This document shows positions 1 to 64,000 of a stretch of DNA of 64,000 nt, piece by piece. Position numbers and translations under genes: made by a program. The notes under the pieces are model-generated. The model was given only the letters and a program-made list of their open reading frames with translations, was not told the origin of the DNA and made no database searches. Each line of letters starts with the position of its first letter. Position 1 is the first letter of the stretch. The DNA is from Myxococcota bacterium (GTDB taxonomy: Bacteria > Myxococcota > UBA4151). The stretch spans positions 59-64,058 of the forward strand of contig JAYZBQ010000098.1 of the NCBI GenBank assembly GCA_036338695.1, read 5' to 3'.

Positions 1-450
1 CGACGACACCACCTCCATGCGCCAGCCGTCGGTGCGGTCGACGAGGCGCTGGTACATGCGGAACAGGTCGCCGGCGAAGAGGCTCGCCTCGTCCCCGCCG
101 GTGCCGGCGCGGATCTCGAGCAGGCAGTTGCGGTCGTCGTCGGGGTTGCGGGGCAGCAGCGCCAGCTGCAGCTCGTCGGTCAGCGCCTCGAGGCGCTCCT
201 TGATGGTCTCGAGCTCGAGCTGTGCCATCTCGGCGAGCTCGGCGTCGTCATCCTCGGCGAGCAGCTCCGCCTCTTCTTTTTGCTCAAGAAGCGACTCCCG
301 CTCCTCCGCTAAGCGAGCGATCGGCTCCAGACGTTTTTGCGTGGTGACGATCTGCCGGTAAGCCTTTGGGTCGGAGGCGATGTCCGGGTCTCCAAGCTGG
401 GCGGTCAGCTCGGCGTATTGGGCTCTGATCTCGGCGATGCGGTCGTACAT
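1..450 (-). CDS. prfA: Peptide chain release factor 1, N-terminal 150 aa (3' end lies beyond window start)
   Basis: Own translation of the minus strand from ATG at 450-448: [34 protein letters not shown]...[29 protein letters not shown]. This is the typical RF1 N-terminal and central region. It is open to position 1. It is absent from the ORF track because it is truncated. Confidence 0.85.
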
Positions 451-452
451 GG

Positions 453-491
453 GTCAAAAAACCAAAGACCTGCCCGAGGGGTGGGCAGGTC
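453..491 (-). terminator. Rho-independent terminator downstream of rpmE
   Basis: On the minus strand the stem is GACCTGCCC, loop ACCCCTC, stem GGGCAGGTC (467-491), followed by TTTGGTTTTTTG (455-466). Confidence 0.8.
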
Positions 492-512
492 CAGTTGGTT
501 CGATCAAGGTCG

Positions 513-719
513 CTAGTTAGCCGCTTTGGCGTAACGGCGACGGAAGCGCTCGACGCGCCCTTCGGCGTCCACAAGCTTCTGCTTGCCGGTGTAGAAGGGG
601 TGGCAAGCCGAGCAGATGTCGACGCTGTAGCTGCCGATGGTCGAGCGGGTCTCGATCACGTTCCCGCAGGCGCAGGTGATCGTTGCGAGCTTGAGTTCTG
701 GATGAATGTTCGCACGCAT
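513..719 (-). CDS. rpmE: 50S ribosomal protein L31
   Basis: [29 protein letters not shown]...[13 protein letters not shown] matches the L31 CxxC...CxxC pattern. AAGGAG lies 6 nt upstream of the ATG at 719. The ORF-track start at 734 is probably too far upstream. Confidence 0.9.
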
Positions 720-931
720 AGCGAGCTCCTTCATTTGGGCGACGAGCCCTAGGCTTGGCCCCGGGGACCGTCAAGGAAAAACAGCCGAAACCCCGGGCTG
801 GCCGCACACTTGCCTCAGTTTTCGCCCCGGGGCGCTTTGGCCCGATCACGGTTGTGTGACATAGCTCACAGAGGCGGTCGTGTGCTGTGCGTGCTGGCAG
901 CTGCGCGCCGCTGCGAGGGGTGACGTAGTCT

Positions 932-2803
932 GTGTGTGGTATCCTCGGCGTCTTGACCGCCGACCCAGCTAAAGCGCCGGACGAAGCCTCGCTGCGGCGC
1001 TACCTTGAGCCGCTGGCGCCGCGGGGTCCGGACCATCAGGCGGTGCGCTGCGAGCCCGGCTTGGGCTTGGGGCACACCCGGCTGGCGGTCTTGGACTTGG
1101 GCGCGCACGCCAACCAGCCGATCGGCGCTGAGGGCGCTGGCGATCTGGTCTACAACGGCGAGATTTACAACTACGAAGCGCTGGCGGAGGCCTTGAGTGA
1201 TGAGCGCCTACGCGGCGCCGGCGACACGCGGGTGCTGCATCGGTACCTAGGCGCTCACGGCGTACGGGCGGACCTGAGCGCCTTGGATGGCATGTTCGCC
1301 TTCGCCTTCTATGATCGGCGCACGCAGACGCTGGCGCTCGGGCGCGACGCGCTGGGGCAGAAGCCTCTTTATTACGCTGTGATCGATGGGGACCTGTGGT
1401 TTGCGTCGGACGCCGCGCCCTTGCGGCTGGCGATGGGGGGGGCGCAGGTCAACGCACGCGCCCTGTCCGCCTGGTTCGCCATCGGGGCGACGGACCTCGC
1501 CAACGGAGAGAGCTTCTTTGAGGGGATCTATACGCTGCCACCCGGGCATCGGTTGATCGTACCCCGAGAGGCGCTGCGCGCCGGGGCGCTCCCGCAGCCA
1601 GAGCGGTGGCATCGTTTCGAGGCGTCGCCGAGCACCGCCGAGGCGTCTATCGAGGCGCTGACGGAGTCGGTGCGGGCGCGCTTAGTCAGTGAGGTCCCCT
1701 TGGGCGCTATGCTCAGCGGTGGCGTGGACTCGGCGCTGCTTGTTAGCGTGATGTCGTCGCTGCGATCGATCGAGGGTTTGAACACCTTTGCGGTGGGCTA
1801 CGAACGCGACCGCGGCGACCTGCGCTGGGCGCGGCAGGTGGCGCAGGACCTCGGCGTCGAACACCGCGAGCTCACCTTAGGTCGATCCGAATACCTCGAG
1901 CTGCTCGACGACGCCGTCGTGGCCCTGCAAGCGCCGCTGACCTTTGGCAACGAGCCTGCGCTGCTGGGCTTGTGCCGGCTGGCGCGTGAGCACGTCACCG
2001 TGGTGCTCGGCGGTGAGGGCGCCGACGAAGCCTTTGGTGGTTACCGAAAGCTCTTCGGTGCGGTCCCCTGGCGCCAGCGCGTCCAAGGGTTCAACCGAGG
2101 GCTGGTGGACCAGCGCGGACGGCAAGCGCTGCAAGAGTCGTTTGGGATGCTGCCGCCCGAGGGCGAGGCGGACTTTTTCTTGAACCTCTATCACTGGTTT
2201 CACTTCGCCGAGCGGAACTTTTTGTTTCGGGACGAGCTTAAGGCGCGCATCAGCCATGACGACGCGCTCTTTGCGCATGTCGACCGGCTGTTCTCGTGGG
2301 CGCCGGAATCGGGCGAGTTTGAGCGCATGCAGGGCGTCTTTTTGAAGGGGCACCTGGCGCGCCTGCTGCGCCGGCTCGACGCCATGAGCATGAGCTGCGG
2401 CCTGGAGGCGCGCGCACCGTTTTGCAGCCGGGTCCTCGTTGATCGCGGGCTCGGCTTGCCCGCAGAGCAAAAGCTCAGGCCGCATCGAGGCGAGGACCTC
2501 AACCTGGCGCAGAGCTTGATCGGCGTGGAGGGTAAGACGGTGCTGCGCGCCGAGGCCAAGCGTCGTCAGCTGGCCGTCTGGAACCGCCCCAAAAGCCCCT
2601 TCGCAGCGCCGTTTTTGGAGTGGTTTGGCCCGGAGTATCGGGACCTGTGGCAGCCGGAGCTGTTCCGCCCGGGCGGGGTCGAGCGCTTTATCGACCCGGA
2701 CCAGATGAAGCTGTGGCTGGACCACAATGAGGGGGTGAACATCGCCTTTAAGGTTTGGCAGCTCTACAGCTTGAGCCGGTTCCTCGAGCGCCACGCCATC
2801 TGA
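932..2803 (+). CDS. asnB: Asparagine synthetase (glutamine-hydrolysing) family protein
   Basis: GTG start gives (M)CGILG, an N-terminal Cys nucleophile of a class-II amidotransferase. SGGVDSALLV is the PP-loop of the synthetase domain. 623 aa. Confidence 0.85.
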   Translation: MCGILGVLTADPAKAPDEASLRRYLEPLAPRGPDHQAVRCEPGLGLGHTRLAVLDLGAHANQPIGAEGAGDLVYNGEIYNYEALAEALSDERLRGAGDTRVLHRYLGAHGVRADLSALDGMFAFAFYDRRTQTLALGRDALGQKPLYYAVIDGDLWFASDAAPLRLAMGGAQVNARALSAWFAIGATDLANGESFFEGIYTLPPGHRLIVPREALRAGALPQPERWHRFEASPSTAEASIEALTESVRARLVSEVPLGAMLSGGVDSALLVSVMSSLRSIEGLNTFAVGYERDRGDLRWARQVAQDLGVEHRELTLGRSEYLELLDDAVVALQAPLTFGNEPALLGLCRLAREHVTVVLGGEGADEAFGGYRKLFGAVPWRQRVQGFNRGLVDQRGRQALQESFGMLPPEGEADFFLNLYHWFHFAERNFLFRDELKARISHDDALFAHVDRLFSWAPESGEFERMQGVFLKGHLARLLRRLDAMSMSCGLEARAPFCSRVLVDRGLGLPAEQKLRPHRGEDLNLAQSLIGVEGKTVLRAEAKRRQLAVWNRPKSPFAAPFLEWFGPEYRDLWQPELFRPGGVERFIDPDQMKLWLDHNEGVNIAFKVWQLYSLSRFLERHAI

Positions 2804-3292
2804 TCAGTCGACGGTGACGGTCTCCGCCGCAGGGGTCTCGTCCGAGGCGTTCTCGCTGAGCTGCTTGCGACCGCCTGGGGTCTGGAGTCGGTGAACCTGG
2901 AGCACCATGCGCGTGGTCGGCGCAAACTCGACCGCCACCATGTCCCCGCTGCTGACCTGTTCGCTGATGCGTTTGGGGACGTCGAAGTGCTCGCCCTTGA
3001 CGATCAAGTAGCCCTCGCCGACGTCGTCGACGCGTGCGCTGAGCCCCGCCGCAACGCCGCCTTTGAGGTCGGCTCGGTGCCCCGAAGTGGCGCCCTCGGT
3101 AAAGCCGGCGACGGCGATCGGGATGAGCACGAACAGCGCAAAGAGGGTGACGTCGCCGACGCTCCCTTGACCCATCGCCCAGTTGACGATCCGCCAGACC
3201 AGGATCAACGCCCAGATCGCCCAGGTGGTCTTCGCCAGGCTCTGATACCCGTCGACCACGAGCGATAGCCTGCTCCGCTCTGGGGGGGTCAT
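2804..3292 (-). CDS. Hypothetical membrane protein (two TM helices plus a small C-terminal beta-rich domain)
   Basis: ORF 2804-3406. Hydrophobic segments are TTWAIWALILVWRIV and VTLFALFVLIPIAVAGF. The start is uncertain (ATG at 3292 or 3406). Third-position GC bias supports coding. Confidence 0.5.
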   Translation of the reverse strand: MTPPERSRLSLVVDGYQSLAKTTWAIWALILVWRIVNWAMGQGSVGDVTLFALFVLIPIAVAGFTEGATSGHRADLKGGVAAGLSARVDDVGEGYLIVKGEHFDVPKRISEQVSSGDMVAVEFAPTTRMVLQVHRLQTPGGRKQLSENASDETPAAETVTVD

Positions 3293-3411
3293 GGGTCGCA
3301 CGGTCGGCTGCCTCCGCTCTCGACCACCTAGGTGCGCGAGCCCAAGCGCTCTGGTCAAGAGGCGCCCGCTTGCCGTTGTGATCAGCGCCCAGTTCGTGGC
3401 AGGCACCGCGC

Positions 3412-4419
3412 ATGGACATCGCAGCGCAACGCCAGAGCCTGTTAGCGTGGTACCGGAGCACGGCGCGTGAGCTGCCCTGGCGCAGCCACCCGGAGCCTTG
3501 GCGGGTGATGGTAAGCGAGTTCATGCTCCAGCAGACGCAGGTCAAAACCGTGCTGCCACGCTACGAGCCATTTATGCAGCGATTCCCAAGCCCTGACGCC
3601 ATGGTGCGCGCCGGCGAGGAGGCGGTGATCTCGGCGTGGGCGGGCTTGGGCTACTACCGGCGAGCGCGTGCCCTGTTCGCCGCCGCAGAGGCGGTGGTGG
3701 CGCGCCATGAGGGTGTGGTCCCCGGCGACTTGGAGGCGCTGCGGGCGCTGCCCGGAGTGGGCGCGTACACCTCGGCGGCGATCGCAAGCATCGGTTTTGA
3801 GCTGCCGGCCGCGGTGGTCGACGGCAACGTCGAGCGGGTGCTGGCGCGCCTGAGAGCCTTTGATGAGCCGGTGCGCCCGGCGGCTGGTCGGCGCGCTGTG
3901 CAGCGCCTAGCCGATGACTTCCTCAACGCCGCTGCGCCCGGTGACCACAACCAAGCGATGATGGAGCTCGGGGCGCGCGTGTGCAGGCCGCAGCGGGCCG
4001 ATTGCCTGCTGTGTCCGCTGCAAGCTGCCTGTCAGGGGCAGCACGACTGGCGCTCGCTGCCGGTGCTGCCCGAGCGCAAAAAGACGGTGCCCGAACAGCT
4101 CGAGCGCCGGCTCCTGCTCATCGACCCCCGCGGGCACACGGTCTGGCGACGTCGCCCGGCGGACGGTCTCTACGCCAACCTGCCCGATCTGCCGTCTCTC
4201 GGTGAGGGCGAAGAGGCGGAACATTACGGCGATGTGGTGTGCTTTGAAGAGACCACTCAGCGGCTGAGCCATCGGCTCCTGCGCGTCCAGGTCTGGCGCG
4301 TGGACGTGCCGAGCCTTCCAGAGGGCGCCTTACGCGGCTCGGTGAGGGCCTTACTGGCCGATGGGCCGCCGACCCCCGTGGCTCGGCTGGTTCGGCGGCT
4401 GGCGAACCCCGAGGAATAG
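3412..4419 (+). CDS. mutY: A/G-specific adenine DNA glycosylase
   Basis: LPWRSHPEPWRVMVSEFMLQQTQV, a HhH-GPD segment LPGVGAYTSAAI, VDGNVERV, and an Fe-S cluster motif CRPQRADCLLCPLQAAC. Confidence 0.9.
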   Translation: MDIAAQRQSLLAWYRSTARELPWRSHPEPWRVMVSEFMLQQTQVKTVLPRYEPFMQRFPSPDAMVRAGEEAVISAWAGLGYYRRARALFAAAEAVVARHEGVVPGDLEALRALPGVGAYTSAAIASIGFELPAAVVDGNVERVLARLRAFDEPVRPAAGRRAVQRLADDFLNAAAPGDHNQAMMELGARVCRPQRADCLLCPLQAACQGQHDWRSLPVLPERKKTVPEQLERRLLLIDPRGHTVWRRRPADGLYANLPDLPSLGEGEEAEHYGDVVCFEETTQRLSHRLLRVQVWRVDVPSLPEGALRGSVRALLADGPPTPVARLVRRLANPEE

Positions 4420-4510
4420 CTAGGGGTGGACAGCCGCTTAAAGCGGCGACAAGACGCTCACGACGCAGCGGGGTATGCACCCTGGCTGAGCGAACTGCGA
4501 GGAGGGCTCC

Positions 4511-7500
4511 ATGGAAGAGCTTCTTTCGTTAATCCGTCAGCACGAGCTGGCGGAGTCGTTGCAACCCTATGGTTTACTGGTTGAGCCGACGGCGTCCGGG
4601 ACGCTGAGCGTCGACGCAGGACGACTCGACCCGGGCGTTGCGGACCTGCTCGACGAGGCAGGCCTGGCGACGCTCGCTGTGGGTGACTTGGACAGCGACG
4701 AAGCGCTCGCCGAGGTGGTGGCGCGGTACGACGCCTTGGTGGCGGCGCAGCCGAGCCGATTTATGCTCCGGCCGGCGACTAAGCCGGTAGCGCCGGCGGC
4801 GATGCCGCGCTCGGAGGCGTGGCTCAAGCGCTACTACGGGACCACCGGGTTCTCCCCTGTGGGCGAGCGCAAGCCGAGCGTGATCGATCACGCACGCTGC
4901 GCAGGGCCTCTGATCACGAGCATCGACGACGAGCCTTTGGTCTTCTTTGACGCTTCGTCCCAGATCGCCACGCACGCCGCTGGGCTCAACCCCGCCGAGG
5001 TGCAGCGAGCGCGCGATGAGGGCGGCTTTGACCAGGTGGTCGCGACCAACGCCGACTCGTCGCATGAGACCTGCCCGGCTTTGGACGCGCTGGCGGAGCT
5101 GGTGCGCGGCCACGTGCACCCGAGCTTGGACCAGGTCACCTTCGCCAATTCGGGCGCCGAGTCCAACGAGAAGGCGCTGCACCTGGCGCGTGAGAACGGG
5201 CGCGGCGGGCATCGCCTGCTGGCGATGAAGGGGAGCTTTCACGGGCGCACCCTCCTGCCGCTGCACGGGACCTGGAACCCGGTCAAGCGCGGCCCGTTTG
5301 AGTTCGCTGGCTTCGAGGCGGAGTGGGCTGATTTCCCGCGCCACTTGGTGCCCAAGGTCGAGCCGGACCTGCCCGCTGGCTGGGTGGCTGCCTGGCGTGA
5401 GGGGCGCGGCTGGAGCGCCGAGGGCGCAGACGCGCTGCTCGCCGCCGAGATCGAGTCGCTGACCGCCGTGGAGGAGGCGCTGGCGACGGCGCCGGTGTTC
5501 GGGGTGATCACGGAGGTGATGCAAGGTGAGGGCGGCGATAACTACGCCACGCGCCGGTTCTTCTGCGCGCTTTTGGCGATCTGCCGCCGGCACGACGTCC
5601 CGCTCGTCGTTGACGAGGTCCAGACCGGCTTTGGTCTGGGCGGTCCCTTGTTTTGGCACACGGCGATGAACTTAGTCGACGCCGACGGCGAGCCCGATAC
5701 GCCCGACGCCGTGACGGTGGCGAAGAAGGCGCAGCTCGGCGTGGTGGTGAGCCGCTTTGCCGACCCGGAGCCGACCGAGGTCTCCTCCGCCTCCGCCGTG
5801 CGCGGTCTGGCGCAGGCGCGTATTGCGCTCGCCACTGATCACGACGCCATCGCTGCGTACGCCGAAGAGAGCCTCACCGGCTTGTCTGAGAGCCTACCGG
5901 AGGGGCTGGTCACGAACGTGCGCGGCCAGGGCTTGGCGTGGGGGATCGATCTACCCTCTGGGGGGGTCGTCAACCGGCTCTTGGGTGAGCGCTTCTGGCG
6001 AGGCTATTTGACCTATATCGCAGGCGCCAAGACGCTGCGGTTTCGCCTCAGCCCGGCGATGACGGCGGCGAGCTGGCAGGGCGTCGTGGACGCGCTGCGG
6101 ATCCACCTGGCTGAGCTGGTTGAGCAGGTTGGCTGGGATGGCCCCGAGGCCTTCGCCGAGGCGGTCGCGGCGCTACCGCCTGGGCAGTGGAAGGCGAGCG
6201 GCGTGGCGAGCCCGGCGCGCTTTGGGCTGGCAGCTGGTTACCGGCTTGAGCCGCTGAGCGGCGCGCTCCTCGAGGCGCAGATGGCGCGCATCTTAGAGCT
6301 TGAGGCTGAGGCCTATGAGCCCGAGCGTCGCGAGACCGAAGCGGGGCTGCGCGGCTTTGTCGCCTTACCGGGGTTTGTCGGTCACGCCGTCTTTGATGAG
6401 CAAGACCAGCTCGCTGGGTTCTCGATGGGCGCCGCGCTCGAGGGCTTTGAGTCGGTGGATGGGTGCCGCGCCGACGCCACATGGGGCGACGGCAGCAGCC
6501 TGTACTCGCTTGAGATGTTGGTCGCCGAGGGGCACCGCGGCGCCGGGATCGGCCGGGCGCTCAAGGCGGCTCAGATCGACGCCGCCCGCCACGCAGGGTA
6601 CCGCTTTATCTGCGGTCGAAACCGGGTAGGCGGCACCCAGGAGATGGCGCCGCTGAACCGCTCCTTTGGCGCCTACACGGTGGCGCGTTTGGACGGACAA
6701 TACGGCGGCGACGGGCAAGCGGACTACTACCGCCTGCCGCTGCACCCTGGCGCGGTCGCAGCGTCTGCTCGCTCGGCGCAGGGAGCGGATCTCGCGAGCG
6801 GGCTGCAGCGTCCGCTCGGTGATGCGCCCGCCTCGCTCTTGGCGGCGGCGCAGCGCGGGGTCCTCGGCGGCTCGGTGTGCAATAAGGTCAGCCTGTGCAA
6901 TTTTACGACCCCGGACACGATCCGCTTCGCCGAGCTCTTGCAAGCCCTGGCTCCGGCGGGATGCGATCACGCGCTGTACACCTCAGGGCGTGATGAGATG
7001 GTCGATAAGGCGCTGCGGGCGATCAAGTACAACAACCGCCAGGCGGACATCGTGTTGGCGTTTGAGGGGACCTACGTGGGTCACACCACGGCGGCGGCGC
7101 GCTCCGCATCGGATCACGAGCAGTCGTATTTTGACTGGCCTAAGCTGCCGCACCCGGCGCGGGTAGGGGACGAGGCTGCGCTCGAAGCGCTCGAGGACGC
7201 GCTGACGGAGTACGGTGACCGGGTCCTGACGCTGATGATCGAGCCGATCGGGGAGCGCTCTGGCTTGATCATCCCGCCGACCTTCTACGCCGAGCTGCAG
7301 CGTCTGCGGCTGGAGCGGGGCCTGCGCGTGACGGTCAGCGAGACCGCGACCGGCGGCTTCCGCAACGGTCATGGGACCTGCTTCTACGTCGACAGCACGG
7401 ACCTGATGGCGGACCAGGTGCTCTGGTACACGGGCGGTCAGCTCGGGGTCGTGTTCTGCGCGCAGACTACGTGGGTCGAGAAGCCCCTCCAGTTGATCTC

Positions 7501-7813
7501 CACTTGGGACGGCGATGAGCTGTGCATGGTGCGCGCAGCGCATCACCTGCGCTGGGGTGTTCGCCACCGCGAGCAGATCGCGCAGCGCGCGGCGCTGATG
7601 AGCAGGATGCTCGCCGGGTCGAGCTCGGCGACCAGCCTAGGGCTCTGCGCCCATCTCGCCGTCGACGACGTCGACAAAGCGCATGCCGCCGCCGCGGCGC
7701 GCGGCGTGTCGGTGCGTGTGTCAGCGGCTGGGTTGACCCTGCTGCCCGCGCTCAACATCGAGGCCTCGGCGCTAGCGAGCGGGGTCGAGGTGGCGCTGAG
7801 CGCCGAAGCCTAA
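4511..7813 (+). CDS. Three-domain protein: class-III PLP aminotransferase, GNAT acetyltransferase, degenerate class-III aminotransferase-like domain
   Basis: 1100 aa. Domain 1 has GSFHGRT, DEVQTGFGLGG and a candidate PLP-Lys in TVAKKAQLG. The middle has a GNAT-like LVAEGHRGAGIGRALK. The C-terminal domain has FEGTYVGHT and MIEPIGERSG, but SETATGGFR replaces DEVQTGFGR and no Lys is seen at the PLP position. Confidence 0.7.
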   Translation: MEELLSLIRQHELAESLQPYGLLVEPTASGTLSVDAGRLDPGVADLLDEAGLATLAVGDLDSDEALAEVVARYDALVAAQPSRFMLRPATKPVAPAAMPRSEAWLKRYYGTTGFSPVGERKPSVIDHARCAGPLITSIDDEPLVFFDASSQIATHAAGLNPAEVQRARDEGGFDQVVATNADSSHETCPALDALAELVRGHVHPSLDQVTFANSGAESNEKALHLARENGRGGHRLLAMKGSFHGRTLLPLHGTWNPVKRGPFEFAGFEAEWADFPRHLVPKVEPDLPAGWVAAWREGRGWSAEGADALLAAEIESLTAVEEALATAPVFGVITEVMQGEGGDNYATRRFFCALLAICRRHDVPLVVDEVQTGFGLGGPLFWHTAMNLVDADGEPDTPDAVTVAKKAQLGVVVSRFADPEPTEVSSASAVRGLAQARIALATDHDAIAAYAEESLTGLSESLPEGLVTNVRGQGLAWGIDLPSGGVVNRLLGERFWRGYLTYIAGAKTLRFRLSPAMTAASWQGVVDALRIHLAELVEQVGWDGPEAFAEAVAALPPGQWKASGVASPARFGLAAGYRLEPLSGALLEAQMARILELEAEAYEPERRETEAGLRGFVALPGFVGHAVFDEQDQLAGFSMGAALEGFESVDGCRADATWGDGSSLYSLEMLVAEGHRGAGIGRALKAAQIDAARHAGYRFICGRNRVGGTQEMAPLNRSFGAYTVARLDGQYGGDGQADYYRLPLHPGAVAASARSAQGADLASGLQRPLGDAPASLLAAAQRGVLGGSVCNKVSLCNFTTPDTIRFAELLQALAPAGCDHALYTSGRDEMVDKALRAIKYNNRQADIVLAFEGTYVGHTTAAARSASDHEQSYFDWPKLPHPARVGDEAALEALEDALTEYGDRVLTLMIEPIGERSGLIIPPTFYAELQRLRLERGLRVTVSETATGGFRNGHGTCFYVDSTDLMADQVLWYTGGQLGVVFCAQTTWVEKPLQLISTWDGDELCMVRAAHHLRWGVRHREQIAQRAALMSRMLAGSSSATSLGLCAHLAVDDVDKAHAAAAARGVSVRVSAAGLTLLPALNIEASALASGVEVALSAEA

Positions 7814-8871
7814 GCCGGAAAGTCGATGCCCGCTTGTCCGGTGAGCGGGCCGCGGCAGGCGCGCATGATCGGGCTCGCTTGGCGCCAGTCAAAGACCAGC
7901 CCGCCGCAGGTCGCGGACTTATGCGGCTCGGTCTGGCTGATCTTCATGCTCAAGCGGTCGTCGCTCAAGACCGTCCACATCGCCTCTGGGGTGGGCGCGA
8001 TGGGGTCACCGCTGAGCAGCTCGTCCAGCGCGTCCCAGCGCACGAAGGTCGTGGACTCCGGCGAGAGCACCTCGCTCTTCGCTTGGTGGTCATCGAGGCA
8101 GTGGTTGGTGTGGCACGCTGCGCCGGGGTAGGTGAGCGTCTCGTCACCGCCTTCTTGCCACGAAGCGATGGTGGCGTGGTGGTCGGCGAGCGCCTCGACG
8201 CCGAAGAAGTCGGTGCGGTCAGCGATCTGATAGTAGTGGCCCGAGCCCACGCCGACGCGCTCGAGCAACGCCGCGGCTTCCTTGGCGGTTGCGCAGGCGA
8301 GCATCATGCGCACGAGCGCAGGCCAGACGATCCCGATCTTGGTCGTGGGCGTGTTGAGGTTGTTGATGGTGACCGCGACGCCGTGCTCGTTGATCCCCGC
8401 CATCCCCAGGCAGCCGGTCAGGCTAAAGGTGACGCAGCGTGGAGCGCCTTCGACGGCGAAGCGTAGAATCTCCACGTAGGGCGCAGCGGAGCCGTGCATG
8501 TCCCAGGTCTGTCCCAGCACGGGCGGGCTCCCGGGTACGAAGAGCGCCGAGCAGCCTTGGTCGTCGTAGAGGGTGGCGCGGCTGAGGTCGCGCAGGTCGG
8601 TGTAGTGGTTCAGGACGACGAGCTCGCCGGCGCCGATGTCAGCGCCCTCGCCGATCCCGAGCAGCTCGTCATGGAGCGCTCCAGAGTGCGATTTGAGCGT
8701 AGCGAGGTGGCGCTCGCCGAGCGCCACGATCTCCTCGATGGAGGTGAAGTCGGTCCTGCCGAGCGTCAGCTCCAATCGGATCGCTGCGAGCTCATGAATG
8801 CGGGCTCGAAAGGTCTCGCCGTGGTCTCGGCCGACTTGGCGTGGGCTGCCGTGAAAATCATAGGATTGCAT
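7810..8871 (-). CDS. Peptidase C45 / acyl-CoA:6-aminopenicillanic-acid acyltransferase family (Ntn hydrolase) protein
   Basis: MQSYDFHGSPRQVGRDHGE... with a candidate Ntn nucleophile in DDQGCSALF. GAGGAG lies 6 nt before the ATG at 8871. Confidence 0.6.
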   Translation of the reverse strand: MQSYDFHGSPRQVGRDHGETFRARIHELAAIRLELTLGRTDFTSIEEIVALGERHLATLKSHSGALHDELLGIGEGADIGAGELVVLNHYTDLRDLSRATLYDDQGCSALFVPGSPPVLGQTWDMHGSAAPYVEILRFAVEGAPRCVTFSLTGCLGMAGINEHGVAVTINNLNTPTTKIGIVWPALVRMMLACATAKEAAALLERVGVGSGHYYQIADRTDFFGVEALADHHATIASWQEGGDETLTYPGAACHTNHCLDDHQAKSEVLSPESTTFVRWDALDELLSGDPIAPTPEAMWTVLSDDRLSMKISQTEPHKSATCGGLVFDWRQASPIMRACRGPLTGQAGIDFPA

Positions 8872-8908
8872 GGGGGTCTCCTCGCCCGGGCACCCTGCGT
8901 CGTGAGGA

Positions 8909-8951
8909 CAAAAAAGCAAACAGCCCGCAACGCAGCGGGCTGTTCTTTTTC
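8909..8951 (-). terminator. Rho-independent (bidirectional-looking) terminator after the DUF507 gene
   Basis: The 10-bp stem AACAGCCCGC/GCGGGCTGTT spans 8919-8944 with a 6-nt loop. It is flanked by an A6 run (8910-8915, which is T6 on the minus strand) and a T5 run (8946-8950). Confidence 0.75.
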
Positions 8952-8970
8952 CAACGGGGTTGGTCAGCGA

Positions 8971-9507
8971 CTAGTTGTCGTGTTTTGCCCGCTCGGCGCG
9001 CCGCTTAAGCTCTCGCGCCCGGCGCTGGTACTCGGCTTCAAACGCCGACGAGCCTTCCGGGACGTTGCGCAGGGCTGCGCGCACGTTGCGGTCGATCTCT
9101 TCGTCGAGCGAGAGGTGCTTGGCGAGGACCTCGGTGACGACCTCTTTGAGCTCATCGTCGGAGCCGTAGATCTCTTCGACGTTGCCCGAGTCGAACAGCG
9201 CCTCGAGGACTTGCGTGGTGACGAAGTCGATGCCGTCGTTCGCCAGCGGGAACTCACGGACTTCGGCGATGCTCTTCTTGACCATCGCGTAGCGATCCGG
9301 GCTGAGGTGACGGCGCTGAAGCCCCGCCTTCGCCTCTTGGTTGATACGGTCTTCTTTGTTCATGTAGTCGACCATGACCGTGGACAGGTCGAGCTCGGCT
9401 TCGATGACCTGCGTGTCTTCGATCTCGGCGTACTCACGGCTGCGCAAGAACCGGACGACGTCGTGCGAGATCTTGGGGATGACTTTGCGGTAGAGGTTCA
9501 ACATCAT
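8971..9507 (-). CDS. DUF507 family protein
   Basis: MMLNLYRKVIPKISHDVVRFLRS...; AGGAG lies upstream of the ATG ATG at 9507. The charged helical composition is typical of DUF507. The upstream part of ORF 8971-9672 is Arg/Pro-rich and not protein-like. Confidence 0.6.
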   Translation of the reverse strand: MMLNLYRKVIPKISHDVVRFLRSREYAEIEDTQVIEAELDLSTVMVDYMNKEDRINQEAKAGLQRRHLSPDRYAMVKKSIAEVREFPLANDGIDFVTTQVLEALFDSGNVEEIYGSDDELKEVVTEVLAKHLSLDEEIDRNVRAALRNVPEGSSAFEAEYQRRARELKRRAERAKHDN

Positions 9508-9693
9508 TTTGATCGCTCCTGTCGACGGCTTCGGCGACCCTTTCCGGGGCCGCGAATTCGGTCCAGGGCGGGGCCGCAAACGGCCGTGCTGATCTGTATC
9601 TCGTCGGTCGATAGGGTGCGCTCCACCCCTTGGCAACAAAAATGGGTGGTCGTGCGTTGGTTCGAGGCGCAAAATGCCCGCCTGGAGTCATCG

Positions 9694-11571
9694 ATGCCGA
9701 TACCGGAGCATCTGCGAGAGGGACTAGAGGGGTTGCCGCGGCAGCCCGGGTGTTACCTGATGCGCAGCGCCAGCGACGAGGTCGTGTACGTCGGCAAGGC
9801 GAAGTCTCTGCGGGCGCGCGTGCTGCAGTATTTCAACGGGCATGACACGCGCGCCTTTGTGGCTCAGATCGATCGGGTGGTGCGCCGGATTGATTGGATC
9901 ATCACGGCGACCGAGAAAGAGGCGCTGCTGCTCGAGTCGACGCTGATCAAGAGGCATCGGCCGCGCTTCAACGTGATGCTCAAGGACACCGAGCGCTCGG
10001 TCTTGCTGCGCGTGGCGCGGCATCATGACTACCCGCGCGTGGAGGTGGCGCGGCGGCGGCGCGATGACGACGCTCGCTATTTTGGCCCGTACGATTCCGC
10101 TGGCCAGCTGCGGCGCATGTTGGGGGTGCTCGAGCGCTATTTCCGCCTGCGGACCTGCCAGGACGCCGAGTTTGCGCGGCGGCAGCGGGTCTGTATGGAG
10201 TTCGAGATCGGTCGCTGCAGCGGGCCCTGCGTCGTCGACTCGGCGCGCCAAGAGTACGCCGACCAGGTCCGAGAGGTGGTCTGGTTTCTGCGCGGTCGGA
10301 CCAAGCCGCTGATCCAGTCGATGGAGCGGCGCATGGCGCGAGCTGCCGAGGTGCTCGAGTTCGAGCGAGCGGCTCGCCTGCGCGATGACGTCTCGGTGAT
10401 CCGCGGCGCGCTCGAGCGGCAGGTCGTCGTTCAGGAGCGCACCGTGGACCTCGACGCCGTCACCTTGCAGCGCGACGGCGACCTCGTCGTGGCGCTGGTC
10501 TTACCGGTGCGAGCCGGCGCGGTGATCGGCAAGCACACCTCGGTCTGGCGAGGCATTGAGCTTGACGACGCGGAGACCCTGCGCGGGTTCTTGCTGGCTT
10601 ATTACGACGTCGAGGGGGGCTCGGCTGAGGTCCCGCCAACCGTGGTCTTGGATCAGGCGCCTGCCGAAGCGGACGAGCTCGCCAGCTGGTTGAGCGACCG
10701 GCGCGGGACGCGCGTGACCTTGCGGGTCGCGAAGCGCGGCTCGGCTCAAAAGCTGCTGACCATGGCGCGCGAGAACGCCCGCGATGAGCTCAAACGCGTG
10801 GCGGCTCAGGCGAGCGAGCGGCGGCGCGCGCTGGAGCGTCTGCAGCGTGCGCTGAGGATGAGCTCGCCGCCTGAGACCATCGACGGGCTCGACATCTCGA
10901 CCTTTCAAGGACGCGACACGGTGGGGGGCAAGGTCCGCTTCATCGACGGCAAGAAGGCGACGAAGGGTTATCGCACGGTGCACATTCAAGGGACTGCGCA
11001 AGCCGACGACTTCAGCGCCCTTCGGCAGGTCGTGCAGCGCCTGTACGGCAAGCACCCGGAGGAGCTGCCGGACCTTTTGATGATCGACGGCGGACGCGCA
11101 CAGGTTGGTGCCGTGGTCAAAGCGTTTGAGCAGTGCGGGCTCGAGCCGCCGGCGCTGTGCGGCCTCGCCAAGGCGCGCCGGCTCGAGGACGGACGCGGCT
11201 TTGACGGTGACGAGGTCATCGCGCCGGAGATGGTGGGTGAGGCGCGGTTTAGCCGCGAGCGTGTGTTCGTACCCAACCGAAAAAACCCTCTACGCTTGAG
11301 CGACAGCGACGCCGGCTTAGCGCTGCTGGTGCGCGTGCGCGACGAGGTCCACCGCTTCGCGATCAAGGCGCACCGAAAGCTCAGACAGAAGCGGCACCAC
11401 GGCTCCGCATTGGACACCATCCCGGGCGTCGGACCGCAGCGTCGCAAGGCGCTCTTGCGCGCCTTTGGCTCGCTCAAAGGCGTCTCTCAAGCCACGACGG
11501 AGGCGCTGGCGTCTGTCGACGGGATCTCGCCAGCGCTGGCGGCGCGTATTCGAGAGGCGATCGGGCGCTGA
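9694..11571 (+). CDS. uvrC: Excinuclease ABC subunit C
   Basis: GIY-YIG N-terminus (PGCYLMRSASDEVVYVGKAKSLRARV), a UVR motif (EFERAARLRD) and a C-terminal (HhH)2 (IPGVGPQRRKALLRAFGS). GGAG lies 6 nt before the ATG at 9694. Confidence 0.92.
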   Translation: MPIPEHLREGLEGLPRQPGCYLMRSASDEVVYVGKAKSLRARVLQYFNGHDTRAFVAQIDRVVRRIDWIITATEKEALLLESTLIKRHRPRFNVMLKDTERSVLLRVARHHDYPRVEVARRRRDDDARYFGPYDSAGQLRRMLGVLERYFRLRTCQDAEFARRQRVCMEFEIGRCSGPCVVDSARQEYADQVREVVWFLRGRTKPLIQSMERRMARAAEVLEFERAARLRDDVSVIRGALERQVVVQERTVDLDAVTLQRDGDLVVALVLPVRAGAVIGKHTSVWRGIELDDAETLRGFLLAYYDVEGGSAEVPPTVVLDQAPAEADELASWLSDRRGTRVTLRVAKRGSAQKLLTMARENARDELKRVAAQASERRRALERLQRALRMSSPPETIDGLDISTFQGRDTVGGKVRFIDGKKATKGYRTVHIQGTAQADDFSALRQVVQRLYGKHPEELPDLLMIDGGRAQVGAVVKAFEQCGLEPPALCGLAKARRLEDGRGFDGDEVIAPEMVGEARFSRERVFVPNRKNPLRLSDSDAGLALLVRVRDEVHRFAIKAHRKLRQKRHHGSALDTIPGVGPQRRKALLRAFGSLKGVSQATTEALASVDGISPALAARIREAIGR

Positions 11572-11640
11572 CGAGCGTGACCGGTTGATCGCTGCGGGCG
11601 TGTCACGCACAGTGGCTGGGGCGGCAGCGAGAGGACCGGT

Positions 11641-13080
11641 ATGAACGCCACGGCGCCACAAGCCAGCACCCTACGCCGTATCACGCTGGCGCCCTTGTTC
11701 GTGCTGGTGCGGTGGCTCGCCGGGCGCTTGGTGACGGTCTTTTACCGCGAGGTGAAGCAGACCGGTCGGCAACGTGTGGCGGCGCAGACGCCGCTGCTGA
11801 TCGCAGCGAACCACCCCAACTCGATTATGGACCCCATCGTCCTGATGACCTCTTTTGAGCGCCCCGTGCACTTCTTGGCGCGCGCTGGGCTCTTCCGGTT
11901 CGGCCCGGTGCGTTGGTTGCTCGAGACCTTTCATGCGATCCCGGTACAGCGCCGCCAGGATGGCGGCGATATGGGCGCCAACGCCAGCATGTTCGCCGCC
12001 ACGCATGCCGTGTTTGAGCGAGGCGGCGTGGTGGGAATTTTCCCGCATGGTCACAACGTCGAGGAGCGTAAAATCGACCCGATCCGCAGCGGCGCTGCGC
12101 GCATCGCGCTGGGCGCCGAGGCGGCGCATGGCTGGTCGCTGGGGCTGCAGATCGTCCCGGTGGGGATGAACTATGAAGACCGCGACCGGCTCGCGTCGCG
12201 GGTGTTGATCCATTGGGGCGAGCCGATCGTCGTCGCCGACTATGCGCAGGGCTATGCGCGCGCCCCGCGCGAGACCGCCGCTGCGCTGACGCAGGAGCTG
12301 TTGCAGCGCATGCGTCACTGTGCGGTGCACTTGACCGAGGCGGTCGACCGAGACGTTCACGAGCGCGTCCGCCAGGTCTACGCCCATCAGCTGCATCGAG
12401 ACCTCATCGGCGATGAGCAGACCCTAGAGGATCGATTCTTTCTTGAGCGGCGGATCGGCGAGGCGATCGCTTGGGGCCGGGAGGCGATCCCTGAGCGCGC
12501 TCAGAGGCTGGTCGAGACGATTCAGGCGCACACGACCTTGATGGATCGAGTCCACCTGCGAGAGCGCGTTTTTCGCGGCGGTCAAGCGGAGCAAAAGCTC
12601 CGCCGCCGCGCCGTGAGCTCGACCCTGCGCATGTTCGCCGGGTTACCGTTTGCGCTGTGGGGTTATGCGCACAACGCCCTCCCTTATCACCTGACGCGCC
12701 TCTCGGCGCGCCTCGCGCCCGAGGCGGCGATCATTGCGGTCACGGCATTTGGCGCAGGGATTCTGTGGTTTGGGCTCTGGTACAGCGCCGTGGGCTATGC
12801 CTTGTACGTCCTGACAGGGGGCGCGCTCTGGGTGCTCGTCTATGGGGTGAGCATCCCGGGCTCGGGGCTGTTCGCCTTGGGTTATCTCCGGTGGCTGCGT
12901 CGGGTGCGCCATGAGCTGCTCGCAGGGTTGATCCTACGGCGGCGGCCTGCCTTGCTGGAGCGCCTGCGGCGCGAGCGGGTCGCCATCTTGGAGGAGCTCG
13001 ACGAGCTGCGTGATCAGTTCGTGGAGGAGACCGGCGGCGAGCTCACGGCGTATCTAGCGAAGCGATCTTCTGAGCCGTGA
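11641..13080 (+). CDS. Lysophospholipid/glycerol-3-phosphate acyltransferase family protein with a C-terminal membrane domain
   Basis: HX4D motif in AANHPNSIMD. C-terminal TM segments IIAVTAFGAGILWFGLWYSAVGYALYVL. 479 aa. Confidence 0.7.
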   Translation: MNATAPQASTLRRITLAPLFVLVRWLAGRLVTVFYREVKQTGRQRVAAQTPLLIAANHPNSIMDPIVLMTSFERPVHFLARAGLFRFGPVRWLLETFHAIPVQRRQDGGDMGANASMFAATHAVFERGGVVGIFPHGHNVEERKIDPIRSGAARIALGAEAAHGWSLGLQIVPVGMNYEDRDRLASRVLIHWGEPIVVADYAQGYARAPRETAAALTQELLQRMRHCAVHLTEAVDRDVHERVRQVYAHQLHRDLIGDEQTLEDRFFLERRIGEAIAWGREAIPERAQRLVETIQAHTTLMDRVHLRERVFRGGQAEQKLRRRAVSSTLRMFAGLPFALWGYAHNALPYHLTRLSARLAPEAAIIAVTAFGAGILWFGLWYSAVGYALYVLTGGALWVLVYGVSIPGSGLFALGYLRWLRRVRHELLAGLILRRRPALLERLRRERVAILEELDELRDQFVEETGGELTAYLAKRSSEP

Positions 13081-14644
13081 ACGGGTCGTGCTGAGCGATG
13101 GCGCGCAGCCACAGGGCGTGCTGCTCCTCGCACTCAGCCGGCGACCAATGGAGCAGCTCGCCGACCGCCTCGGTCAGGGCGCGCGTGTGGCCCTGCCAGG
13201 GCAGGTTTTCGGTGGTGAGCATGGTGCGCCGAGCGAAGAGGTCGTCCAGCGTTGCGGCGTACTCGTGCGCAGTGGCGTGCAGGACCTCAGCTTTGATCAC
13301 GGGTAAGCCCTCGACGAGCGGTTCACCTAGGGTCGGGTCTGCGGCGACGGCATCGAGCAGGGGCCTGCCGTAGGGTCCGTAGACGCGAGCGATGCGCTCG
13401 AACAAGGCAGGCGCCAGCGCCCCGGGGCGATCGGCGTCGGTGAGCGCAGGCATCCACTCGGCTTTGCTGCGGGTGCTCTGGCTGCGCTTGATCCCGAGGA
13501 TCTTCATCGCTCGCGTGACCGCCTCTTCGGCGAGGCTGCGGTGGGTGGTGAGCTTGCCGCCGAGCAAGGTGATCAAGCCGCGCTCGCCGCGCGCCGACTT
13601 GGCGTGCACCACCTCATGGGCGCGGCTGACGGCGCCCTCTTTGACCCGGGGCCCGCTCTGGCGAACCAAGGGTCGGATCCCGGCGCGGGTCAGGATGATG
13701 TCGTCGTGGCTGTAGTTGGCGTTCGGCAGCAGCAGGTTCGCCTCGTCGAGCAGGTAGTCGATCTCGTCGTCGGTGGCGTACCAGTGGTCGGGTTGATCGT
13801 GGTAGATGTCGGTCGTGCCGACCCAGAGGGCGTCACCCCACGGGATCAGGAAGAAGGGGCGCCCGTCGCTGCGCGCCTGGACGTAGAGCCCCGAGGCCGG
13901 GTGCCCGGTGCGGCGCGGGAGCATGATGTGGCTGCCGCGGGTCGTGTGCAGCATCGGCGCGGCGCGCGACTCGGAGCGTTGCATCAGCTGGTCAACCCAG
14001 TGACCGGTGGCGTTGATCACCAAGGGCGCATACAGCAGCCGGCCGTCGCTGAGCTCGACGCCCACGACGCCGGTCTCGTCTCGGATGATGGCCTCTACAC
14101 GGACGCCCAGGTCGAGGCTGGCGCCCGCATGGACGGCGTCGGTCATGAGCTCGACGACTAGGCGTTCAGGGTATTGCACCTGGGCGTCGACGTAGCGCAG
14201 CGCGCCGCGCAGGGCGTCCCGACGAAACCCCGGGAATTTGCGGCGCAACGTCTCGGCGCTTAGGCGGCGGACCTCGCCGCCAAAGGGGCGGCCCGCCATC
14301 GCCTCGTACAACCAGAGCCCGAGCCGTAAGGTCGCAATCCAGTGCGGGTCGCCTTCTTGCACCGCCAGCTGGAGCTCGAGCTCGGTGACCCGCCAGGGAC
14401 GCTGCCGCAGCAGCAGCTCGCGCTCGCGCAGCGACTCGAACACCAAGCCGAACTCGAGGTAGTCAAGGTAGCGCAAGCCTCCGTGGATCAGGCGGGTCGA
14501 GCCGGCGCTGGTGCCGTAGCAGAGGTCGCGCGCCTCGATGAGGTGCGGATGCAGCCCGTTGAGGGCGGCTTCACGTGCCACCGCGACCCCGTTGATCCCA
14601 CCACCGATGATGATGAGGTCTGCGTCTTGATGCCCCGTGCTCAT
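13043..14644 (-). CDS. glpD: FAD-dependent glycerol-3-phosphate dehydrogenase
   Basis: DLIIIGGGINGVAVAREAA (FAD dinucleotide fold), GTSAGSTRLIHGGLRYL. The ATG at 14644 overlaps the upstream gene's stop (ATGA). Confidence 0.88.
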   Translation of the reverse strand: MSTGHQDADLIIIGGGINGVAVAREAALNGLHPHLIEARDLCYGTSAGSTRLIHGGLRYLDYLEFGLVFESLRERELLLRQRPWRVTELELQLAVQEGDPHWIATLRLGLWLYEAMAGRPFGGEVRRLSAETLRRKFPGFRRDALRGALRYVDAQVQYPERLVVELMTDAVHAGASLDLGVRVEAIIRDETGVVGVELSDGRLLYAPLVINATGHWVDQLMQRSESRAAPMLHTTRGSHIMLPRRTGHPASGLYVQARSDGRPFFLIPWGDALWVGTTDIYHDQPDHWYATDDEIDYLLDEANLLLPNANYSHDDIILTRAGIRPLVRQSGPRVKEGAVSRAHEVVHAKSARGERGLITLLGGKLTTHRSLAEEAVTRAMKILGIKRSQSTRSKAEWMPALTDADRPGALAPALFERIARVYGPYGRPLLDAVAADPTLGEPLVEGLPVIKAEVLHATAHEYAATLDDLFARRTMLTTENLPWQGHTRALTEAVGELLHWSPAECEEQHALWLRAIAQHDPFTAQKIASLDTP

Positions 14645-15894
14645 CGTCGCTCGAGCTCTCCTGTGACGCACATCGCGGCGGTGCAGATCGAGCCTGCCGC
14701 GTTGCCGTCTTGGTCTTCAAGCTCGCTGCACGCAAACCCGCGCGGGCAATCCTCTTGGGCGCGGCAGCCCAGCGCACAGGATTTACCCAGGCTGTTGCCG
14801 TCTCGGTCTTGGTACTCGATGCACAACGAGTCGGTCCCGTAGCGGCTGGCCGGGGAGCAGTCGTCGCTGTTGTCGCAGGGCGCACAGAAGCCATCTGGGA
14901 AGTCAAAGCAGCTGCCCTCTTCCACGCCGGCTGGGCACGCCTCACCGGCGTCATCGAGACCGTTCACGCAACAGAACTGCCCGAGCCCGCAGTCGAGCTC
15001 CTTGGTCCGGCAGGGGCGGGGGACGCAGCTGCCCTCGCGGCAGATCTGCATGGACGAGCAGTGCTGGTCGGTCAGGCAGCCGTCCCGGCACTCTCGGCTG
15101 TCGGTGTCGCAGTAGATGCCAAAGCGCGGTGGGCAGTCGGCGTCGCTCGAGCAGCCCGGGAGGCGGCAGCGGCTGTCCCGGCAGCTAAAGCCGTCAGCGC
15201 ATTCCGCGTCCGAGGCGCAGCCGGTCCCGCACCGGCCGTCATCATGGCACACCTGATTGCCGGCGCATGAGCCGGGCTCGCAGCGCGGGCGGCAGAGCCC
15301 CGTGATGACGTCGCAGGTGCCCCGGTCTGGGCAGTCCGTGTCGGCGCGGCAATAGGCGACGCAGAGCCCGGGCTCGCCTTGACGCTGAGCGCAGAGAAGC
15401 CCCTGCGGGCAGTCGCTGTCTTCCAAACAACCCATGGGCGTTCCGCAGGCCTCCGGCAGGCAGAACCCGCCAGGGTCTCGAACTAATCCCGCCGGGCATT
15501 CGCGCGCCGAGCTCTCCAGCGCACAGACCCGCCCGTCGCCTTGTTCGACGCAGGGGTTGGGCAAACCACTGACCGGGTCCAAGCCGCATTGGCGCTCGGT
15601 GTCGCATGGGGCGCAGAGCGGGCGCGCCCGCCGGCAGACACCGGTCTCACAGCGCTCACCCGCTTCGCAGTTGAAGTCCTGCGAGCAGGCGGCGCCGTCG
15701 ACGCATTCGCCGAGGTCACCGCAGCGCTGGCCATCATCACATTCATCGTCATAGCGACACTGCTGGCGCGCCGTGGTGCCGCCGGTTGCGGACCCCGAGT
15801 CTGCCGCTTGGGCTGCGCCGCCATCGGCGGTCGATGCGGGGTCAGCGCTGGTGCACGCTGTCAGCGCCAAGGCGGAGAGGACGATCATGCGCAT
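14641..15894 (-). CDS. Cysteine-rich repeat lipoprotein
   Basis: Signal peptide and lipobox MRMIVLSALALTAC. About 9 repeats of the form C-x2-D-x-D/E-C-x2-G-x2-C (for example CRADTDCPDRGTC, CASDAECADGFSC). Confidence 0.75.
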   Translation of the reverse strand: MRMIVLSALALTACTSADPASTADGGAAQAADSGSATGGTTARQQCRYDDECDDGQRCGDLGECVDGAACSQDFNCEAGERCETGVCRRARPLCAPCDTERQCGLDPVSGLPNPCVEQGDGRVCALESSARECPAGLVRDPGGFCLPEACGTPMGCLEDSDCPQGLLCAQRQGEPGLCVAYCRADTDCPDRGTCDVITGLCRPRCEPGSCAGNQVCHDDGRCGTGCASDAECADGFSCRDSRCRLPGCSSDADCPPRFGIYCDTDSRECRDGCLTDQHCSSMQICREGSCVPRPCRTKELDCGLGQFCCVNGLDDAGEACPAGVEEGSCFDFPDGFCAPCDNSDDCSPASRYGTDSLCIEYQDRDGNSLGKSCALGCRAQEDCPRGFACSELEDQDGNAAGSICTAAMCVTGELERR

Positions 15895-15944
15895 AAATCG
15901 GTTCCTTGCATTCTCTTGCGGGGGTCCCCTAACGCATAAACACC

Positions 15945-16436
15945 ATGCATCCGAAGAACATCTTCAAGTTACGCCCGCTCGCGCTCGTCCTCGGCAGCCT
16001 CCTCGCTGTCTCGGGTCCCTGCCACCTGATGAACTCGTGGCATCAGCGCACGATCGACCAGCGCCTCGTCGACGACGGGGTCGAGGTCACGGCTGCGGTG
16101 GTGGAGCTGCACAGCGGGCAGCACACCGGCGCGCGGTCCGCCGGCTCGGGGGATGCGCACTGCCGCTGGCAGGTGGCTTTTGAGGACATGACCTGCAGCG
16201 AGATCTTCGCGCTGCCTTGCCCGAGCCAGGTGACGCAAACGCCGATGATCTTTCTCCCAGGCGACCCCTCGACCTGCAGGGTGCTGAGTCGCGCCGCGGT
16301 CTTGGCTGAGCTCGAGGCGCCCTCGACGCACGGGCTGGGTTGGCTGATCACTGTGGTCGGCTTTGGGCTGGTCGTCGGCGCTCGGCGCAGGCGCGCTGAG
16401 CGCGACCCTCAAGTGCCGCTCAAAGAGTCTATTTGA
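15945..16436 (+). CDS. Hypothetical membrane protein (N- and C-terminal TM helices, DUF3592-like layout)
   Basis: LRPLALVLGSLLAVSG near the N-terminus and GLGWLITVVGFGLVVG near the C-terminus. 163 aa. Confidence 0.5.
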   Translation: MHPKNIFKLRPLALVLGSLLAVSGPCHLMNSWHQRTIDQRLVDDGVEVTAAVVELHSGQHTGARSAGSGDAHCRWQVAFEDMTCSEIFALPCPSQVTQTPMIFLPGDPSTCRVLSRAAVLAELEAPSTHGLGWLITVVGFGLVVGARRRRAERDPQVPLKESI

Positions 16437-16497
16437 GCCACCTTGCGGCGGTTTTTGGGCTGTGGCAGGCAGGAGAGACCAAGAGGGGGAGAGCTCT

Positions 16498-18285
16498 ATG
16501 AGCCAGGAGTCGTTGGGGCTGTTTGACGCGCTCGAAGAGACCGAGTCCAGCGAGCCCGTGGCGGCGGAGCCGGCGCAGGTCGCGGCCACCGAGGCGCCAG
16601 CCCAGGCTGAGGCGGTCGATGAGGAGCCCGAGGAAGCCGCCGAGCCGGCTGCCAAAGCCAAGCCGAAGCGGCGCTCGAACGCTCGGGCGATGGCGAAGGG
16701 GCAGCGAGCGATCTCGATCTCCGAGTTCTTTACCAAGAACCGGCACCTGCTCGGGTTTGACAACCCGTCGAAGGCGCTCCTGACGGCGGTGCGTGAGGCG
16801 GTCGACAACTCGCTCGACGCCGCCGAAGAGGCGGGTATCTTACCGGACATCACCGTGGAGATCTCGCCGGTCAAAGGGCACTCGGACCGCTATCGGATGC
16901 TGGTTCGAGACCTGGGCCCTGGGATCATCAAGCGCCAGATCGGTAAGATCTTTGGCAAGCTCCTCTACGGGTCCAAGTTTCACCGGCTCAAGCAGAGCCG
17001 CGGGCAGCAAGGGATCGGGATCTCCGCCGCAGGGATGTATGCGCAGATCACGACGGGGCGTGACATCGAGGTGATCTCGAAGACCGGTCAGCGACGACCC
17101 GCCAACCGGGTGGTGATGCGCATCGACACCAAGCGCAACGAGCCAAAGTTCAAGAGCGAAGAAGAGGTCGACTGGGACTACGACCACGGCACGCAGATCG
17201 TGATGGTTATGACCGCTGTGTACAAAGGCGGAAAGCACGGCGTCGCCGAATTTTTGCGCCAGACGGCGCTGTCGAACCCGCACGCGCACATCGAGTTTCA
17301 GCCGCCCAAGGGTGAGCGGATCGTGTATGAGCGGCAGGTCCACGAGTTGCCCATCGAGCCGGTCGAAATCCAGCCTCACCCGCACGGTGTCGAGCTCGGG
17401 ATTCTGATGCGCATGATGGCGGACACCAAGCGGCGTAACCTCACCGACTTCTTGCGTGAGGAGTTCTGCCGAGTCTCAAGCCGGGTGGCCGAAGAGATGA
17501 TCGGTGACGCGGCAAAGAAAATTCCAGACCGCAGCCGCTCGCAGTTGATCCGCCGCAACCCCAAGATGATGCAGCGCCACGAAGCCGAGGCGCTTTACCA
17601 GGTGATGCAAGACACCAAGCTGATGTCGCCTCCGACCAACTGTCTGAGCCCGATCGGCCCGGACGCGATGATCAAGGGGTTGTTCTCCTTGTTCGACCCA
17701 GGCGAATTCGCCGAGGACGAGTTCTTCGTGACCAGCGAGACGCGCTCGCCGGCCGTGTATCGTGGCAACCCGTTCCAGGTCGAGGTGGGGATCGTTCATG
17801 GAAAGGGGCTGCAGGGCGACACGCAGGCGGAGGTGTTTCGCTTCGCCAACCGAGTGCCGCTGCAGTACCAGTTCGGCGCCTGCGCAGTCACTAAAGCGGT
17901 GACGTCGCTCAACTGGCGGCAATACCATCTTCAGCAACCACGTGGCGGCCTCCCGATCGGGCCGATGGTGGTGGCGGTGCACATCGCCTCGGGGTGGGTC
18001 CCGTACACGTCGGAGTCCAAGGAGGCGATTGCGCATTATCCCGAGATCCTCGCTGAGCTCCGGCTGGCGCTGCAGGTCTGCGCCCGGCGCCTCGCGAAAC
18101 ACATCAAGCGCAAGCGGCGCGCCGCCGACGAGCTCAAGAAGCGCGCCTACATCTCAAACTACGTCGGCCCGATCGCTGAGGCGCTCGACGAGATCCTCAA
18201 GCTACCCGAGGGCGAGACCTCGGCGATCGAAGGGCACCTCGAAGCGATCATCACCGAGACCCGTGGCGGAGACATCAAAGCATGA
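16498..18285 (+). CDS. top6B: DNA topoisomerase VI subunit B
   Basis: Bergerat-fold motifs: N-box REAVDNSLDAAEE, G1 RDLGPGI, G2 GQQGIGISAA, and SISEFFTKNRHLLGF. A purine-rich RBS precedes the ATG at 16498. The stop overlaps the top6A start (ATGA). Confidence 0.88.
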   Translation: MSQESLGLFDALEETESSEPVAAEPAQVAATEAPAQAEAVDEEPEEAAEPAAKAKPKRRSNARAMAKGQRAISISEFFTKNRHLLGFDNPSKALLTAVREAVDNSLDAAEEAGILPDITVEISPVKGHSDRYRMLVRDLGPGIIKRQIGKIFGKLLYGSKFHRLKQSRGQQGIGISAAGMYAQITTGRDIEVISKTGQRRPANRVVMRIDTKRNEPKFKSEEEVDWDYDHGTQIVMVMTAVYKGGKHGVAEFLRQTALSNPHAHIEFQPPKGERIVYERQVHELPIEPVEIQPHPHGVELGILMRMMADTKRRNLTDFLREEFCRVSSRVAEEMIGDAAKKIPDRSRSQLIRRNPKMMQRHEAEALYQVMQDTKLMSPPTNCLSPIGPDAMIKGLFSLFDPGEFAEDEFFVTSETRSPAVYRGNPFQVEVGIVHGKGLQGDTQAEVFRFANRVPLQYQFGACAVTKAVTSLNWRQYHLQQPRGGLPIGPMVVAVHIASGWVPYTSESKEAIAHYPEILAELRLALQVCARRLAKHIKRKRRAADELKKRAYISNYVGPIAEALDEILKLPEGETSAIEGHLEAIITETRGGDIKA

Positions 18286-19424
18286 GCAAAGCGAAAAAAG
18301 ACGTCGCCAAGATGACGCCTGAAGAAGCCGACAAGGCGACGGTCGAGGCGATCAATAAGGTCGCGAAAGACATCTACAAAGACATCAAGAAGGAGCGCGC
18401 ACCCGAGCTCGTGAGCCCGCAGCGCTCGCTCAAGAACGTGCGGCCCTTTCGCAAGCGCATCGGCTTCCTCGAGCTCGGCGACAAGAAGAAGACCCGCACG
18501 CTCTCGGTCAACACGGTCAAAACCTTTGCCCAGAGCCTCAAGATGATGGGGCTCAGCAAAGAGTTAGTGCAGACCAACGACTTCGCCACCAAAAGGGACG
18601 CCTATTACCAGAGCAAGAACTGGGGGACCGCGGCGTTCAAGGACCAGCCCGAGTCCGACACGGTCATGGACGATATCGAGGCGATGATGAGTCGCTACGG
18701 GCTGGGGCGGGAGCACCTGCGCTACGTGCCAGATGAGCACGGCGGGAGCGTCGCCGGCGCCCTCAAAGTGCACGACCGCGACCTCGAGACCGGCGAGCCG
18801 GAGGTGATCGACTGCACGCGTTTTGGGTCGGGCGCCTACTCGATCCCGTCTTGGGTCGAGCACCTCGGCTTCGAGACCGACGCCGAGTTCATCCTGTGCG
18901 TCGAGACCGCTGGTATGTTCCAGCGGCTTCAGAGCCATAAGTTCTGGCGCAAGAAAAACTGCATCTTGATCTCGCTCGGTGGTGTGCCGTCGCGCGCCTG
19001 CCGCCGCTTCGTGCGTCGCCTGAGCGAGCAAGCGGATATCCCGGTCTACGCCTTCGTGGATTGTGACCCTTACGGCATTGCCAACATCTACCGCTCGCTC
19101 AAAGTCGGCAGCGGCAACGCCGCCCACGTAAACCACCTCTTCTGTGTGCCCAAGGCGCGCTTCTTGGGGGTGACCCCCGAGGACATCAAGAAGTACAAGC
19201 TGCCGACGCATCCGCTCAAAGAGATCGACATCAAGCGAGCCAATGATGCGCTCGAGAACGACCCGTTCTTTAAGGCGCACCCACGCTGGCAAAAGGCGAT
19301 CAATGGCTTGCTCAAGATGGGGGTGCGTGCCGAGCAACAGGCGCTCGCACGATGGGGTCTTAACTACGTGATGGAGGAGTACCTCCCCGAGAAGCTCGCC
19401 GACCCGAAGAAGTTTCTCCCCTAG
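18282..19424 (+). CDS. top6A: DNA topoisomerase VI subunit A (Spo11-type)
   Basis: Candidate catalytic Tyr in KRDAYYQS. Toprim Glu in ILCVETAGMF and DxD in FVDCDPYGIANIY. Confidence 0.9.
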   Translation: MSKAKKDVAKMTPEEADKATVEAINKVAKDIYKDIKKERAPELVSPQRSLKNVRPFRKRIGFLELGDKKKTRTLSVNTVKTFAQSLKMMGLSKELVQTNDFATKRDAYYQSKNWGTAAFKDQPESDTVMDDIEAMMSRYGLGREHLRYVPDEHGGSVAGALKVHDRDLETGEPEVIDCTRFGSGAYSIPSWVEHLGFETDAEFILCVETAGMFQRLQSHKFWRKKNCILISLGGVPSRACRRFVRRLSEQADIPVYAFVDCDPYGIANIYRSLKVGSGNAAHVNHLFCVPKARFLGVTPEDIKKYKLPTHPLKEIDIKRANDALENDPFFKAHPRWQKAINGLLKMGVRAEQQALARWGLNYVMEEYLPEKLADPKKFLP

Positions 19425-20254
19425 AACAGGCTGCGCGGTTTGCCTGCGAGCTCACTGCGTTCTCGGAACAAGGATTTGGTCTCGTCGGTGAGCTTGTCGT
19501 CCATCTTGCCGAGGCAGAAGTTCAGGTAGCCGGGCTCGACCTCTGCGAGCGGCAAGCCGATGTGCTTGCCGAAGCCGAGCCGGATGGTCTGCCCGTCCTC
19601 GCGGTCTACATAGAGGTGGTATCGGAACCGCCGGTCTTCTTCTTGGAGCTGCTCTCGGTAGCTGCGCTGGGCGCGCAGCGCTGCGTCGAGGTCTTCGGGG
19701 ATCACCCCCGCCTTGATCATACCGCTCAGAACGGCCCCGGTCGCTTCGCAGTCTGCCGTCGCTGCGTGCGCGTTGACGAGCTCATAGCCATAGCGTGCGG
19801 CGACCGCCTCGAGCTTGCGAACCTTCCAGGCGCGGTGATGCCAGGACACGAAGATAAACGGGTCGAGGACCTCATCCGGGTTGATGCGATGGGCAAAACC
19901 ATGGCGCTCAAACTCGGCGTTCATGATCGGAACGTCGTAGTTGATGGCGTTGTAGCCACACAAGATGGGGGTGTTCCCCTCGAGCCCGCGTTCGACGTGC
20001 TCCCAGAAGCGATCGCCGACGCCATCAAAGCCTGGGCTGTTGGCGACGTCTTCGTCAAAGATGTTGTGCACCTGCGAGGCGCCGATCGGGATGGGCACGC
20101 CCGGGTTGATCCGTATGGCGCGCGGGCGAGCGCAGCGCCGCCCACCGGACCAATACACCGCCCCGATCTCGACCACGCGGTCCTCGCGGACGTTGACGCC
20201 CGTGGTCTCGGTGTCAAAGATCATGACGAGCGCCGAATCGATCGCTGTACCCAT
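19421..20254 (-). CDS. DEDDh 3'-5' exonuclease (DnaQ/ExoX-like) with a DUF3820-like C-terminal domain
   Basis: ExoI FDTETTG, ExoII GYNAINYDVPI, ExoIII HAATADCEAT. The C-terminus is GKHIGLPLAEVEPGYLNFCL. AGGAG precedes the ATG at 20254. Confidence 0.85.
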   Translation of the reverse strand: MGTAIDSALVMIFDTETTGVNVREDRVVEIGAVYWSGGRRCARPRAIRINPGVPIPIGASQVHNIFDEDVANSPGFDGVGDRFWEHVERGLEGNTPILCGYNAINYDVPIMNAEFERHGFAHRINPDEVLDPFIFVSWHHRAWKVRKLEAVAARYGYELVNAHAATADCEATGAVLSGMIKAGVIPEDLDAALRAQRSYREQLQEEDRRFRYHLYVDREDGQTIRLGFGKHIGLPLAEVEPGYLNFCLGKMDDKLTDETKSLFRERSELAGKPRSLF

Positions 20255-20400
20255 AACCACTCCTTCGTGTGACAGCGGACTAGCACCGCTGAATCGAGCT
20301 TGGAACCCTAGTCTCCGCGAGGGGGCTGACACGGGTTGATATGCCCATTGCGGCGGGCAGGGTCCTTCGCTAGACTGCGGCCGGAAACGCGGGGTGTGTT

Positions 20401-21291
20401 GTGGGGAACTCGTTGCCAGCTCAAGCGGGGCTCAAGGCGCTGACGACCAGCGCTGCGCAGCTCGGTGTGCGCGCAACGACCCCCAAGCCAGCGACCCTCA
20501 AAATGCCGGAGATCGGAAAGGTCACCCGGCTGGCGTCGGGCATCGATCAGGTCACCATCACGCCGGTGCGCATCGATGCGCCGAAGCCTGCGGTCAGCGC
20601 CTATCAGGGCAGCGCCGCCGGCGAGGTGATGACGCCAGCGAAGAGCTTCACGCCCAAGGCGCAGGCGGACTACAGCCGGCTTGGCATCGAGCAGAAAAAG
20701 GCGATGACCCAGACCTTCCCGAAGGCGATCCCTGATCGCGCGGATGCTGTGGCGCCGAAGCCTCAACAGGTGACGGGTCCGACGCCGCCTTCGGCGCCGA
20801 ACAGTCAGGCGCTCCAGGCGATGCGCACGTCGGTGCCGCCGGATGCCACCTCGGTCCCAGGTAACCCCGAGGCCACGGTCAGCAAGCTCAAGCCCTTGCG
20901 CGACCAGCTCTCGCTGCAGGTGGGGCGCTTGAGCCCCGGACAGGGCAGCGCCTTGATCGGTGCCGGGATGCGCACCGCCGCAGCGCAGGCAGCGGTCGTG
21001 CGCGACGAGATGAACGCAACCCAGGACCAGCTCGCCGCCAGCCGCAAGCGGCTGAACGCCATGCGTGAGCGCCAGCAAGAGCATTCGGTGCGGATCGCCG
21101 AGCGGCTCAAGGTGAAGTTCGACTCGATCCCGCAGCACCTGCAAGATTTTGCGGCGCGGGCGGCGAAGGAGATCACGGTCCCGGCGGGGCTTGAGGAGAC
21201 GCCGCTCGAGAAGATGTTGAGCGGTGAGGGTGTCGTGGGCTTCAAGGGCCCTGGGATCGCAGCCTACGAGCAGTTCATGGCGGATCAGTAG
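20401..21291 (+). CDS. Hypothetical protein (Pro/Ala/Gln-rich N-half, coiled-coil-like C-half)
   Basis: 296-aa ORF with a GTG start and strong third-position GC bias. No signal peptide is seen. The start is uncertain (alternative ATG at 20503). Confidence 0.5.
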   Translation: MGNSLPAQAGLKALTTSAAQLGVRATTPKPATLKMPEIGKVTRLASGIDQVTITPVRIDAPKPAVSAYQGSAAGEVMTPAKSFTPKAQADYSRLGIEQKKAMTQTFPKAIPDRADAVAPKPQQVTGPTPPSAPNSQALQAMRTSVPPDATSVPGNPEATVSKLKPLRDQLSLQVGRLSPGQGSALIGAGMRTAAAQAAVVRDEMNATQDQLAASRKRLNAMRERQQEHSVRIAERLKVKFDSIPQHLQDFAARAAKEITVPAGLEETPLEKMLSGEGVVGFKGPGIAAYEQFMADQ

Positions 21292-21307
21292 CGTCTTGAA
21301 GCGTGCC

Positions 21308-22288
21308 ATGATCGCGATCGGCGCGCTGCTCGCCGCCTACGCCGTCGGCGGGCTCATGGTCTACGCCGGGAATCTACGAGCGGTCGAGCCGGCGAGCTGG
21401 GACCCGCTCCCGAGCGTCGAGAAGAAGCAAAAGCTCCGTTTGATCTTGTTGGGCGACACGGGGATGCCAGGCGCTCAGCGCGACGCCGTACGCAAGCAGG
21501 TCCTTTTGGAGGAGAAGGACGCGATCATTGCGCTCGGCGATCTGATCTATCCGAACCCACCGCCTTGCGAGACCGGCGCGGTCGAGGCGAAGGACATTGC
21601 CATTTATGAGGAGCGCGTGGCGCGAGGGCTCGAGGGCTTGCGCGCGCCGGTCTACGCCATTCTGGGTAACCACTCCTATTACCGGGGGCCCCGTTCGATC
21701 TGGTCTTATGTCTATCCGATGGTGCCGTCGACGCTGGCGCTGGGTGACCGGGGTGATGGGCGCGTCGTCGACCCCGCCGCGTGCATGGTCCACTTTCTCG
21801 CGATGCGTCCACAGATCCACTTGCCCGCCCTCGACTATGCGCTCGATTTTGGGGTGGCGCAGATCGCCTTTGTGGACACCGACCACCTCGACGCGCAAGC
21901 GGCTCAGGTTGTCGATCAAGCCTTCGCCCAGGGCTCTGGCTGGAAGCTGCTAATGGGGCACCACGTGCTCAAGACCTTCTACGACAAGGAGCGTGAAGAC
22001 TACGTGGCGCCGTGGCTGCAGACCCTCAAGGCGCAGCCGGACCTCTACGCGAACGGGCACGCCCACGTGTTGCAGTTTGGTGTCTATGGAGGGGTCGCTG
22101 CGGTCACCTCTGGTTCGGCGTCAAAGCTTAGGCACCGGCGCGCCTGCCCCCCTGACTGCGGCGAGGGGCAGCTGTTTGGGGCGAGCACGGCTGGTTACGC
22201 AGTGCTCGAGGTCGAGCCAGAGCGCCTGAGCGTGATCTTCAAGGATGACGTGGGGAACGAGCGCTACCGCTGGTCTCAGACTCGCTAG
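21308..22288 (+). CDS. Metallophosphoesterase (calcineurin-like) with an N-terminal TM anchor
   Basis: LILLGDTG, ALGDLIY, ILGNHSYY, GHHV, NGHAHVLQ. The N-terminus is MIAIGALLAAYAVGGLMVYA. Confidence 0.8.
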   Translation: MIAIGALLAAYAVGGLMVYAGNLRAVEPASWDPLPSVEKKQKLRLILLGDTGMPGAQRDAVRKQVLLEEKDAIIALGDLIYPNPPPCETGAVEAKDIAIYEERVARGLEGLRAPVYAILGNHSYYRGPRSIWSYVYPMVPSTLALGDRGDGRVVDPAACMVHFLAMRPQIHLPALDYALDFGVAQIAFVDTDHLDAQAAQVVDQAFAQGSGWKLLMGHHVLKTFYDKEREDYVAPWLQTLKAQPDLYANGHAHVLQFGVYGGVAAVTSGSASKLRHRRACPPDCGEGQLFGASTAGYAVLEVEPERLSVIFKDDVGNERYRWSQTR

Positions 22289-22578
22289 GTGCGCTTGCGC
22301 GCATCAAGCGCAGCGAGCTGTTCGGGAGTCGCTGGGAGCTGGTGGTTCGCCTTCCAGTCGCTGTATGGCATCCCGTATACTTCGGCACGCGCAGCCATCG
22401 GATCGAGCTCCACGCCCTGCTCGCTAGCCGCTGCGTGATACCACTTGCCGAGGCAATTGCGGCAGAAGTCAGCCAAGATCATCAGGTCAATGTTCTGCAC
22501 GTCGGTGCGCCGCTGGAGGTGATCGCGTAGGCGTCGAAAGACGGCGGCTTCGACCTCGGTTCGTTGCTCAGGGGTCAT
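22285..22578 (-). CDS. DUF1244 family protein
   Basis: DLMILADFCRNCLGKWY is the hallmark motif. 97 aa. Confidence 0.8.
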   Translation of the reverse strand: MTPEQRTEVEAAVFRRLRDHLQRRTDVQNIDLMILADFCRNCLGKWYHAAASEQGVELDPMAARAEVYGMPYSDWKANHQLPATPEQLAALDARKRT

Positions 22579-22735
22579 CGGGTAAGCTCCAGGTTTTGGG
22601 GTAGTGAGAGACCACGGCGAAGGCGTCTTGCCTAGAGGTGATGTGGACCCAGACCGTTCGCTGGCGTAGAGGAGAGGCGAAAGGGCGAGTGGGCGCTGAG
22701 GTGACCGCTCGAGTTTTGAGCAGGAGGATCAGGCG

Positions 22736-23083
22736 ATGCAGGTTGGATATTTGGAGATCGTGACCTCTGAGGTGGACGCGGTCAGCGCCGCTTATGCCGC
22801 GTCCCACGGTGTCACTTTTAGCGAGCCGATCGCCGCGCTCGGTGGGGCGGTCGTCGCCTCCCTGGCAGGTGGAGGTCAGCTCGGCATCCGGGCGCCGCTG
22901 CGCGCCGATGAGGAGCCGGTTGTGCGACCCTACATGCTGGTCGAGGACATCGAAGAGGCGCTGCTTGAAGCCCAGCGAGCAGGTGGGCAGGTCGCCGTCC
23001 CGGCGATGCCGCTCCCCGGTCAGGGGACCTGCGCGATTTATGTCCTTGGGGGCGTTGATCACGGCTTGTGGCAGTCTGAATGA
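22736..23083 (+). CDS. VOC/glyoxalase-fold family protein
   Basis: 115 aa, MQVGYLEIVTSEVDAV...GQGTCAIYVLGGVDHGLWQ. An AGGAGGA RBS lies upstream. Confidence 0.6.
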   Translation: MQVGYLEIVTSEVDAVSAAYAASHGVTFSEPIAALGGAVVASLAGGGQLGIRAPLRADEEPVVRPYMLVEDIEEALLEAQRAGGQVAVPAMPLPGQGTCAIYVLGGVDHGLWQSE

Positions 23084-23169
23084 GTCTGGGGCGGATCACC
23101 GATGAGCTGATCACAGCGCTCGAGCCGCTCACCTTCTCGGAGCCGGTGACTCACGTCTAAAACCCGCTG

Positions 23170-23790
23170 GTGTACGCACGGAGCGCGTGGGACCTTTACT
23201 GCGCTAGGTATGGTCAAGGGACCCGGAAGGTCCTTGCGCTCGGGATGAACCCGGGACCTTTTGGGATGAGTCAGGTCGGTGTCCCGTTTGGCGAGATTGC
23301 GCACGTCCGCGACTGGTTGGGGATCGAGACGCCGATCGGGAAACCGCCGGTCGAGCATCCCAAACGCCCAATCCTCGGTTTTGCCTGCACTCGAAGTGAG
23401 GTGAGCGGTCGGCGGCTTTGGGGCTGGGCTAAGGAGACGTACGGTACGCCTGAAGCCTTTTTCGAGACCTTCTTTATCACTAACTATTGCCCGCTGGTGT
23501 TTATGGAGGGACCCAACGGGCGCAACCGGGTGCCCGAGAAGCTCCCCGCGGTCGAGCGAGCGCCGGTGTTTGAGGCCTGCGATCGGGCGCTGCTGCAGAC
23601 GGTCGAGTTGATGCAGCCCGAGCTGATCTTAGGGGTCGGAAAGTTCGCCGAGAAAAAGGCGCAGCAGGTGGTCGGCCACCTGGATGTTCAGATCGGCTCC
23701 GTGCCGCACCCGAGCCCGGCGAGTCCGATCGCCAACCGGGGCTGGTCACCGCTGATGGATGCAGCGCTCAAGGAGCTCGGCGTCCGTTAG
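23170..23790 (+). CDS. SMUG1-type (family 3) uracil-DNA glycosylase; intact ORF downstream of an in-frame TAA (see findings)
   Basis: LGMNPGPFGMSQVGVPFGE and HPSPASPIANRGW are SMUG1 catalytic motifs. The ORF-track start at 23170 is a GTG. The same frame is open from ATG 23080 to TAA 23158-23160 and encodes the conserved N-terminal segment. Confidence 0.8.
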   Translation: MYARSAWDLYCARYGQGTRKVLALGMNPGPFGMSQVGVPFGEIAHVRDWLGIETPIGKPPVEHPKRPILGFACTRSEVSGRRLWGWAKETYGTPEAFFETFFITNYCPLVFMEGPNGRNRVPEKLPAVERAPVFEACDRALLQTVELMQPELILGVGKFAEKKAQQVVGHLDVQIGSVPHPSPASPIANRGWSPLMDAALKELGVR

Positions 23791-23896
23791 AGCAGGAGCA
23801 GCAACCGTCACGAGCCGGTGGCAAAGAGTCGGCGACCCAAGTGGTCGGGCGGTGCAAAAACCTGCGCCGGTGTGTGCGCTGTGCTAACCCGACGCC

Positions 23897-25249
23897 ATGC
23901 GATGGATCGTCATGCTGGTTGCGTTGATGTCAGCAGTCCCGGCGCAAGCTGGGAAGATCTTCCCTCTTTTTCGACCACAGCCTGTGCTCGGTCACGGTGA
24001 GCCGTTGCGGATCGAAGAGGTCGGTCGCTACCTGCGTGATGCGCTGGGTGAGGTGGGCGATTACCAGGTCGAGCTGTTGGATCCGGATCGCACCGAGAAG
24101 CCGTTTGCAAAGAGCTCGAAGGTCGAGCGGCTTGGGAAGCGGTGGCGCTCGGAGCTCGACTTCGCCGAGACGAACCTGAGGCGGAAGAAGCCCGGGCTCG
24201 CCATCAAAGGGGCGCAGATGGTCTGGCGGCGCTTGAGCAAATCGCCAGCCTTAGTACAAGATCCTGAGATCCTGTGTCGGACCTATCTGGTGTACGCCGA
24301 AGCGAGCCTTCAGCTTGGGCGCAAGAAGAAGGCCGAAGAGTGGGTGAAGCGCCTCGCCGGTAGCTGCGCGACCATGTACCGCGCCGGGAAGTGGCGAGCG
24401 AAGTCGAGCCCAGCCTTCCTCGAGTTGGTCCGGAAAACCAAAGCCATCATGAGTCACGTGGCGCCGGCGCAGGTCACGATCTTGACCGAGCAAGCGGGCG
24501 CACAGGTCTTCCTCGATGCGCGGTTGATGGGGACCACGCCTATGCATCTAACGGGGATCCCACCAGGCCCCCACGTCATCCGCGTCGAGGAGTCCAATCG
24601 CAAACCGTGGGTCAAATGGGTGGAGTTGAGCGCAGCGCCGAAGACCCTCCGTATTCAAGGTCAGGCGAACTGGCTCCGGCCGGACGAGGTGGCGCTGCAG
24701 CGGGCGCTTCAGAACAACGTCGTCAATGACGAGGCGGTCGCCGGCGCGCAGGCGATCCTGAAGCGGCTGGCGCCGGGGGCGCCCTACCTGGCGATCGTCG
24801 GTGTGCTCGAGCAAGAGGGCGCCGTGAAGCTGCGCCTGATCCTGATCGATCGGCGAGGACGGATCTTGCGCGTGCCTGAGATCATGGTGGACGAGTCGTT
24901 TTTGGGCTTGGAGGCCGAGCTAGGGCACCTGTTCAAAAATCTCGGCAAGGTGCGCTGGACCGCCCTGAACAAGGGCGTGATTTTCCCAGGGCTGGTGGAG
25001 GCGCAAGGGGTTGCGCCAGAGGTGCGTTTCAAGGCGCTCGTGGAGGTGCGGGGCGCCATTGACTCGGACGATGAGCGCAACGAGGACAAAGACGACGACC
25101 TCGACGACGATGACGAGCAAGAAGAGAAGGATCGGCTGCGCCCGATCTTGCGCGGTGACCGCAAGAAGAAGCCCGCCAGCGCCACGAGCGGTCCGATCCG
25201 ACGGCGCGCTCGGACCTACTCAGACTTCAAGGATGAAGACGATAAATAG
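23897..25249 (+). CDS. Secreted PEGA-domain-like protein with an acidic/basic C-terminal tail
   Basis: Signal peptide MRWIVMLVALMSAVPAQA. PEGA-like segment VFLDARLMGTTPMHLTGIPPGPHVIRVE. The tail is DKDDDLDDDDEQEEKD. Confidence 0.55.
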   Translation: MRWIVMLVALMSAVPAQAGKIFPLFRPQPVLGHGEPLRIEEVGRYLRDALGEVGDYQVELLDPDRTEKPFAKSSKVERLGKRWRSELDFAETNLRRKKPGLAIKGAQMVWRRLSKSPALVQDPEILCRTYLVYAEASLQLGRKKKAEEWVKRLAGSCATMYRAGKWRAKSSPAFLELVRKTKAIMSHVAPAQVTILTEQAGAQVFLDARLMGTTPMHLTGIPPGPHVIRVEESNRKPWVKWVELSAAPKTLRIQGQANWLRPDEVALQRALQNNVVNDEAVAGAQAILKRLAPGAPYLAIVGVLEQEGAVKLRLILIDRRGRILRVPEIMVDESFLGLEAELGHLFKNLGKVRWTALNKGVIFPGLVEAQGVAPEVRFKALVEVRGAIDSDDERNEDKDDDLDDDDEQEEKDRLRPILRGDRKKKPASATSGPIRRRARTYSDFKDEDDK

Positions 25250-25252
25250 CGC

Positions 25253-26470
25253 TCAGTCTTGACGCACGATCAGCGTGTACTCGCCCGCCACACCGAGCGG
25301 ACGCCGCTGGTTGTGGAAGGGCGCAACGATGATCGTCAGCTCCTGCCCTTGGTCGACGTTGAGGTCCATGCGGCAGTTGTAGTTGCGGTTCTCAGCGTCG
25401 ATGTCGTCGTTCTCAGCGACCACTTCGTCTCCGCTCATGATCCGGCACATCGGGTCGATCTCGCTCTCGGTCATCACCGTGAGCCGACCGGTTGCAGGCG
25501 CCGTCAGCGAATACGCGTCAAAGTCGCGCCCCCAGTCAAAGCGCGCCGCCTGTTCGTAGGGCAAGGTCTCAATCGGCGTCGCCGACTCGGCGTCGTCGCC
25601 GTGGTCGTCGTCGGCGAGTCGCTCCCAGCCGAGCGTAAAGGCGCCGGTGCCCCATTCGGCGTTGTAGTGTCGCACCTTCAGGTAGTACACCTCTCCGGCT
25701 GTGAGCGGCATGAAGACGCGGCAGTTCAGCTCATCGCCGCCATCGTCATCACCGGTCAGCACGTCGCCCGCCTCGTTCTCGATGGTGCAGACGGGGTCCA
25801 CGTCGCTCTCGGTGAAGAAGGCGTACATTCCGGTCTCGGCGACCTCGAGGCGCCACATGTCGGCGTCTCCGCAGCCGAAGATGGACTCGGTGCGCTCGGC
25901 GTCGAAGTCGAAGGCTGCGGCGCTCTGCGCGTCGCCACCGACATCGCCGGCTAGCTCCTCACAGGTGCATGTGCCGCTGCAGCCATCGCCGTCGTCGGTG
26001 TTACCGTCGTCGCATTCTTCTTCCACCGTGTCGCCGCCGCCTGGCGATCGGAACCGGTTCCCGCAGGTTGCCCCTTCCGCGCGGCAGCGCTCGTCGCAGC
26101 CGTCGCCCGAGACGCGGTTGCCGTCATCGCACTCCTCGCCGGCGTCGGCTTGCTCGTTACCGCAGTTCAGGAGGCTCTCGTCGTAGCAGGCGCGGTTGCA
26201 GCCGTCGCCGTCACGCTTGTTGCCGTCGTCGCATTCCTCGCCCTCTTCGAGGACGCCGTTACCGCATTCGATGCGCTCTTCTTTGACGCACTCCCGGCTG
26301 CAGCCGTCGCCGTTGCGCGGGTTGCCGTCGTCACACTCCTCGCCCTCTTCAAGAACGCTGTTGCCACAGGTCGCCTCCGGCTCGGTTGAGGGGCCGTTCG
26401 ACTGAGCTTGCAGGGCACACGCGCTGCCGATCAGCGCAAGAAGCGTCCACGAGACGATGAAGCGGTGCAT
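25253..26470 (-). CDS. Secreted protein with 4 myxobacterial-type Cys-rich repeats and two pre-peptidase C-terminal (PPC)-like domains
   Basis: Signal peptide MHRFIVSWTLLALIGSACALQA. Four copies of CGNxxxExGEECDDGNxxxGDGC. Two PPC-like modules (GDADMWRLEV...YYLKVRHYN and DFDAYSLTAP...). GGAG precedes the ATG at 26470. Confidence 0.75.
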   Translation of the reverse strand: MHRFIVSWTLLALIGSACALQAQSNGPSTEPEATCGNSVLEEGEECDDGNPRNGDGCSRECVKEERIECGNGVLEEGEECDDGNKRDGDGCNRACYDESLLNCGNEQADAGEECDDGNRVSGDGCDERCRAEGATCGNRFRSPGGGDTVEEECDDGNTDDGDGCSGTCTCEELAGDVGGDAQSAAAFDFDAERTESIFGCGDADMWRLEVAETGMYAFFTESDVDPVCTIENEAGDVLTGDDDGGDELNCRVFMPLTAGEVYYLKVRHYNAEWGTGAFTLGWERLADDDHGDDAESATPIETLPYEQAARFDWGRDFDAYSLTAPATGRLTVMTESEIDPMCRIMSGDEVVAENDDIDAENRNYNCRMDLNVDQGQELTIIVAPFHNQRRPLGVAGEYTLIVRQD

Positions 26471-26600
26471 TGGAGACTCCGAGTTAATCGCTCCTGAGCA
26501 TGGCCCAAGGGGCATCAGCGCGCAACCGCTCGCTTGCCTAGAACGCCGCACAGAGGTAGGCTCTTTGGCGGTTGATGATGACCCGTTGGAGGCGACGACC

Positions 26601-26951
26601 TTGCGTATCTTGATGCTGGTCCTACTCGGTTTGACGTCAGCCTGTGCCGGCTGGGATGGGCAGGCGAACCTCGACGCGCTCGATGATCAAGAACTCGAGG
26701 CCTTGTGCGGTCATTTTTATGACCTCGCAGGTGGCGAGCCGACGGAAGAGCAGTGCGTCGTGGACGGCGCGGAATACACGGCGACGTTGGGGAGTCGTAG
26801 CGAAGAGATCGCAGCGTGTAAGGCGAAGACCCGTCCAGCCTGTGCCACCCAGCTACTGGTCGACTGCGTCGAGAGCCGTCAAGGCTCCATCTGCGCGAGC
26901 GTGGACACGGAGGCGTGCCGAGCCTACGTCGACTGCGAGCTGGGTACCTAA
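26601..26951 (+). CDS. Small Cys-containing lipoprotein
   Basis: (M)RILMLVLLGLTSAC is a lipobox. GGAGG lies 8 nt before the TTG at 26601 (alternative ATG at 26613). The mature part has 7 Cys. Confidence 0.6.
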   Translation: MRILMLVLLGLTSACAGWDGQANLDALDDQELEALCGHFYDLAGGEPTEEQCVVDGAEYTATLGSRSEEIAACKAKTRPACATQLLVDCVESRQGSICASVDTEACRAYVDCELGT

Positions 26952-26980
26952 ACACCGTGATGAGGATGAGAGGAGAACAC

Positions 26981-28468
26981 GTGCTGCGATTGGTAAGCGG
27001 TCTAGCGGTCGTGGGGATGCTGACAGGGAGCTTTGAGGCGCAGGCGCAGTGCGCAACGTGCGGGAACCCGGCGTTGACCGCCGGCGCCTCGGATCTCGGT
27101 AAAGCGCTGGGTGAGGAGGTGGTGGAGACGCCGGCGCTCACGCTGAGCGGGAGCTACTCGTTCACCAACTTTGATAAGTTTCAAAACGCCGAAGGGGATC
27201 GCTTGACGCCCCTCGAGGCAGGTCTCAACGAAGATTACTACTTGAGCCTTAACGTGTTTGTGCTGAACGCCGAGGTGAGCCACCCGGTCGGCGCAGCGCT
27301 CAGTCTGGCGCTCCCGTATGGGATCGCCGGGTTCAAAAATGAGAGTGAAGAGGGGTCCGACCCGGGGATCGCCGACATTGAAGCGCGCGCACGGTTCGAC
27401 CTCACCAAGCTGCTCGGCTGTTGGTCGAAAGGGACGCAGCCCCGGCTCAACGTCGTAGTCGGCGGCGTGGCGCCGACGGGAGACTTTGTCGCAAGTACGG
27501 ACCTTGGCTCAGCCGAGCGCTACGTCAGCTTGGGGCGGGGTGTCTCGTGGGGGCTCGCTGAGTTCGATCTCCGAGGTTACCTGGAGAATGGCGCAGGGTG
27601 GTATGTGACCGGTGGTCTCCGCACGGCGCTCAGCGCCTATGAGAGCGAAGGCTACACGTTCGAGTGGGGCGATGAGCTGCGCGTCTCGGCGGGTGGGAGC
27701 TTTCAGGTGATCCCCAAGACCATGGGCCTCGGGCTGGGCATGGACTGGAACCAGCGGAGCAAAAGCATCGAGAACGGCGATGAGTTCGCGAACGGCGGGG
27801 GGCAGGACCTGACCGCAAGCCTGACGGTCCAAGGGCGCCTGCCCGGCGATCTGATGGCGAGCCTCGGTCTGCGTTACCCGGTCTGGCGTGAGGTGGTCGG
27901 TACGCAAGTGATCTCGGACCCAAGCGTCTTTGGAGGGATCGCTTACCGGTTCGGCGGCAGTAAGGTCGTCAAGAAGGAAGGCGGCGCCGAGCTGCCCAAG
28001 CCGAACGTCTTACCAGGCGAGGTGCCCAAAGACCCGGAGCTGCTCAAGGTCCTCGGCGACAACCAGGTGACGATCATCGATTACTGGGCTGAGTGGTGCG
28101 TGAACTGCATGAAGTTGATGCCGTACATCGACGCCTACAAAGAGAACAACCCACACATCAAAGTGGTCAAATGGGACGCAACGAAGTGGGAGGTCGAGCA
28201 GTTCAAACGCTTCTTGCCAGCGACCCCTGAGCTGCCCGCCTTGGACATCTACGGCGCGGACAAGCGCCTGATTATCCGCCTCGGCGGCACCGACGTCTTC
28301 AAGTTCCGCGAGCACCTCCCGGCGGGCGTTGATAAGGGCTACCCCGAGGGGTGGAAGCCGCCGGCTGAAAAGAAGGACAAGGGAGACCAGCCCGAGGCCA
28401 CGAGCGACGCTAGCGCCCCAGAGAAATCTTCCCCTCAGCCAGTAGCGCCCGAGCCTGCCGAGGGCTAA
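26981..28468 (+). CDS. Outer-membrane beta-barrel-like domain fused to a C-terminal thioredoxin-fold (TlpA-like) domain
   Basis: AGGAG lies 5 nt before the GTG at 26981 (alternative ATG at 26960). Signal peptide LRLVSGLAVVGMLTGSFEAQA. The sequence has an alternating beta-strand pattern ending in GGIAYRF. The Trx motif is DYWAEWCVNCMKL (CxxC at 28097-28108). Confidence 0.65.
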   Translation: MLRLVSGLAVVGMLTGSFEAQAQCATCGNPALTAGASDLGKALGEEVVETPALTLSGSYSFTNFDKFQNAEGDRLTPLEAGLNEDYYLSLNVFVLNAEVSHPVGAALSLALPYGIAGFKNESEEGSDPGIADIEARARFDLTKLLGCWSKGTQPRLNVVVGGVAPTGDFVASTDLGSAERYVSLGRGVSWGLAEFDLRGYLENGAGWYVTGGLRTALSAYESEGYTFEWGDELRVSAGGSFQVIPKTMGLGLGMDWNQRSKSIENGDEFANGGGQDLTASLTVQGRLPGDLMASLGLRYPVWREVVGTQVISDPSVFGGIAYRFGGSKVVKKEGGAELPKPNVLPGEVPKDPELLKVLGDNQVTIIDYWAEWCVNCMKLMPYIDAYKENNPHIKVVKWDATKWEVEQFKRFLPATPELPALDIYGADKRLIIRLGGTDVFKFREHLPAGVDKGYPEGWKPPAEKKDKGDQPEATSDASAPEKSSPQPVAPEPAEG

Positions 28469-28529
28469 GCTCAACCAAGCGGACCGGGTGATGACTTCGG
28501 AGCCGCTGAGCAGGTGAGGGAGGGCGTTG

Positions 28530-29981
28530 ATGTCGCCACCGATCGATCGTCGTGACTTCGTCCGTTTGAGCTCGGTGGCAGCCCTCGCCGCGCCGACGTT
28601 ACTCGGCGCCTGCGGTGATGAGCCCGAGGCGCCCGCCCCGTCGCTTTGCGGTACCGCCGAGCCGGACGCAGGCGTGCTCTGGGACGTCGAACCCGAGGCG
28701 GTCCGGTTGGACGCTGAGTTGTTTCCGCTACCACCCCAATCTGGCGCGATGCGTGCCACCACCGCCCTGATCTGGGGCTACGGGGAGGGCGTCGATGCGC
28801 TGGACTTCTGGGTCTGGCGAACGGAGGGCGCTGAGCGCTACTTGGTCCACAGCGGCACCGCTGAGACCGCTGATGGCTACGCCAAGGTGGCGCTGGACGC
28901 GCTGGCGGCGGGGCAGTGGTACCAGTTTGTGTGGATGCGCTCGGGGGATGATGAGCCGGTGCGCAGTCAGGTGGGTCGATTTCGCACGGCGATCGAGCCC
29001 GGCTGCGGGGAGCGCTTGGTGGTCGCTGCGACGTCCTGCACCAACCGCCGGTTAGCGCCTTATCGGTCGCTCGAGATGATGGCGGCTGAGCAGCCCGACC
29101 TGTTCTTGCAGCTCGGCGATATGAGCTACAATGACCGGGCGCAGAGCACGGCTGAGTATCGTGCGCTCTGGCATGAGACGCTCTCGGACCCGGGCTACGC
29201 GGCGATTCTGGCGCAGTGCGGAATGTACGTGACCTGGGATGACCACGAGATCGTCGACAGCAGCTCGTACTACGCCATCGACGACGAGCGACGCCGCATC
29301 GCGACCGACGCCTGGTTTGAGACCCTGCCGTCGCCTCGGCTCGAGAACGACCGCTTCTGGGACAGCTACCGTTGGGGTGATACCGCTGAGTTCTTTGTCC
29401 TTGATTGCCGGAGCGAACGCGAGCCTGCGAGCCGGCGCACGCCTGAGGCGGCGTACATTTCACGTGCCCAGATGGAGTGGCTAAAGCAGGGGCTCGCCGA
29501 GAGTCAGGCGGTCTGGAAGGTGATCCTCAACTCGGTCCCGATGACCAACTGGCCCGACGCCGCGATCCTCGAGTCGGATCGGTGGGAGGGGTACGAGGCG
29601 CAGCGCCAAGAGCTGGTCGACTACTTCATTGCGCAGGACCTAGAAGGGGTGGTCGTCGTGAGCGGCGATTTTCACTGCGGATCGGTCTGTCGGTTGGAGC
29701 CGACGGGTCCGGGGCGTAAGTTCTTTGAGATTTTGGTCGGTCCGGGAGCCAACGGCGGGAACCCCTTGGCGTACCTGTTTCAGATGGGCTCAGAGGCTGA
29801 GCGGGCGCGCATCTTTGAGGGTGATCAGTTTGCGTTTTTGCACCACGGGATGTCGACGACGATGCTCACCTTTGATGGTGAGGCGAAGAGTCTGGGCATC
29901 GAGTACGTCGACCCTGAGTCGGGTGACCCGCGCTTTCGCGGCACGTTGTACACCGACGGGCGGCTTGAGACCGGCTCCTAG
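28530..29981 (+). CDS. phoD: PhoD-family alkaline phosphatase/phosphodiesterase (Tat signal plus lipobox)
   Basis: Twin-arginine motif DRRDFVRL followed by LLGAC. Metallophosphatase motifs LGDMSYND, WDDHEIVD, VVVSGDFHCG. Confidence 0.82.
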   Translation: MSPPIDRRDFVRLSSVAALAAPTLLGACGDEPEAPAPSLCGTAEPDAGVLWDVEPEAVRLDAELFPLPPQSGAMRATTALIWGYGEGVDALDFWVWRTEGAERYLVHSGTAETADGYAKVALDALAAGQWYQFVWMRSGDDEPVRSQVGRFRTAIEPGCGERLVVAATSCTNRRLAPYRSLEMMAAEQPDLFLQLGDMSYNDRAQSTAEYRALWHETLSDPGYAAILAQCGMYVTWDDHEIVDSSSYYAIDDERRRIATDAWFETLPSPRLENDRFWDSYRWGDTAEFFVLDCRSEREPASRRTPEAAYISRAQMEWLKQGLAESQAVWKVILNSVPMTNWPDAAILESDRWEGYEAQRQELVDYFIAQDLEGVVVVSGDFHCGSVCRLEPTGPGRKFFEILVGPGANGGNPLAYLFQMGSEAERARIFEGDQFAFLHHGMSTTMLTFDGEAKSLGIEYVDPESGDPRFRGTLYTDGRLETGS

Positions 29982-31984
29982 GGGCAGGGGGTATCCAGCG
30001 CTGCGGGGCCGCTGATCGTCGCCCCTTGAGGCGTCCCAACGCTCGCTAAAAAGCAGGTGTACTGAAAACGTGCAGCGTCTTGGTTGAACAGGACGTAGTG
30101 CCCTTTGATGTTCTCGGAGGCGTACTGAATGACTGCGCCGGTTTTGCCGTTGATGTTGCCTTTGACGGGGTAGGATGTCGCTTCTTGTCCCGACAAGCGC
30201 AGCGACGCGGGAATGAAGGGTTCGACCTCCGGACCGACGAGCGGCATCTTGAGGTTGACCGCAAGGGCTGCCTCGGCGCGCGGTGAAAAGTAGCCGTCGA
30301 TGATCCCCGCGGGCATCAACACATGTTTGGCAGGTATGCTGTCGAAGGGCTCGGCGATCAGGCGGTTCGCTTTGGTCACCGGGTCGACCATGTCCCACAC
30401 GTTCTGCATCGCGTGCAGCAGCGGGTGATTGCGCTCGATCGGTCGGCCGGGCTGGAGGAAGGCTTGCAGCACGCCTTGGACGTCGAACGGCTCGACGGCG
30501 TCGGTCGCGATCTCCGCCATCGACCCCCCGGAGCCCGACAACACGATCGCTTTGAGGCGGGGGTCGATCGCCGCCCAGCTCACCCCGATCGTTGAGCCCA
30601 TCGACTGACCCATACCGGTGAGGCGCTGCGGGTTGAAGCGAGCCGTCGTCGCGCCGCCGAGGTCGGCGCCGTCGAGCTGGTCGCTCGGGATCTGCGCCGC
30701 CAGAAGGAGCCGTGACAGGAGGGTCAACTCCATCGCTGCCGCGTTGAAATTGGCGATCGTTCCGCCCGGGTTGCCGGTGAGGTTGTACAGCATCAGGCCG
30801 GTGGTATCGGATGGGTTGTGCCTGTCGCCGTGCAGCGGGAAGTCAAACCCAAGGCTGGCGACGCCACGCCGAGCCAACCACTCGGCAGGACCGGTCCCTG
30901 GCGTCGCATCCGGTGCGTCGTCGCGCTCTTCCTCGGGGCCTCGGTTGATCACCTGCATCCACTCGCCGCCCGAGCCGTGGGCGTAGACGGTCAGGGGGTA
31001 CCCCTCAGCCGGCTGAGGCGACTTGGGGACCGCGAGGACGACCCTCATGTCCTGGTAGCGCTGGATCACGGGGTTGCCGTCGTCGCCCCAAGCGATGCGC
31101 CCCTCGCTCGCTTCCGCGAAGGGCGGGTTCCCGAGCTGGATACGTGGCAGGCTGACGCGCGCCGTGAGCATCACATAGCTTGCGTCTTCGAACTGTTGCT
31201 CTGAGCGCGTCCAGTCCTGACTGAGCTGCGGGATCGGTTGGGTCTCAGCCCACGCACCGAGCTTGCGCAGCATCCACTCATGGTCTGCGGTGGTAAAGAC
31301 GCTGGCCGCCACGACACGGTCGGCCTCGACCCGCCCGTCGTCCTTGAGCGCCTGACGGAGCGTCTTGAAGTCTTCGCGTGCTTGCTCGGAGCCGTCGATG
31401 TCCTCGAACGCTTTGTGGAAGGCCTCGGAGCGGCCGAGCGGCTGGCCTTGGGTATCTTGGACCGCATCGGTGACGACCAAAGCGTATTGGGTGTTCGGGC
31501 GGCGAACAAAGCCCGGCGCAGGCAGCGCAGCGAGCAGGTTGGTCGGTGCGTAGCGATCACCCTCGGTGTCAAAACTGACCTCCAGGGGGAAGCGTCGCCC
31601 GCGCTCAGCCGAGCTTGGGTCCACGTCGATGAGGAAGACGCTCGAATCCGGCGAGACCGAGGCGGCGGCGGTGCTGGGGAGGGTCGATGCATCGAGGCTG
31701 CCGGAAGCACGCACGAAGACACCGGAGGACAGCCCCCATCTACCCTGCAAGGACTCTTCACCCGCTTCGAGCCACATGGCGACCATGGCAGCGTTCCAGT
31801 CCCCCGGCCACTTCTCGAGATCCCAGGTGCCGTCGGACTCGATGCGCAGGTCGCTCGGGATCGGTAGGTCCCAAAAGCTACCCGCTGGATCCCAGATCGC
31901 CTGCGTCGGACGCTCCTCCCAAGCAGGATCACAGCCCCCTAAGAGCGCCACAAGGCAGAGCACGTTGAGTGGTCGTCGTTGCAT
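29978..31984 (-). CDS. Lipoprotein, alpha/beta-hydrolase-like (GxSxG serine hydrolase)
   Basis: MQRRPLNVLCLVALLGGC is a lipobox. VYAHGSGGEW and GMGQSMGSTIG (nucleophile elbow). Confidence 0.6.
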   Translation of the reverse strand: MQRRPLNVLCLVALLGGCDPAWEERPTQAIWDPAGSFWDLPIPSDLRIESDGTWDLEKWPGDWNAAMVAMWLEAGEESLQGRWGLSSGVFVRASGSLDASTLPSTAAASVSPDSSVFLIDVDPSSAERGRRFPLEVSFDTEGDRYAPTNLLAALPAPGFVRRPNTQYALVVTDAVQDTQGQPLGRSEAFHKAFEDIDGSEQAREDFKTLRQALKDDGRVEADRVVAASVFTTADHEWMLRKLGAWAETQPIPQLSQDWTRSEQQFEDASYVMLTARVSLPRIQLGNPPFAEASEGRIAWGDDGNPVIQRYQDMRVVLAVPKSPQPAEGYPLTVYAHGSGGEWMQVINRGPEEERDDAPDATPGTGPAEWLARRGVASLGFDFPLHGDRHNPSDTTGLMLYNLTGNPGGTIANFNAAAMELTLLSRLLLAAQIPSDQLDGADLGGATTARFNPQRLTGMGQSMGSTIGVSWAAIDPRLKAIVLSGSGGSMAEIATDAVEPFDVQGVLQAFLQPGRPIERNHPLLHAMQNVWDMVDPVTKANRLIAEPFDSIPAKHVLMPAGIIDGYFSPRAEAALAVNLKMPLVGPEVEPFIPASLRLSGQEATSYPVKGNINGKTGAVIQYASENIKGHYVLFNQDAARFQYTCFLASVGTPQGATISGPAALDTPCP

Positions 31985-32139
31985 GGTGTTCTTCCTCGTC
32001 GGTGCGTTTTCTTTGAGCGATGACGGCTTGGGCCGCAACCCTTGCGCCAGCCTGCCGATGACTCAACTGACGCACATAGCTCGCTGCTCGCATCGAAGCG
32101 GAAAGCTTGCTAAGAGGCAAAGGCACGGAGGCGAATCGT

Positions 32140-33234
32140 ATGCTCACCCCAGTGAATCTTCAACGCAATCAAGCGAACTCGATGCAACGGCTCGGTGGTC
32201 AGAACCCACTGCAGCAGGTCGGGACCGGTCTCGCACAGCAAGGACGGCTCTACGCCGACGCCTTTGAACGCAGCGGGAACATGCTGCGCCAAGGCGCTCA
32301 GAACCTGGGCGCAGGCATCGCTGGGGCGGGCGCTCAGGCGGCTGACAACTTCCGCCTCTCGACAGCGCTTGGCGAGAGCGCGAGCGGGGGCTGGGGCTTT
32401 GGTGGGCGCGCGGGGTATTCGACCAAGCTCGTCAACACCAAGCATGATGCGCACACCTTCGCCGATCGTCAGTGGAGTAACCGGCCGGACTCAGAAAACT
32501 CCGACAACGGCACGGGGATCCCGATTAACGCGACCTTGTTTAACGTCGGCGCACGCCGGTCGGTGACGGCCGCGACTGCGAGCGCCGAAACGAGCGTGGG
32601 CGGTGTCGACCTGACCGGTGCGATCTACGCAGGACGCCTCGGTGGCATGACCAACGCCAACGCAACCGTCGACCTCAACAGCGCAACGGTGAAGGCAAAC
32701 GCTGGCGTACGCGGTGAAGCCCACCTCGTGGGTGTCTCGGCGAGCGCCAACCGGCGTATCGGTACGGACGCGCTGAACACGACCTCCTCGGTCAAGGGCG
32801 ACGCCTTTGTCGGCGCAGACGCAGGCGCCAACGTCGGCGTGAACTTCAACCCGCGCAGCGGCAGCGCTGGGGTCAGCGCGGGGCTTGACGCCTTCGCTGG
32901 GGCGAAAGCCAAGGGCAAGGTGCGCCAGTCACTCGGTGTGGCGGGTGAGAACATCGGCGCCGTCGGTGTGAGCGGTGAGGCCTGGGCCGGGATCGGCGCC
33001 AGCGCCAACGCCACCGCCGGCTTTGAGGACGGCAAGTTCAAGCTGAGCGGCTCAATTGGGGCGGCGCTGGGCGTGGGCGGCAAGGTCGGCTTCGACGTCG
33101 AGGTGGACGTCGTCGGCACGGCCAAGGCTGCCGTCAAAGTCGGCTCGGATGCTATCGATGCTGCCAGTGAGGTCGCAGGAGATATTGCCAACGCCTTCAG
33201 TTCGGGTTGGGATAAGATCTCTTCACTCTGGTAA
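32140..33234 (+). CDS. Hypothetical Gly/Ala/Asn-rich repeat protein (no signal peptide)
   Basis: GGAGG lies 8 nt before the ATG at 32140. About 364 aa. The C-terminal 200 aa consist of degenerate roughly 20-aa G/A/V-rich units (GDAFVGADAGANVGVNF, GAVGVSGEAWAGIGASANATAGF, GSIGAALGVGGKVGF). Confidence 0.6.
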   Translation: MLTPVNLQRNQANSMQRLGGQNPLQQVGTGLAQQGRLYADAFERSGNMLRQGAQNLGAGIAGAGAQAADNFRLSTALGESASGGWGFGGRAGYSTKLVNTKHDAHTFADRQWSNRPDSENSDNGTGIPINATLFNVGARRSVTAATASAETSVGGVDLTGAIYAGRLGGMTNANATVDLNSATVKANAGVRGEAHLVGVSASANRRIGTDALNTTSSVKGDAFVGADAGANVGVNFNPRSGSAGVSAGLDAFAGAKAKGKVRQSLGVAGENIGAVGVSGEAWAGIGASANATAGFEDGKFKLSGSIGAALGVGGKVGFDVEVDVVGTAKAAVKVGSDAIDAASEVAGDIANAFSSGWDKISSLW

Positions 33235-33249
33235 GCACAAGGTGCACTG

Positions 33250-34431
33250 ATGACGACATCCATCGATGATCTTCTGGACACGGGACGCCTCGACGAGGCG
33301 TCCCGTCGTCTTTCTGAACAACTGCAAAAGGGTCCGGCGTCCGCAGACGCTTTGGTCGCGCAAGGGCGCTTGCTCGGCGCCCAGCGCGATCTAGAGGGCG
33401 CGCTCCAAAGCCTCGAAGAGGCGCTGGGGCTGGACCCGTCGCACGCACGCGCCCGAGGGTACCGCGGCGTCCTGCTGTACGAAATGGGGCGGCAGGGCGA
33501 GGCGCGCCCTGACTTGATGGCCGCCGCCGAGCAAGGGATCGCCGATGGCGCGATCCACTTTGCGCTGGCGCGCAGTTTGGCAGCAGCCGGCGAGCTCAGC
33601 GCTGCGCTGACCGCAGCGGACCAGGCTGCGGATGATCAGCCGCAGAACTGGGCGTTCCAGTTCGTGCGGGCGCGGATTCTAAGTGACCTAGGGCGTTACG
33701 ATGAGTCTCTGGAGGCGCTGCGCGTCACCGTGCGTTGTGATCCCAGCCAAGAGGAGCCATGGATCGTGCTGTGTACGATCTTGGTGAACCTCGGTGAGAC
33801 GCGTGATGCCATCACGAACCTGCAGACCGCGCTGCGCCACGTACCGAACACCGACCGGCTCAAGGAGTTGCTGGCGCATGCGGCCCTGGCTCAGGGAGAC
33901 GTCGAGCTGGCGACCCACCAGCTCGAAGAACTCAGCCGGGCACATCCGCAGGATGCGACGACGCTCGGTAACTTGGCGCTGTGTTATGTCGCAGGCGGAC
34001 GGGCGCAGATGGCTGAGACCGTCTACCGAAACGCCATCGAACTCGCTCCAGCAGACGCCACGCTCCACTACCAGCTGGCTTCATTGCTTGAGGACAAGGA
34101 GGGCGAGCAGGCGCTGCACGAGGCGGTCGAGCACTACCGTCAGGCGATCGCTGCGAACGATCAAATGTGGGAGCCGTGCAGCGATCTCGGGCGGCTGCAT
34201 GTGACGCAGGCTGAGATCCAAGACCTCGATCGGGCCTTTGAGTTGCTCGAGCGGGCGCGCAGCTTGGGCGGTGATCGCCCTGAGATTTTGATGAACATGG
34301 CGCTTGGCTTCGCCCACAAAGGGGAGAACGCAGCCTGCGCGAAGCTGTGCCGACAGGTTGAGGCGCATCCGGATGCGGAGAACGCCCTGAAGGATCAGGC
34401 GCACGCGCTCGCCAAACACGTCAGCGGCTGA
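33250..34431 (+). CDS. TPR repeat protein
   Basis: 393 aa with repeated 34-aa A/L/G/Y-patterned helices (ALVAQGRLLGAQRDLEGALQSLEEALGLDPSHARA and similar). Confidence 0.8.
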   Translation: MTTSIDDLLDTGRLDEASRRLSEQLQKGPASADALVAQGRLLGAQRDLEGALQSLEEALGLDPSHARARGYRGVLLYEMGRQGEARPDLMAAAEQGIADGAIHFALARSLAAAGELSAALTAADQAADDQPQNWAFQFVRARILSDLGRYDESLEALRVTVRCDPSQEEPWIVLCTILVNLGETRDAITNLQTALRHVPNTDRLKELLAHAALAQGDVELATHQLEELSRAHPQDATTLGNLALCYVAGGRAQMAETVYRNAIELAPADATLHYQLASLLEDKEGEQALHEAVEHYRQAIAANDQMWEPCSDLGRLHVTQAEIQDLDRAFELLERARSLGGDRPEILMNMALGFAHKGENAACAKLCRQVEAHPDAENALKDQAHALAKHVSG

Positions 34432-34435
34432 GCGC

Positions 34436-35773
34436 ATGGGGTCCGTCGAGCTCTTTTTACTCTGCATCGCTGCGGTCTTCTTGATCGGTGTCGTGGGCGA
34501 GCTGGTCTTCGCTCGCACGGGCGTTCCAGACGTCGTGTGGCTGATCGTCGTCGGTGTGTTCATGGGGCCGGTTTTTGGGTTGGTCGAGCGCGACCTGCTC
34601 ATGGACATTGCGCCGTTCTTTGGCGCGCTGACCTTGGTGATCGTCTTGTTCGATGGCGGCGTGCGCCTCCGCTTGGGTGAGCTGATGTCGGCGGCGCCGC
34701 GCAGCCTGTTACTCGCGGTCAGCGGTTTCGTAGGGGCCGTGCTCGCCATGGCTGCGGTGAGCATGTTGTTCGCCAAGTTGGGGCTCTTACCGAAAGCGTC
34801 CTGGACCTGGATGCACGGGCTCATCCTCGGCGCCATCGTCGGAGGGGCGAGCTCGGTGGTGATCATGCCGGCGCTCGACCTCGCCGGGCTCGACGAGCGC
34901 TTGAGCAACCTGCTCAAGCTGGAGTCAGCGCTCACCGACGTGTTGTGCGTGGTGGGCGCCATCACCTTGATCGAGCTCGCGGGCGGGGGCGCCTTCGATA
35001 AAGACGCGGTGCTGTCGACGCTGGGCAAGAGCTTTGGCATCGGTTTGCTGTATGGCGTGCTCGGCGGGCTCCTATGGATCGTCCTGCACCGCCTCTGGGG
35101 CGGCTCGAAGCATGCGTATCCGATCACGCTGTCGGGGCTCTTGATGCTCTATGTGGCGACCTCGCGCGCTGGCGGCAGCGCCGCACTTGCGATCTTGGCG
35201 GCGGCGGTGGTGATCGGCAACGCCCGCTCGGTCACCCAGCTGCTCAAGATGAAAGACGCAGTCGCCCTCGAGCTGGACGTCGAGCGTTTTCATGGCGTCG
35301 TCAGCTTCATGATCAAGAGCTTCTTTTTCTGCTTCATCGGCTTGATGTTGTCGCCGCCCTGGTCGCTGATCGGTGTCGGCGCCGCGCTCGGCCTCGCCCT
35401 GCTCGCAGTCCGCTGGCCCACGGCGCAGCTGGCGCTGCGCGGCGCGGGTTTCTCGAAGGGTGAGCGAGGCTTGGTGGCGGTCTGCATGCCGCGCGGTATG
35501 GCGGCTGGCGTGCTGGCGATCCTTCCCGCTCAGGCGGGTATCGCCGGTATGCAGGAGCTCCCCGTGGTGGTCTTTAGCTGCGTGGTGGTCACGATCCTCG
35601 CCTTTGCGGTGGGGATGCCCGTCATGACGCAACGCATCGAGCAGGAGGCGGCAGCGACAGACGGTGATGATGACCCGGGCGGCGGCTTGGAGGCGTTGCC
35701 GTTGACCGCAACCGAAAGCTCGACCGAGAGCGCGTCAGCCGAGCTCGAGCACCCGACCGTACCGCTTACCTAG
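34436..35773 (+). CDS. Cation:proton antiporter (Na+/H+ exchanger family)
   Basis: Polytopic membrane protein: LFLLCIAAVFLIGVVGELVFARTGVPDVVWLIVVGVFMGP...LVIVLFDGG, typical of the CPA N-terminus. Confidence 0.8.
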   Translation: MGSVELFLLCIAAVFLIGVVGELVFARTGVPDVVWLIVVGVFMGPVFGLVERDLLMDIAPFFGALTLVIVLFDGGVRLRLGELMSAAPRSLLLAVSGFVGAVLAMAAVSMLFAKLGLLPKASWTWMHGLILGAIVGGASSVVIMPALDLAGLDERLSNLLKLESALTDVLCVVGAITLIELAGGGAFDKDAVLSTLGKSFGIGLLYGVLGGLLWIVLHRLWGGSKHAYPITLSGLLMLYVATSRAGGSAALAILAAAVVIGNARSVTQLLKMKDAVALELDVERFHGVVSFMIKSFFFCFIGLMLSPPWSLIGVGAALGLALLAVRWPTAQLALRGAGFSKGERGLVAVCMPRGMAAGVLAILPAQAGIAGMQELPVVVFSCVVVTILAFAVGMPVMTQRIEQEAAATDGDDDPGGGLEALPLTATESSTESASAELEHPTVPLT

Positions 35774-36452
35774 CCGCGGTGGCGCAGGTTGAGACGCCTG
35801 CGCCCACGATGTTCATGTCGGTGTCTTCGGCTTCGACCTGCATCGACCCGTCTCGACCGGACACGCGCAGGACCTTGGTCGACTCGCCCATGCCGTTTTG
35901 TCGGACGAAGATGAAGAAGTCACCGCCCCAGTTGGCGAAGGCGAAGGTGTCGATGGTGTAGGGGTTGGGGAAGCGCTCCAGGTTGATGGAGCGCTCGATG
36001 CGTGCGTTGACCTTGTTGAGCTCGACGACGCGTGCCGGGGTCTCGAGCGGGAGGATGGCCCAGAGCTGTCCGAGCCGGTTGCCGGTGAGCTCCGACTGAC
36101 TGGGCAGGCGCCCCACGTTCTCCATGGTCCAGTTAGCGACGTTGAGGCGAGCGAGCTGCGAGCGGTTGGCGACAAAGAGCTCATCTTGCCAGCCGTTCGC
36201 TGAGGTCGTCGCGAAGCCCATCCCAAAGTGACCAAAATCGCTCTCGTAGTCGGTCTCTTCACACCCCATCGTCCCCAGATTCACCGAGTAGAGGGTGTCG
36301 TCGTAGTAGCGTACGTAGGCGAACCCGTCGCGAGCGATGGACATCGAGGCGGGGCGCCCGGCGAACTGCCCGCAGTCGAGATCCCCCACGTGCTGGAACA
36401 CGGCTTCTCGCGTGTCGTAGTAGTGGATGGATTCGGTCTCCTTATCGATCAC
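35766..36452 (-). CDS. Hypothetical globular (beta-rich) domain ORF; in frame with upstream lipoprotein ORF 36486-36761 across a single TAA
   Basis: 228-aa ORF whose only start is a GTG. It has no signal peptide. The 11 codons between the TAA (36486-36488) and the GTG are open and read NDCKGLEDAIY. Confidence 0.6.
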   Translation of the reverse strand: MIDKETESIHYYDTREAVFQHVGDLDCGQFAGRPASMSIARDGFAYVRYYDDTLYSVNLGTMGCEETDYESDFGHFGMGFATTSANGWQDELFVANRSQLARLNVANWTMENVGRLPSQSELTGNRLGQLWAILPLETPARVVELNKVNARIERSINLERFPNPYTIDTFAFANWGGDFFIFVRQNGMGESTKVLRVSGRDGSMQVEAEDTDMNIVGAGVSTCATAAR

Positions 36453-36485
36453 ATAGATGGCGTCCTCGAGCCCTTTGCAGTCGTT

Positions 36486-36761
36486 TTACGGCGCTGGGTT
36501 GGCGGGCGGTTTCTCCGTCCGATCAGGGTCCCGCTCGTCCGTGTTGGGCTCGCGCTCGTCATCACGGTGCGGGGCGTTGTGGTCATCATCTTGCGGCTCG
36601 TCGTCGCGGGTGGGCGCTGCGTTGACGCCAGTATCGTAGAACTCGCTGGTCCCTGCGTCGACCACCACGCGTCGCTCGCCGTCGGCAACGCTGGCATAGT
36701 CGGGTCCGCATCCGATGAGCGTGAGGGTGATGAGGCAAGCGGGGGTGAGAGTCTTCGACAT
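36486..36761 (-). CDS. Lipoprotein signal peptide plus disordered acidic linker (N-terminal part of a split gene)
   Basis: MSKTLTPACLITLTLIGCG is a lipobox. It is followed only by a low-complexity D/E/P-rich linker and ends at a TAA in frame with ORF 35766-36452. Confidence 0.55.
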   Translation of the reverse strand: MSKTLTPACLITLTLIGCGPDYASVADGERRVVVDAGTSEFYDTGVNAAPTRDDEPQDDDHNAPHRDDEREPNTDERDPDRTEKPPANPAP

Positions 36762-36821
36762 GCTGGTTCTCCACGATGGTTGATAGGAACGGGCTTCATC
36801 TAAAGTACCTCCAAAGTTATT

Positions 36822-36851
36822 TTGTAAAAGCGATAAGTCCTGTCTTATATG
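36822..36851 (+). promoter_or_regulatory. Putative sigma70-like promoter with an embedded LysR-type dyad (ATAAG-N6-CTTAT)
   Basis: This is the only clearly AT-rich stretch in the window. TTGTAA lies at 36822-36827, then a 17-18 nt spacer, then TTATAT/TATATG at 36845-36851. The dyad is at 36833-36848. The stretch lies between the divergent lipoprotein gene and the LysR gene. Confidence 0.35.
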
Positions 36852-36893
36852 AGCAGGATTTTTGAACTAAACTTAGCGCAAAGAGGGAGGCTC

Positions 36894-37799
36894 ATGAACA
36901 TCACATTGGATCAGCTGCTGGCGCTGGAGGCGATCGTTCGGACCGGCAGCTTCGCGCGCGCTGCCGCCGAGATGCACCGGGTGCCCTCTGCGATCAGCTA
37001 CCTGGTTCGAGGTTTGGAGTCTGCGACCGGTCTTGAGCTGTTTGATCGCAGCAAACGACAGGCGGTCCTGACCCCCGCCGGGCGGCGGCTGCTCGCCCAG
37101 GCTCAGGGCGTGCTCGAGGGGGCGCATCAGCTTGAAGCGCTTGCGGTCGAGCTGCGCTCGGGTTGGGAGCCGGAGCTGCGCGTCGTCGTCGATGGCGCCT
37201 TGCCTTTTGGCGCGATCAGCGCCGTCCTTAGGCGCTTCGCCGATCCGGACATTCCCACCTTTTTGCGCGTGGACGTCGAGTATCAAGAGGGGGTGCTCTA
37301 TCGGTTCGAGAAGGGACCCGCTCAGATCGGATTGGTCCTGGGTTTTGAGGGTGGGGGCGGTGAGGAAGGCTTTGACTGTCAGCCGCTCGGTCCGCTCGAG
37401 TTGGTGTTGGTCGCTTCGCCGGATCACCCGCTCGCAGCTGTCGAACTCACCGACGAATTGCGCGCACAGCACGCCGAGCTGGTGGTGCGCGACTCGTCAC
37501 CTGATTTTGAGTTGACCAGCAAACCGTCCTTTATGGGCAGCCGCAACATCGTCTACTTGTCCGACTTCTTCAGCAAGCGCGTCGCGTTGATCGATGGCGC
37601 AGGTTACGGCTGGATCCCGTATCACTTCGTGCGCGACGACCTCGACGCCGGGACGCTCACGTTGCTCAAGGCCGAGAGCAACCGATGGACCTATCATCCA
37701 CAGTTGATCGTCCGCGAGGGGCATGAGCTCGGCCGCGCAGGTCGGCTCTTCGTTGAGACGCTCTCGCCGCCACTCGCTGGCCTGAATGCGCTCAGCTAG
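36894..37799 (+). CDS. LysR family transcriptional regulator
   Basis: N-terminal wHTH LDQLLALEAIVRTGSFARAAAEMHRVPSAISYLVRGLE. GGGAGG precedes the ATG at 36894. Confidence 0.9.
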   Translation: MNITLDQLLALEAIVRTGSFARAAAEMHRVPSAISYLVRGLESATGLELFDRSKRQAVLTPAGRRLLAQAQGVLEGAHQLEALAVELRSGWEPELRVVVDGALPFGAISAVLRRFADPDIPTFLRVDVEYQEGVLYRFEKGPAQIGLVLGFEGGGGEEGFDCQPLGPLELVLVASPDHPLAAVELTDELRAQHAELVVRDSSPDFELTSKPSFMGSRNIVYLSDFFSKRVALIDGAGYGWIPYHFVRDDLDAGTLTLLKAESNRWTYHPQLIVREGHELGRAGRLFVETLSPPLAGLNALS

Positions 37800-37972
37800 C
37801 GGCGTTGCCAGGTGTAGATGTAGCGACCATCGACGGCGACGTCCTCAGGACCGTTGCGATAGTGCAGCCTCAGAAACCATGAGACGTCCTCTGCGTTGAA
37901 GCAGTTCGCTGACATCTTGTACTCCCAAGCCACCACCGCCAGCTCCGTAGCCAGTCCCGGATAAGGCGTCAT
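37796..37972 (-). CDS. DUF3105 C-terminal fragment (58 aa; below the ORF-track size cutoff)
   Basis: Own translation: MTPYPGLATELAVVAWEYKMSANCFNAEDVSWFLRLHYRNGPEDVAVDGRYIYTWQRR. The PYPGL...AW segment continues the DUF3105 domain of the upstream ORF. It is in frame with that ORF across TAA-GTC-ATG. Confidence 0.6.
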   Translation of the reverse strand: MTPYPGLATELAVVAWEYKMSANCFNAEDVSWFLRLHYRNGPEDVAVDGRYIYTWQRR

Positions 37973-37975
37973 GAC

Positions 37976-38545
37976 TTATCGAAGCGAGCCGGTCTCGTCG
38001 CCCTCATGCGCGTCCACGAAGGCGCGGATGGCGTCCTTGGTCTCGTCCGACGCGCAAGGGTGGTAGAGGAAGGCTACGCCTCCGTGCTCGAGGTTGTGCA
38101 ACCAGCGCTGCGGCGGGAGGTAGGTGTACTCGCCCCAGCGCGCCCAGTAGGGTCGGTGAGGTCCGCTCGATGGCGCCAGACGCTCGTAGGTGACCGGCTC
38201 CGGCAGGTAGATGTGGGTCCGGTCTTGGTTGGGGCGGTGGATGCGGGTGCCCTCACCGCAGGCACCTGCCGCCCACGAGGGGTCATCGCAGGTGTAGTCT
38301 GTACGCCAATCGGAGGTCGCCTCCCAACAGGTCTCCGGCACCAGAGGCGGACCGAGTCCGCCCATGACCTCGCCAGCGTCCGGATCGGCTGGCCCAGCAT
38401 CTAAAGTCGCCGTCGGGAGCGGGTCTGGACAGGCAAAGCCTGCCTCGGCGCCCGGCGTGATCGAGCCGGCGTCAGGTAGCGTCGACACGTCACCTTCGGC
38501 GCAGGCGGCGGCGATCAGGAGGGTGGTCAGGAGCGAGGGTCTCAT
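37976..38545 (-). CDS. DUF3105 family lipoprotein, N-terminal part (ends at an in-frame TAA)
   Basis: Lipobox LLIAAAC. DUF3105 core is PSSGPHRPYWARWGEYTYLPPQRWLHNLEHGGVAFLYHP. Confidence 0.7.
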   Translation of the reverse strand: MRPSLLTTLLIAAACAEGDVSTLPDAGSITPGAEAGFACPDPLPTATLDAGPADPDAGEVMGGLGPPLVPETCWEATSDWRTDYTCDDPSWAAGACGEGTRIHRPNQDRTHIYLPEPVTYERLAPSSGPHRPYWARWGEYTYLPPQRWLHNLEHGGVAFLYHPCASDETKDAIRAFVDAHEGDETGSLR

Positions 38546-38576
38546 GAGACACCCCTAGCACAGGTTGCGCGCATCT

Positions 38577-41483
38577 TCATCTGCTCTCGAGCAAGCGCAG
38601 GGCGATACGAATATCTTCGCTTCGCCCGGCTAGTGAGGTGCCTGAGGCGTCGGGCGTCCGCATGGCTTGCTTGAGCGCGTTGAGCTCCTCGCTGCGCTCA
38701 GGGACCCCAAGCCACGCTTGCGCCTGGGTGAGCTCGAGCAGGTGGGTGAGGGAGGCGTCGCCGCTGCTTTGTTCGAGCGCCTGGGCGCGCGCCCAGCACT
38801 GCTGCGCCTCTGTGTGCCGACCGAGCTGGGCGAGCAGTCCGCCGTAGTAGCATCGAAAGTGACCCTCAATCCGTGCGGGCGTGCCGCGCTGTGCCGACGC
38901 AAGCGCCTCGTCATAGCGCAGCTGCGCTTGCTCAAATCGGCCTCGAAGCTGGGCGATCACAGCGAGAAATCCGCGGCCGACCAACGTGGTCTCGGGCGCC
39001 GCGATGACCGCCGCTGTTTCAGCAGCCTCTCGGTAGTGAAGCTCGGCGTCATCGAGCCGCTCGCGGTCGAGCGCAAGCGCGCCGAGGTACAGATGGGTTC
39101 GCGCCAGATCCTCGACATGACGCGCCTGAGCGTACTGCTTGAGGCAGATCGTGAAATGCTCCTCAGCCGCTTGGAAACGCTGCTGAGCGAGATGGATCAT
39201 GCCGGCGTTACCGAGGGCGCGCGCCGCGTGGAAGGGCATGTCGAGCTGAGTAAAACCGCGCCCAGCTGATTCGAAGGCTTCGAGCGCATCATCCGTCCGC
39301 CCGAGATTGTAATACACGTTCCCGATGGCGCTGTGGAGCTTCGCTTCGTGGGCTGGCATGGCATGCGTTTTTAGATGATTCAGCGCACGGCGGACACAGC
39401 CCACGGCTCGTTCGGTCTCCCCGAGGCTGCTGAACAAGCGGATCTCGGCGTCGAGGACCAACGCTTCATGCACCGGATCGTCGGTGTGGTCGACGAGCGC
39501 TCGAGCTCGTTCGATGGCGTCCACGCAAGCCTCGGCGTCGCCGAGCGTGCGGTGCACACGCGCAAGAGTGGTCAGAAAGAGCGTACGTCGGCCTGGCGCT
39601 ATTCGGTCTTGCGCGGCGGCTAGGCGAGTGAAGATCGCGTTGCCTTGATTGATCGGACCTTGGGTAAACAAGAGGGGGACCAAGCCAAGCGCTGCGCCGG
39701 CGGCGCTCTGTGGGTCGAGGTCGGCGCTGTGTTCGATCGCAGCCAATAGGTTGGCGCGCAGCGTCCTGATCGGCGAGAGCGCGTGCTCGAGCGCAGTCTG
39801 CTGAGCGCTCAGGAAGATGGCTTCGCCTCGGTCGCCAAAGTAGCGATAATGCGCACGCTTGAGCGTCTCTTCGCGCCCCGCTGCGCGCAGGCGGTCGGCG
39901 GCGAAGAGGCGGATGCTCTGGAGCAGCGCATAGCGCTTTCCCTGCGCATCGCTGACGCTTTGAATCATCGATTGGTTGCAGAGCTCATCAAGACGCTCAT
40001 CGAGGTCATGCGGCTCCATGTCGATAACGGCGCTGGCGGCTGGGAGATCAAAGCCCTCGTGAAACACAGATAAGGCCTCGAGGCAGCGAGCTTGCTCGTC
40101 GCTGAGCGTCTCCCACGACCACTCGATGGCGGTGGCGAGCGTCCCTTGGCGGTGGTCGTCACGGTTGCGTGTCTGCAGGAGCTTGAAGCGCTGATGCAGG
40201 CGCTTGGCCATGCGCACGGGCCCCAACACGCCGATACGCGACGCAGCCAGCTCGATGGCGAGCGGGATGCCGTCAAGTGCCTTGACAATGGCGAGGCAAG
40301 CTTCTGCGCTAGCCGTATCGGTAGGGAGGGTCGCGCCGCGTTCGGTGGCGCGCGCCGTGAAGAGCTCGAGTCCGTGCGCCTCACTAAGGGGTGCTAGGCG
40401 CTGCGTTTCGCTCTGCTCGATCGCTACGACGCGTCGTGAGGTCACGAGCACGCAGAGCGCTGGCGCCTGATCAAGCCATCGCGGTACTACGGCTGCGACC
40501 GCGTCAGCGCATCGGTCGGTGTTGTCGAGCAGGAGCAGGGTGGCGCCACGCCCCCTGAGCGCTTGTCCGAGGCGGTCGATGAGCTCCTCATCTGAGTACC
40601 GTGCGGTCGGGAGCGATAGGGCGGAGGCGGCGGCTCGAAGCAACTGTGTCTGCTCAACGCATTCGGCGAGGTCGATCGACCAGCACTGCTCCAACTGTGT
40701 CAGCCGCTGCAGCGCGGCCTCTCGTGCCACGCGGCTCTTGCCCACCCCGGGCGCACCGCACAGAAGGACGCAGCGTGTGCCCTGTTCGAAGCGCCGCTGC
40801 ACTTGGTTCACTGCGGGCTGATGCCCGATGGTCGCGTTCTCAAAAGAGCTCAGGTTGGTGCGCGCACGGGCAGCTCCTCTGAGCGGATCAAAGCGGCGCC
40901 CTTCAAGTCGCTGCGAGCTCACCTGAATGACGTCAACGACGCCGAGCTGACCGGGGAGCGTCAGGTGACCTAGCTCCCGGTGCGTCCAAGGCGTATCGGT
41001 CAGTGATCGCCAGGTCTCAAGGTCGGTCACGACCTGCCCGCCATGTGCCGCAGAGGCGAGCGCCACGCAGCGGTTCACCGTGGCGCCCTGGTAGGTTCGC
41101 CGCCCCGTAACGTCATCGGTCCCATGCTCGGCCGCCCCCTGCATGATCCCGACGCGCACACGCGGTCCGGCGTGGACAGCGACCTGTTCGTTGTTCCGCT
41201 CGACGAGGGCGTCAGGCAGCGCTAGGAGCTCGTCTGGCCACGCCGCATCCAAGAGATTTTCTTGCAACGCCAGCGCATAAGCGAAGGCATCTGATGGATG
41301 CTCAAAGGCGTTGAGGAAGGCGTCCCCCTCGGTCCGAATTTCGTAACCGTGATGCGCCGCGATCAGCGCACGCTGGATCTGGTCATGCCGCTCGAGCGCT
41401 GCGCGCATCGCCTGGGGAGCTTGCTCCCACAGCCGCGTCGAGCCCTGGATGTCCGTGTGCACGATGGTGACCAGCTTGTGCAT
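38577..41483 (-). CDS. Class III nucleotide cyclase - STAND/AAA ATPase - TPR multidomain protein
   Basis: Cyclase motifs VHTDIQGST, RTEGDAF, YQGATVNRCVALA. Walker A is CGAPGVGKSRVA and Walker B is LLLLDNTD. The C-terminal ~450 aa are TPR-like. 968 aa. Confidence 0.8.
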   Translation of the reverse strand: MHKLVTIVHTDIQGSTRLWEQAPQAMRAALERHDQIQRALIAAHHGYEIRTEGDAFLNAFEHPSDAFAYALALQENLLDAAWPDELLALPDALVERNNEQVAVHAGPRVRVGIMQGAAEHGTDDVTGRRTYQGATVNRCVALASAAHGGQVVTDLETWRSLTDTPWTHRELGHLTLPGQLGVVDVIQVSSQRLEGRRFDPLRGAARARTNLSSFENATIGHQPAVNQVQRRFEQGTRCVLLCGAPGVGKSRVAREAALQRLTQLEQCWSIDLAECVEQTQLLRAAASALSLPTARYSDEELIDRLGQALRGRGATLLLLDNTDRCADAVAAVVPRWLDQAPALCVLVTSRRVVAIEQSETQRLAPLSEAHGLELFTARATERGATLPTDTASAEACLAIVKALDGIPLAIELAASRIGVLGPVRMAKRLHQRFKLLQTRNRDDHRQGTLATAIEWSWETLSDEQARCLEALSVFHEGFDLPAASAVIDMEPHDLDERLDELCNQSMIQSVSDAQGKRYALLQSIRLFAADRLRAAGREETLKRAHYRYFGDRGEAIFLSAQQTALEHALSPIRTLRANLLAAIEHSADLDPQSAAGAALGLVPLLFTQGPINQGNAIFTRLAAAQDRIAPGRRTLFLTTLARVHRTLGDAEACVDAIERARALVDHTDDPVHEALVLDAEIRLFSSLGETERAVGCVRRALNHLKTHAMPAHEAKLHSAIGNVYYNLGRTDDALEAFESAGRGFTQLDMPFHAARALGNAGMIHLAQQRFQAAEEHFTICLKQYAQARHVEDLARTHLYLGALALDRERLDDAELHYREAAETAAVIAAPETTLVGRGFLAVIAQLRGRFEQAQLRYDEALASAQRGTPARIEGHFRCYYGGLLAQLGRHTEAQQCWARAQALEQSSGDASLTHLLELTQAQAWLGVPERSEELNALKQAMRTPDASGTSLAGRSEDIRIALRLLESR

Positions 41484-41639
41484 GCCTGCGTGCGTCTCCC
41501 ATAGCTTCAGTGCGCGGGCGTGCCGACCGAGCGCTGAGCCTCCTAGCGATTTCCGTTGTGCCGACAGACTCTTGCGAGGGCAACTGTCTCTTGTGTTTCC
41601 AAGGGGGGTTGTCCATCAACCCAACCCGGGGTGGACGCG

Positions 41640-42257
41640 ATGAAACAGAAACACTTTATTGACGCAAACAAGGGCGCGACCACTCTGGTGGTCTTAGGCC
41701 TCATGGGCTTCTACAATGTTTGGGACAATCCGACCGCTTGGCTCTATCTGGCGACGCACGGCCTCTACGGTCTGTTGTGGATCACCAAGTCGGCGACCTT
41801 TCCAGACCGCAGCTGGGAGGCGCCTTGTCCCTTATGGTACGGGCTGACGATCTGGTTTGGACTCGGTCTGTATTGGATCACGCCGTGGCTGATCTGCGCA
41901 GGGGATCTGCGCGTGAGCCCCGCCTATGCTGCTGGCTGCGTGGCGGTCTTTGGGTTTGGGGTCTTTCTTCACTTTGTCGCTGACATGCAAAAGCACATGA
42001 AGTTGAGCCTGGCGCCCGGGCTGATCACCGATGGGCTCTGGGCGCGTCTGCGCAACCCCAACTACTTTGGCGAGCTGTTGATCTACGGCGGCTTCTCTGC
42101 GCTTGCGATGCACTGGGCTCCCTTCGCCGTCTTAGCGCTCTTTGTTGGGGTCATTTGGGTCCCCAATATGATCAAGAAAGATCGCTCGCTGAGCCGCTAC
42201 CCCGAGTTCGCCGAGTGGAAGCAGCGCTCGTCCTTGTTTATCCCTGGGATCTGGTGA
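41640..42257 (+). CDS. DUF1295 / isoprenylcysteine-methyltransferase-like membrane protein
   Basis: Polytopic, with RLRNPNYFGELLIYGGF near the C-terminus. ATG at 41640. Confidence 0.65.
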   Translation: MKQKHFIDANKGATTLVVLGLMGFYNVWDNPTAWLYLATHGLYGLLWITKSATFPDRSWEAPCPLWYGLTIWFGLGLYWITPWLICAGDLRVSPAYAAGCVAVFGFGVFLHFVADMQKHMKLSLAPGLITDGLWARLRNPNYFGELLIYGGFSALAMHWAPFAVLALFVGVIWVPNMIKKDRSLSRYPEFAEWKQRSSLFIPGIW

Positions 42258-42262
42258 GTCTC

Positions 42263-43285
42263 ATGATCGATTTACGAAGTGATACCGTGACCCAACCAAC
42301 CGCTGGTATGCGCGCAGCCATGAAGGATGCGCCGTTAGGCGATGACGTCTTTCGTGATGATCCGAGCGTGCTGGCGCTTGAGCGGTTCGCCGCAGAGCGT
42401 TTGGGCAAAGAAGCCGCTTTGTACGTTCCGACGGGGACCATGGCGAACCAGATCGCGCTGCGACTGCATTGCCGGCACGGCGACGAGCTCGTTGCGCATC
42501 GTCGCTGCCACATCTTCAACTATGAGACAGGCGCAGCGGCTGCACTCGCCGGTGTGCAGGTGCGCCCGATCGACAGTGACGACGGCTCGATGACGCCTGA
42601 GGCGGTGGCTGCGCAGCTGCGTATCAGCGAGGACGTCCACGTGGCCAACACAGGCATGATCGCCTTTGAAAACACGCACAACGCCTGCGGAGGTCGGGTG
42701 CTCGACCAAGCCCTCGTGCAAGCGTCGGTTGCGGTCGCCAAAGCACAGGGCGTGGCGGCGCACCTCGACGGTGCGCGGCTCGCAAACGCCGCAGCGGCGA
42801 GCGGCATGAGTTTAGCCGAGCTCGCCGCCCCCTTCGATACCGTCTCATTGTGTCTGTCTAAGGGCTTGGGCGCGCCGGTCGGCTCGGTTTTAGCGGGGGA
42901 TAACGACTCGATGGCGCGGGCGTTGCGCTTTCGGAAGATGTACGGCGGCGGGATGCGTCAAGCCGGCGTGATCGCCGCTGCAGGGCTCTATGCGCTCGAG
43001 CATCAGGCGCAGCGATTGGTCGACGATCACCGCAGAGCCCGGCGGCTGGCTGAGGCGCTCGATGGCTTGGCGGGGGTGACGGCGGATCCGCCAGAGACCA
43101 ACCTCGTCTATTTTACGCTGGCTCAAGATCACCCGCTCAGCGACGACGAATTGCTCGCTGCGCTTCGGAGCCGAGGTGTCGCGCTGCATGGCGGCGCGCG
43201 GCGGTTTCGGGCGGTGTTGCATCTCGACGTTGATGATGATGACTTGGCTCAGGCGATCGGCGCCTTTGGAGCGGTGCTGGGCTGA
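42263..43285 (+). CDS. ltaE: Low-specificity L-threonine aldolase
   Basis: MIDLRSDTVTQPTAGMRAAM...GDDVFRDDPSV...VPTGTMANQIAL...CLSKGLGAPVGS (PLP-Lys). Confidence 0.88.
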   Translation: MIDLRSDTVTQPTAGMRAAMKDAPLGDDVFRDDPSVLALERFAAERLGKEAALYVPTGTMANQIALRLHCRHGDELVAHRRCHIFNYETGAAAALAGVQVRPIDSDDGSMTPEAVAAQLRISEDVHVANTGMIAFENTHNACGGRVLDQALVQASVAVAKAQGVAAHLDGARLANAAAASGMSLAELAAPFDTVSLCLSKGLGAPVGSVLAGDNDSMARALRFRKMYGGGMRQAGVIAAAGLYALEHQAQRLVDDHRRARRLAEALDGLAGVTADPPETNLVYFTLAQDHPLSDDELLAALRSRGVALHGGARRFRAVLHLDVDDDDLAQAIGAFGAVLG

Positions 43286-44154
43286 TGGGCGAGCTGGCGG
43301 CGGTCGGCTCCGCGATCCTGTGGGCCTATGCGAGCATTGAGTTTGCGCGCGTCGCCGAGCGCTGCTCGGCGCTGACGATCAACCTGCTCAAATGCACGGG
43401 CGGTCTCATCTGTCTGTCCCTTTTGTGGGGGGTGCTCGACGGCTTTGCGCTGGGCGTCGCGCTGACAACGTCTGAGTGGACGTACTTGCTGCTCTCCGCA
43501 GTAGTCGGCCTGCTCCTTGGAGACACCTTCTTCTTTTTGACGCTGCGGGACCTCGGCGCACGCGTCACCCTGCTGATCTCTGCCCTGATCCCGCCGGTGA
43601 CGGCGCTGATCTCCTCGGCGTGGATCGGCGAGGGGTTGGCTGCGTCTGAATGGCTCGGGTTGGTCATCACGGGGGTCGGCGTCTGCCTGGTGGTGAGCAA
43701 GAACGAGGGCGGTCAGCCTGCGCACCTGCGCGGCTTACTCTTTGGGGGCTTGTTGGTTGGTACGACCGCCTTAGGCAATGTCATGACCAAGGTGGGCGGG
43801 CATCGCCTCGACGGGTTGCCGGTCGCCGTCTTGCGGCTGGCCGTGGCGGTGGGGGCGCTGTTTCTGGTGATGGCGATTTTAAGGCGCCTGCCCGACCTGG
43901 CGGTTCCGTGGCGCACGCCGCGCGTCGACGGCGCGCTGATGCGCGGGACCTTCACCGGGACCGTGCTCGGTATCTGGCTTTTGATGTTTGCGTTCACCTC
44001 GTCGAACGTCGCCGTGGCGACGGCGATGGCGGGGACGAGCCCCGTGTGGGTTCTTCCGCTCGCTTACCTCTTACGCGGTGAGCGGATCAGCCGGCGCTCG
44101 GGGTTGGGTGCGGCGATCGCAGTCGCCGGCCTGATGGTGTTGGCGCTCAGCTGA
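43285..44154 (+). CDS. EamA/DMT family transporter
   Basis: About 10 hydrophobic helices in two EamA-like halves. The start overlaps the ltaE stop (TGATG). Confidence 0.72.
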   Translation: MGELAAVGSAILWAYASIEFARVAERCSALTINLLKCTGGLICLSLLWGVLDGFALGVALTTSEWTYLLLSAVVGLLLGDTFFFLTLRDLGARVTLLISALIPPVTALISSAWIGEGLAASEWLGLVITGVGVCLVVSKNEGGQPAHLRGLLFGGLLVGTTALGNVMTKVGGHRLDGLPVAVLRLAVAVGALFLVMAILRRLPDLAVPWRTPRVDGALMRGTFTGTVLGIWLLMFAFTSSNVAVATAMAGTSPVWVLPLAYLLRGERISRRSGLGAAIAVAGLMVLALS

Positions 44155-44179
44155 GCGAGCGTCCCTAGTTGCGCCAGGG

Positions 44180-44488
44180 CTAGAAAATCTGTCCGAGCTT
44201 CATGGCGAGCGCAATGTTTCCCTCGACGCGCAGCTTCCCCATCATGAAGAGGTTGGGGCCTGCGACGCGCCCTTCGACCATATCGATGAAGTCGGTATCC
44301 GAGACCAAGATGGTGGCGCCTGGGTTGTCGGTGGTGCCGGGCGTGACCGAGTTGTCGTTGAGGTCCACCACGTAGTCGCAGCCGGCTTCGCCCTCGATCC
44401 GGAACTGATAGATCACGTCCTCGTTGCCGGGCAGGTTCTGGACGGTTTGCGTGATGCGACCTTCGAAGACGTCTTTGGGGGTGGTCAT
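44180..44488 (-). CDS. SCP2 sterol-binding domain protein
   Basis: 102 aa. MMGKLRVEGNIALAMKLGQIF is an SCP2-type C-terminus. AGGAG precedes the ATG at 44488. Confidence 0.78.
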   Translation of the reverse strand: MTTPKDVFEGRITQTVQNLPGNEDVIYQFRIEGEAGCDYVVDLNDNSVTPGTTDNPGATILVSDTDFIDMVEGRVAGPNLFMMGKLRVEGNIALAMKLGQIF

Positions 44489-44614
44489 GGAGCGCTCCTT
44501 TGGCGGGGTGGCTAGCACTTTGGTGAAACGTGTTCTAATCGTCAACTCGGGTTGTGTCGCCAGCGTGGCGCTCCACGGGGATATGCTGAGCACCAAGAGG
44601 GGGCGATCAGGGTC

Positions 44615-45334
44615 ATGGGGTACCTGCGGTTCATACTGGGCTACGTGGTGCTGGTGCTGGGGGCTGTGCCCATCATCGTCAGCCTCATCCCGCTCTTGCC
44701 CGTCCGCGTGGCGCGCGTACGGGCGGTGCTGGCCATGGGGCGGTTCGTCTCCTACGCGGTACTTGCGTGCATCGGCGTGCGGGTGCGCTTTGAGGGGCCT
44801 GACCCGAGGTCGCTGCAGCCCGCCATCTTTGTGGCGAACCACACCTCGACGCTCGACATCTTTTTGTTCGCCGTGAGCGCACCGGTTGGTAGCTCAGCGA
44901 TCATTAAGAAGGAGATGGTGTACGTGCCGATCGTTGGTCAGATCGCGTGGTTATCGGGGCACCTGCTCATTGACCGGCACCACCGCAGCCGTGCGCTCGA
45001 GGCGATCGCTGCGATTGGTGAGTTGGTGACCGCCAATGGGCTGAGCGTCTTTATGATGCCGGAGGGTACGCGCAGTGAGGACGGCGCGTTGCAGCCCTTT
45101 AAGCGGGGATTTGTCCACCTCGCATGCGCCACAGGTCTGCCGATCGTGCCGTTTGTTTTTCATGGCGCCTCCAAGCGCTGGCCGATGGGCGCCTGGGCGG
45201 TGACGCCGGGTGAGGTCATCGTGGAGGTGCTCGATCCGATCTCGAGTGAGGGGTGGTCGGCTGATGATGCTGGTGCGCTGGCCGATCAGGTTCGAGATGT
45301 CTTCAGCGAGCGCTTGGCGAGACGGCATGGCTGA
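44615..45334 (+). CDS. plsC: 1-acyl-sn-glycerol-3-phosphate acyltransferase
   Basis: HX4D in VANHTSTLDIF, plus MMPEGTRS. N-terminal TM helix. Confidence 0.82.
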   Translation: MGYLRFILGYVVLVLGAVPIIVSLIPLLPVRVARVRAVLAMGRFVSYAVLACIGVRVRFEGPDPRSLQPAIFVANHTSTLDIFLFAVSAPVGSSAIIKKEMVYVPIVGQIAWLSGHLLIDRHHRSRALEAIAAIGELVTANGLSVFMMPEGTRSEDGALQPFKRGFVHLACATGLPIVPFVFHGASKRWPMGAWAVTPGEVIVEVLDPISSEGWSADDAGALADQVRDVFSERLARRHG

Positions 45335-46442
45335 TGTGGGTTGGTGGGCGCCGGGGCAGCTTGACGCCTGGCGGGGGGTCGGTGACCCGCTGGCCGACGC
45401 CGCCGTTGAGGTGCTCGGGCGCATCGATCAGCAGCCTCATATGGAGAGCTCGTTGGGCTGGATCGAGCGCCTAACAGAGACCGCGGAGGTCGACCGCAAG
45501 GATCGAAAGGTGCTCGAACGTTTTGTGCGGGGCGTCGCCGAGCTGCCTCCTTGGCTCGACTGGGACGCGATCGAGCGAGGGCGCACCTTCTTTGTTCGCT
45601 ATGGCCTCGTTCACTCCACCGCGCTGCTGCTCGGCGGGCTGCTCGAGTCCTACTCAGACACCCAAATCGCTAATGTCTTGATGCGCACGGGGCGCCTGCA
45701 CAAGGACACCTATCGCCGTGTCTTTGAGACGGGGGCGATGGTGTACGACATCATGATCCCGGATGGTCTGCGGTTGGACCGTAGAGGCTACCGGACGGTG
45801 CTCAAGGTCCGGCTGATGCATGCCGGCGTGCGCCGGTTGATGCTGCGCTCCAAGTCGTGGGATCAAGCGGCTTTCGGTGTGCCGATCGGTCAAGAGGACA
45901 TGGCGTTTACCTTGTTGATGTTTGACGTCGCTACGCTGCGTGGCGCCCAACGCCTCGGTTTGCGGATCAGCGAGCAGCAGCGCGCCGACCATCATCACCT
46001 GTGGCGCTACGTTGGCTACCTCATGGGCGTCGATGAGGCGCTTTTGCCCGCCACGCCGGGTGAGGCCGAGAGCCTGCATGACGCCATCACCAAACGGCAG
46101 CGGCACGACTCCCACAACGGGCGGGCTCTGACGCAGGGGGTGGTCGAGGCGCTGTCGGGGCGGGCTCCGTTTTTCCTCCCTTATGAGGGGTTGTCGGCGC
46201 TGTGCTACCGCTTGCTTGGCCCAGAGCTCGGCCGTCACCTCGGGCTGCAAAATAGCGTCCCTTGGCATGTCCTGTTTCAGGCTGGGGTGCCGGCGCTGCG
46301 CGCGGTTCAGCGGCGCGCAGAGTCGAGCCCACGGGTGGCGCGCTCCTTGGAGCGGTTTGCGGTGATGTGGGGCGAGTGGGCGATTCGCGAAGGGCTCGGC
46401 GATGAACCCGCTCGGTTTCCCATCCCCGGTGTCATGCGCTAG
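45327..46442 (+). CDS. DUF2236 (MpaB/oxygenase-like) family protein
   Basis: 371 aa. YRTVLKVRLMHAGVRRLM is typical of DUF2236. It overlaps the plsC end by 8 nt. Confidence 0.55.
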   Translation: MADVGWWAPGQLDAWRGVGDPLADAAVEVLGRIDQQPHMESSLGWIERLTETAEVDRKDRKVLERFVRGVAELPPWLDWDAIERGRTFFVRYGLVHSTALLLGGLLESYSDTQIANVLMRTGRLHKDTYRRVFETGAMVYDIMIPDGLRLDRRGYRTVLKVRLMHAGVRRLMLRSKSWDQAAFGVPIGQEDMAFTLLMFDVATLRGAQRLGLRISEQQRADHHHLWRYVGYLMGVDEALLPATPGEAESLHDAITKRQRHDSHNGRALTQGVVEALSGRAPFFLPYEGLSALCYRLLGPELGRHLGLQNSVPWHVLFQAGVPALRAVQRRAESSPRVARSLERFAVMWGEWAIREGLGDEPARFPIPGVMR

Positions 46443-46472
46443 GATGCGAACGACGAATCCGCCGAGGAGTTG

Positions 46473-47144
46473 ATGGCAGTGCAACACGAGTTTTGGGCAG
46501 CGCGTTGGTCTCAGGGGCTCACCGGGTTCAACCAAGCGGAGGCGAACCCACGGTTGGTAGCACATTGGTCGGGGCTTGGCTTGACGCCGGGCGCACGCGT
46601 GCTCGTCCCTCTGTGTGGAAAAAGCGTCGATATGCTGTGGCTACGTGCACAGGGGCACGCCGTGGTAGGGGTCGAGTTTGTCGAGTCAGCGATCCACGAA
46701 TTTTTCACCGAGCACGACCTCCCTTATGAGCCTACGGCGATGGGCTGGCGCGCCTGTGACAGCGGGCCGCCGCTGACCTTGATGTGTCAGGATTTTATGA
46801 CGCTGCAGCCCCAGCAGGTGGGGCGATTTGACGCGCTCTATGATCGCGCCTCGGTGGTCGCGTTACCGCCCGATTCGCAGGCTCGGTTCGGGGCGATGTT
46901 GGGGCAGCTTATGGCGCCGGGCGCGCCGGGGTTGATGCTCAGTTTTGAGTATCCTCCCGAGCAGCGCGAGGGGCCCCCCTTCGCTACAGACGAGCGCCAG
47001 CTGCGCGAGGTCCTCGGCGCAAACTTTGAGTTTGAGGTACTCGCACGGCATGATCTCGGAGCGGAAGAGGTGGCGCGCTTCGACGTCGACTGGTGCGCCG
47101 TCACCGTCAACCGTGTGCGTCGTGCGATCGCAAAGGAGGGTTGA
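46473..47144 (+). CDS. tpm: Thiopurine S-methyltransferase
   Basis: FWAARWSQGLTGFNQAEANPRLVAHW...RVLVPLCGKSVDMLWLRAQGHAVVGVEF is the TPMT signature. GAGGAG RBS. Confidence 0.85.
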   Translation: MAVQHEFWAARWSQGLTGFNQAEANPRLVAHWSGLGLTPGARVLVPLCGKSVDMLWLRAQGHAVVGVEFVESAIHEFFTEHDLPYEPTAMGWRACDSGPPLTLMCQDFMTLQPQQVGRFDALYDRASVVALPPDSQARFGAMLGQLMAPGAPGLMLSFEYPPEQREGPPFATDERQLREVLGANFEFEVLARHDLGAEEVARFDVDWCAVTVNRVRRAIAKEG

Positions 47145-48052
47145 TGTTTCGACAAGCCGTCTACGTCTCGACGGAGCTGACCGAGCAGCCTTTCTTTGCC
47201 TCGGCGCTTCGTATGATGGGCTGGTCCTTGGTGCCGTATGCCCAACTCGACCATGCGTTGAACCACTTCCAGAAGAACCGCGCCGACGCGCTGATCCTGC
47301 ATGCGCCGATCGCTGGGATTGAGCTGTCGCAGCCGCTGGTCGACCGGATCCAGCGAGCGGCGGACACCAAGATCGTGATTCTCGGCTCCGATGAGCTGCG
47401 AGATACACGCACTCAGCGCGTCGTCCCCGACCCCGTGACCGCCGCGGAGCTCGCGAGCTCGTTGTCCGCTCTGTGCCCAACCGAGGGCAAAGTGATCCTC
47501 CATGACCTGCTGCGCAGCGAGACCTTCGAGGGCTTTACCCAGGAGGCGGTCGGCTACCTCTTGAGCCGGGCGGCAGCGACGCAGTGGCACGCAGGGCAGG
47601 TCCTGTTTGAGCGCGGTGACCCGGGTGACAGCATGTTTTTCATCCTCACCGGGAGTATGGAGATCACGCTCGACGGTCACTCGCTGGTGACGCTCGGCAC
47701 GGGGAGCCTCTTTGGTGAGATGGCGATGCTGCAAGGCACTCAGCGCAGCGCCACGGCGACCGCTCAAGAGCCGACGGTGCTCTTGGAGGTCCCTGCGGAG
47801 GTCGTCGAGCAGGCGGACGCCGAGTTCCGCGCCGTCTTGTTTGAGCTGATCAGCCGCACGCTCATGGGGCGGCTTGAAGAGTCGAACCGATTTGTCTCAA
47901 GCATCGAGGACGCCGAGCTGATCGAGATCGCTGAGGCGGACTCAGCCGTGGTCCACGAGGCGGCGCCGGTGATCACCTCGGAGCCTGTCGAGTCCCCGGT
48001 GATTCATGAGCCGGCGTTCGACGGTGAGGTGTTCGAGGCGGAGCCGATCTAG
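47144..48052 (+). CDS. Cyclic-nucleotide-binding domain protein with an N-terminal receiver-like (apparently non-phosphorylatable) domain
   Basis: cNMP-binding motif GDPGDSMFFILTGSMEI...GSLFGEMAML...RSATATA. The start overlaps the tpm stop (TGATG). Confidence 0.75.
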   Translation: MFRQAVYVSTELTEQPFFASALRMMGWSLVPYAQLDHALNHFQKNRADALILHAPIAGIELSQPLVDRIQRAADTKIVILGSDELRDTRTQRVVPDPVTAAELASSLSALCPTEGKVILHDLLRSETFEGFTQEAVGYLLSRAAATQWHAGQVLFERGDPGDSMFFILTGSMEITLDGHSLVTLGTGSLFGEMAMLQGTQRSATATAQEPTVLLEVPAEVVEQADAEFRAVLFELISRTLMGRLEESNRFVSSIEDAELIEIAEADSAVVHEAAPVITSEPVESPVIHEPAFDGEVFEAEPI

Positions 48053-49221
48053 GGGAGCTTGCTGAAGCGGGCGAGGTCGCGCGCCATGTTCTTCTGGTGC
48101 GCTTCGATCGTTCCGCCGCCGATCTCGAGCAGCTTGGCGTCGCGCCAAAGCCGCTCCACCTTGTATTCCGACATATAGCCGTAGCCGCCGAGCACCTGAA
48201 TCGCTCGATCGGCGACGTTCTTGCCCGCGGTTGAGGCGAAGAGCTTGACCCCGTCGCTGTCGATGCGCTGACCCGACTCGCCCAGCCCGAGCTCGGCGGC
48301 GGTGGCGTAGACGTAGGTCTTCGCCGCCATATAATCCGCGTAGCTCTCGGCGATGTGCCGCTGGATCTGGCCAAAGTCACGCAAGGGGCGCCCGAAGCTT
48401 TTTCGGTCGCTCGCGTATTGGTTCATGATCTCGACGCAGCGGCGCGCCAGCCCGACGCTCATCGCCGCCAGCGTGACCCGCTCGATCTCGAGGTTGCGCA
48501 TCATCGAGAGCATGGCGCCGCCTTCGGTACCCACGAGGTTGGCAGCCGGCACCCGGCAGTTGTCGAACACCAGCTCGGCGGTCGACGACGCGCGCATCCC
48601 GAGCTTACCGTGCAGGCGTTGACCCAGCGCAAACCCGGGGGTGCCCTTCTCGACCAGAAAGAGGCTGACGTCGCTGCGACCGCCGCCGGTGCGCGCATAG
48701 ACCAGGAAAATGTCCCCGAGCTCTTGGTCGTTCAAGGCGCCGTTCGTGATCCACATTTTGGCGCCGTTGAGGATGTAATGGTCCCCGTCACGTTGCGCCG
48801 TCGTTTTCATGCCGAGTACGTCGGTGCCTGCGCCCGGCTCGCTCATCGCCATCCCGCCGATGAGGGTGCCGTCACAGCTCCCCGGAAGGTAGCGGCGTCG
48901 CTGCTCGTCGTTCCCGTTGACGTTGAGGTTGTTCGCAAAGAGCATCGAGTGCGCAAGGTAGGCGAGGCAAAGCCCGGGGTCGGCTGCCGAGAGCTCCTCA
49001 TGGACGATGACCGCCGCGGTGGCGTCGAAGCCGCTTCCGCCGAACGCCTCATCGACGGTGACACCGAGCAAGCCGAGCTCGCCAAGCTGGCGAAACAGCG
49101 GCACGTTGAAGGCTTCGTTTCGGTCGTATTCTTCGGCTTGCGGGTCGACCTCAGCCTCGGTGAACTGGCGCACCATCTGCCTGAGGGCGAGGTGGTCTTC
49201 GGTGGGGTTGAACAACTTCAT
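48049..49221 (-). CDS. Isovaleryl-CoA dehydrogenase-like acyl-CoA dehydrogenase
   Basis: GGMAMSEPGAGTDV, ILNGAKMWITNG, and LLEIGGGTIE (Gly at the MCAD catalytic-Glu position, as in IVD). Confidence 0.82.
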   Translation of the reverse strand: MKLFNPTEDHLALRQMVRQFTEAEVDPQAEEYDRNEAFNVPLFRQLGELGLLGVTVDEAFGGSGFDATAAVIVHEELSAADPGLCLAYLAHSMLFANNLNVNGNDEQRRRYLPGSCDGTLIGGMAMSEPGAGTDVLGMKTTAQRDGDHYILNGAKMWITNGALNDQELGDIFLVYARTGGGRSDVSLFLVEKGTPGFALGQRLHGKLGMRASSTAELVFDNCRVPAANLVGTEGGAMLSMMRNLEIERVTLAAMSVGLARRCVEIMNQYASDRKSFGRPLRDFGQIQRHIAESYADYMAAKTYVYATAAELGLGESGQRIDSDGVKLFASTAGKNVADRAIQVLGGYGYMSEYKVERLWRDAKLLEIGGGTIEAHQKNMARDLARFSKLP

Positions 49222-49323
49222 CGCGCAGGGTCCTCGCTCGTCAGTAAGCGCCGCCTAGCACAGCATTGCCTCCGCCCCAACAACGACCTTTGCGATCGAT
49301 TATTTCGCCACCCTCTGCCGCGC

Positions 49324-50337
49324 TTAGGCGGCGGGGAGTCGACCAGCGAGGACCTCGGAGAGCGGCTCAGTGGTCTCAAAGCGCGCCAAGATGATCTTGA
49401 GGATCGCCGTGATCGGGGCGGCTAGAAGCATCCCGACGATGCCCCAGATGAGCCCCCAAAAGATGAGCGCCAAGAGGATCGTCAGCGGGTGGAGGTCGAG
49501 CCCTTCGCCCATGAGGCGCGGCTCCACCGCGTTGCCGATCGTCATCTGGACTGCGCCAGGGAGCACCGTGACGGCGACAATGGTGAGCGTGGAGTCGAAT
49601 TGAACGAGCGCCATCGGCAGCGGCAGCAGGGTGGCGATGATCGAGCCGACGGAGGGGATGAAGTTGAGCACGAAGGCGAGGAAGCCAAAGAGGAGGGCGA
49701 GCTCGAGCCCAAAGAGCCACAAGATGAGCCCCACCACGACGCCGGTGACCGCTGACGTGGCGACCTTGGTCATGAGGTAGCGCCGGATCTTGATGTCCAT
49801 CTCGCCCCACAGTCCGCTGCGCTCTTCGTGCGCTTTGCGCCCAAGGATCAGGTAGATGGTAAAAATCTGGACTAAGATCGCCGTCGTCACCACGTTGAGG
49901 ACGCCGCCTGCCGTGTTTTGCAGCAGCGACATGACGGGAATGCGCCTGAGCGCACGGAGCAGGTCCTCTTTTTTGTGGAAGTCAAAACCGAACCCGGCGG
50001 CGATGCCAAAGAGACGATCGACCAACCCGACGAGGCGGTCCTTGTAGAGGTCGGCGTTCTCGACCAGGCCACCGACGGAGGTGAACAAAATGATGCTGAT
50101 CAAGCCGAGGATGACGGCGATGGTACAAAATGCGGTCAGCAGCGCAGCCCAGCGCGGTGCCCGCAGCTGAACCTGTAAGCCGTCCACCAAGGGCGCGACC
50201 AAGTAGGCGAGCATCAACGCGAGGACAAAGGGTACGAGGACCGGCCTCATCCAGTGCAGCGCAAAGCCGCCAGCGACCGCTGCGAGCACGAGCAGCGAGA
50301 CGGTGTTGAGTCGATTCTGTTCGAGCGTTGCGCCCAT
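49324..50337 (-). CDS. AI-2E family transporter (PerM-like permease)
   Basis: Polytopic protein. The start is taken at MGATLEQNRLNTVSLLVLAAV (ATG at 50337). Family layout with FIPSVGSIIATLLPLPMAL. Confidence 0.72.
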   Translation of the reverse strand: MGATLEQNRLNTVSLLVLAAVAGGFALHWMRPVLVPFVLALMLAYLVAPLVDGLQVQLRAPRWAALLTAFCTIAVILGLISIILFTSVGGLVENADLYKDRLVGLVDRLFGIAAGFGFDFHKKEDLLRALRRIPVMSLLQNTAGGVLNVVTTAILVQIFTIYLILGRKAHEERSGLWGEMDIKIRRYLMTKVATSAVTGVVVGLILWLFGLELALLFGFLAFVLNFIPSVGSIIATLLPLPMALVQFDSTLTIVAVTVLPGAVQMTIGNAVEPRLMGEGLDLHPLTILLALIFWGLIWGIVGMLLAAPITAILKIILARFETTEPLSEVLAGRLPAA

Positions 50338-50509
50338 GATCCACCTCTCAGCAGAGTCAGCAGCTCTTGATTGGAGCAGATTCGCGGGCTCGACAAGGTC
50401 CTTGCGGCGCTGCCCGTCGGTTTGCGGGCTTCTCAGACCAAGGGGTGGAAAGCATGGTCTTTTCAGAAGTGTGCGCACCGGCGGCGCCGGCTCGGTTGAC
50501 CCAAGGCGG

Positions 50510-50523
50510 TAGAACGCGTTCTA
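50510..50523. promoter_or_regulatory. Perfect 14-bp palindrome TAGAACGCGTTCTA upstream of the P450 gene (putative operator)
   Basis: Read directly. It lies 24 nt upstream of the P450 ATG and just downstream of a TTGACC hexamer (50496-50501). Confidence 0.3.
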
Positions 50524-50546
50524 GTGTGCGCTCAGGAGCGACGGCG

Positions 50547-51869
50547 ATGCCCTCAGCGCAAGCGAAGAAACATCTCGCGCAGATCCCGGGGAGCGACAGC
50601 TTCTTTGAGCTCTTAGCGCTCAATCGAGACCCGGTTCGCTTTTTTCATGAGCGTTACGACGCGCACGGGCAGGTCTTTCGGACACGCTTTGTGTATCCGG
50701 TGGTGTTTCTGATCGGCGCCGAGGCGAACCGCTCGATCATGATCACCAATCGCTCCAAATTTAGCTTTGGAAGAGGGTATCACCAGACATCAATCCGGCG
50801 GGTCTTTGACGGCTCGATCATGCTGCAAGATGGCGCTGACCACGCCCGCACGCGGGGCATCCTGCAGCCGGCGGTCGACCGCTTGGCGCTCAAGCAGAGC
50901 GTCACCAAGATCGGTGAGCTCTGGCAGGAGATGGCGGATATCTTGGCGGATGGCCGTTGGTACGATTGTTACGACGCCGGTCAGCGCACGACCTACCGGG
51001 TGGCGGGTCACGCCCTGATCGGGCTCGAGACCCGCGCCGAGGCCGAGGCTTTGCACGCGGACTTCGCAACCCTGATGCGCGGGCTCATGGCGCCCGTACC
51101 GATCGCTTTTCCGATGAGCAACCTGGCGCGAGCGCTCGCTGCGCGTGAGCGCCTGGTTCGGGCGCTCGAGCCGCGCATTGAGGCCGCCCGAGCGCGTGCG
51201 CCGGATGGGATGTTGGACCTGTTGGCTCACCATGGGCTCGACGACGGCGATGCGCTGACCGTGCGCGAGGTCGCCGAGCAGGTGCTGCTCCTCTTTTGGG
51301 CAGGGTACGACACGACGGCGAGCTCGGTCTCGTGGTTCTTCCATGTGCTGGCGCGACACCCGGCGCTTCAGGCGCGTATCGCTGCCGAAATGGAGGCTGT
51401 CGTCGGCGAGGACATCGGTGAGATCATGAGCGCCAAGCTGCCGGTCACGGACGCCTTCGTGCGCGAGATCGAGCGTATGTATCCGTCGGTCCTGTTCTTC
51501 CCGCGCATCGCCATGGAAGACATCGAGTTTAATGGGTTTACCATCCCCAAAGGGACGCCGACTTTTTATTCGCCTTATATGAGCCATCATGACCCGCTGA
51601 GTTTCGAGCGTCCTGATGAGTTCGACCCGGAGCGTTGGCTCCATGAGGACAAAGCCCAGCGCCCGAAAGCGAGCCTGCTGGTAGGGTTTGGGACAGGGCC
51701 GAGGACCTGCCTGGGTAAGCCCTTTGCCGTGGTTCAGTTTCGCATCCTGTTGCACCAGCTGCTCAGGCGTTTCGTGATCGAGCCGGACCCCGACTGCCAG
51801 CCGACGGTCATGGGGCTGCCTATTCATCACCCCGTCGGCTCTAGGGTGCGGTTCATCCCGCGCCGCTGA
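50547..51869 (+). CDS. Cytochrome P450
   Basis: Heme loop FGTGPRTCLGKPFA, I-helix AGYDTTAS and an ExxR motif. AGGAG lies 8 nt before the ATG at 50547. Confidence 0.9.
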   Translation: MPSAQAKKHLAQIPGSDSFFELLALNRDPVRFFHERYDAHGQVFRTRFVYPVVFLIGAEANRSIMITNRSKFSFGRGYHQTSIRRVFDGSIMLQDGADHARTRGILQPAVDRLALKQSVTKIGELWQEMADILADGRWYDCYDAGQRTTYRVAGHALIGLETRAEAEALHADFATLMRGLMAPVPIAFPMSNLARALAARERLVRALEPRIEAARARAPDGMLDLLAHHGLDDGDALTVREVAEQVLLLFWAGYDTTASSVSWFFHVLARHPALQARIAAEMEAVVGEDIGEIMSAKLPVTDAFVREIERMYPSVLFFPRIAMEDIEFNGFTIPKGTPTFYSPYMSHHDPLSFERPDEFDPERWLHEDKAQRPKASLLVGFGTGPRTCLGKPFAVVQFRILLHQLLRRFVIEPDPDCQPTVMGLPIHHPVGSRVRFIPRR

Positions 51870-51878
51870 GGAGACTCT

Positions 51879-52994
51879 ATGCGCACCCCTTTGTGTGATG
51901 ACCTTGGAATTCAATACCCTATTTTTGGCTTTACCCCCTCACCCGAGGTCGCCGTCGCCATCTCGAAGGCTGGTGGCTTGGGCGTGCTCGGGACGATTCG
52001 GTACACCCAGTCGGAGGAGCTCGAAGAGGCGCTGACGTGGATGGATGAACAGCTCGGCGGCCTCCCCTATGGAGTCGACGTCGTGATCCCGCACAAGATC
52101 ATGGAGGCGGGGCAGCAGCGAGAGCTCGAGCAGATGATCCCTGAGCACCACCGTCAGTTTGTCGAGCAGGTGCTCGCCAAGCACGGAGTCGCCGAGCTCG
52201 ACGCGTCGGGGCGCGCCCAAGCGATCACAGGCTGGATGCACGACCAAGCTCTTGGTCAGGTCGAGGTGGCCTTTAGGCATCCGATCAAGTTCATTGCGAA
52301 CGCCCTGGGCGCGCCGCCGCCCGAGGTGATCGCCCAAGCGCGTGCGCTCGGGATCAAAACCGCTGCGCTCGCCGGCAAGCCCAAGCATGCGCAGCGCCAC
52401 CGGGACGCCGGGGTCGATTATGTCGTGGCGCAAGGTCACGAGGCAGGGGGACACTGCGGCGAGGTGACGACCATGGTTCTCGTGCCTGAGATCGTCGATG
52501 CGGTGCATCCGACGCCCGTCCTCGCTGCGGGTGGGATCGGCTGTGGACGCCAAGCCGCCGCTGCCATGGCGCTCGGTGCGCAAGGTGTGTGGCTCGGCAG
52601 CCTCTGGCTGACGTCAGAGGAGTACAAGCTCGAGCCTCAGACCGAGCGCGGCATGTCGATCGTCCAAGAAAAGCTGATCGCCGCCAGCTCATCCGATACG
52701 GTTCGATCACGCGTCATCAGCGGCAAGCCGGCGCGGATGCTCAAAACCGAGTGGACCGAAGCCTGGGCCGCGGAAGGCTCACCCGGGACCTTGCCGATGC
52801 CGCTGCAAGGGATGTTGGTCGCCGAGGCTGAGGCGCGCATCCGCGGGCACCAGAGTCAGGCTCTGCTCGGCTCTCCGGTCGGTCAGATCGTCGGCCGGAT
52901 GAACGCGATCGAGCCGGTCGCTAAGCAGATCGGCGACCTCGTGTCCGAGTTTGAAGAGACCGTCGCTCGGATGCGAGACCTCGGCACACCCTAG
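51879..52994 (+). CDS. Nitronate monooxygenase / FMN-dependent (NMO, FabK-like) oxidoreductase
   Basis: LGIQYPIFGFTPSPEVAVAISKAGGLGVLG...VVAQGHEAGGH...AAGGIG. Confidence 0.8.
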   Translation: MRTPLCDDLGIQYPIFGFTPSPEVAVAISKAGGLGVLGTIRYTQSEELEEALTWMDEQLGGLPYGVDVVIPHKIMEAGQQRELEQMIPEHHRQFVEQVLAKHGVAELDASGRAQAITGWMHDQALGQVEVAFRHPIKFIANALGAPPPEVIAQARALGIKTAALAGKPKHAQRHRDAGVDYVVAQGHEAGGHCGEVTTMVLVPEIVDAVHPTPVLAAGGIGCGRQAAAAMALGAQGVWLGSLWLTSEEYKLEPQTERGMSIVQEKLIAASSSDTVRSRVISGKPARMLKTEWTEAWAAEGSPGTLPMPLQGMLVAEAEARIRGHQSQALLGSPVGQIVGRMNAIEPVAKQIGDLVSEFEETVARMRDLGTP

Positions 52995-52999
52995 CTAGC

Positions 53000-53875
53000 T
53001 CAGCCGATCAGTGAGAACGCCGACTCTGGATCCTCGAGGACACGCCTGAGGTGCTCCAGCCCGCCGCGTGCCGAGAGCCCATCTTCAATGCGCTCGTCAA
53101 AGCTCCAGCGGATCGGCAGGACCTGTGCCGTGGTGACCTCGCCGTTGCGCACGACCACGCGCTCCTCGATGGCGCCAACGCCCATAAAGAGCGGGCAGTT
53201 ACCCCACTCGTAGAGGTGATGATAGGGTGCCGACATGTTAAGGCTGCCGAGGTTGGCGATAAACACCGAGGTGTAGAGCGCATCGCCCGCAACAAAAAAT
53301 CGGGGCAGAAGGTTGTAGTGGTCGAGCCAGCGCACCCCGGCGACCGCCGCTGACAGCAGCGGACGCGGCAGCCGCGTCAAGAGACCGAACTCGGCGTCGG
53401 CGGCGGTCCGCTCGCCGCTGCGTTGATGATGGATGAGCTGATCGACTTGCTGCGCCGTGGCGGCAAGCGAGGCGTTAGCCTCGAGCTCGAGCTTGACCAC
53501 GGCGACCTTGGACGCTGCGTCGAGCTTGGCGCGCTTCATCGAGAAGGTGATGTGACGCCCCCGCCGCTGGTATAGACGCTTTCCCGCAACGAACCGGTTC
53601 AGGTTTGGGTGCGCTCTGAGCGCATCGCCCGCAGCGGCGACGAGCAGGTGCGTCAAGGTGATGCCTCGGGCGCGGTAGCGCTCGAGAAACTCGAGCAATT
53701 TCTCGGCTCGCAGATCGGCGTCCAAATAGACGGTGGACTCGGTGCGCGACCGCATGACGAAAGCCATCAGCCGCCGGTAGGGGTGAACCTTGGCGATCAG
53801 GTCACCGTCCGGGCGACTCAGCTTACCATTCAATAGCGTCCACAGGGTGGCGAGCGCGGCGATCAAGGCGATCAT
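53000..53875 (-). CDS. 2-oxoacid dehydrogenase E2 / CAT-like acyltransferase catalytic-domain protein (no lipoyl domain; atypical active-site motif)
   Basis: The fold-typical C-terminus reads SFDERIEDG where E2 enzymes have DHRxxDG. GGAGG lies 5 nt before the ATG at 53875. Confidence 0.55.
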   Translation of the reverse strand: MIALIAALATLWTLLNGKLSRPDGDLIAKVHPYRRLMAFVMRSRTESTVYLDADLRAEKLLEFLERYRARGITLTHLLVAAAGDALRAHPNLNRFVAGKRLYQRRGRHITFSMKRAKLDAASKVAVVKLELEANASLAATAQQVDQLIHHQRSGERTAADAEFGLLTRLPRPLLSAAVAGVRWLDHYNLLPRFFVAGDALYTSVFIANLGSLNMSAPYHHLYEWGNCPLFMGVGAIEERVVVRNGEVTTAQVLPIRWSFDERIEDGLSARGGLEHLRRVLEDPESAFSLIG

Positions 53876-53897
53876 AACATCCTCCGTGAGCGGTTCA

Positions 53898-55229
53898 TCA
53901 GTTGCGTACGCTTGCGAGGACGCGCCTGACCACACCGTCGAGCACGATGTGCGCGCCGTCGTTTTTCATCTCGCGCAGGATCCGCGGTCGATCGGTCAAC
54001 CAATACAAAAGGTTCTCTTGAGGCGCGACGCCCATGCGCACGATCACCATATCCAAGGACGGGATCACCTCGACGACTTGGTTGCCCAGCCCGATCGCGA
54101 GGTACGCGTCGTCCGGCGCAAAGGGCTGCAGGACGTCGCCGCGCTCGGAAAAGTCGACCGAGTCGAGGGTAGGTGTTTCGCCGTTGAGCCACCACCAGTA
54201 GCCGTAGCCGCGGTTCATCTCAGTCGATGGGGTGAGGGCGCGAGCGTGGAAGTCTTCGCTGAGGATTTCTTGGCCGTCCCAGCAGCCGTTGCGCAGGTAC
54301 ATATAGGCAAACTTGGCGTGATCACGGCAGGTCGCAGAGACGTTCATGTACATCGCCGGGTTGCCGCTGCGGTCGCGCTGCCAGGTCGCCTGCATCCCGA
54401 GCGGCTCAAAGAGGTGGGTCTGAGCGAATTCGTCCGCCGCTTGACCTGTGGCTTGGCGCAGGATCGGCTCGATGAGCTGGACGGTGTGGTTGTTGTATTC
54501 CCAGAGCTGCCCCGGCGGGTTGGTGACGGGGTTTCTGAGCGCCAGGCGCGTCATGTTTCGGGCGAAGAACATCCCTGCGTTGTCGCGGTTTAGGTCAAAG
54601 CGGACGCCTGAGCTCATGCTCAGGACGTCGTGGATCGAGATGCGCTCTTTGACCGTCCCCTCAAAGGCAGGGATGTACTGGGCGATGGAGTCGTCGAGGC
54701 TTTCGATCAAGCCACGGTCCAGCGCGAGCCCTGTGACGGTCGCGGCGTAGGATTTACCGACCGACCACGACTTGATCGGGTTGTCTTGATCCATGCGCCG
54801 ACCGTTGTTGCGACCCCAGTACCACTCGCCCACGATCGAGCCCGAACGGATCACGACGAGGCAGCGGCTAAAGTTCGCGCCGGCGTAGTCGGCTGCGTGC
54901 TCGAGCGCACGGTGGTCCATGCCGTGTTCCTCGGGACGAGCGACCGGCCAATCGGGGACAGGGTAGGGCTGGTCATCATCGCAGCGGTGACGCGCTGGCT
55001 CCACCGGTGCAGGCGGCTCGGGCGCCGCGTCAGCGGGCGTGTCGGCTTCGTCGGGGCTTGCGTTCGGCTCATCGGAAGCCGGCGGCTGGATCGGCACCAA
55101 AGGGGCACGCTCCGGCGTTAAGGCGTTTTCTTGATCCACCTGCCAGGCGACGGGTTCGGCGTCTCCGCAGCCTGTAAGGACGACGAGGAGCGCGGTCAGA
55201 ATTTTTCTGTTTTGGGTCGCTTGCGTCAT
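53898..55229 (-). CDS. Serine hydrolase (beta-lactamase/PBP4-type family) lipoprotein
   Basis: Lipobox LLVVLTGC. SxxK in KSWSVGKSY. GGAGGG precedes the ATG at 55229. Confidence 0.75.
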   Translation of the reverse strand: MTQATQNRKILTALLVVLTGCGDAEPVAWQVDQENALTPERAPLVPIQPPASDEPNASPDEADTPADAAPEPPAPVEPARHRCDDDQPYPVPDWPVARPEEHGMDHRALEHAADYAGANFSRCLVVIRSGSIVGEWYWGRNNGRRMDQDNPIKSWSVGKSYAATVTGLALDRGLIESLDDSIAQYIPAFEGTVKERISIHDVLSMSSGVRFDLNRDNAGMFFARNMTRLALRNPVTNPPGQLWEYNNHTVQLIEPILRQATGQAADEFAQTHLFEPLGMQATWQRDRSGNPAMYMNVSATCRDHAKFAYMYLRNGCWDGQEILSEDFHARALTPSTEMNRGYGYWWWLNGETPTLDSVDFSERGDVLQPFAPDDAYLAIGLGNQVVEVIPSLDMVIVRMGVAPQENLLYWLTDRPRILREMKNDGAHIVLDGVVRRVLASVRN

Positions 55230-55252
55230 AGTGGGGTCCCTCCGTAGTTTCA

Positions 55253-55278
55253 GTTTAGTTACCAAGTGGTAAGTAAAC
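55253..55278. promoter_or_regulatory. 26-bp near-perfect palindrome, putative TetR operator
   Basis: GTTTAgTTACCAagTGGTAAgTAAAC lies in the 66-bp divergent intergenic region between the serine hydrolase operon and the TetR gene. Confidence 0.6.
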
Positions 55279-55295
55279 GTCAATAGGACGATCGT

Positions 55296-55892
55296 ATGGC
55301 ACGACCCAAGAGTGACCCTGAGGTGATGCGACAGCGCATTTTGGATGCCGCCGAGCAGCTGATCGTCGAGCACGGCGCCAAGGCGGTGACCCTGCGCCAG
55401 ATCGCTAAGAAGGTCGGCGTCTCGCACCCTGCGGTGCTTTATTATTTCGACGGGCTGCCGGCGCTGATTGAGGCGCTGCAGCAGCGAACCGCTCGAGCGC
55501 TCCGCACCACGCTGCTCAGCCAACTCTCAGACGTCGGCGCGCCCGGGGTACGGACATCGGTTGCTGGCGCGATGGAAGAGCTTGCGCAGCCGCAAAAAGG
55601 CGCGGTGTTGGCGTGGTTGATCGCCGAGGGGCGGATGCCCTTTCCTGCCGCCGAGGAGCGCGGGCTTAGGGCGGTGGTCGATCGTTTGGTGCAGGCGACG
55701 CCTCATGAGCGAGCATCGATCGAGAGCGCCGTCGAGCTGGTCGTGCTGGCGAGCATTGGCGAAGCCCTCGTCGGGCCCGCTGTGCGTGCGCGGCTGGCGC
55801 GAGAGGGAGAGGTGCCGGCGTGGTCCGAGCGTTTGATGGCGATCGTGACGTCGTACCTTGCGAGCCAGGATGAGCCGACCTCGTCGACTTGA
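55296..55892 (+). CDS. TetR family transcriptional regulator
   Basis: N-terminal HTH RILDAAEQLIVEHGAKAVTLRQIAKKVGVSHPAVLYYF. Confidence 0.9.
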   Translation: MARPKSDPEVMRQRILDAAEQLIVEHGAKAVTLRQIAKKVGVSHPAVLYYFDGLPALIEALQQRTARALRTTLLSQLSDVGAPGVRTSVAGAMEELAQPQKGAVLAWLIAEGRMPFPAAEERGLRAVVDRLVQATPHERASIESAVELVVLASIGEALVGPAVRARLAREGEVPAWSERLMAIVTSYLASQDEPTSST

Positions 55893-55930
55893 CCGCCGGC
55901 GCGCTGAAGGCATGAGGCCACCTGAGCGCC

Positions 55931-57163
55931 TTATCGACCCTCTGGGGTCAGATGCTTGGCGGCGTCGAACCAAGCGTTCATGCCGGGCATCACGCGCTCG
56001 AGCGCCGCTGGGTCGGTGTGGTGAAGCGAGAACGATTCGGCGAAGGACTCGCTCACGGAGACGGCGCCGTATCGCGTGGGGCCGTAGCGCCCGTTGGCGC
56101 GCTGTTGATAGGCGACCAGCGCCGGCATCTGCTCGCGCAGCCGGTGCGCTGTCGGGCGCAGCTGGTTGAGCTGTCGCGCCAGCGCATTCTTCTGGTTCGC
56201 CTTCTTCCGGAGCGCAGCGCGTGCGCGCTCGATGGCGTGGCGCCTCTGCGGGCTCCGTTGGGCGTTGCCGCTGGCGTTGTAGTCAACGATCTGCTCGTTG
56301 AGCCTGTGCTGGTCCGCCTTGAGCGATTCGACCAGGTCATTGTGCTGGTCGATCAGCTGATCCAGCGCGCACTCGATACGATGAAGCGGTACGGCGGCGA
56401 TGGCGTGCGCCACCTCATGCAGGATCGTCCGCTCCGAATTGCGAATGGGCCGGTGCGGTGAGCCGACAAAGATGAACCGATCGCTGGCGAAGGTGCGATC
56501 ATAGACACGGATCTCACGCCGGCAGCCCTTCTGGTAATAATGCCCGGCGTGGTTGGGGCTGTGCGAGGCATCGACTGGCAGGCGATGGCGGATGAAGGGG
56601 AGGTCGGCGATGTGCCGTCGCTCGCGCTCGCTCAAGCGATTCAGAGCGGACTGGATCACCTCCGCCTCCCCTTGGGTCCAGCGACCGTCGGCGTTGCGAA
56701 AGGGAGGCGCCGCTTGCGCCTGCGTACGCCCTGATGCGTTATCCCAGTTGGGCGAGCGAGCTGCTTCGATCGTCAGGTTGCCGCGCCGGTCAGACCAGCC
56801 CGTGACCGGGACGATGCGCGCCGAGGGGAGCGGGATAAGGAAGTCTGCTTCGGCGCCGACGAGCCGGGGGTTGGTCATCTGGTACGCGGCGCGCAAGACC
56901 GAATCCGGCAGCGCCGTCAACGCGTTTGGCTTAACCTGCTGCGGCTTGACGCCAGGAGCCTCGACGATATGGAGCGTGCGCGACCCCAAGCGCTGAGCGA
57001 GCGCCTGCGCCAGGGCGCGCCGCTTGGAAGAGGCGGTCGCTTTGCCCCGGTAGGCGTCCGTGGAATAATGCAAGGGTGGCGACGCCTTCGCCGCTGGGGC
57101 TGATCCCAAGCCGAGCGCGAGCGCACAGCACAGCGCCACCGCAGGTTGCGTCGAGACGGCCAT
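55931..57163 (-). CDS. Secreted hypothetical protein with an HExxH zinc-metallopeptidase-like motif
   Basis: Signal peptide MAVSTQPAVALCCALALGLGSAPAAKA. HEVAH motif followed by a coiled-coil-like region. The start is chosen at 57163 (the ORF extends to 57238). Confidence 0.5.
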   Translation of the reverse strand: MAVSTQPAVALCCALALGLGSAPAAKASPPLHYSTDAYRGKATASSKRRALAQALAQRLGSRTLHIVEAPGVKPQQVKPNALTALPDSVLRAAYQMTNPRLVGAEADFLIPLPSARIVPVTGWSDRRGNLTIEAARSPNWDNASGRTQAQAAPPFRNADGRWTQGEAEVIQSALNRLSERERRHIADLPFIRHRLPVDASHSPNHAGHYYQKGCRREIRVYDRTFASDRFIFVGSPHRPIRNSERTILHEVAHAIAAVPLHRIECALDQLIDQHNDLVESLKADQHRLNEQIVDYNASGNAQRSPQRRHAIERARAALRKKANQKNALARQLNQLRPTAHRLREQMPALVAYQQRANGRYGPTRYGAVSVSESFAESFSLHHTDPAALERVMPGMNAWFDAAKHLTPEGR

Positions 57164-57443
57164 CGTACCTCGTTTTGAGTGGACAGGGATAAGACGTGGC
57201 GACGCCCTCAATTCTTCGCTTCTCCATTGATTTGTCAACTGACGGGCAGTTTGGATGGCGCACGAGCGGATGAACTGCTTGCGCCCGTTTCGCCCAAACG
57301 TTCGAGGTTTTCGTGGCGATAGATCGGCTGATAGCCGCTCTTTAGCCGGTTGTGCTGCTCTTTGCGGGTGTTCTTTGCGGATTCAAACCGATAGACCCGG
57401 TTAGGGGCAGGTGCGACGCGCCACTCGACGTGTGAGGTATGCG

Positions 57444-58427
57444 ATGATGGTTCGATGGGTCTGTGCGCTGGTGGTGCTGTGTTTGTGCACGCCGGGTGCG
57501 TCCATGGCGGCGAGCACGCCGCGCCAAGCTGAGGCGTTCGAGGGGACCGTGATCGCCAAAGGTCAACGCAAGCGTCGTCGAAAGCGTCGAAAGAAACGGC
57601 GTCGTCGCGCCAAGGCGCCGGCGAAGAAGGTCGTCCCCCCGGTCACACCGGCTGCACGGCCTGAGCCTGCGCCGGCGGCTCAGGAGCCGAAAGAGGCTTC
57701 ACCCAAACCTGAGCCTGAGAAAGCCAGCGAGCCACTCGGCGAGGGAGCGGTCGCTGTGCTCGAGCTCAAGGCGATGCACGGGGTCGAGGCTTCTCTGGCG
57801 GAGCTCTTGGCGGAGGTGGTGCTGACGCGTCTGGCTGAGTCCAAGGCTTTTCCACGCGTCATCGGTGGCTCCGATCTGCGCGACTTGATGAGCCTCGAGC
57901 AGCAAAAGCAGGTGATGGGCTGCGGTGATGACAGCTGCCTAGCTGAACTCGGTGGGGCGCTCGGGGTGCCTTATCTGGTCTCGCCATCTCTCGGGAAACT
58001 CGGCAGCGTCTTTGTGATCAACCTCAAGGTCACCGACGTCGAGAACGCATCGGTTAAGGGACGGATCTCCCGCGAGGTCGCCACGGTCGAGGCGCTCAAG
58101 GGCGAGCTTGAGGCCGCCGTCGATGAGCTCTTGGTCCAAGTGTTTGCGCTGCAGCCACCTGCGGCGCCTGCGGCGGAGGCACGACCTGCCATGGAGCGCC
58201 CACGCTGGCGCCGACTGAGCTGGGTCGTCGGCGGCGTCGGCGCGCTCAGCTTGGGCGCGAGCTACGGTGTCCACCGAGCGGCCGTGGATGCATTTGATCA
58301 GTCTTCGAAAACGCTCGCCGATTACGACGAAGCCTTTGTTCAGACACAGCAAGCCAACACGATCCTTGGGGTCGGTGCATCGAGCCTCGGGGCGGCAGCG
58401 TTGTTGTGGTGGTTAGGAGGAGGCTGA
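57444..58427 (+). CDS. Secreted/membrane-anchored hypothetical protein with a polybasic tract
   Basis: GAGG lies 6 nt before the ATG at 57444. Signal peptide MMVRWVCALVVLCLCTPGASMA. The tract is KGQRKRRRKRRKKRRRRAKAPAKK. A CGDDSCLAELGGALG module and a C-terminal TM helix follow. Confidence 0.6.
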   Translation: MMVRWVCALVVLCLCTPGASMAASTPRQAEAFEGTVIAKGQRKRRRKRRKKRRRRAKAPAKKVVPPVTPAARPEPAPAAQEPKEASPKPEPEKASEPLGEGAVAVLELKAMHGVEASLAELLAEVVLTRLAESKAFPRVIGGSDLRDLMSLEQQKQVMGCGDDSCLAELGGALGVPYLVSPSLGKLGSVFVINLKVTDVENASVKGRISREVATVEALKGELEAAVDELLVQVFALQPPAAPAAEARPAMERPRWRRLSWVVGGVGALSLGASYGVHRAAVDAFDQSSKTLADYDEAFVQTQQANTILGVGASSLGAAALLWWLGGG

Positions 58428-60526
58428 TGCGCTCAGCCGTATTTGGATTGCTCACGGGGCTGCTGTGTTTGGGGTGCTTTGAGCCGCCCGGCGAGCCGTG
58501 TGAGACCGCAGCCGACTGCGCAGCCGGGTTGAGCTGCGTCACGATTGAGGCGCGCAGTATCTGTTTGGGCATCGACGCCCCGGACGCCGGAGGGCTGGCT
58601 CCAGACGACGCCGGCGCCGTCGTGCCGGACGCATCGGTGGATGCCGGCGGCGCACGCAGCGACGCCTCCTCACCGGGTGATGGGGGATCGACTGGGGACG
58701 CAGGGGTGCCCGATCCGCGTGCGATGATCGCTGCGCTCGGGAGTCGCCACAGCTGCGCCGTCACGGGTGGTGAGGCGCCTGCGTTTCGCTGTTTTGGTGA
58801 CAACGCCTACGGTCAGCTTGGGGTTGGCGATCGACTTGGGCGCTACGTCCCGGTGGCGCCGACGGCGTTTAGCGGCGTCATCCCGGATCAGCTGGCGCTC
58901 GGTGACGGGTTCACCTGCGGCGTCTTCGCTGGAGACCTGTGGTGTTGGGGGCGGGACCCGAGGGATTTGAGTGACCCGGAGCGGCCGTGGCAGATCGCGT
59001 TGCCTCGAGGGCAAGCGGTGCGGCAGCTGGCGGCAGGCGCTCGGCACCTGTGCCTGCTGATGGCGGACGGAACAGTGGCGTGTTGGGGTCATCACGACCG
59101 CGGTCAGATCGGGCTGGCGCTCGATGCCGCAAACCCCGGCACCTTGGTCACGGTCGAGGGGCTCGAGGACGTCGTCACCATCGCCGCGGGGGGTGAGCAA
59201 AGCTGCGCCGTCAAGGCGTCGGGGCGAGTGTCGTGTTGGGGGCGTCGTCATGACGTGAACGAGAACATCGACGGGGTTGATGGCTCCGTGCGCGAGCTCG
59301 CCGAGTTCGGCGAGGTGGTGTCTCTGGCTGTGGGGCATCAACACGTCTGTGCGCTTGGTGCCGACGGCGTCATGCGCTGCCTAGGGGACAACACGCATAA
59401 ACAGATCGATGACCAGGCTGGGGCGCAACGACCCGTGACGGCGTTGCCGTCTTTGGGTGTGGGGCAGGTGCCGGTCTCGCTGCACGCAGCGGCGCGCTCA
59501 ACCTGCGCCGTGACGCAAGCGGGGGGCGTGTCGTGCTGGGGCGACTTCAGCGGTCGTGATTCCGTGCTCCCTCAGCCGGTCTCAGGGCTGGTGGGTGTCG
59601 ATCGACTGATCGCAAGCCCACAGGCGAATCATTTCTGCGCCGTGACCCGCGATGAGGCGCTGTGGTGTTGGGGTGAGGATGATTTTGGGCAGCTGGGGCG
59701 GGGGCGTTATGCCGCCGAGTCCTTTGTTGTCGAGCCCGAGCAGGTCGAGCTGACGCGTGCGCCGAGCGGTGGCTTTGGAGACCCCGCAAAAAGTTGTCGT
59801 GCGCTGCTTGAACACTACCCCGAGCGACCGTCAGGTCAGTATCAAATCGACCCTGACGGCGACGGCGAGTTTACCGTGCATTGCGACATGGAGCTTGGCG
59901 ATGGCGGTTGGACGCTTGTGATGCTGCTCGACGGTCAAGCCGACGCGAGCGTCACGGGTTTTGACGGGACGATTTGGGATCAGCGCTACCAAGGCGGTGA
60001 CTTGCCGGTCGATCTGGTTCCAGGGGGTGTCAGTTATCGCTCGCCGGCCTACGAGCGGCTCTCCTTTGGGGCGGTGAGTCCCGGGATGCGCTCCGTTAAC
60101 GGAACGACCTGGCAGCGCCTTGTGGTCCACGATCAAGCCCGCGCCTCGCTAGCGAGCGTGACCATGGGCGAAGGCGCTACCGAATTCGCAGATTCTGAGC
60201 GGCCCTTCGAAGGGCGCGACGGGTGGTGCGGTTTGTTCGCTGAGGAGGATGCGCCGATCTGCCGAGTCTATCGCAACGGCGCGTTCGAGGCGCAAGGCTA
60301 CAACCTCTCGTTTCGTCAGGGCGCCTTGCGTTTGGGGATCCTGGCTTCGGAAGGTGTGGGCAGCTGCAACGGCCGAGAGGACCCCAACCGTTCCATCTAC
60401 CTTGGTTTTGGAGGCAATTTGACCTTGAGCACGGGGCTACGCTCACAAGGCGCGATCCAGCCGCGGAGTAATTGCGAAGGGTATAATTTCACCCATGCAG
60501 CGCATGGACAGATCTGGGTCCGCTAG
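58427..60526 (+). CDS. Lipoprotein with RCC1-like beta-propeller repeats and a C-terminal fibrinogen-related-like domain
   Basis: Lipobox LLCLGC. RCC1-type repeats are HSCAV..GDNAYGQLGVGD, HLCLL..GHHDRGQIG, HVCAL..GDNTHKQ, HFCAV..GEDDFGQLGRG. The C-terminus reads CRALLEHYPERPSGQYQIDPDGDGEFTVHCDMELGDGGWTLV. Confidence 0.7.
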   Translation: MRSAVFGLLTGLLCLGCFEPPGEPCETAADCAAGLSCVTIEARSICLGIDAPDAGGLAPDDAGAVVPDASVDAGGARSDASSPGDGGSTGDAGVPDPRAMIAALGSRHSCAVTGGEAPAFRCFGDNAYGQLGVGDRLGRYVPVAPTAFSGVIPDQLALGDGFTCGVFAGDLWCWGRDPRDLSDPERPWQIALPRGQAVRQLAAGARHLCLLMADGTVACWGHHDRGQIGLALDAANPGTLVTVEGLEDVVTIAAGGEQSCAVKASGRVSCWGRRHDVNENIDGVDGSVRELAEFGEVVSLAVGHQHVCALGADGVMRCLGDNTHKQIDDQAGAQRPVTALPSLGVGQVPVSLHAAARSTCAVTQAGGVSCWGDFSGRDSVLPQPVSGLVGVDRLIASPQANHFCAVTRDEALWCWGEDDFGQLGRGRYAAESFVVEPEQVELTRAPSGGFGDPAKSCRALLEHYPERPSGQYQIDPDGDGEFTVHCDMELGDGGWTLVMLLDGQADASVTGFDGTIWDQRYQGGDLPVDLVPGGVSYRSPAYERLSFGAVSPGMRSVNGTTWQRLVVHDQARASLASVTMGEGATEFADSERPFEGRDGWCGLFAEEDAPICRVYRNGAFEAQGYNLSFRQGALRLGILASEGVGSCNGREDPNRSIYLGFGGNLTLSTGLRSQGAIQPRSNCEGYNFTHAAHGQIWVR

Positions 60527-60554
60527 GTGAGCGGGTCAACGACGAGGGACAACC

Positions 60555-61751
60555 ATGAGTGAAGAGTTTCGCGAGATCGAAGAGGTCGGGCTCGGTCAAA
60601 ATCTAAAGAACGCCGCCGGGGGTGTCCTGGTGGGCTTCTTGATGTTTGTCGGCGCGTTTCCGTTGCTTTGGTGGAACGAAGGGCGAGCGGTCTCGACCGC
60701 GCAGATGCTCGCTGAAGCGAAAGGTGGGGTGGTCTCCGTCGACTCGGCCGAAGACCCTGCTCGTCACGAGGGCAAGCTGGTTCATCTGCAAGGTGAGATC
60801 GCCGTCGATCAGGAGGTGGTGGACAGCACCTTTGGTGTGAAGGTCAAGCGCCCGGGGCTGGAGCGGCAGGTCGAGATGTATCAGTGGACCGAGCGGGTCA
60901 AGACCAAGGAAGAGCAGAAAGTCGGCGGGGGCACGCGCAAGATTAAGACCTACAGCTACAGCAAGACCTGGTCGAAAGAGGCGATCTCGTCGGGCGCGTT
61001 CAAGCGACCGGAGGGGCATGAGAACCCTGCGATGCCCTTTCGGAGCTGGAGCGCCCGGGCAGAAGCCGGATCGATCGGCGCGTTTGCGGTCGACCGCGCG
61101 GTGCTGAGCGAGGTGGACGCGCAGGAGCCGCTCAAGCTTGACGACGCCTTTATGGAACAGCTCAAGGCGCGTGTCGGCGCACGCTCGGTTAACCTCCAAG
61201 GTGAGGGCAACAGCGCCTATGTTGGCGACGCCAGCTCGCCGAAGATCGGAGACCTCAGGATCTCGTATTTTCAGCTCAAGCCAGACGTCAGCGTCATCGC
61301 GCAGCCAACGGACGGCGTGCTCAAGTCCAAGAGCATGAGCAACGGCAAAGCCTTATTGATCGTCGCCAGTGGGAAGAAGACGGCACAAGAGATGATCGAG
61401 TGGGAAGAGACGAAGAACACGGCGATGACCTGGTTGTTTCGCCTGGGCGGCTTCTTGATGATGTTCTTCGGGGTCAAGGCGATGCTGGGCGTCGTCGTCG
61501 CGCTCGCCAATATCTTGCCCTTTCTGGGCGGGCTCGCTGACTTCGGAACCAGCCTGATCGGGGGCGCGGTCGCCGTGCCGTGTGCGCTGGTGACCATCGC
61601 CTTGGCGTGGATCGCTTACCGGCCGATGATCGGGGTAACCTTGCTGGTGATCGGGGTGGTCGTCACGGTCGGTCTGCTGCGCAAAGGCAAGAGCGACCGG
61701 ATGGTGACGCTGGCCGACGGCTCGCAAGTCGAGATGCCCGGTTCGTCCTAA
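60555..61751 (+). CDS. TMEM43 (LUMA)/DUF1625-like membrane protein
   Basis: N-terminal TM followed by LLWWNEGRAV and EMYQWTE motifs. There is a C-terminal cluster of TM helices. Confidence 0.65.
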   Translation: MSEEFREIEEVGLGQNLKNAAGGVLVGFLMFVGAFPLLWWNEGRAVSTAQMLAEAKGGVVSVDSAEDPARHEGKLVHLQGEIAVDQEVVDSTFGVKVKRPGLERQVEMYQWTERVKTKEEQKVGGGTRKIKTYSYSKTWSKEAISSGAFKRPEGHENPAMPFRSWSARAEAGSIGAFAVDRAVLSEVDAQEPLKLDDAFMEQLKARVGARSVNLQGEGNSAYVGDASSPKIGDLRISYFQLKPDVSVIAQPTDGVLKSKSMSNGKALLIVASGKKTAQEMIEWEETKNTAMTWLFRLGGFLMMFFGVKAMLGVVVALANILPFLGGLADFGTSLIGGAVAVPCALVTIALAWIAYRPMIGVTLLVIGVVVTVGLLRKGKSDRMVTLADGSQVEMPGSS

Positions 61752-61780
61752 CGCTTGGACGCGCCGACCCTGGCGAGCGG

Positions 61781-63439
61781 ATGCGTTTCGGTGCTAGGTC
61801 CGCAGGACCCGGGGCGGAGCGCGACGTGTCAGCATACGATTACATAGTGGTAGGTGCCGGCTCAGCCGGCTGCGTCGTGGCGAGCCGCCTGTCGCAGGAC
61901 GCCAGCTGTCGCGTGCTCTTGCTCGAGGCAGGGCGTAGCGATCGGACGGCGATCTGCAAGGTGCCCGGCATGATGTCGATGTTGCACACCGTCCCCCAGG
62001 TGAAGGCAATGTTTGATTGGGGGTACAAAGCCAAGCAGCGCCCCGAGACCATCGATCGAAAGATGCCTTACGTCCGGGGTAAGGTGATGGGCGGCTCATC
62101 CGCCATCAACGGCTTGTTGTTCGTGCGCGGGCACCGACGCAACTACGACGAGTGGGCTGAGGAGGGCTGCGCAGGCTGGGACTTCGAGTCGGTCTTGCCC
62201 TACTTTAAGCGGCTTGAGTCCTTTGAGGATGGTGAGAGCGCTCTGCGCGGGGGCAGCGGCCCGGTTCAGGTGACGCGCCCGAACGCCATCAGCCCGGTAT
62301 CCGACGCCTTCGCCGATGCGGTGGCGAGCAGCTTTGGGGTCGAGCGCATCGATGACTACAACGGCGAGCAGCAGACCGGCGCCTCGTTGATTCAGATGTC
62401 GGTCAAGGATGGGCTCCGGTACAGCACCTCGGAGGCGTACATTGAGCCGCACCGTCAACGCCCCAATCTGACGGTTGAGATCAACGCTCTTGTTCATAAA
62501 GTAGTTATTAAAGATGGGCGCGCTGTTGGGGTCGAATACAGCGTCGGCGGCGAGCTCAAGACGGCGCAGGCTTCGAGCGAGGTTGTGCTCAGCGCAGGCG
62601 TCATCGGATCGGCGCAGATCCTGATGTTGTCCGGCGTGGGGCCTGCTGAGCATTTAGCGGAGCACGGGATCGACTGCGTTGCGGATTTGCCCGTTGGTCA
62701 GAACCTGCACGACCACCTCTTCTTTCCCATGGTCTACACGGCGCCGCGCGGCGGGCATCGCGGGACCCCGTGGCACTTTTTCTCTGGGATGCTCAAGGAG
62801 CGGTTGTTCGGCGGGACCTGGTTCGGTCGCACGGTGTTCGAGACCTTTGGGTTTGTGCCTTTGATGCGAGACGATGGCGTTCCCGATCTGCAGATTCACG
62901 CCTTGCCGTGGGCCTATCCGGCCCCGAATCAAGACGCCCCGGTGCGCCCCACGGTCGACCTGCGCCCCTGCCTGACGATCCTTCCGACGCTGATCTACCC
63001 GAAGAGCCGCGGCGAGGTTCGACTCAAGAGCGCGGCGCCGGATGAGCACCCAGTGATCGACCCTGCCTTCCTCGCTGAGCAAGCGGACGTCGACTTCTTT
63101 ATGCGGGCGATCGAGCGCATCCGGCAGACCTGCGAGGACCCGGCGGTCGCCCATGAGTTCACCGGCGAGCTCGAGCCTGGGCAACCCTTTAAGGATCCAG
63201 CGGCGCTGCGGCGCGAGCTGCCCAATCGGGTCCATACGGTCTATCATCCGGTCGGCACCTGCCGGATGGGTACGGACAGCCGCGCCGTGGTCAACCCTGA
63301 CCTCGAAGTGCTAGGCGTTGAGGGCTTACGCGTGGCCGATGCATCGATCATGCCGCACGTGATCGGCGGCAACACCAACGCGCCGAGCATCATGATCGGC
63401 GAAAAAGCCGCGGACCTGATCCGGTCGTCGCAGGTCTAG
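61781..63439 (+). CDS. GMC family oxidoreductase (choline dehydrogenase-like)
   Basis: YDYIVVGAGSAGCVVASRLS, GKVMGGSSAINGL, and a C-terminal HPVGTCRMG...ASIMP. The start at 61781 is uncertain. Confidence 0.85.
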   Translation: MRFGARSAGPGAERDVSAYDYIVVGAGSAGCVVASRLSQDASCRVLLLEAGRSDRTAICKVPGMMSMLHTVPQVKAMFDWGYKAKQRPETIDRKMPYVRGKVMGGSSAINGLLFVRGHRRNYDEWAEEGCAGWDFESVLPYFKRLESFEDGESALRGGSGPVQVTRPNAISPVSDAFADAVASSFGVERIDDYNGEQQTGASLIQMSVKDGLRYSTSEAYIEPHRQRPNLTVEINALVHKVVIKDGRAVGVEYSVGGELKTAQASSEVVLSAGVIGSAQILMLSGVGPAEHLAEHGIDCVADLPVGQNLHDHLFFPMVYTAPRGGHRGTPWHFFSGMLKERLFGGTWFGRTVFETFGFVPLMRDDGVPDLQIHALPWAYPAPNQDAPVRPTVDLRPCLTILPTLIYPKSRGEVRLKSAAPDEHPVIDPAFLAEQADVDFFMRAIERIRQTCEDPAVAHEFTGELEPGQPFKDPAALRRELPNRVHTVYHPVGTCRMGTDSRAVVNPDLEVLGVEGLRVADASIMPHVIGGNTNAPSIMIGEKAADLIRSSQV

Positions 63440-64000
63440 ATTCGGGACAGCTCGCGCAGGACCTGGTTTGCTCGCAAGCGGGACTGCAGGTACTCGTGCG
63501 CATTGAGCGCCTCGTACCGAAGCCCCTTGGTCTCGTCGGCGCATGAGGCGATCGGGGTGAGCATCGTGTCCGGATGCGGGTGGATAAAGAAGGGCATCGA
63601 ATAGCGGGCGTTGCGCTGGTTCGCAGGCGCCACCACCCGGTGCGTGGTGGCGGGGAAGCGGCCGTTGGTGAGCCGCTGAAACATATCGCCGGTGTCGGCG
63701 ATGAGCTGCCCCGGGACCGGATGAATCGGCAGCCACTCTCCGTCGCGGGTCAGCAGCTCGAGGCCTGGCTCGGTCGCCTCGGACAGCAGGGTCATCATGT
63801 TGATGTCTTCGTGCGCCGCAGCCCAGACCGCTCCTTGCTGAGACGAGTCGGTCTCTGGTTTAGGGTAGTGGATGCTGCGCAGCACCGTGTTCCCGCCTAC
63901 GAGCATGTCGGTGAAGGTGTTCGGCGGCACCTCGAGGTAGTGCGCCAGCGCCTCGAAGAGCAGCAGACCGCAGGCGTGCAGTTCGTCGTAAAACTCAAGC
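63436..64000 (-). CDS. 2OG-Fe(II) oxygenase (isopenicillin-N-synthase-like family), C-terminal part; 5' end beyond the window
   Basis: The frame stays open to position 64000 (LEFYDELHACGLLLFEALAHYLE...). HxD in AAHEDIN, distal His in TTHRV, plus RYSMPFF. Confidence 0.8.
   Translation of the reverse strand, partial: LEFYDELHACGLLLFEALAHYLEVPPNTFTDMLVGGNTVLRSIHYPKPETDSSQQGAVWAAAHEDINMMTLLSEATEPGLELLTRDGEWLPIHPVPGQLIADTGDMFQRLTNGRFPATTHRVVAPANQRNARYSMPFFIHPHPDTMLTPIASCADETKGLRYEALNAHEYLQSRLRANQVLRELSRI

Follow-up and report, generated by a model that had tools for sequence, protein, structure and literature searches.

Three private in-frame TAA codons in one Myxococcota contig: possible recent loss-of-function alleles that share a stop codon probably by coincidence

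Within a 64,000-nucleotide stretch of Myxococcota DNA (the window), three genes are each interrupted by a single in-frame stop codon, and in every case the stop is TAA. The question raised by this locus is whether so uniform an outcome reflects an unusual treatment of TAA by the organism, a particular source of mutation or error, or ordinary gene-breaking mutations whose likeness is fortuitous. The stops, which an earlier note had placed at 23158 (plus strand), 36486 (minus strand) and 37976 (minus strand), are all present, each with coding sequence on both sides in the same frame. They fall in genes for a SMUG1-type uracil-DNA glycosylase, a lipoprotein of 331 codons and a DUF3105 lipoprotein. 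That these three make up the whole set was borne out by a six-frame scan, in which they were the only stops with coding-like flanks, the remaining hits being ordinary gene junctions at 46440 and 51867 and antisense shadows. Apart from the three TAA-interrupted genes no disrupted gene was found in the window, and a Pfam search gave no truncated domain among the remaining window genes. Between 13 and 34.4 kb all other gene ends are those of the gene calls of related contigs, and between 34.4 and 42.7 kb gene order and lengths agree with those of L001 and L022-L024. The finer features that had drawn attention to the stops are also there, namely the context TAA-AAC common to the first and second stop, and in-frame start codons downstream of each (GTG at 23170, GTG at 36452 and ATG at 37972, lying 4, 12 and 2 codons away).

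The SMUG1-family gene (23080..23790, plus strand, 236 codons) is broken at codon 27. Its product matches the Pfam UDG family (PF03167, E=1.8e-11, domain at residues 44-216) and the structure of Geobacter SMUG1 (PDB 5h93, E=8e-79, residues 3-235), and an intact 236-aa glycosylase, 98-100% identical, is encoded on more than 14 other contigs. The TAA (23158..23160, plus strand) stands in place of Tyr27 through a C>A change at 23160 (TAC>TAA); this position is C, giving TAC and Tyr, in 14/14 related contigs (L008-L021), and in solved SMUG1 structures the matching residue is the Tyr of HVYNPL. The stop precedes the entire UDG domain and thus removes the essential part of the enzyme. Four codons further on lies a GTG (23170..23172, plus strand), with no Shine-Dalgarno-like sequence upstream, from which the source annotation begins a 206-aa fragment (P0128).

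The second gene (35766..36761, minus strand), broken at codon 92 of 331, has no Pfam match, but its translation has the layout of a lipoprotein, with a signal peptide carrying an LIGC lipobox, an acidic linker and a conserved C-terminal domain. Intact 331-aa orthologues are found on L001 and among cluster members P0255, P0256, P0259, P0260 and P0264-P0267, and the natural end of the gene is a TAA at the same residue as in the orthologues. Here the in-frame TAA (36486..36488, minus strand) replaces Glu92 (GAA>TAA, a plus-strand C>A at 36488), the base being C, and the codon GAA, in 5/5 related contigs (L001, L005, L022, L023, L024); a 67% identical orthologue on L002 likewise has Glu at the site (PPENDCKGLED). 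Although the stop lies in the variable acidic linker, it splits the signal peptide from the conserved domain, so that essential parts are lost. The GTG twelve codons past it (36450..36452, minus strand) starts a 228-aa fragment (P0258) in the source annotation, which would be made without a signal peptide; upstream of this GTG there is one motif only, a weak GAGGA at a distance of about 12 nt.

The third gene (37796..38545, minus strand, 249 codons), which encodes a probable lipoprotein, is broken at codon 190, inside its DUF3105 domain (PF11303, E=5e-30, residues 115-236). The TAA (37976..37978, minus strand) replaces Tyr190 (TAC>TAA, a plus-strand G>T at 37976). Position 37976 is G, giving TAC, in 8/8 close contigs (L022-L029, 98.7-99.9% identical), and A, giving TAT, in two more distant ones (L005 and L006, 95.6%). 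A protein found on 10 contigs (P0244) differs from that of the window only in having Tyr at the stop, and across 14 homologues the column holds Y or W. The ATG two codons past the stop (37970..37972, minus strand), again with no Shine-Dalgarno-like sequence upstream, would give rise to a C-terminal fragment of 58 aa. A Tara contig of independent origin (L007, 99.76% identical) stops exactly one base before the mutated base, just as would be expected where an assembly graph branches at a polymorphic site; this is the one hint, and an indirect one, that a TAA allele exists in the DNA of the organism. The sole record elsewhere of the 189-aa DUF3105 product is a contig-end coincidence.

Comparison with close relatives, which the earlier note had proposed as a check, gives one answer throughout. 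Among related metagenome contigs 95-99.9% identical to the window, a sense codon is present at all three sites in every case (14/14, 5/5 and 10/10), so that the stops are missing from 5-14 relatives per site, and in the orthologues each codon is one substitution away from the stop that replaces it. Each of the three stops is thus one G:C>T:A transversion that, among the contigs compared, is carried by this GenBank MAG contig only. No TAA allele was found in other assemblies: P0128 forms a one-member cluster, and the 91-aa fragment has no record. Between contigs with differing DNA sequences the intact proteins show strong conservation (P0121 on 11 contigs, P0244 on 10).

How unusual the restriction to TAA is was estimated from the codon usage of the window, taking all one-step nonsense changes under five mutation spectra. 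The earlier expectation that a GC-rich genome should mostly yield TAG or TGA is upheld, with expected shares of about 57-61% for TAG, 13-26% for TGA and 16-27% for TAA. Three TAA out of three then has P=0.004-0.02, a nominal value for a pattern noticed post hoc with n=3, and the joint probability that all three are TAA and also G:C>T:A is 1e-4 to 1e-3. The accompanying features are less striking. Start codons within 12 codons of all three stops are not unusual (P=0.09), the same next codon at two of three stops has P ~0.08 (3 x the sum of squared codon frequencies, 0.0276), and Tyr at two of three sites among the routes to TAA is unremarkable (P ~0.2, derived). The TAA-only pattern is most likely a coincidence.

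One way to account for the pattern would be that TAA is decoded or bypassed in this organism, through an ochre suppressor tRNA (for example one inserting Tyr), readthrough at TAA-AAC or reinitiation at the downstream ATG and GTG codons. Recoded phages and some bacteria read TAA or TAG as sense, and E. coli has supC-type ochre suppressors. The locus resembles such systems in that its in-frame TAA codons stand where homologues have a residue, which is Tyr at two sites; these two would be restored exactly by a Tyr-inserting suppressor, and the remaining site falls within a variable acidic linker. Also in favour of decoding or bypass, only TAA is seen (P ~0.01) and start codons follow 2-12 codons downstream. 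If the strain could suppress ochre codons, for instance through a supC-like tRNA-Tyr whose anticodon is UUA, TAC>TAA would be nearly neutral and only TAA stops would accumulate, with TAG and TGA nonsense still purged, at a low cost given that TAA is the rarest natural terminator in this GC-rich genome. For prokaryotes, short-lived readthrough of in-frame stops has been put forward as widespread (Belinky et al. 2021, PMC7918605).

Most of the evidence runs against this. The stops are not conserved in any relative, including relatives 99% identical, and three cases in about 55 genes are few; the replaced residues are mixed (Tyr, Glu, Tyr). TAA is not globally reassigned, as the earlier note had already argued from eight natural terminators, all of which are confirmed as TAA; by a rough gene map TAA closes 9 of about 50 ORFs. 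For the confirmed terminators within 13-42.7 kb, gene ends or lengths match those of relatives, and TAA still closes genes at conserved ends. No tRNA (by ARAGORN), and hence no suppressor tRNA, and no Rfam element lies within the 64-kb window. The proximity of the starts is at chance level, two of them are without a Shine-Dalgarno sequence and the third has only the weak GAGGA, and reinitiation would yield a SMUG1 without its conserved N-terminus, a lipoprotein without its signal peptide and a split DUF3105 domain. Readthrough or reinitiation, raised in the earlier note, thus finds no footing in stops missing from all relatives, differing residues and chance-level starts. Decoding or bypass of TAA in any of these forms is considered highly improbable, and ochre-suppressing activity in this strain in particular extremely so.

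A second possibility is that a G:C>T:A mutator or an episode of oxidative stress, as might arise in hyperoxic host tissue, produced the stops in vivo by way of the 8-oxoG pathway. The organism is coral-reef associated, judged by Tara and reef sample names, and the stops resemble the lesions of MutY- or MutM-deficient mutators in that all three are G:C>T:A transversions. To this extent the transversion bias suggested earlier is seen, but it does not extend to the other substitutions and fails as an explanation. Among the other private changes near the stops, 1/15 is G:C>T:A, against 10/143 in the background (Fisher P=1.0), and at four-fold sites this class makes up 6/79 changes, the lowest per-site rate of all classes. 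Had random G:C>T:A change left three stops in a window, about 9.6 more changes of this class would be expected across the 10.6 kb for which close comparators exist, whereas one was seen (P=7e-4); moreover, a pure G:C>T:A process would give 60% TAG and only 26.5% TAA. The suggested link to the broken repair glycosylase does not fit the identity of the gene. SMUG1 acts on uracil and oxidised pyrimidines, not on 8-oxoG:A mispairs, and its loss increases G:C>A:T rather than G:C>T:A changes. At 3382-4419 the MutY homologue is complete in length and retains both catalytic residues (Glu and Asp) as well as the Cys4 cluster motif; this check covers the homologue within the window, mutM and mutT lying outside it. 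An in vivo G:C>T:A process is accordingly regarded as improbable.

The main rival is that the three TAA codons are sequencing, assembly or polishing errors in one MAG and that the genes of the organism are intact. Assembly artefacts are often the cause of internal stops that differ between near-identical genomes (Cooley & Wright 2024, PMC11017572), and the present stops have the look of such spurious pseudogenes in occurring in one assembly whose near-identical counterparts, 5-14 per site, have a sense codon. A Logan assembly of SRR31054613 (L025) departs from the window in 2,351 nt at two positions only, the stop and a further private site. The share of nonsense among the 18 private changes relative to close contigs is also high (3/18, beside 9 synonymous and 6 missense), although these comparators were fetched around the stops and the share carries that selection. 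The contig does not, however, look error-laden. Indels relative to four relatives (L001, L008, L019, L022) number 0, the error profile is not long-read-like, and by inspection no motif was seen to be shared around the three sites. Half of the private changes (50%, 9/18) are synonymous, against about 27% expected from random error (P=0.03), and private changes relative to the 98.2% clade comprise 118 synonymous and 25 non-synonymous. With nonsense making up only 2-4% of random substitutions, three stops would imply about 80-140 errors per 64 kb, an implausible load for a 71-kb contig, and an artefact of G:C>T:A-specific damage would face the same shortfall of companion changes as the in vivo process above. 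From the lack of indels and the synonymous-rich private changes, the contig looks otherwise accurate and naturally evolved. Consensus error is therefore held to be a serious possibility, if a rather unlikely one.

The reading that we favour, with confidence only a little above even, is that the stops are recent loss-of-function alleles arising by independent nonsense mutations, with the restriction to TAA left to chance. The ancestral codons are TAC, GAA and TAC, the stops are private and no further lesion turned up in the window. From this we infer that the changes arose in the organism and not in the consensus sequence, and that the likeness of the stops is fortuitous. Three independent and very recent single-base nonsense mutations would have broken three dispensable genes in the strain of the MAG; in the population sampled, the alleles would be either still segregating or freshly fixed. 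TAA at these sites would terminate translation as it does elsewhere, with the downstream start codons incidental and the products truncated and non-functional. The all-TAA outcome would be a small-number coincidence, helped somewhat by the tendency of new mutations in GC-rich bacteria to run towards A/T. The numbers agree with recent mutations that selection has purged only weakly: the private synonymous changes, about 54 per 64 kb, would be accompanied by about 6.7 nonsense changes if these were neutral and about 1.7 if they were purged at the missense rate (both derived). Nine of the 18 private changes fall in the 331-codon lipoprotein gene, five of these nine being synonymous, which suggests a diverged or decaying natural allele rather than errors. 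Counting against the allele reading, the TAA alleles are seen in this one assembly only, and the SMUG1 and DUF3105 genes give no independent sign of decay, the former having no private change besides its stop and the latter a single synonymous one at 38129.

As recent loss-of-function alleles, the three genes resemble other nonsense pseudogenes and segregating null alleles in having a one-base stop in an otherwise intact and conserved gene, private to one lineage, with orthologues intact and under purifying selection; they differ in that all three carry the least expected stop codon, made by one transversion class. The phenomenon would then be of a kind already known, that of ordinary recent gene-breaking mutations (or possibly assembly errors), with no new decoding of TAA. 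Its overall importance is small, and the TAA-only pattern would be of interest only if it proved systematic genome-wide. Were the stops errors, the fragments of 206, 91 and 228 aa in the GenBank annotation of the MAG would come from genes with no such break in the population. If real, the alleles amount to three fresh losses of genes in a single strain of an uncultured, reef-associated member of the Myxococcota, mildly useful for studies of strain-level gene loss in host-associated populations. The losses would comprise a glycosylase for uracil and oxidised bases and two lipoproteins, the genes for which sit on either side of one LysR regulator gene, within 2.8 kb, suggesting that these two may be lost together as one module.

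The window (G+C ~65%) belongs to a reef-associated Myxococcota population, uncultured and repeatedly sampled. Its nearest species-representative genomes are Myxococcota MAGs with at most 78% amino-acid identity, numerous near-identical contigs (95.6-99.9% nucleotide identity) come from Tara metagenome assemblies, from Logan assemblies and from one labelled 'WANG21', 'pilon' contigs as long as 3.7 Mb are ~98.2% identical to the window, and sample names point to a coral-reef source. Each stop can therefore be compared directly with other samples of the population.

All three TAA codons are confirmed, each in frame. Stop 1 (23158-23160, + strand) interrupts, at codon 27, a SMUG1-type uracil-DNA glycosylase gene of 236 codons (Pfam UDG; PDB 5h93, E=8e-79); in the comparison with 5h93 it falls on the Tyr of the motif HVYNPL. 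Stop 2 (36486-36488, - strand) is codon 92 of a 331-codon lipoprotein gene, between the signal peptide with its acidic linker and the conserved C-terminal domain, whilst stop 3 (37976-37978, - strand) is codon 190 of a 249-codon gene for a DUF3105 protein, a probable lipoprotein, and lies within the Pfam domain. On the + strand, the window has A at 23160 where 14 of 14 related contigs have C (TAC>TAA, Tyr), A at 36488 where all five have C (GAA>TAA, Glu), and T at 37976 where eight of eight close contigs have G (TAC>TAA, Tyr) and two at 95.6% identity have A (TAT). The Glu replaced by stop 2 is also found in the 67% identical orthologue on the related contig L002, and the alignment column of stop 3 is Tyr or Trp across 14 homologues. 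Judged from the codons of these relatives (TAC, GAA and TAC), each of the three stops is a one-base G:C>T:A transversion that this assembly alone carries. Save for the stop, the SMUG1 protein of the window is the same as that of 11 contigs (P0121) and the DUF3105 protein the same as that of 10 contigs (P0244). The truncated products were not found elsewhere, as the annotated 206-aa SMUG1 fragment starting at GTG 23170 (P0128) forms a cluster with a single member and no record exists of the 91-aa fragment; exact look-up of the truncated products for TAA alleles elsewhere returned nothing but the contig-end coincidence of L007, described below. A further ENA contig (34,338 bp) has fragmented copies that result from frameshifts and not from the stops of the window. 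The broken lipoprotein and DUF3105 genes (35766-38545) flank one LysR-family regulator gene (36849-37799, + strand), and both may represent one module lost together.

Scanning all six frames for stops with coding-like sequence on either side revealed no other interrupted gene in the window. The scan also flagged two ordinary gene junctions (MpaB-like/TPMT at 46440, TAG, and P450/NMO at 51867, TGA) and apparent stops within 38577-41483 and 8467-9700 that are antisense shadows of real genes. The first of these regions (- strand), which adjoins the DUF3105 gene, encodes a 968-aa STAND-type protein with a guanylate/adenylate cyclase domain, an AAA ATPase and TPR repeats, and its coding-like antisense frames yield false 'interrupted ORFs'. 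The remaining genes have full-length domain matches in Pfam scans, all other gene ends at 13-34.4 kb coincide with gene calls on related contigs, and gene order and lengths at 34.4-42.7 kb equal those of L001 and L022-L024. At 16498-19424 lies a topoisomerase VI pair, here in a bacterium, with a B subunit (HATPase_c/Topo-VIb_trans) and an A subunit (TP6A_N/Toprim) preceded by a 163-aa membrane-protein ORF, an arrangement kept in relatives. A split topoisomerase VI-B was rejected as a lesion of the window, the 779-aa version on L018 arising from a 1-bp deletion in L018 (~3300-3360) that fuses the 163-aa ORF to Top6B. L020 and L021, likewise long-read 'pilon' contigs from relatives, have PEGA and TPR genes split by indels; like the deletion in L018, these are assembly errors of the relatives, not of the window.

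Codon reassignment was rejected because the residues aligned with the stops are not uniform (Tyr, Glu and Tyr), TAA is in use as a natural terminator (all eight cases named in the earlier note are present) and relatives carry sense codons at these sites; the genes that TAA terminates also end at conserved positions. The 64-kb window yielded no tRNA or Rfam family, and a strain-specific ochre suppressor has a low probability. The TAA-AAC context common to stops 1 and 2 and the in-frame GTG, GTG and ATG at +4, +12 and +2 codons past stops 1, 2 and 3 are as the earlier note gives them. Context-dependent readthrough or reinitiation, which the note lists as one candidate explanation, is not supported, since the replaced residues differ, the stops are missing from 99%-identical relatives and the proximity of start codons is at chance: an in-frame ATG or GTG lies within 12 codons of a random codon in 45% of cases (all three, P=0.09). 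No convincing Shine-Dalgarno sequence was seen at the candidate restart codons, and the would-be restart products would comprise a SMUG1 without its conserved N-terminus, a lipoprotein without its signal peptide and a split DUF3105 domain.

The earlier note had argued that nonsense mutations in a GC-rich genome should mostly create TAG or TGA, and this reasoning is sound. Computed from the codon usage of the window over one-step nonsense changes, the expected TAA share is 16-26.5% across five mutation models (uniform, 20%; transition-biased, 17%; AT-biased, 19%; empirical four-fold-site spectrum, 16%; pure G:C>T:A process, 26.5%). Because of these shares, the probability of three TAA out of three is 0.004-0.019, and the joint probability with all three being G:C>T:A is 1e-4 to 1e-3. 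Both are nominally low, but post hoc, based on three events and drawn from a reading that screens many patterns; given TAA, that all three are G:C>T:A has P=0.04-0.15, and that two of three arise from Tyr codons has P ~0.2. Pending a genome-wide tally, coincidence, itself unconfirmed, is the best way to regard the restriction to TAA.

A G:C>T:A bias of the 8-oxoG type had also been suggested; it holds for the three stops themselves, but not as a mutator or damage process, as the other private changes are ordinary. Comparison with the 98.2% clade gives 143 private sites (118 synonymous, 25 non-synonymous), mostly transitions and with 10 G:C>T:A, and at four-fold sites this class has the lowest per-site rate of all (6/79 changes). 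Within the 10.6 kb covered by at least two close contigs, 18 private sites comprise 9 synonymous, 6 missense and 3 nonsense changes, with one G:C>T:A apart from the stops. Only 5.9% of G:C>T:A changes create stops, and therefore a random process giving three stops per window would be expected to leave ~9.6 further such changes in the 10.6 kb, where one was seen (P=7e-4). Neither an in-vivo 8-oxoG mutator nor a sequencing artefact of oxidative damage sits well with this result. G:C>T:A changes are not expected from SMUG1 loss. The window that holds the broken SMUG1 gene also encodes UvrC (9720-11571) and a MutY homologue (HhH-GPD plus NUDIX_4; 3382-4419), the latter intact with its catalytic Glu and Asp and Cys4 motif. 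Conversion of N to A, or miscalling towards A, was rejected, since the + strand changes are C>A, C>A and G>T, and would in any case not favour TAA over TAG or TGA. Dislocation (neighbour-copy) mutagenesis is consistent with sites 1 and 3 and fails at site 2, and inspection of +/-15 nt on both strands revealed no sequence or methylation motif shared by the three sites. An apparent strong enrichment of nonsense among private changes (3/18) was withdrawn for ascertainment bias, as the close comparators had been retrieved for the regions surrounding the stops. Taken together, no systematic process, be it mutator, damage artefact, recoding or reinitiation, is supported as the origin of the stops.

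The finding amounts to three nonsense substitutions, private to one metagenome-assembled contig and located in dispensable genes, a kind of feature that is ordinary and already known. We lean, by a modest degree, towards the stops being real loss-of-function alleles. That they are consensus errors instead is rather doubtful, although internal stops of this private kind are known to arise as artefacts of assembly (PMC11017572), the TAA alleles are confined to this assembly, and over 2,351 nt the stop and a second private site are all that separates the window from its closest contig (L025, Logan SRR31054613). Against such errors, the contig has no indels relative to four relatives and its private changes are rich in synonymous ones (P=0.03 versus an all-error model); its singleton count is also similar to that of other contigs, in keeping with real alleles. 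Nine of the 18 private substitutions are clustered at 36057-36564 in the ~1 kb lipoprotein gene (five synonymous, three missense, of which two Glu>Gly, and the stop), a cluster that resembles a natural allele which has diverged or is decaying; recombination of a divergent allele could explain it, as could selection relaxed once the gene was inactivated. The Tara contig L007 (sample SAMEA6043136, 1-1655, 99.76% identical) ends at window position 37977, one base short of the mutated base of stop 3, which suggests a branch in the assembly graph and hence polymorphism at this site in an independent sample; the coincidence has an estimated chance probability of roughly 2-5%, with the look-up itself selecting for such contig ends. 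With ~6.7 nonsense changes expected neutrally and ~1.7 if purged at the missense rate, the three seen are compatible with young, weakly purged mutations.

Two further genes lie towards the end of the window. A large protein encoded at 58298-60526 has RCC1-like repeats (PF25390, E=1.6e-60) with weak matches to fibrillar-collagen C-terminal and fibrinogen C domains, a eukaryote-like domain mix of a kind often found in host-associated bacteria, and it is followed at 60531-61751 by a protein with a full-length TMEM43 match (PF07787, E=1e-63).
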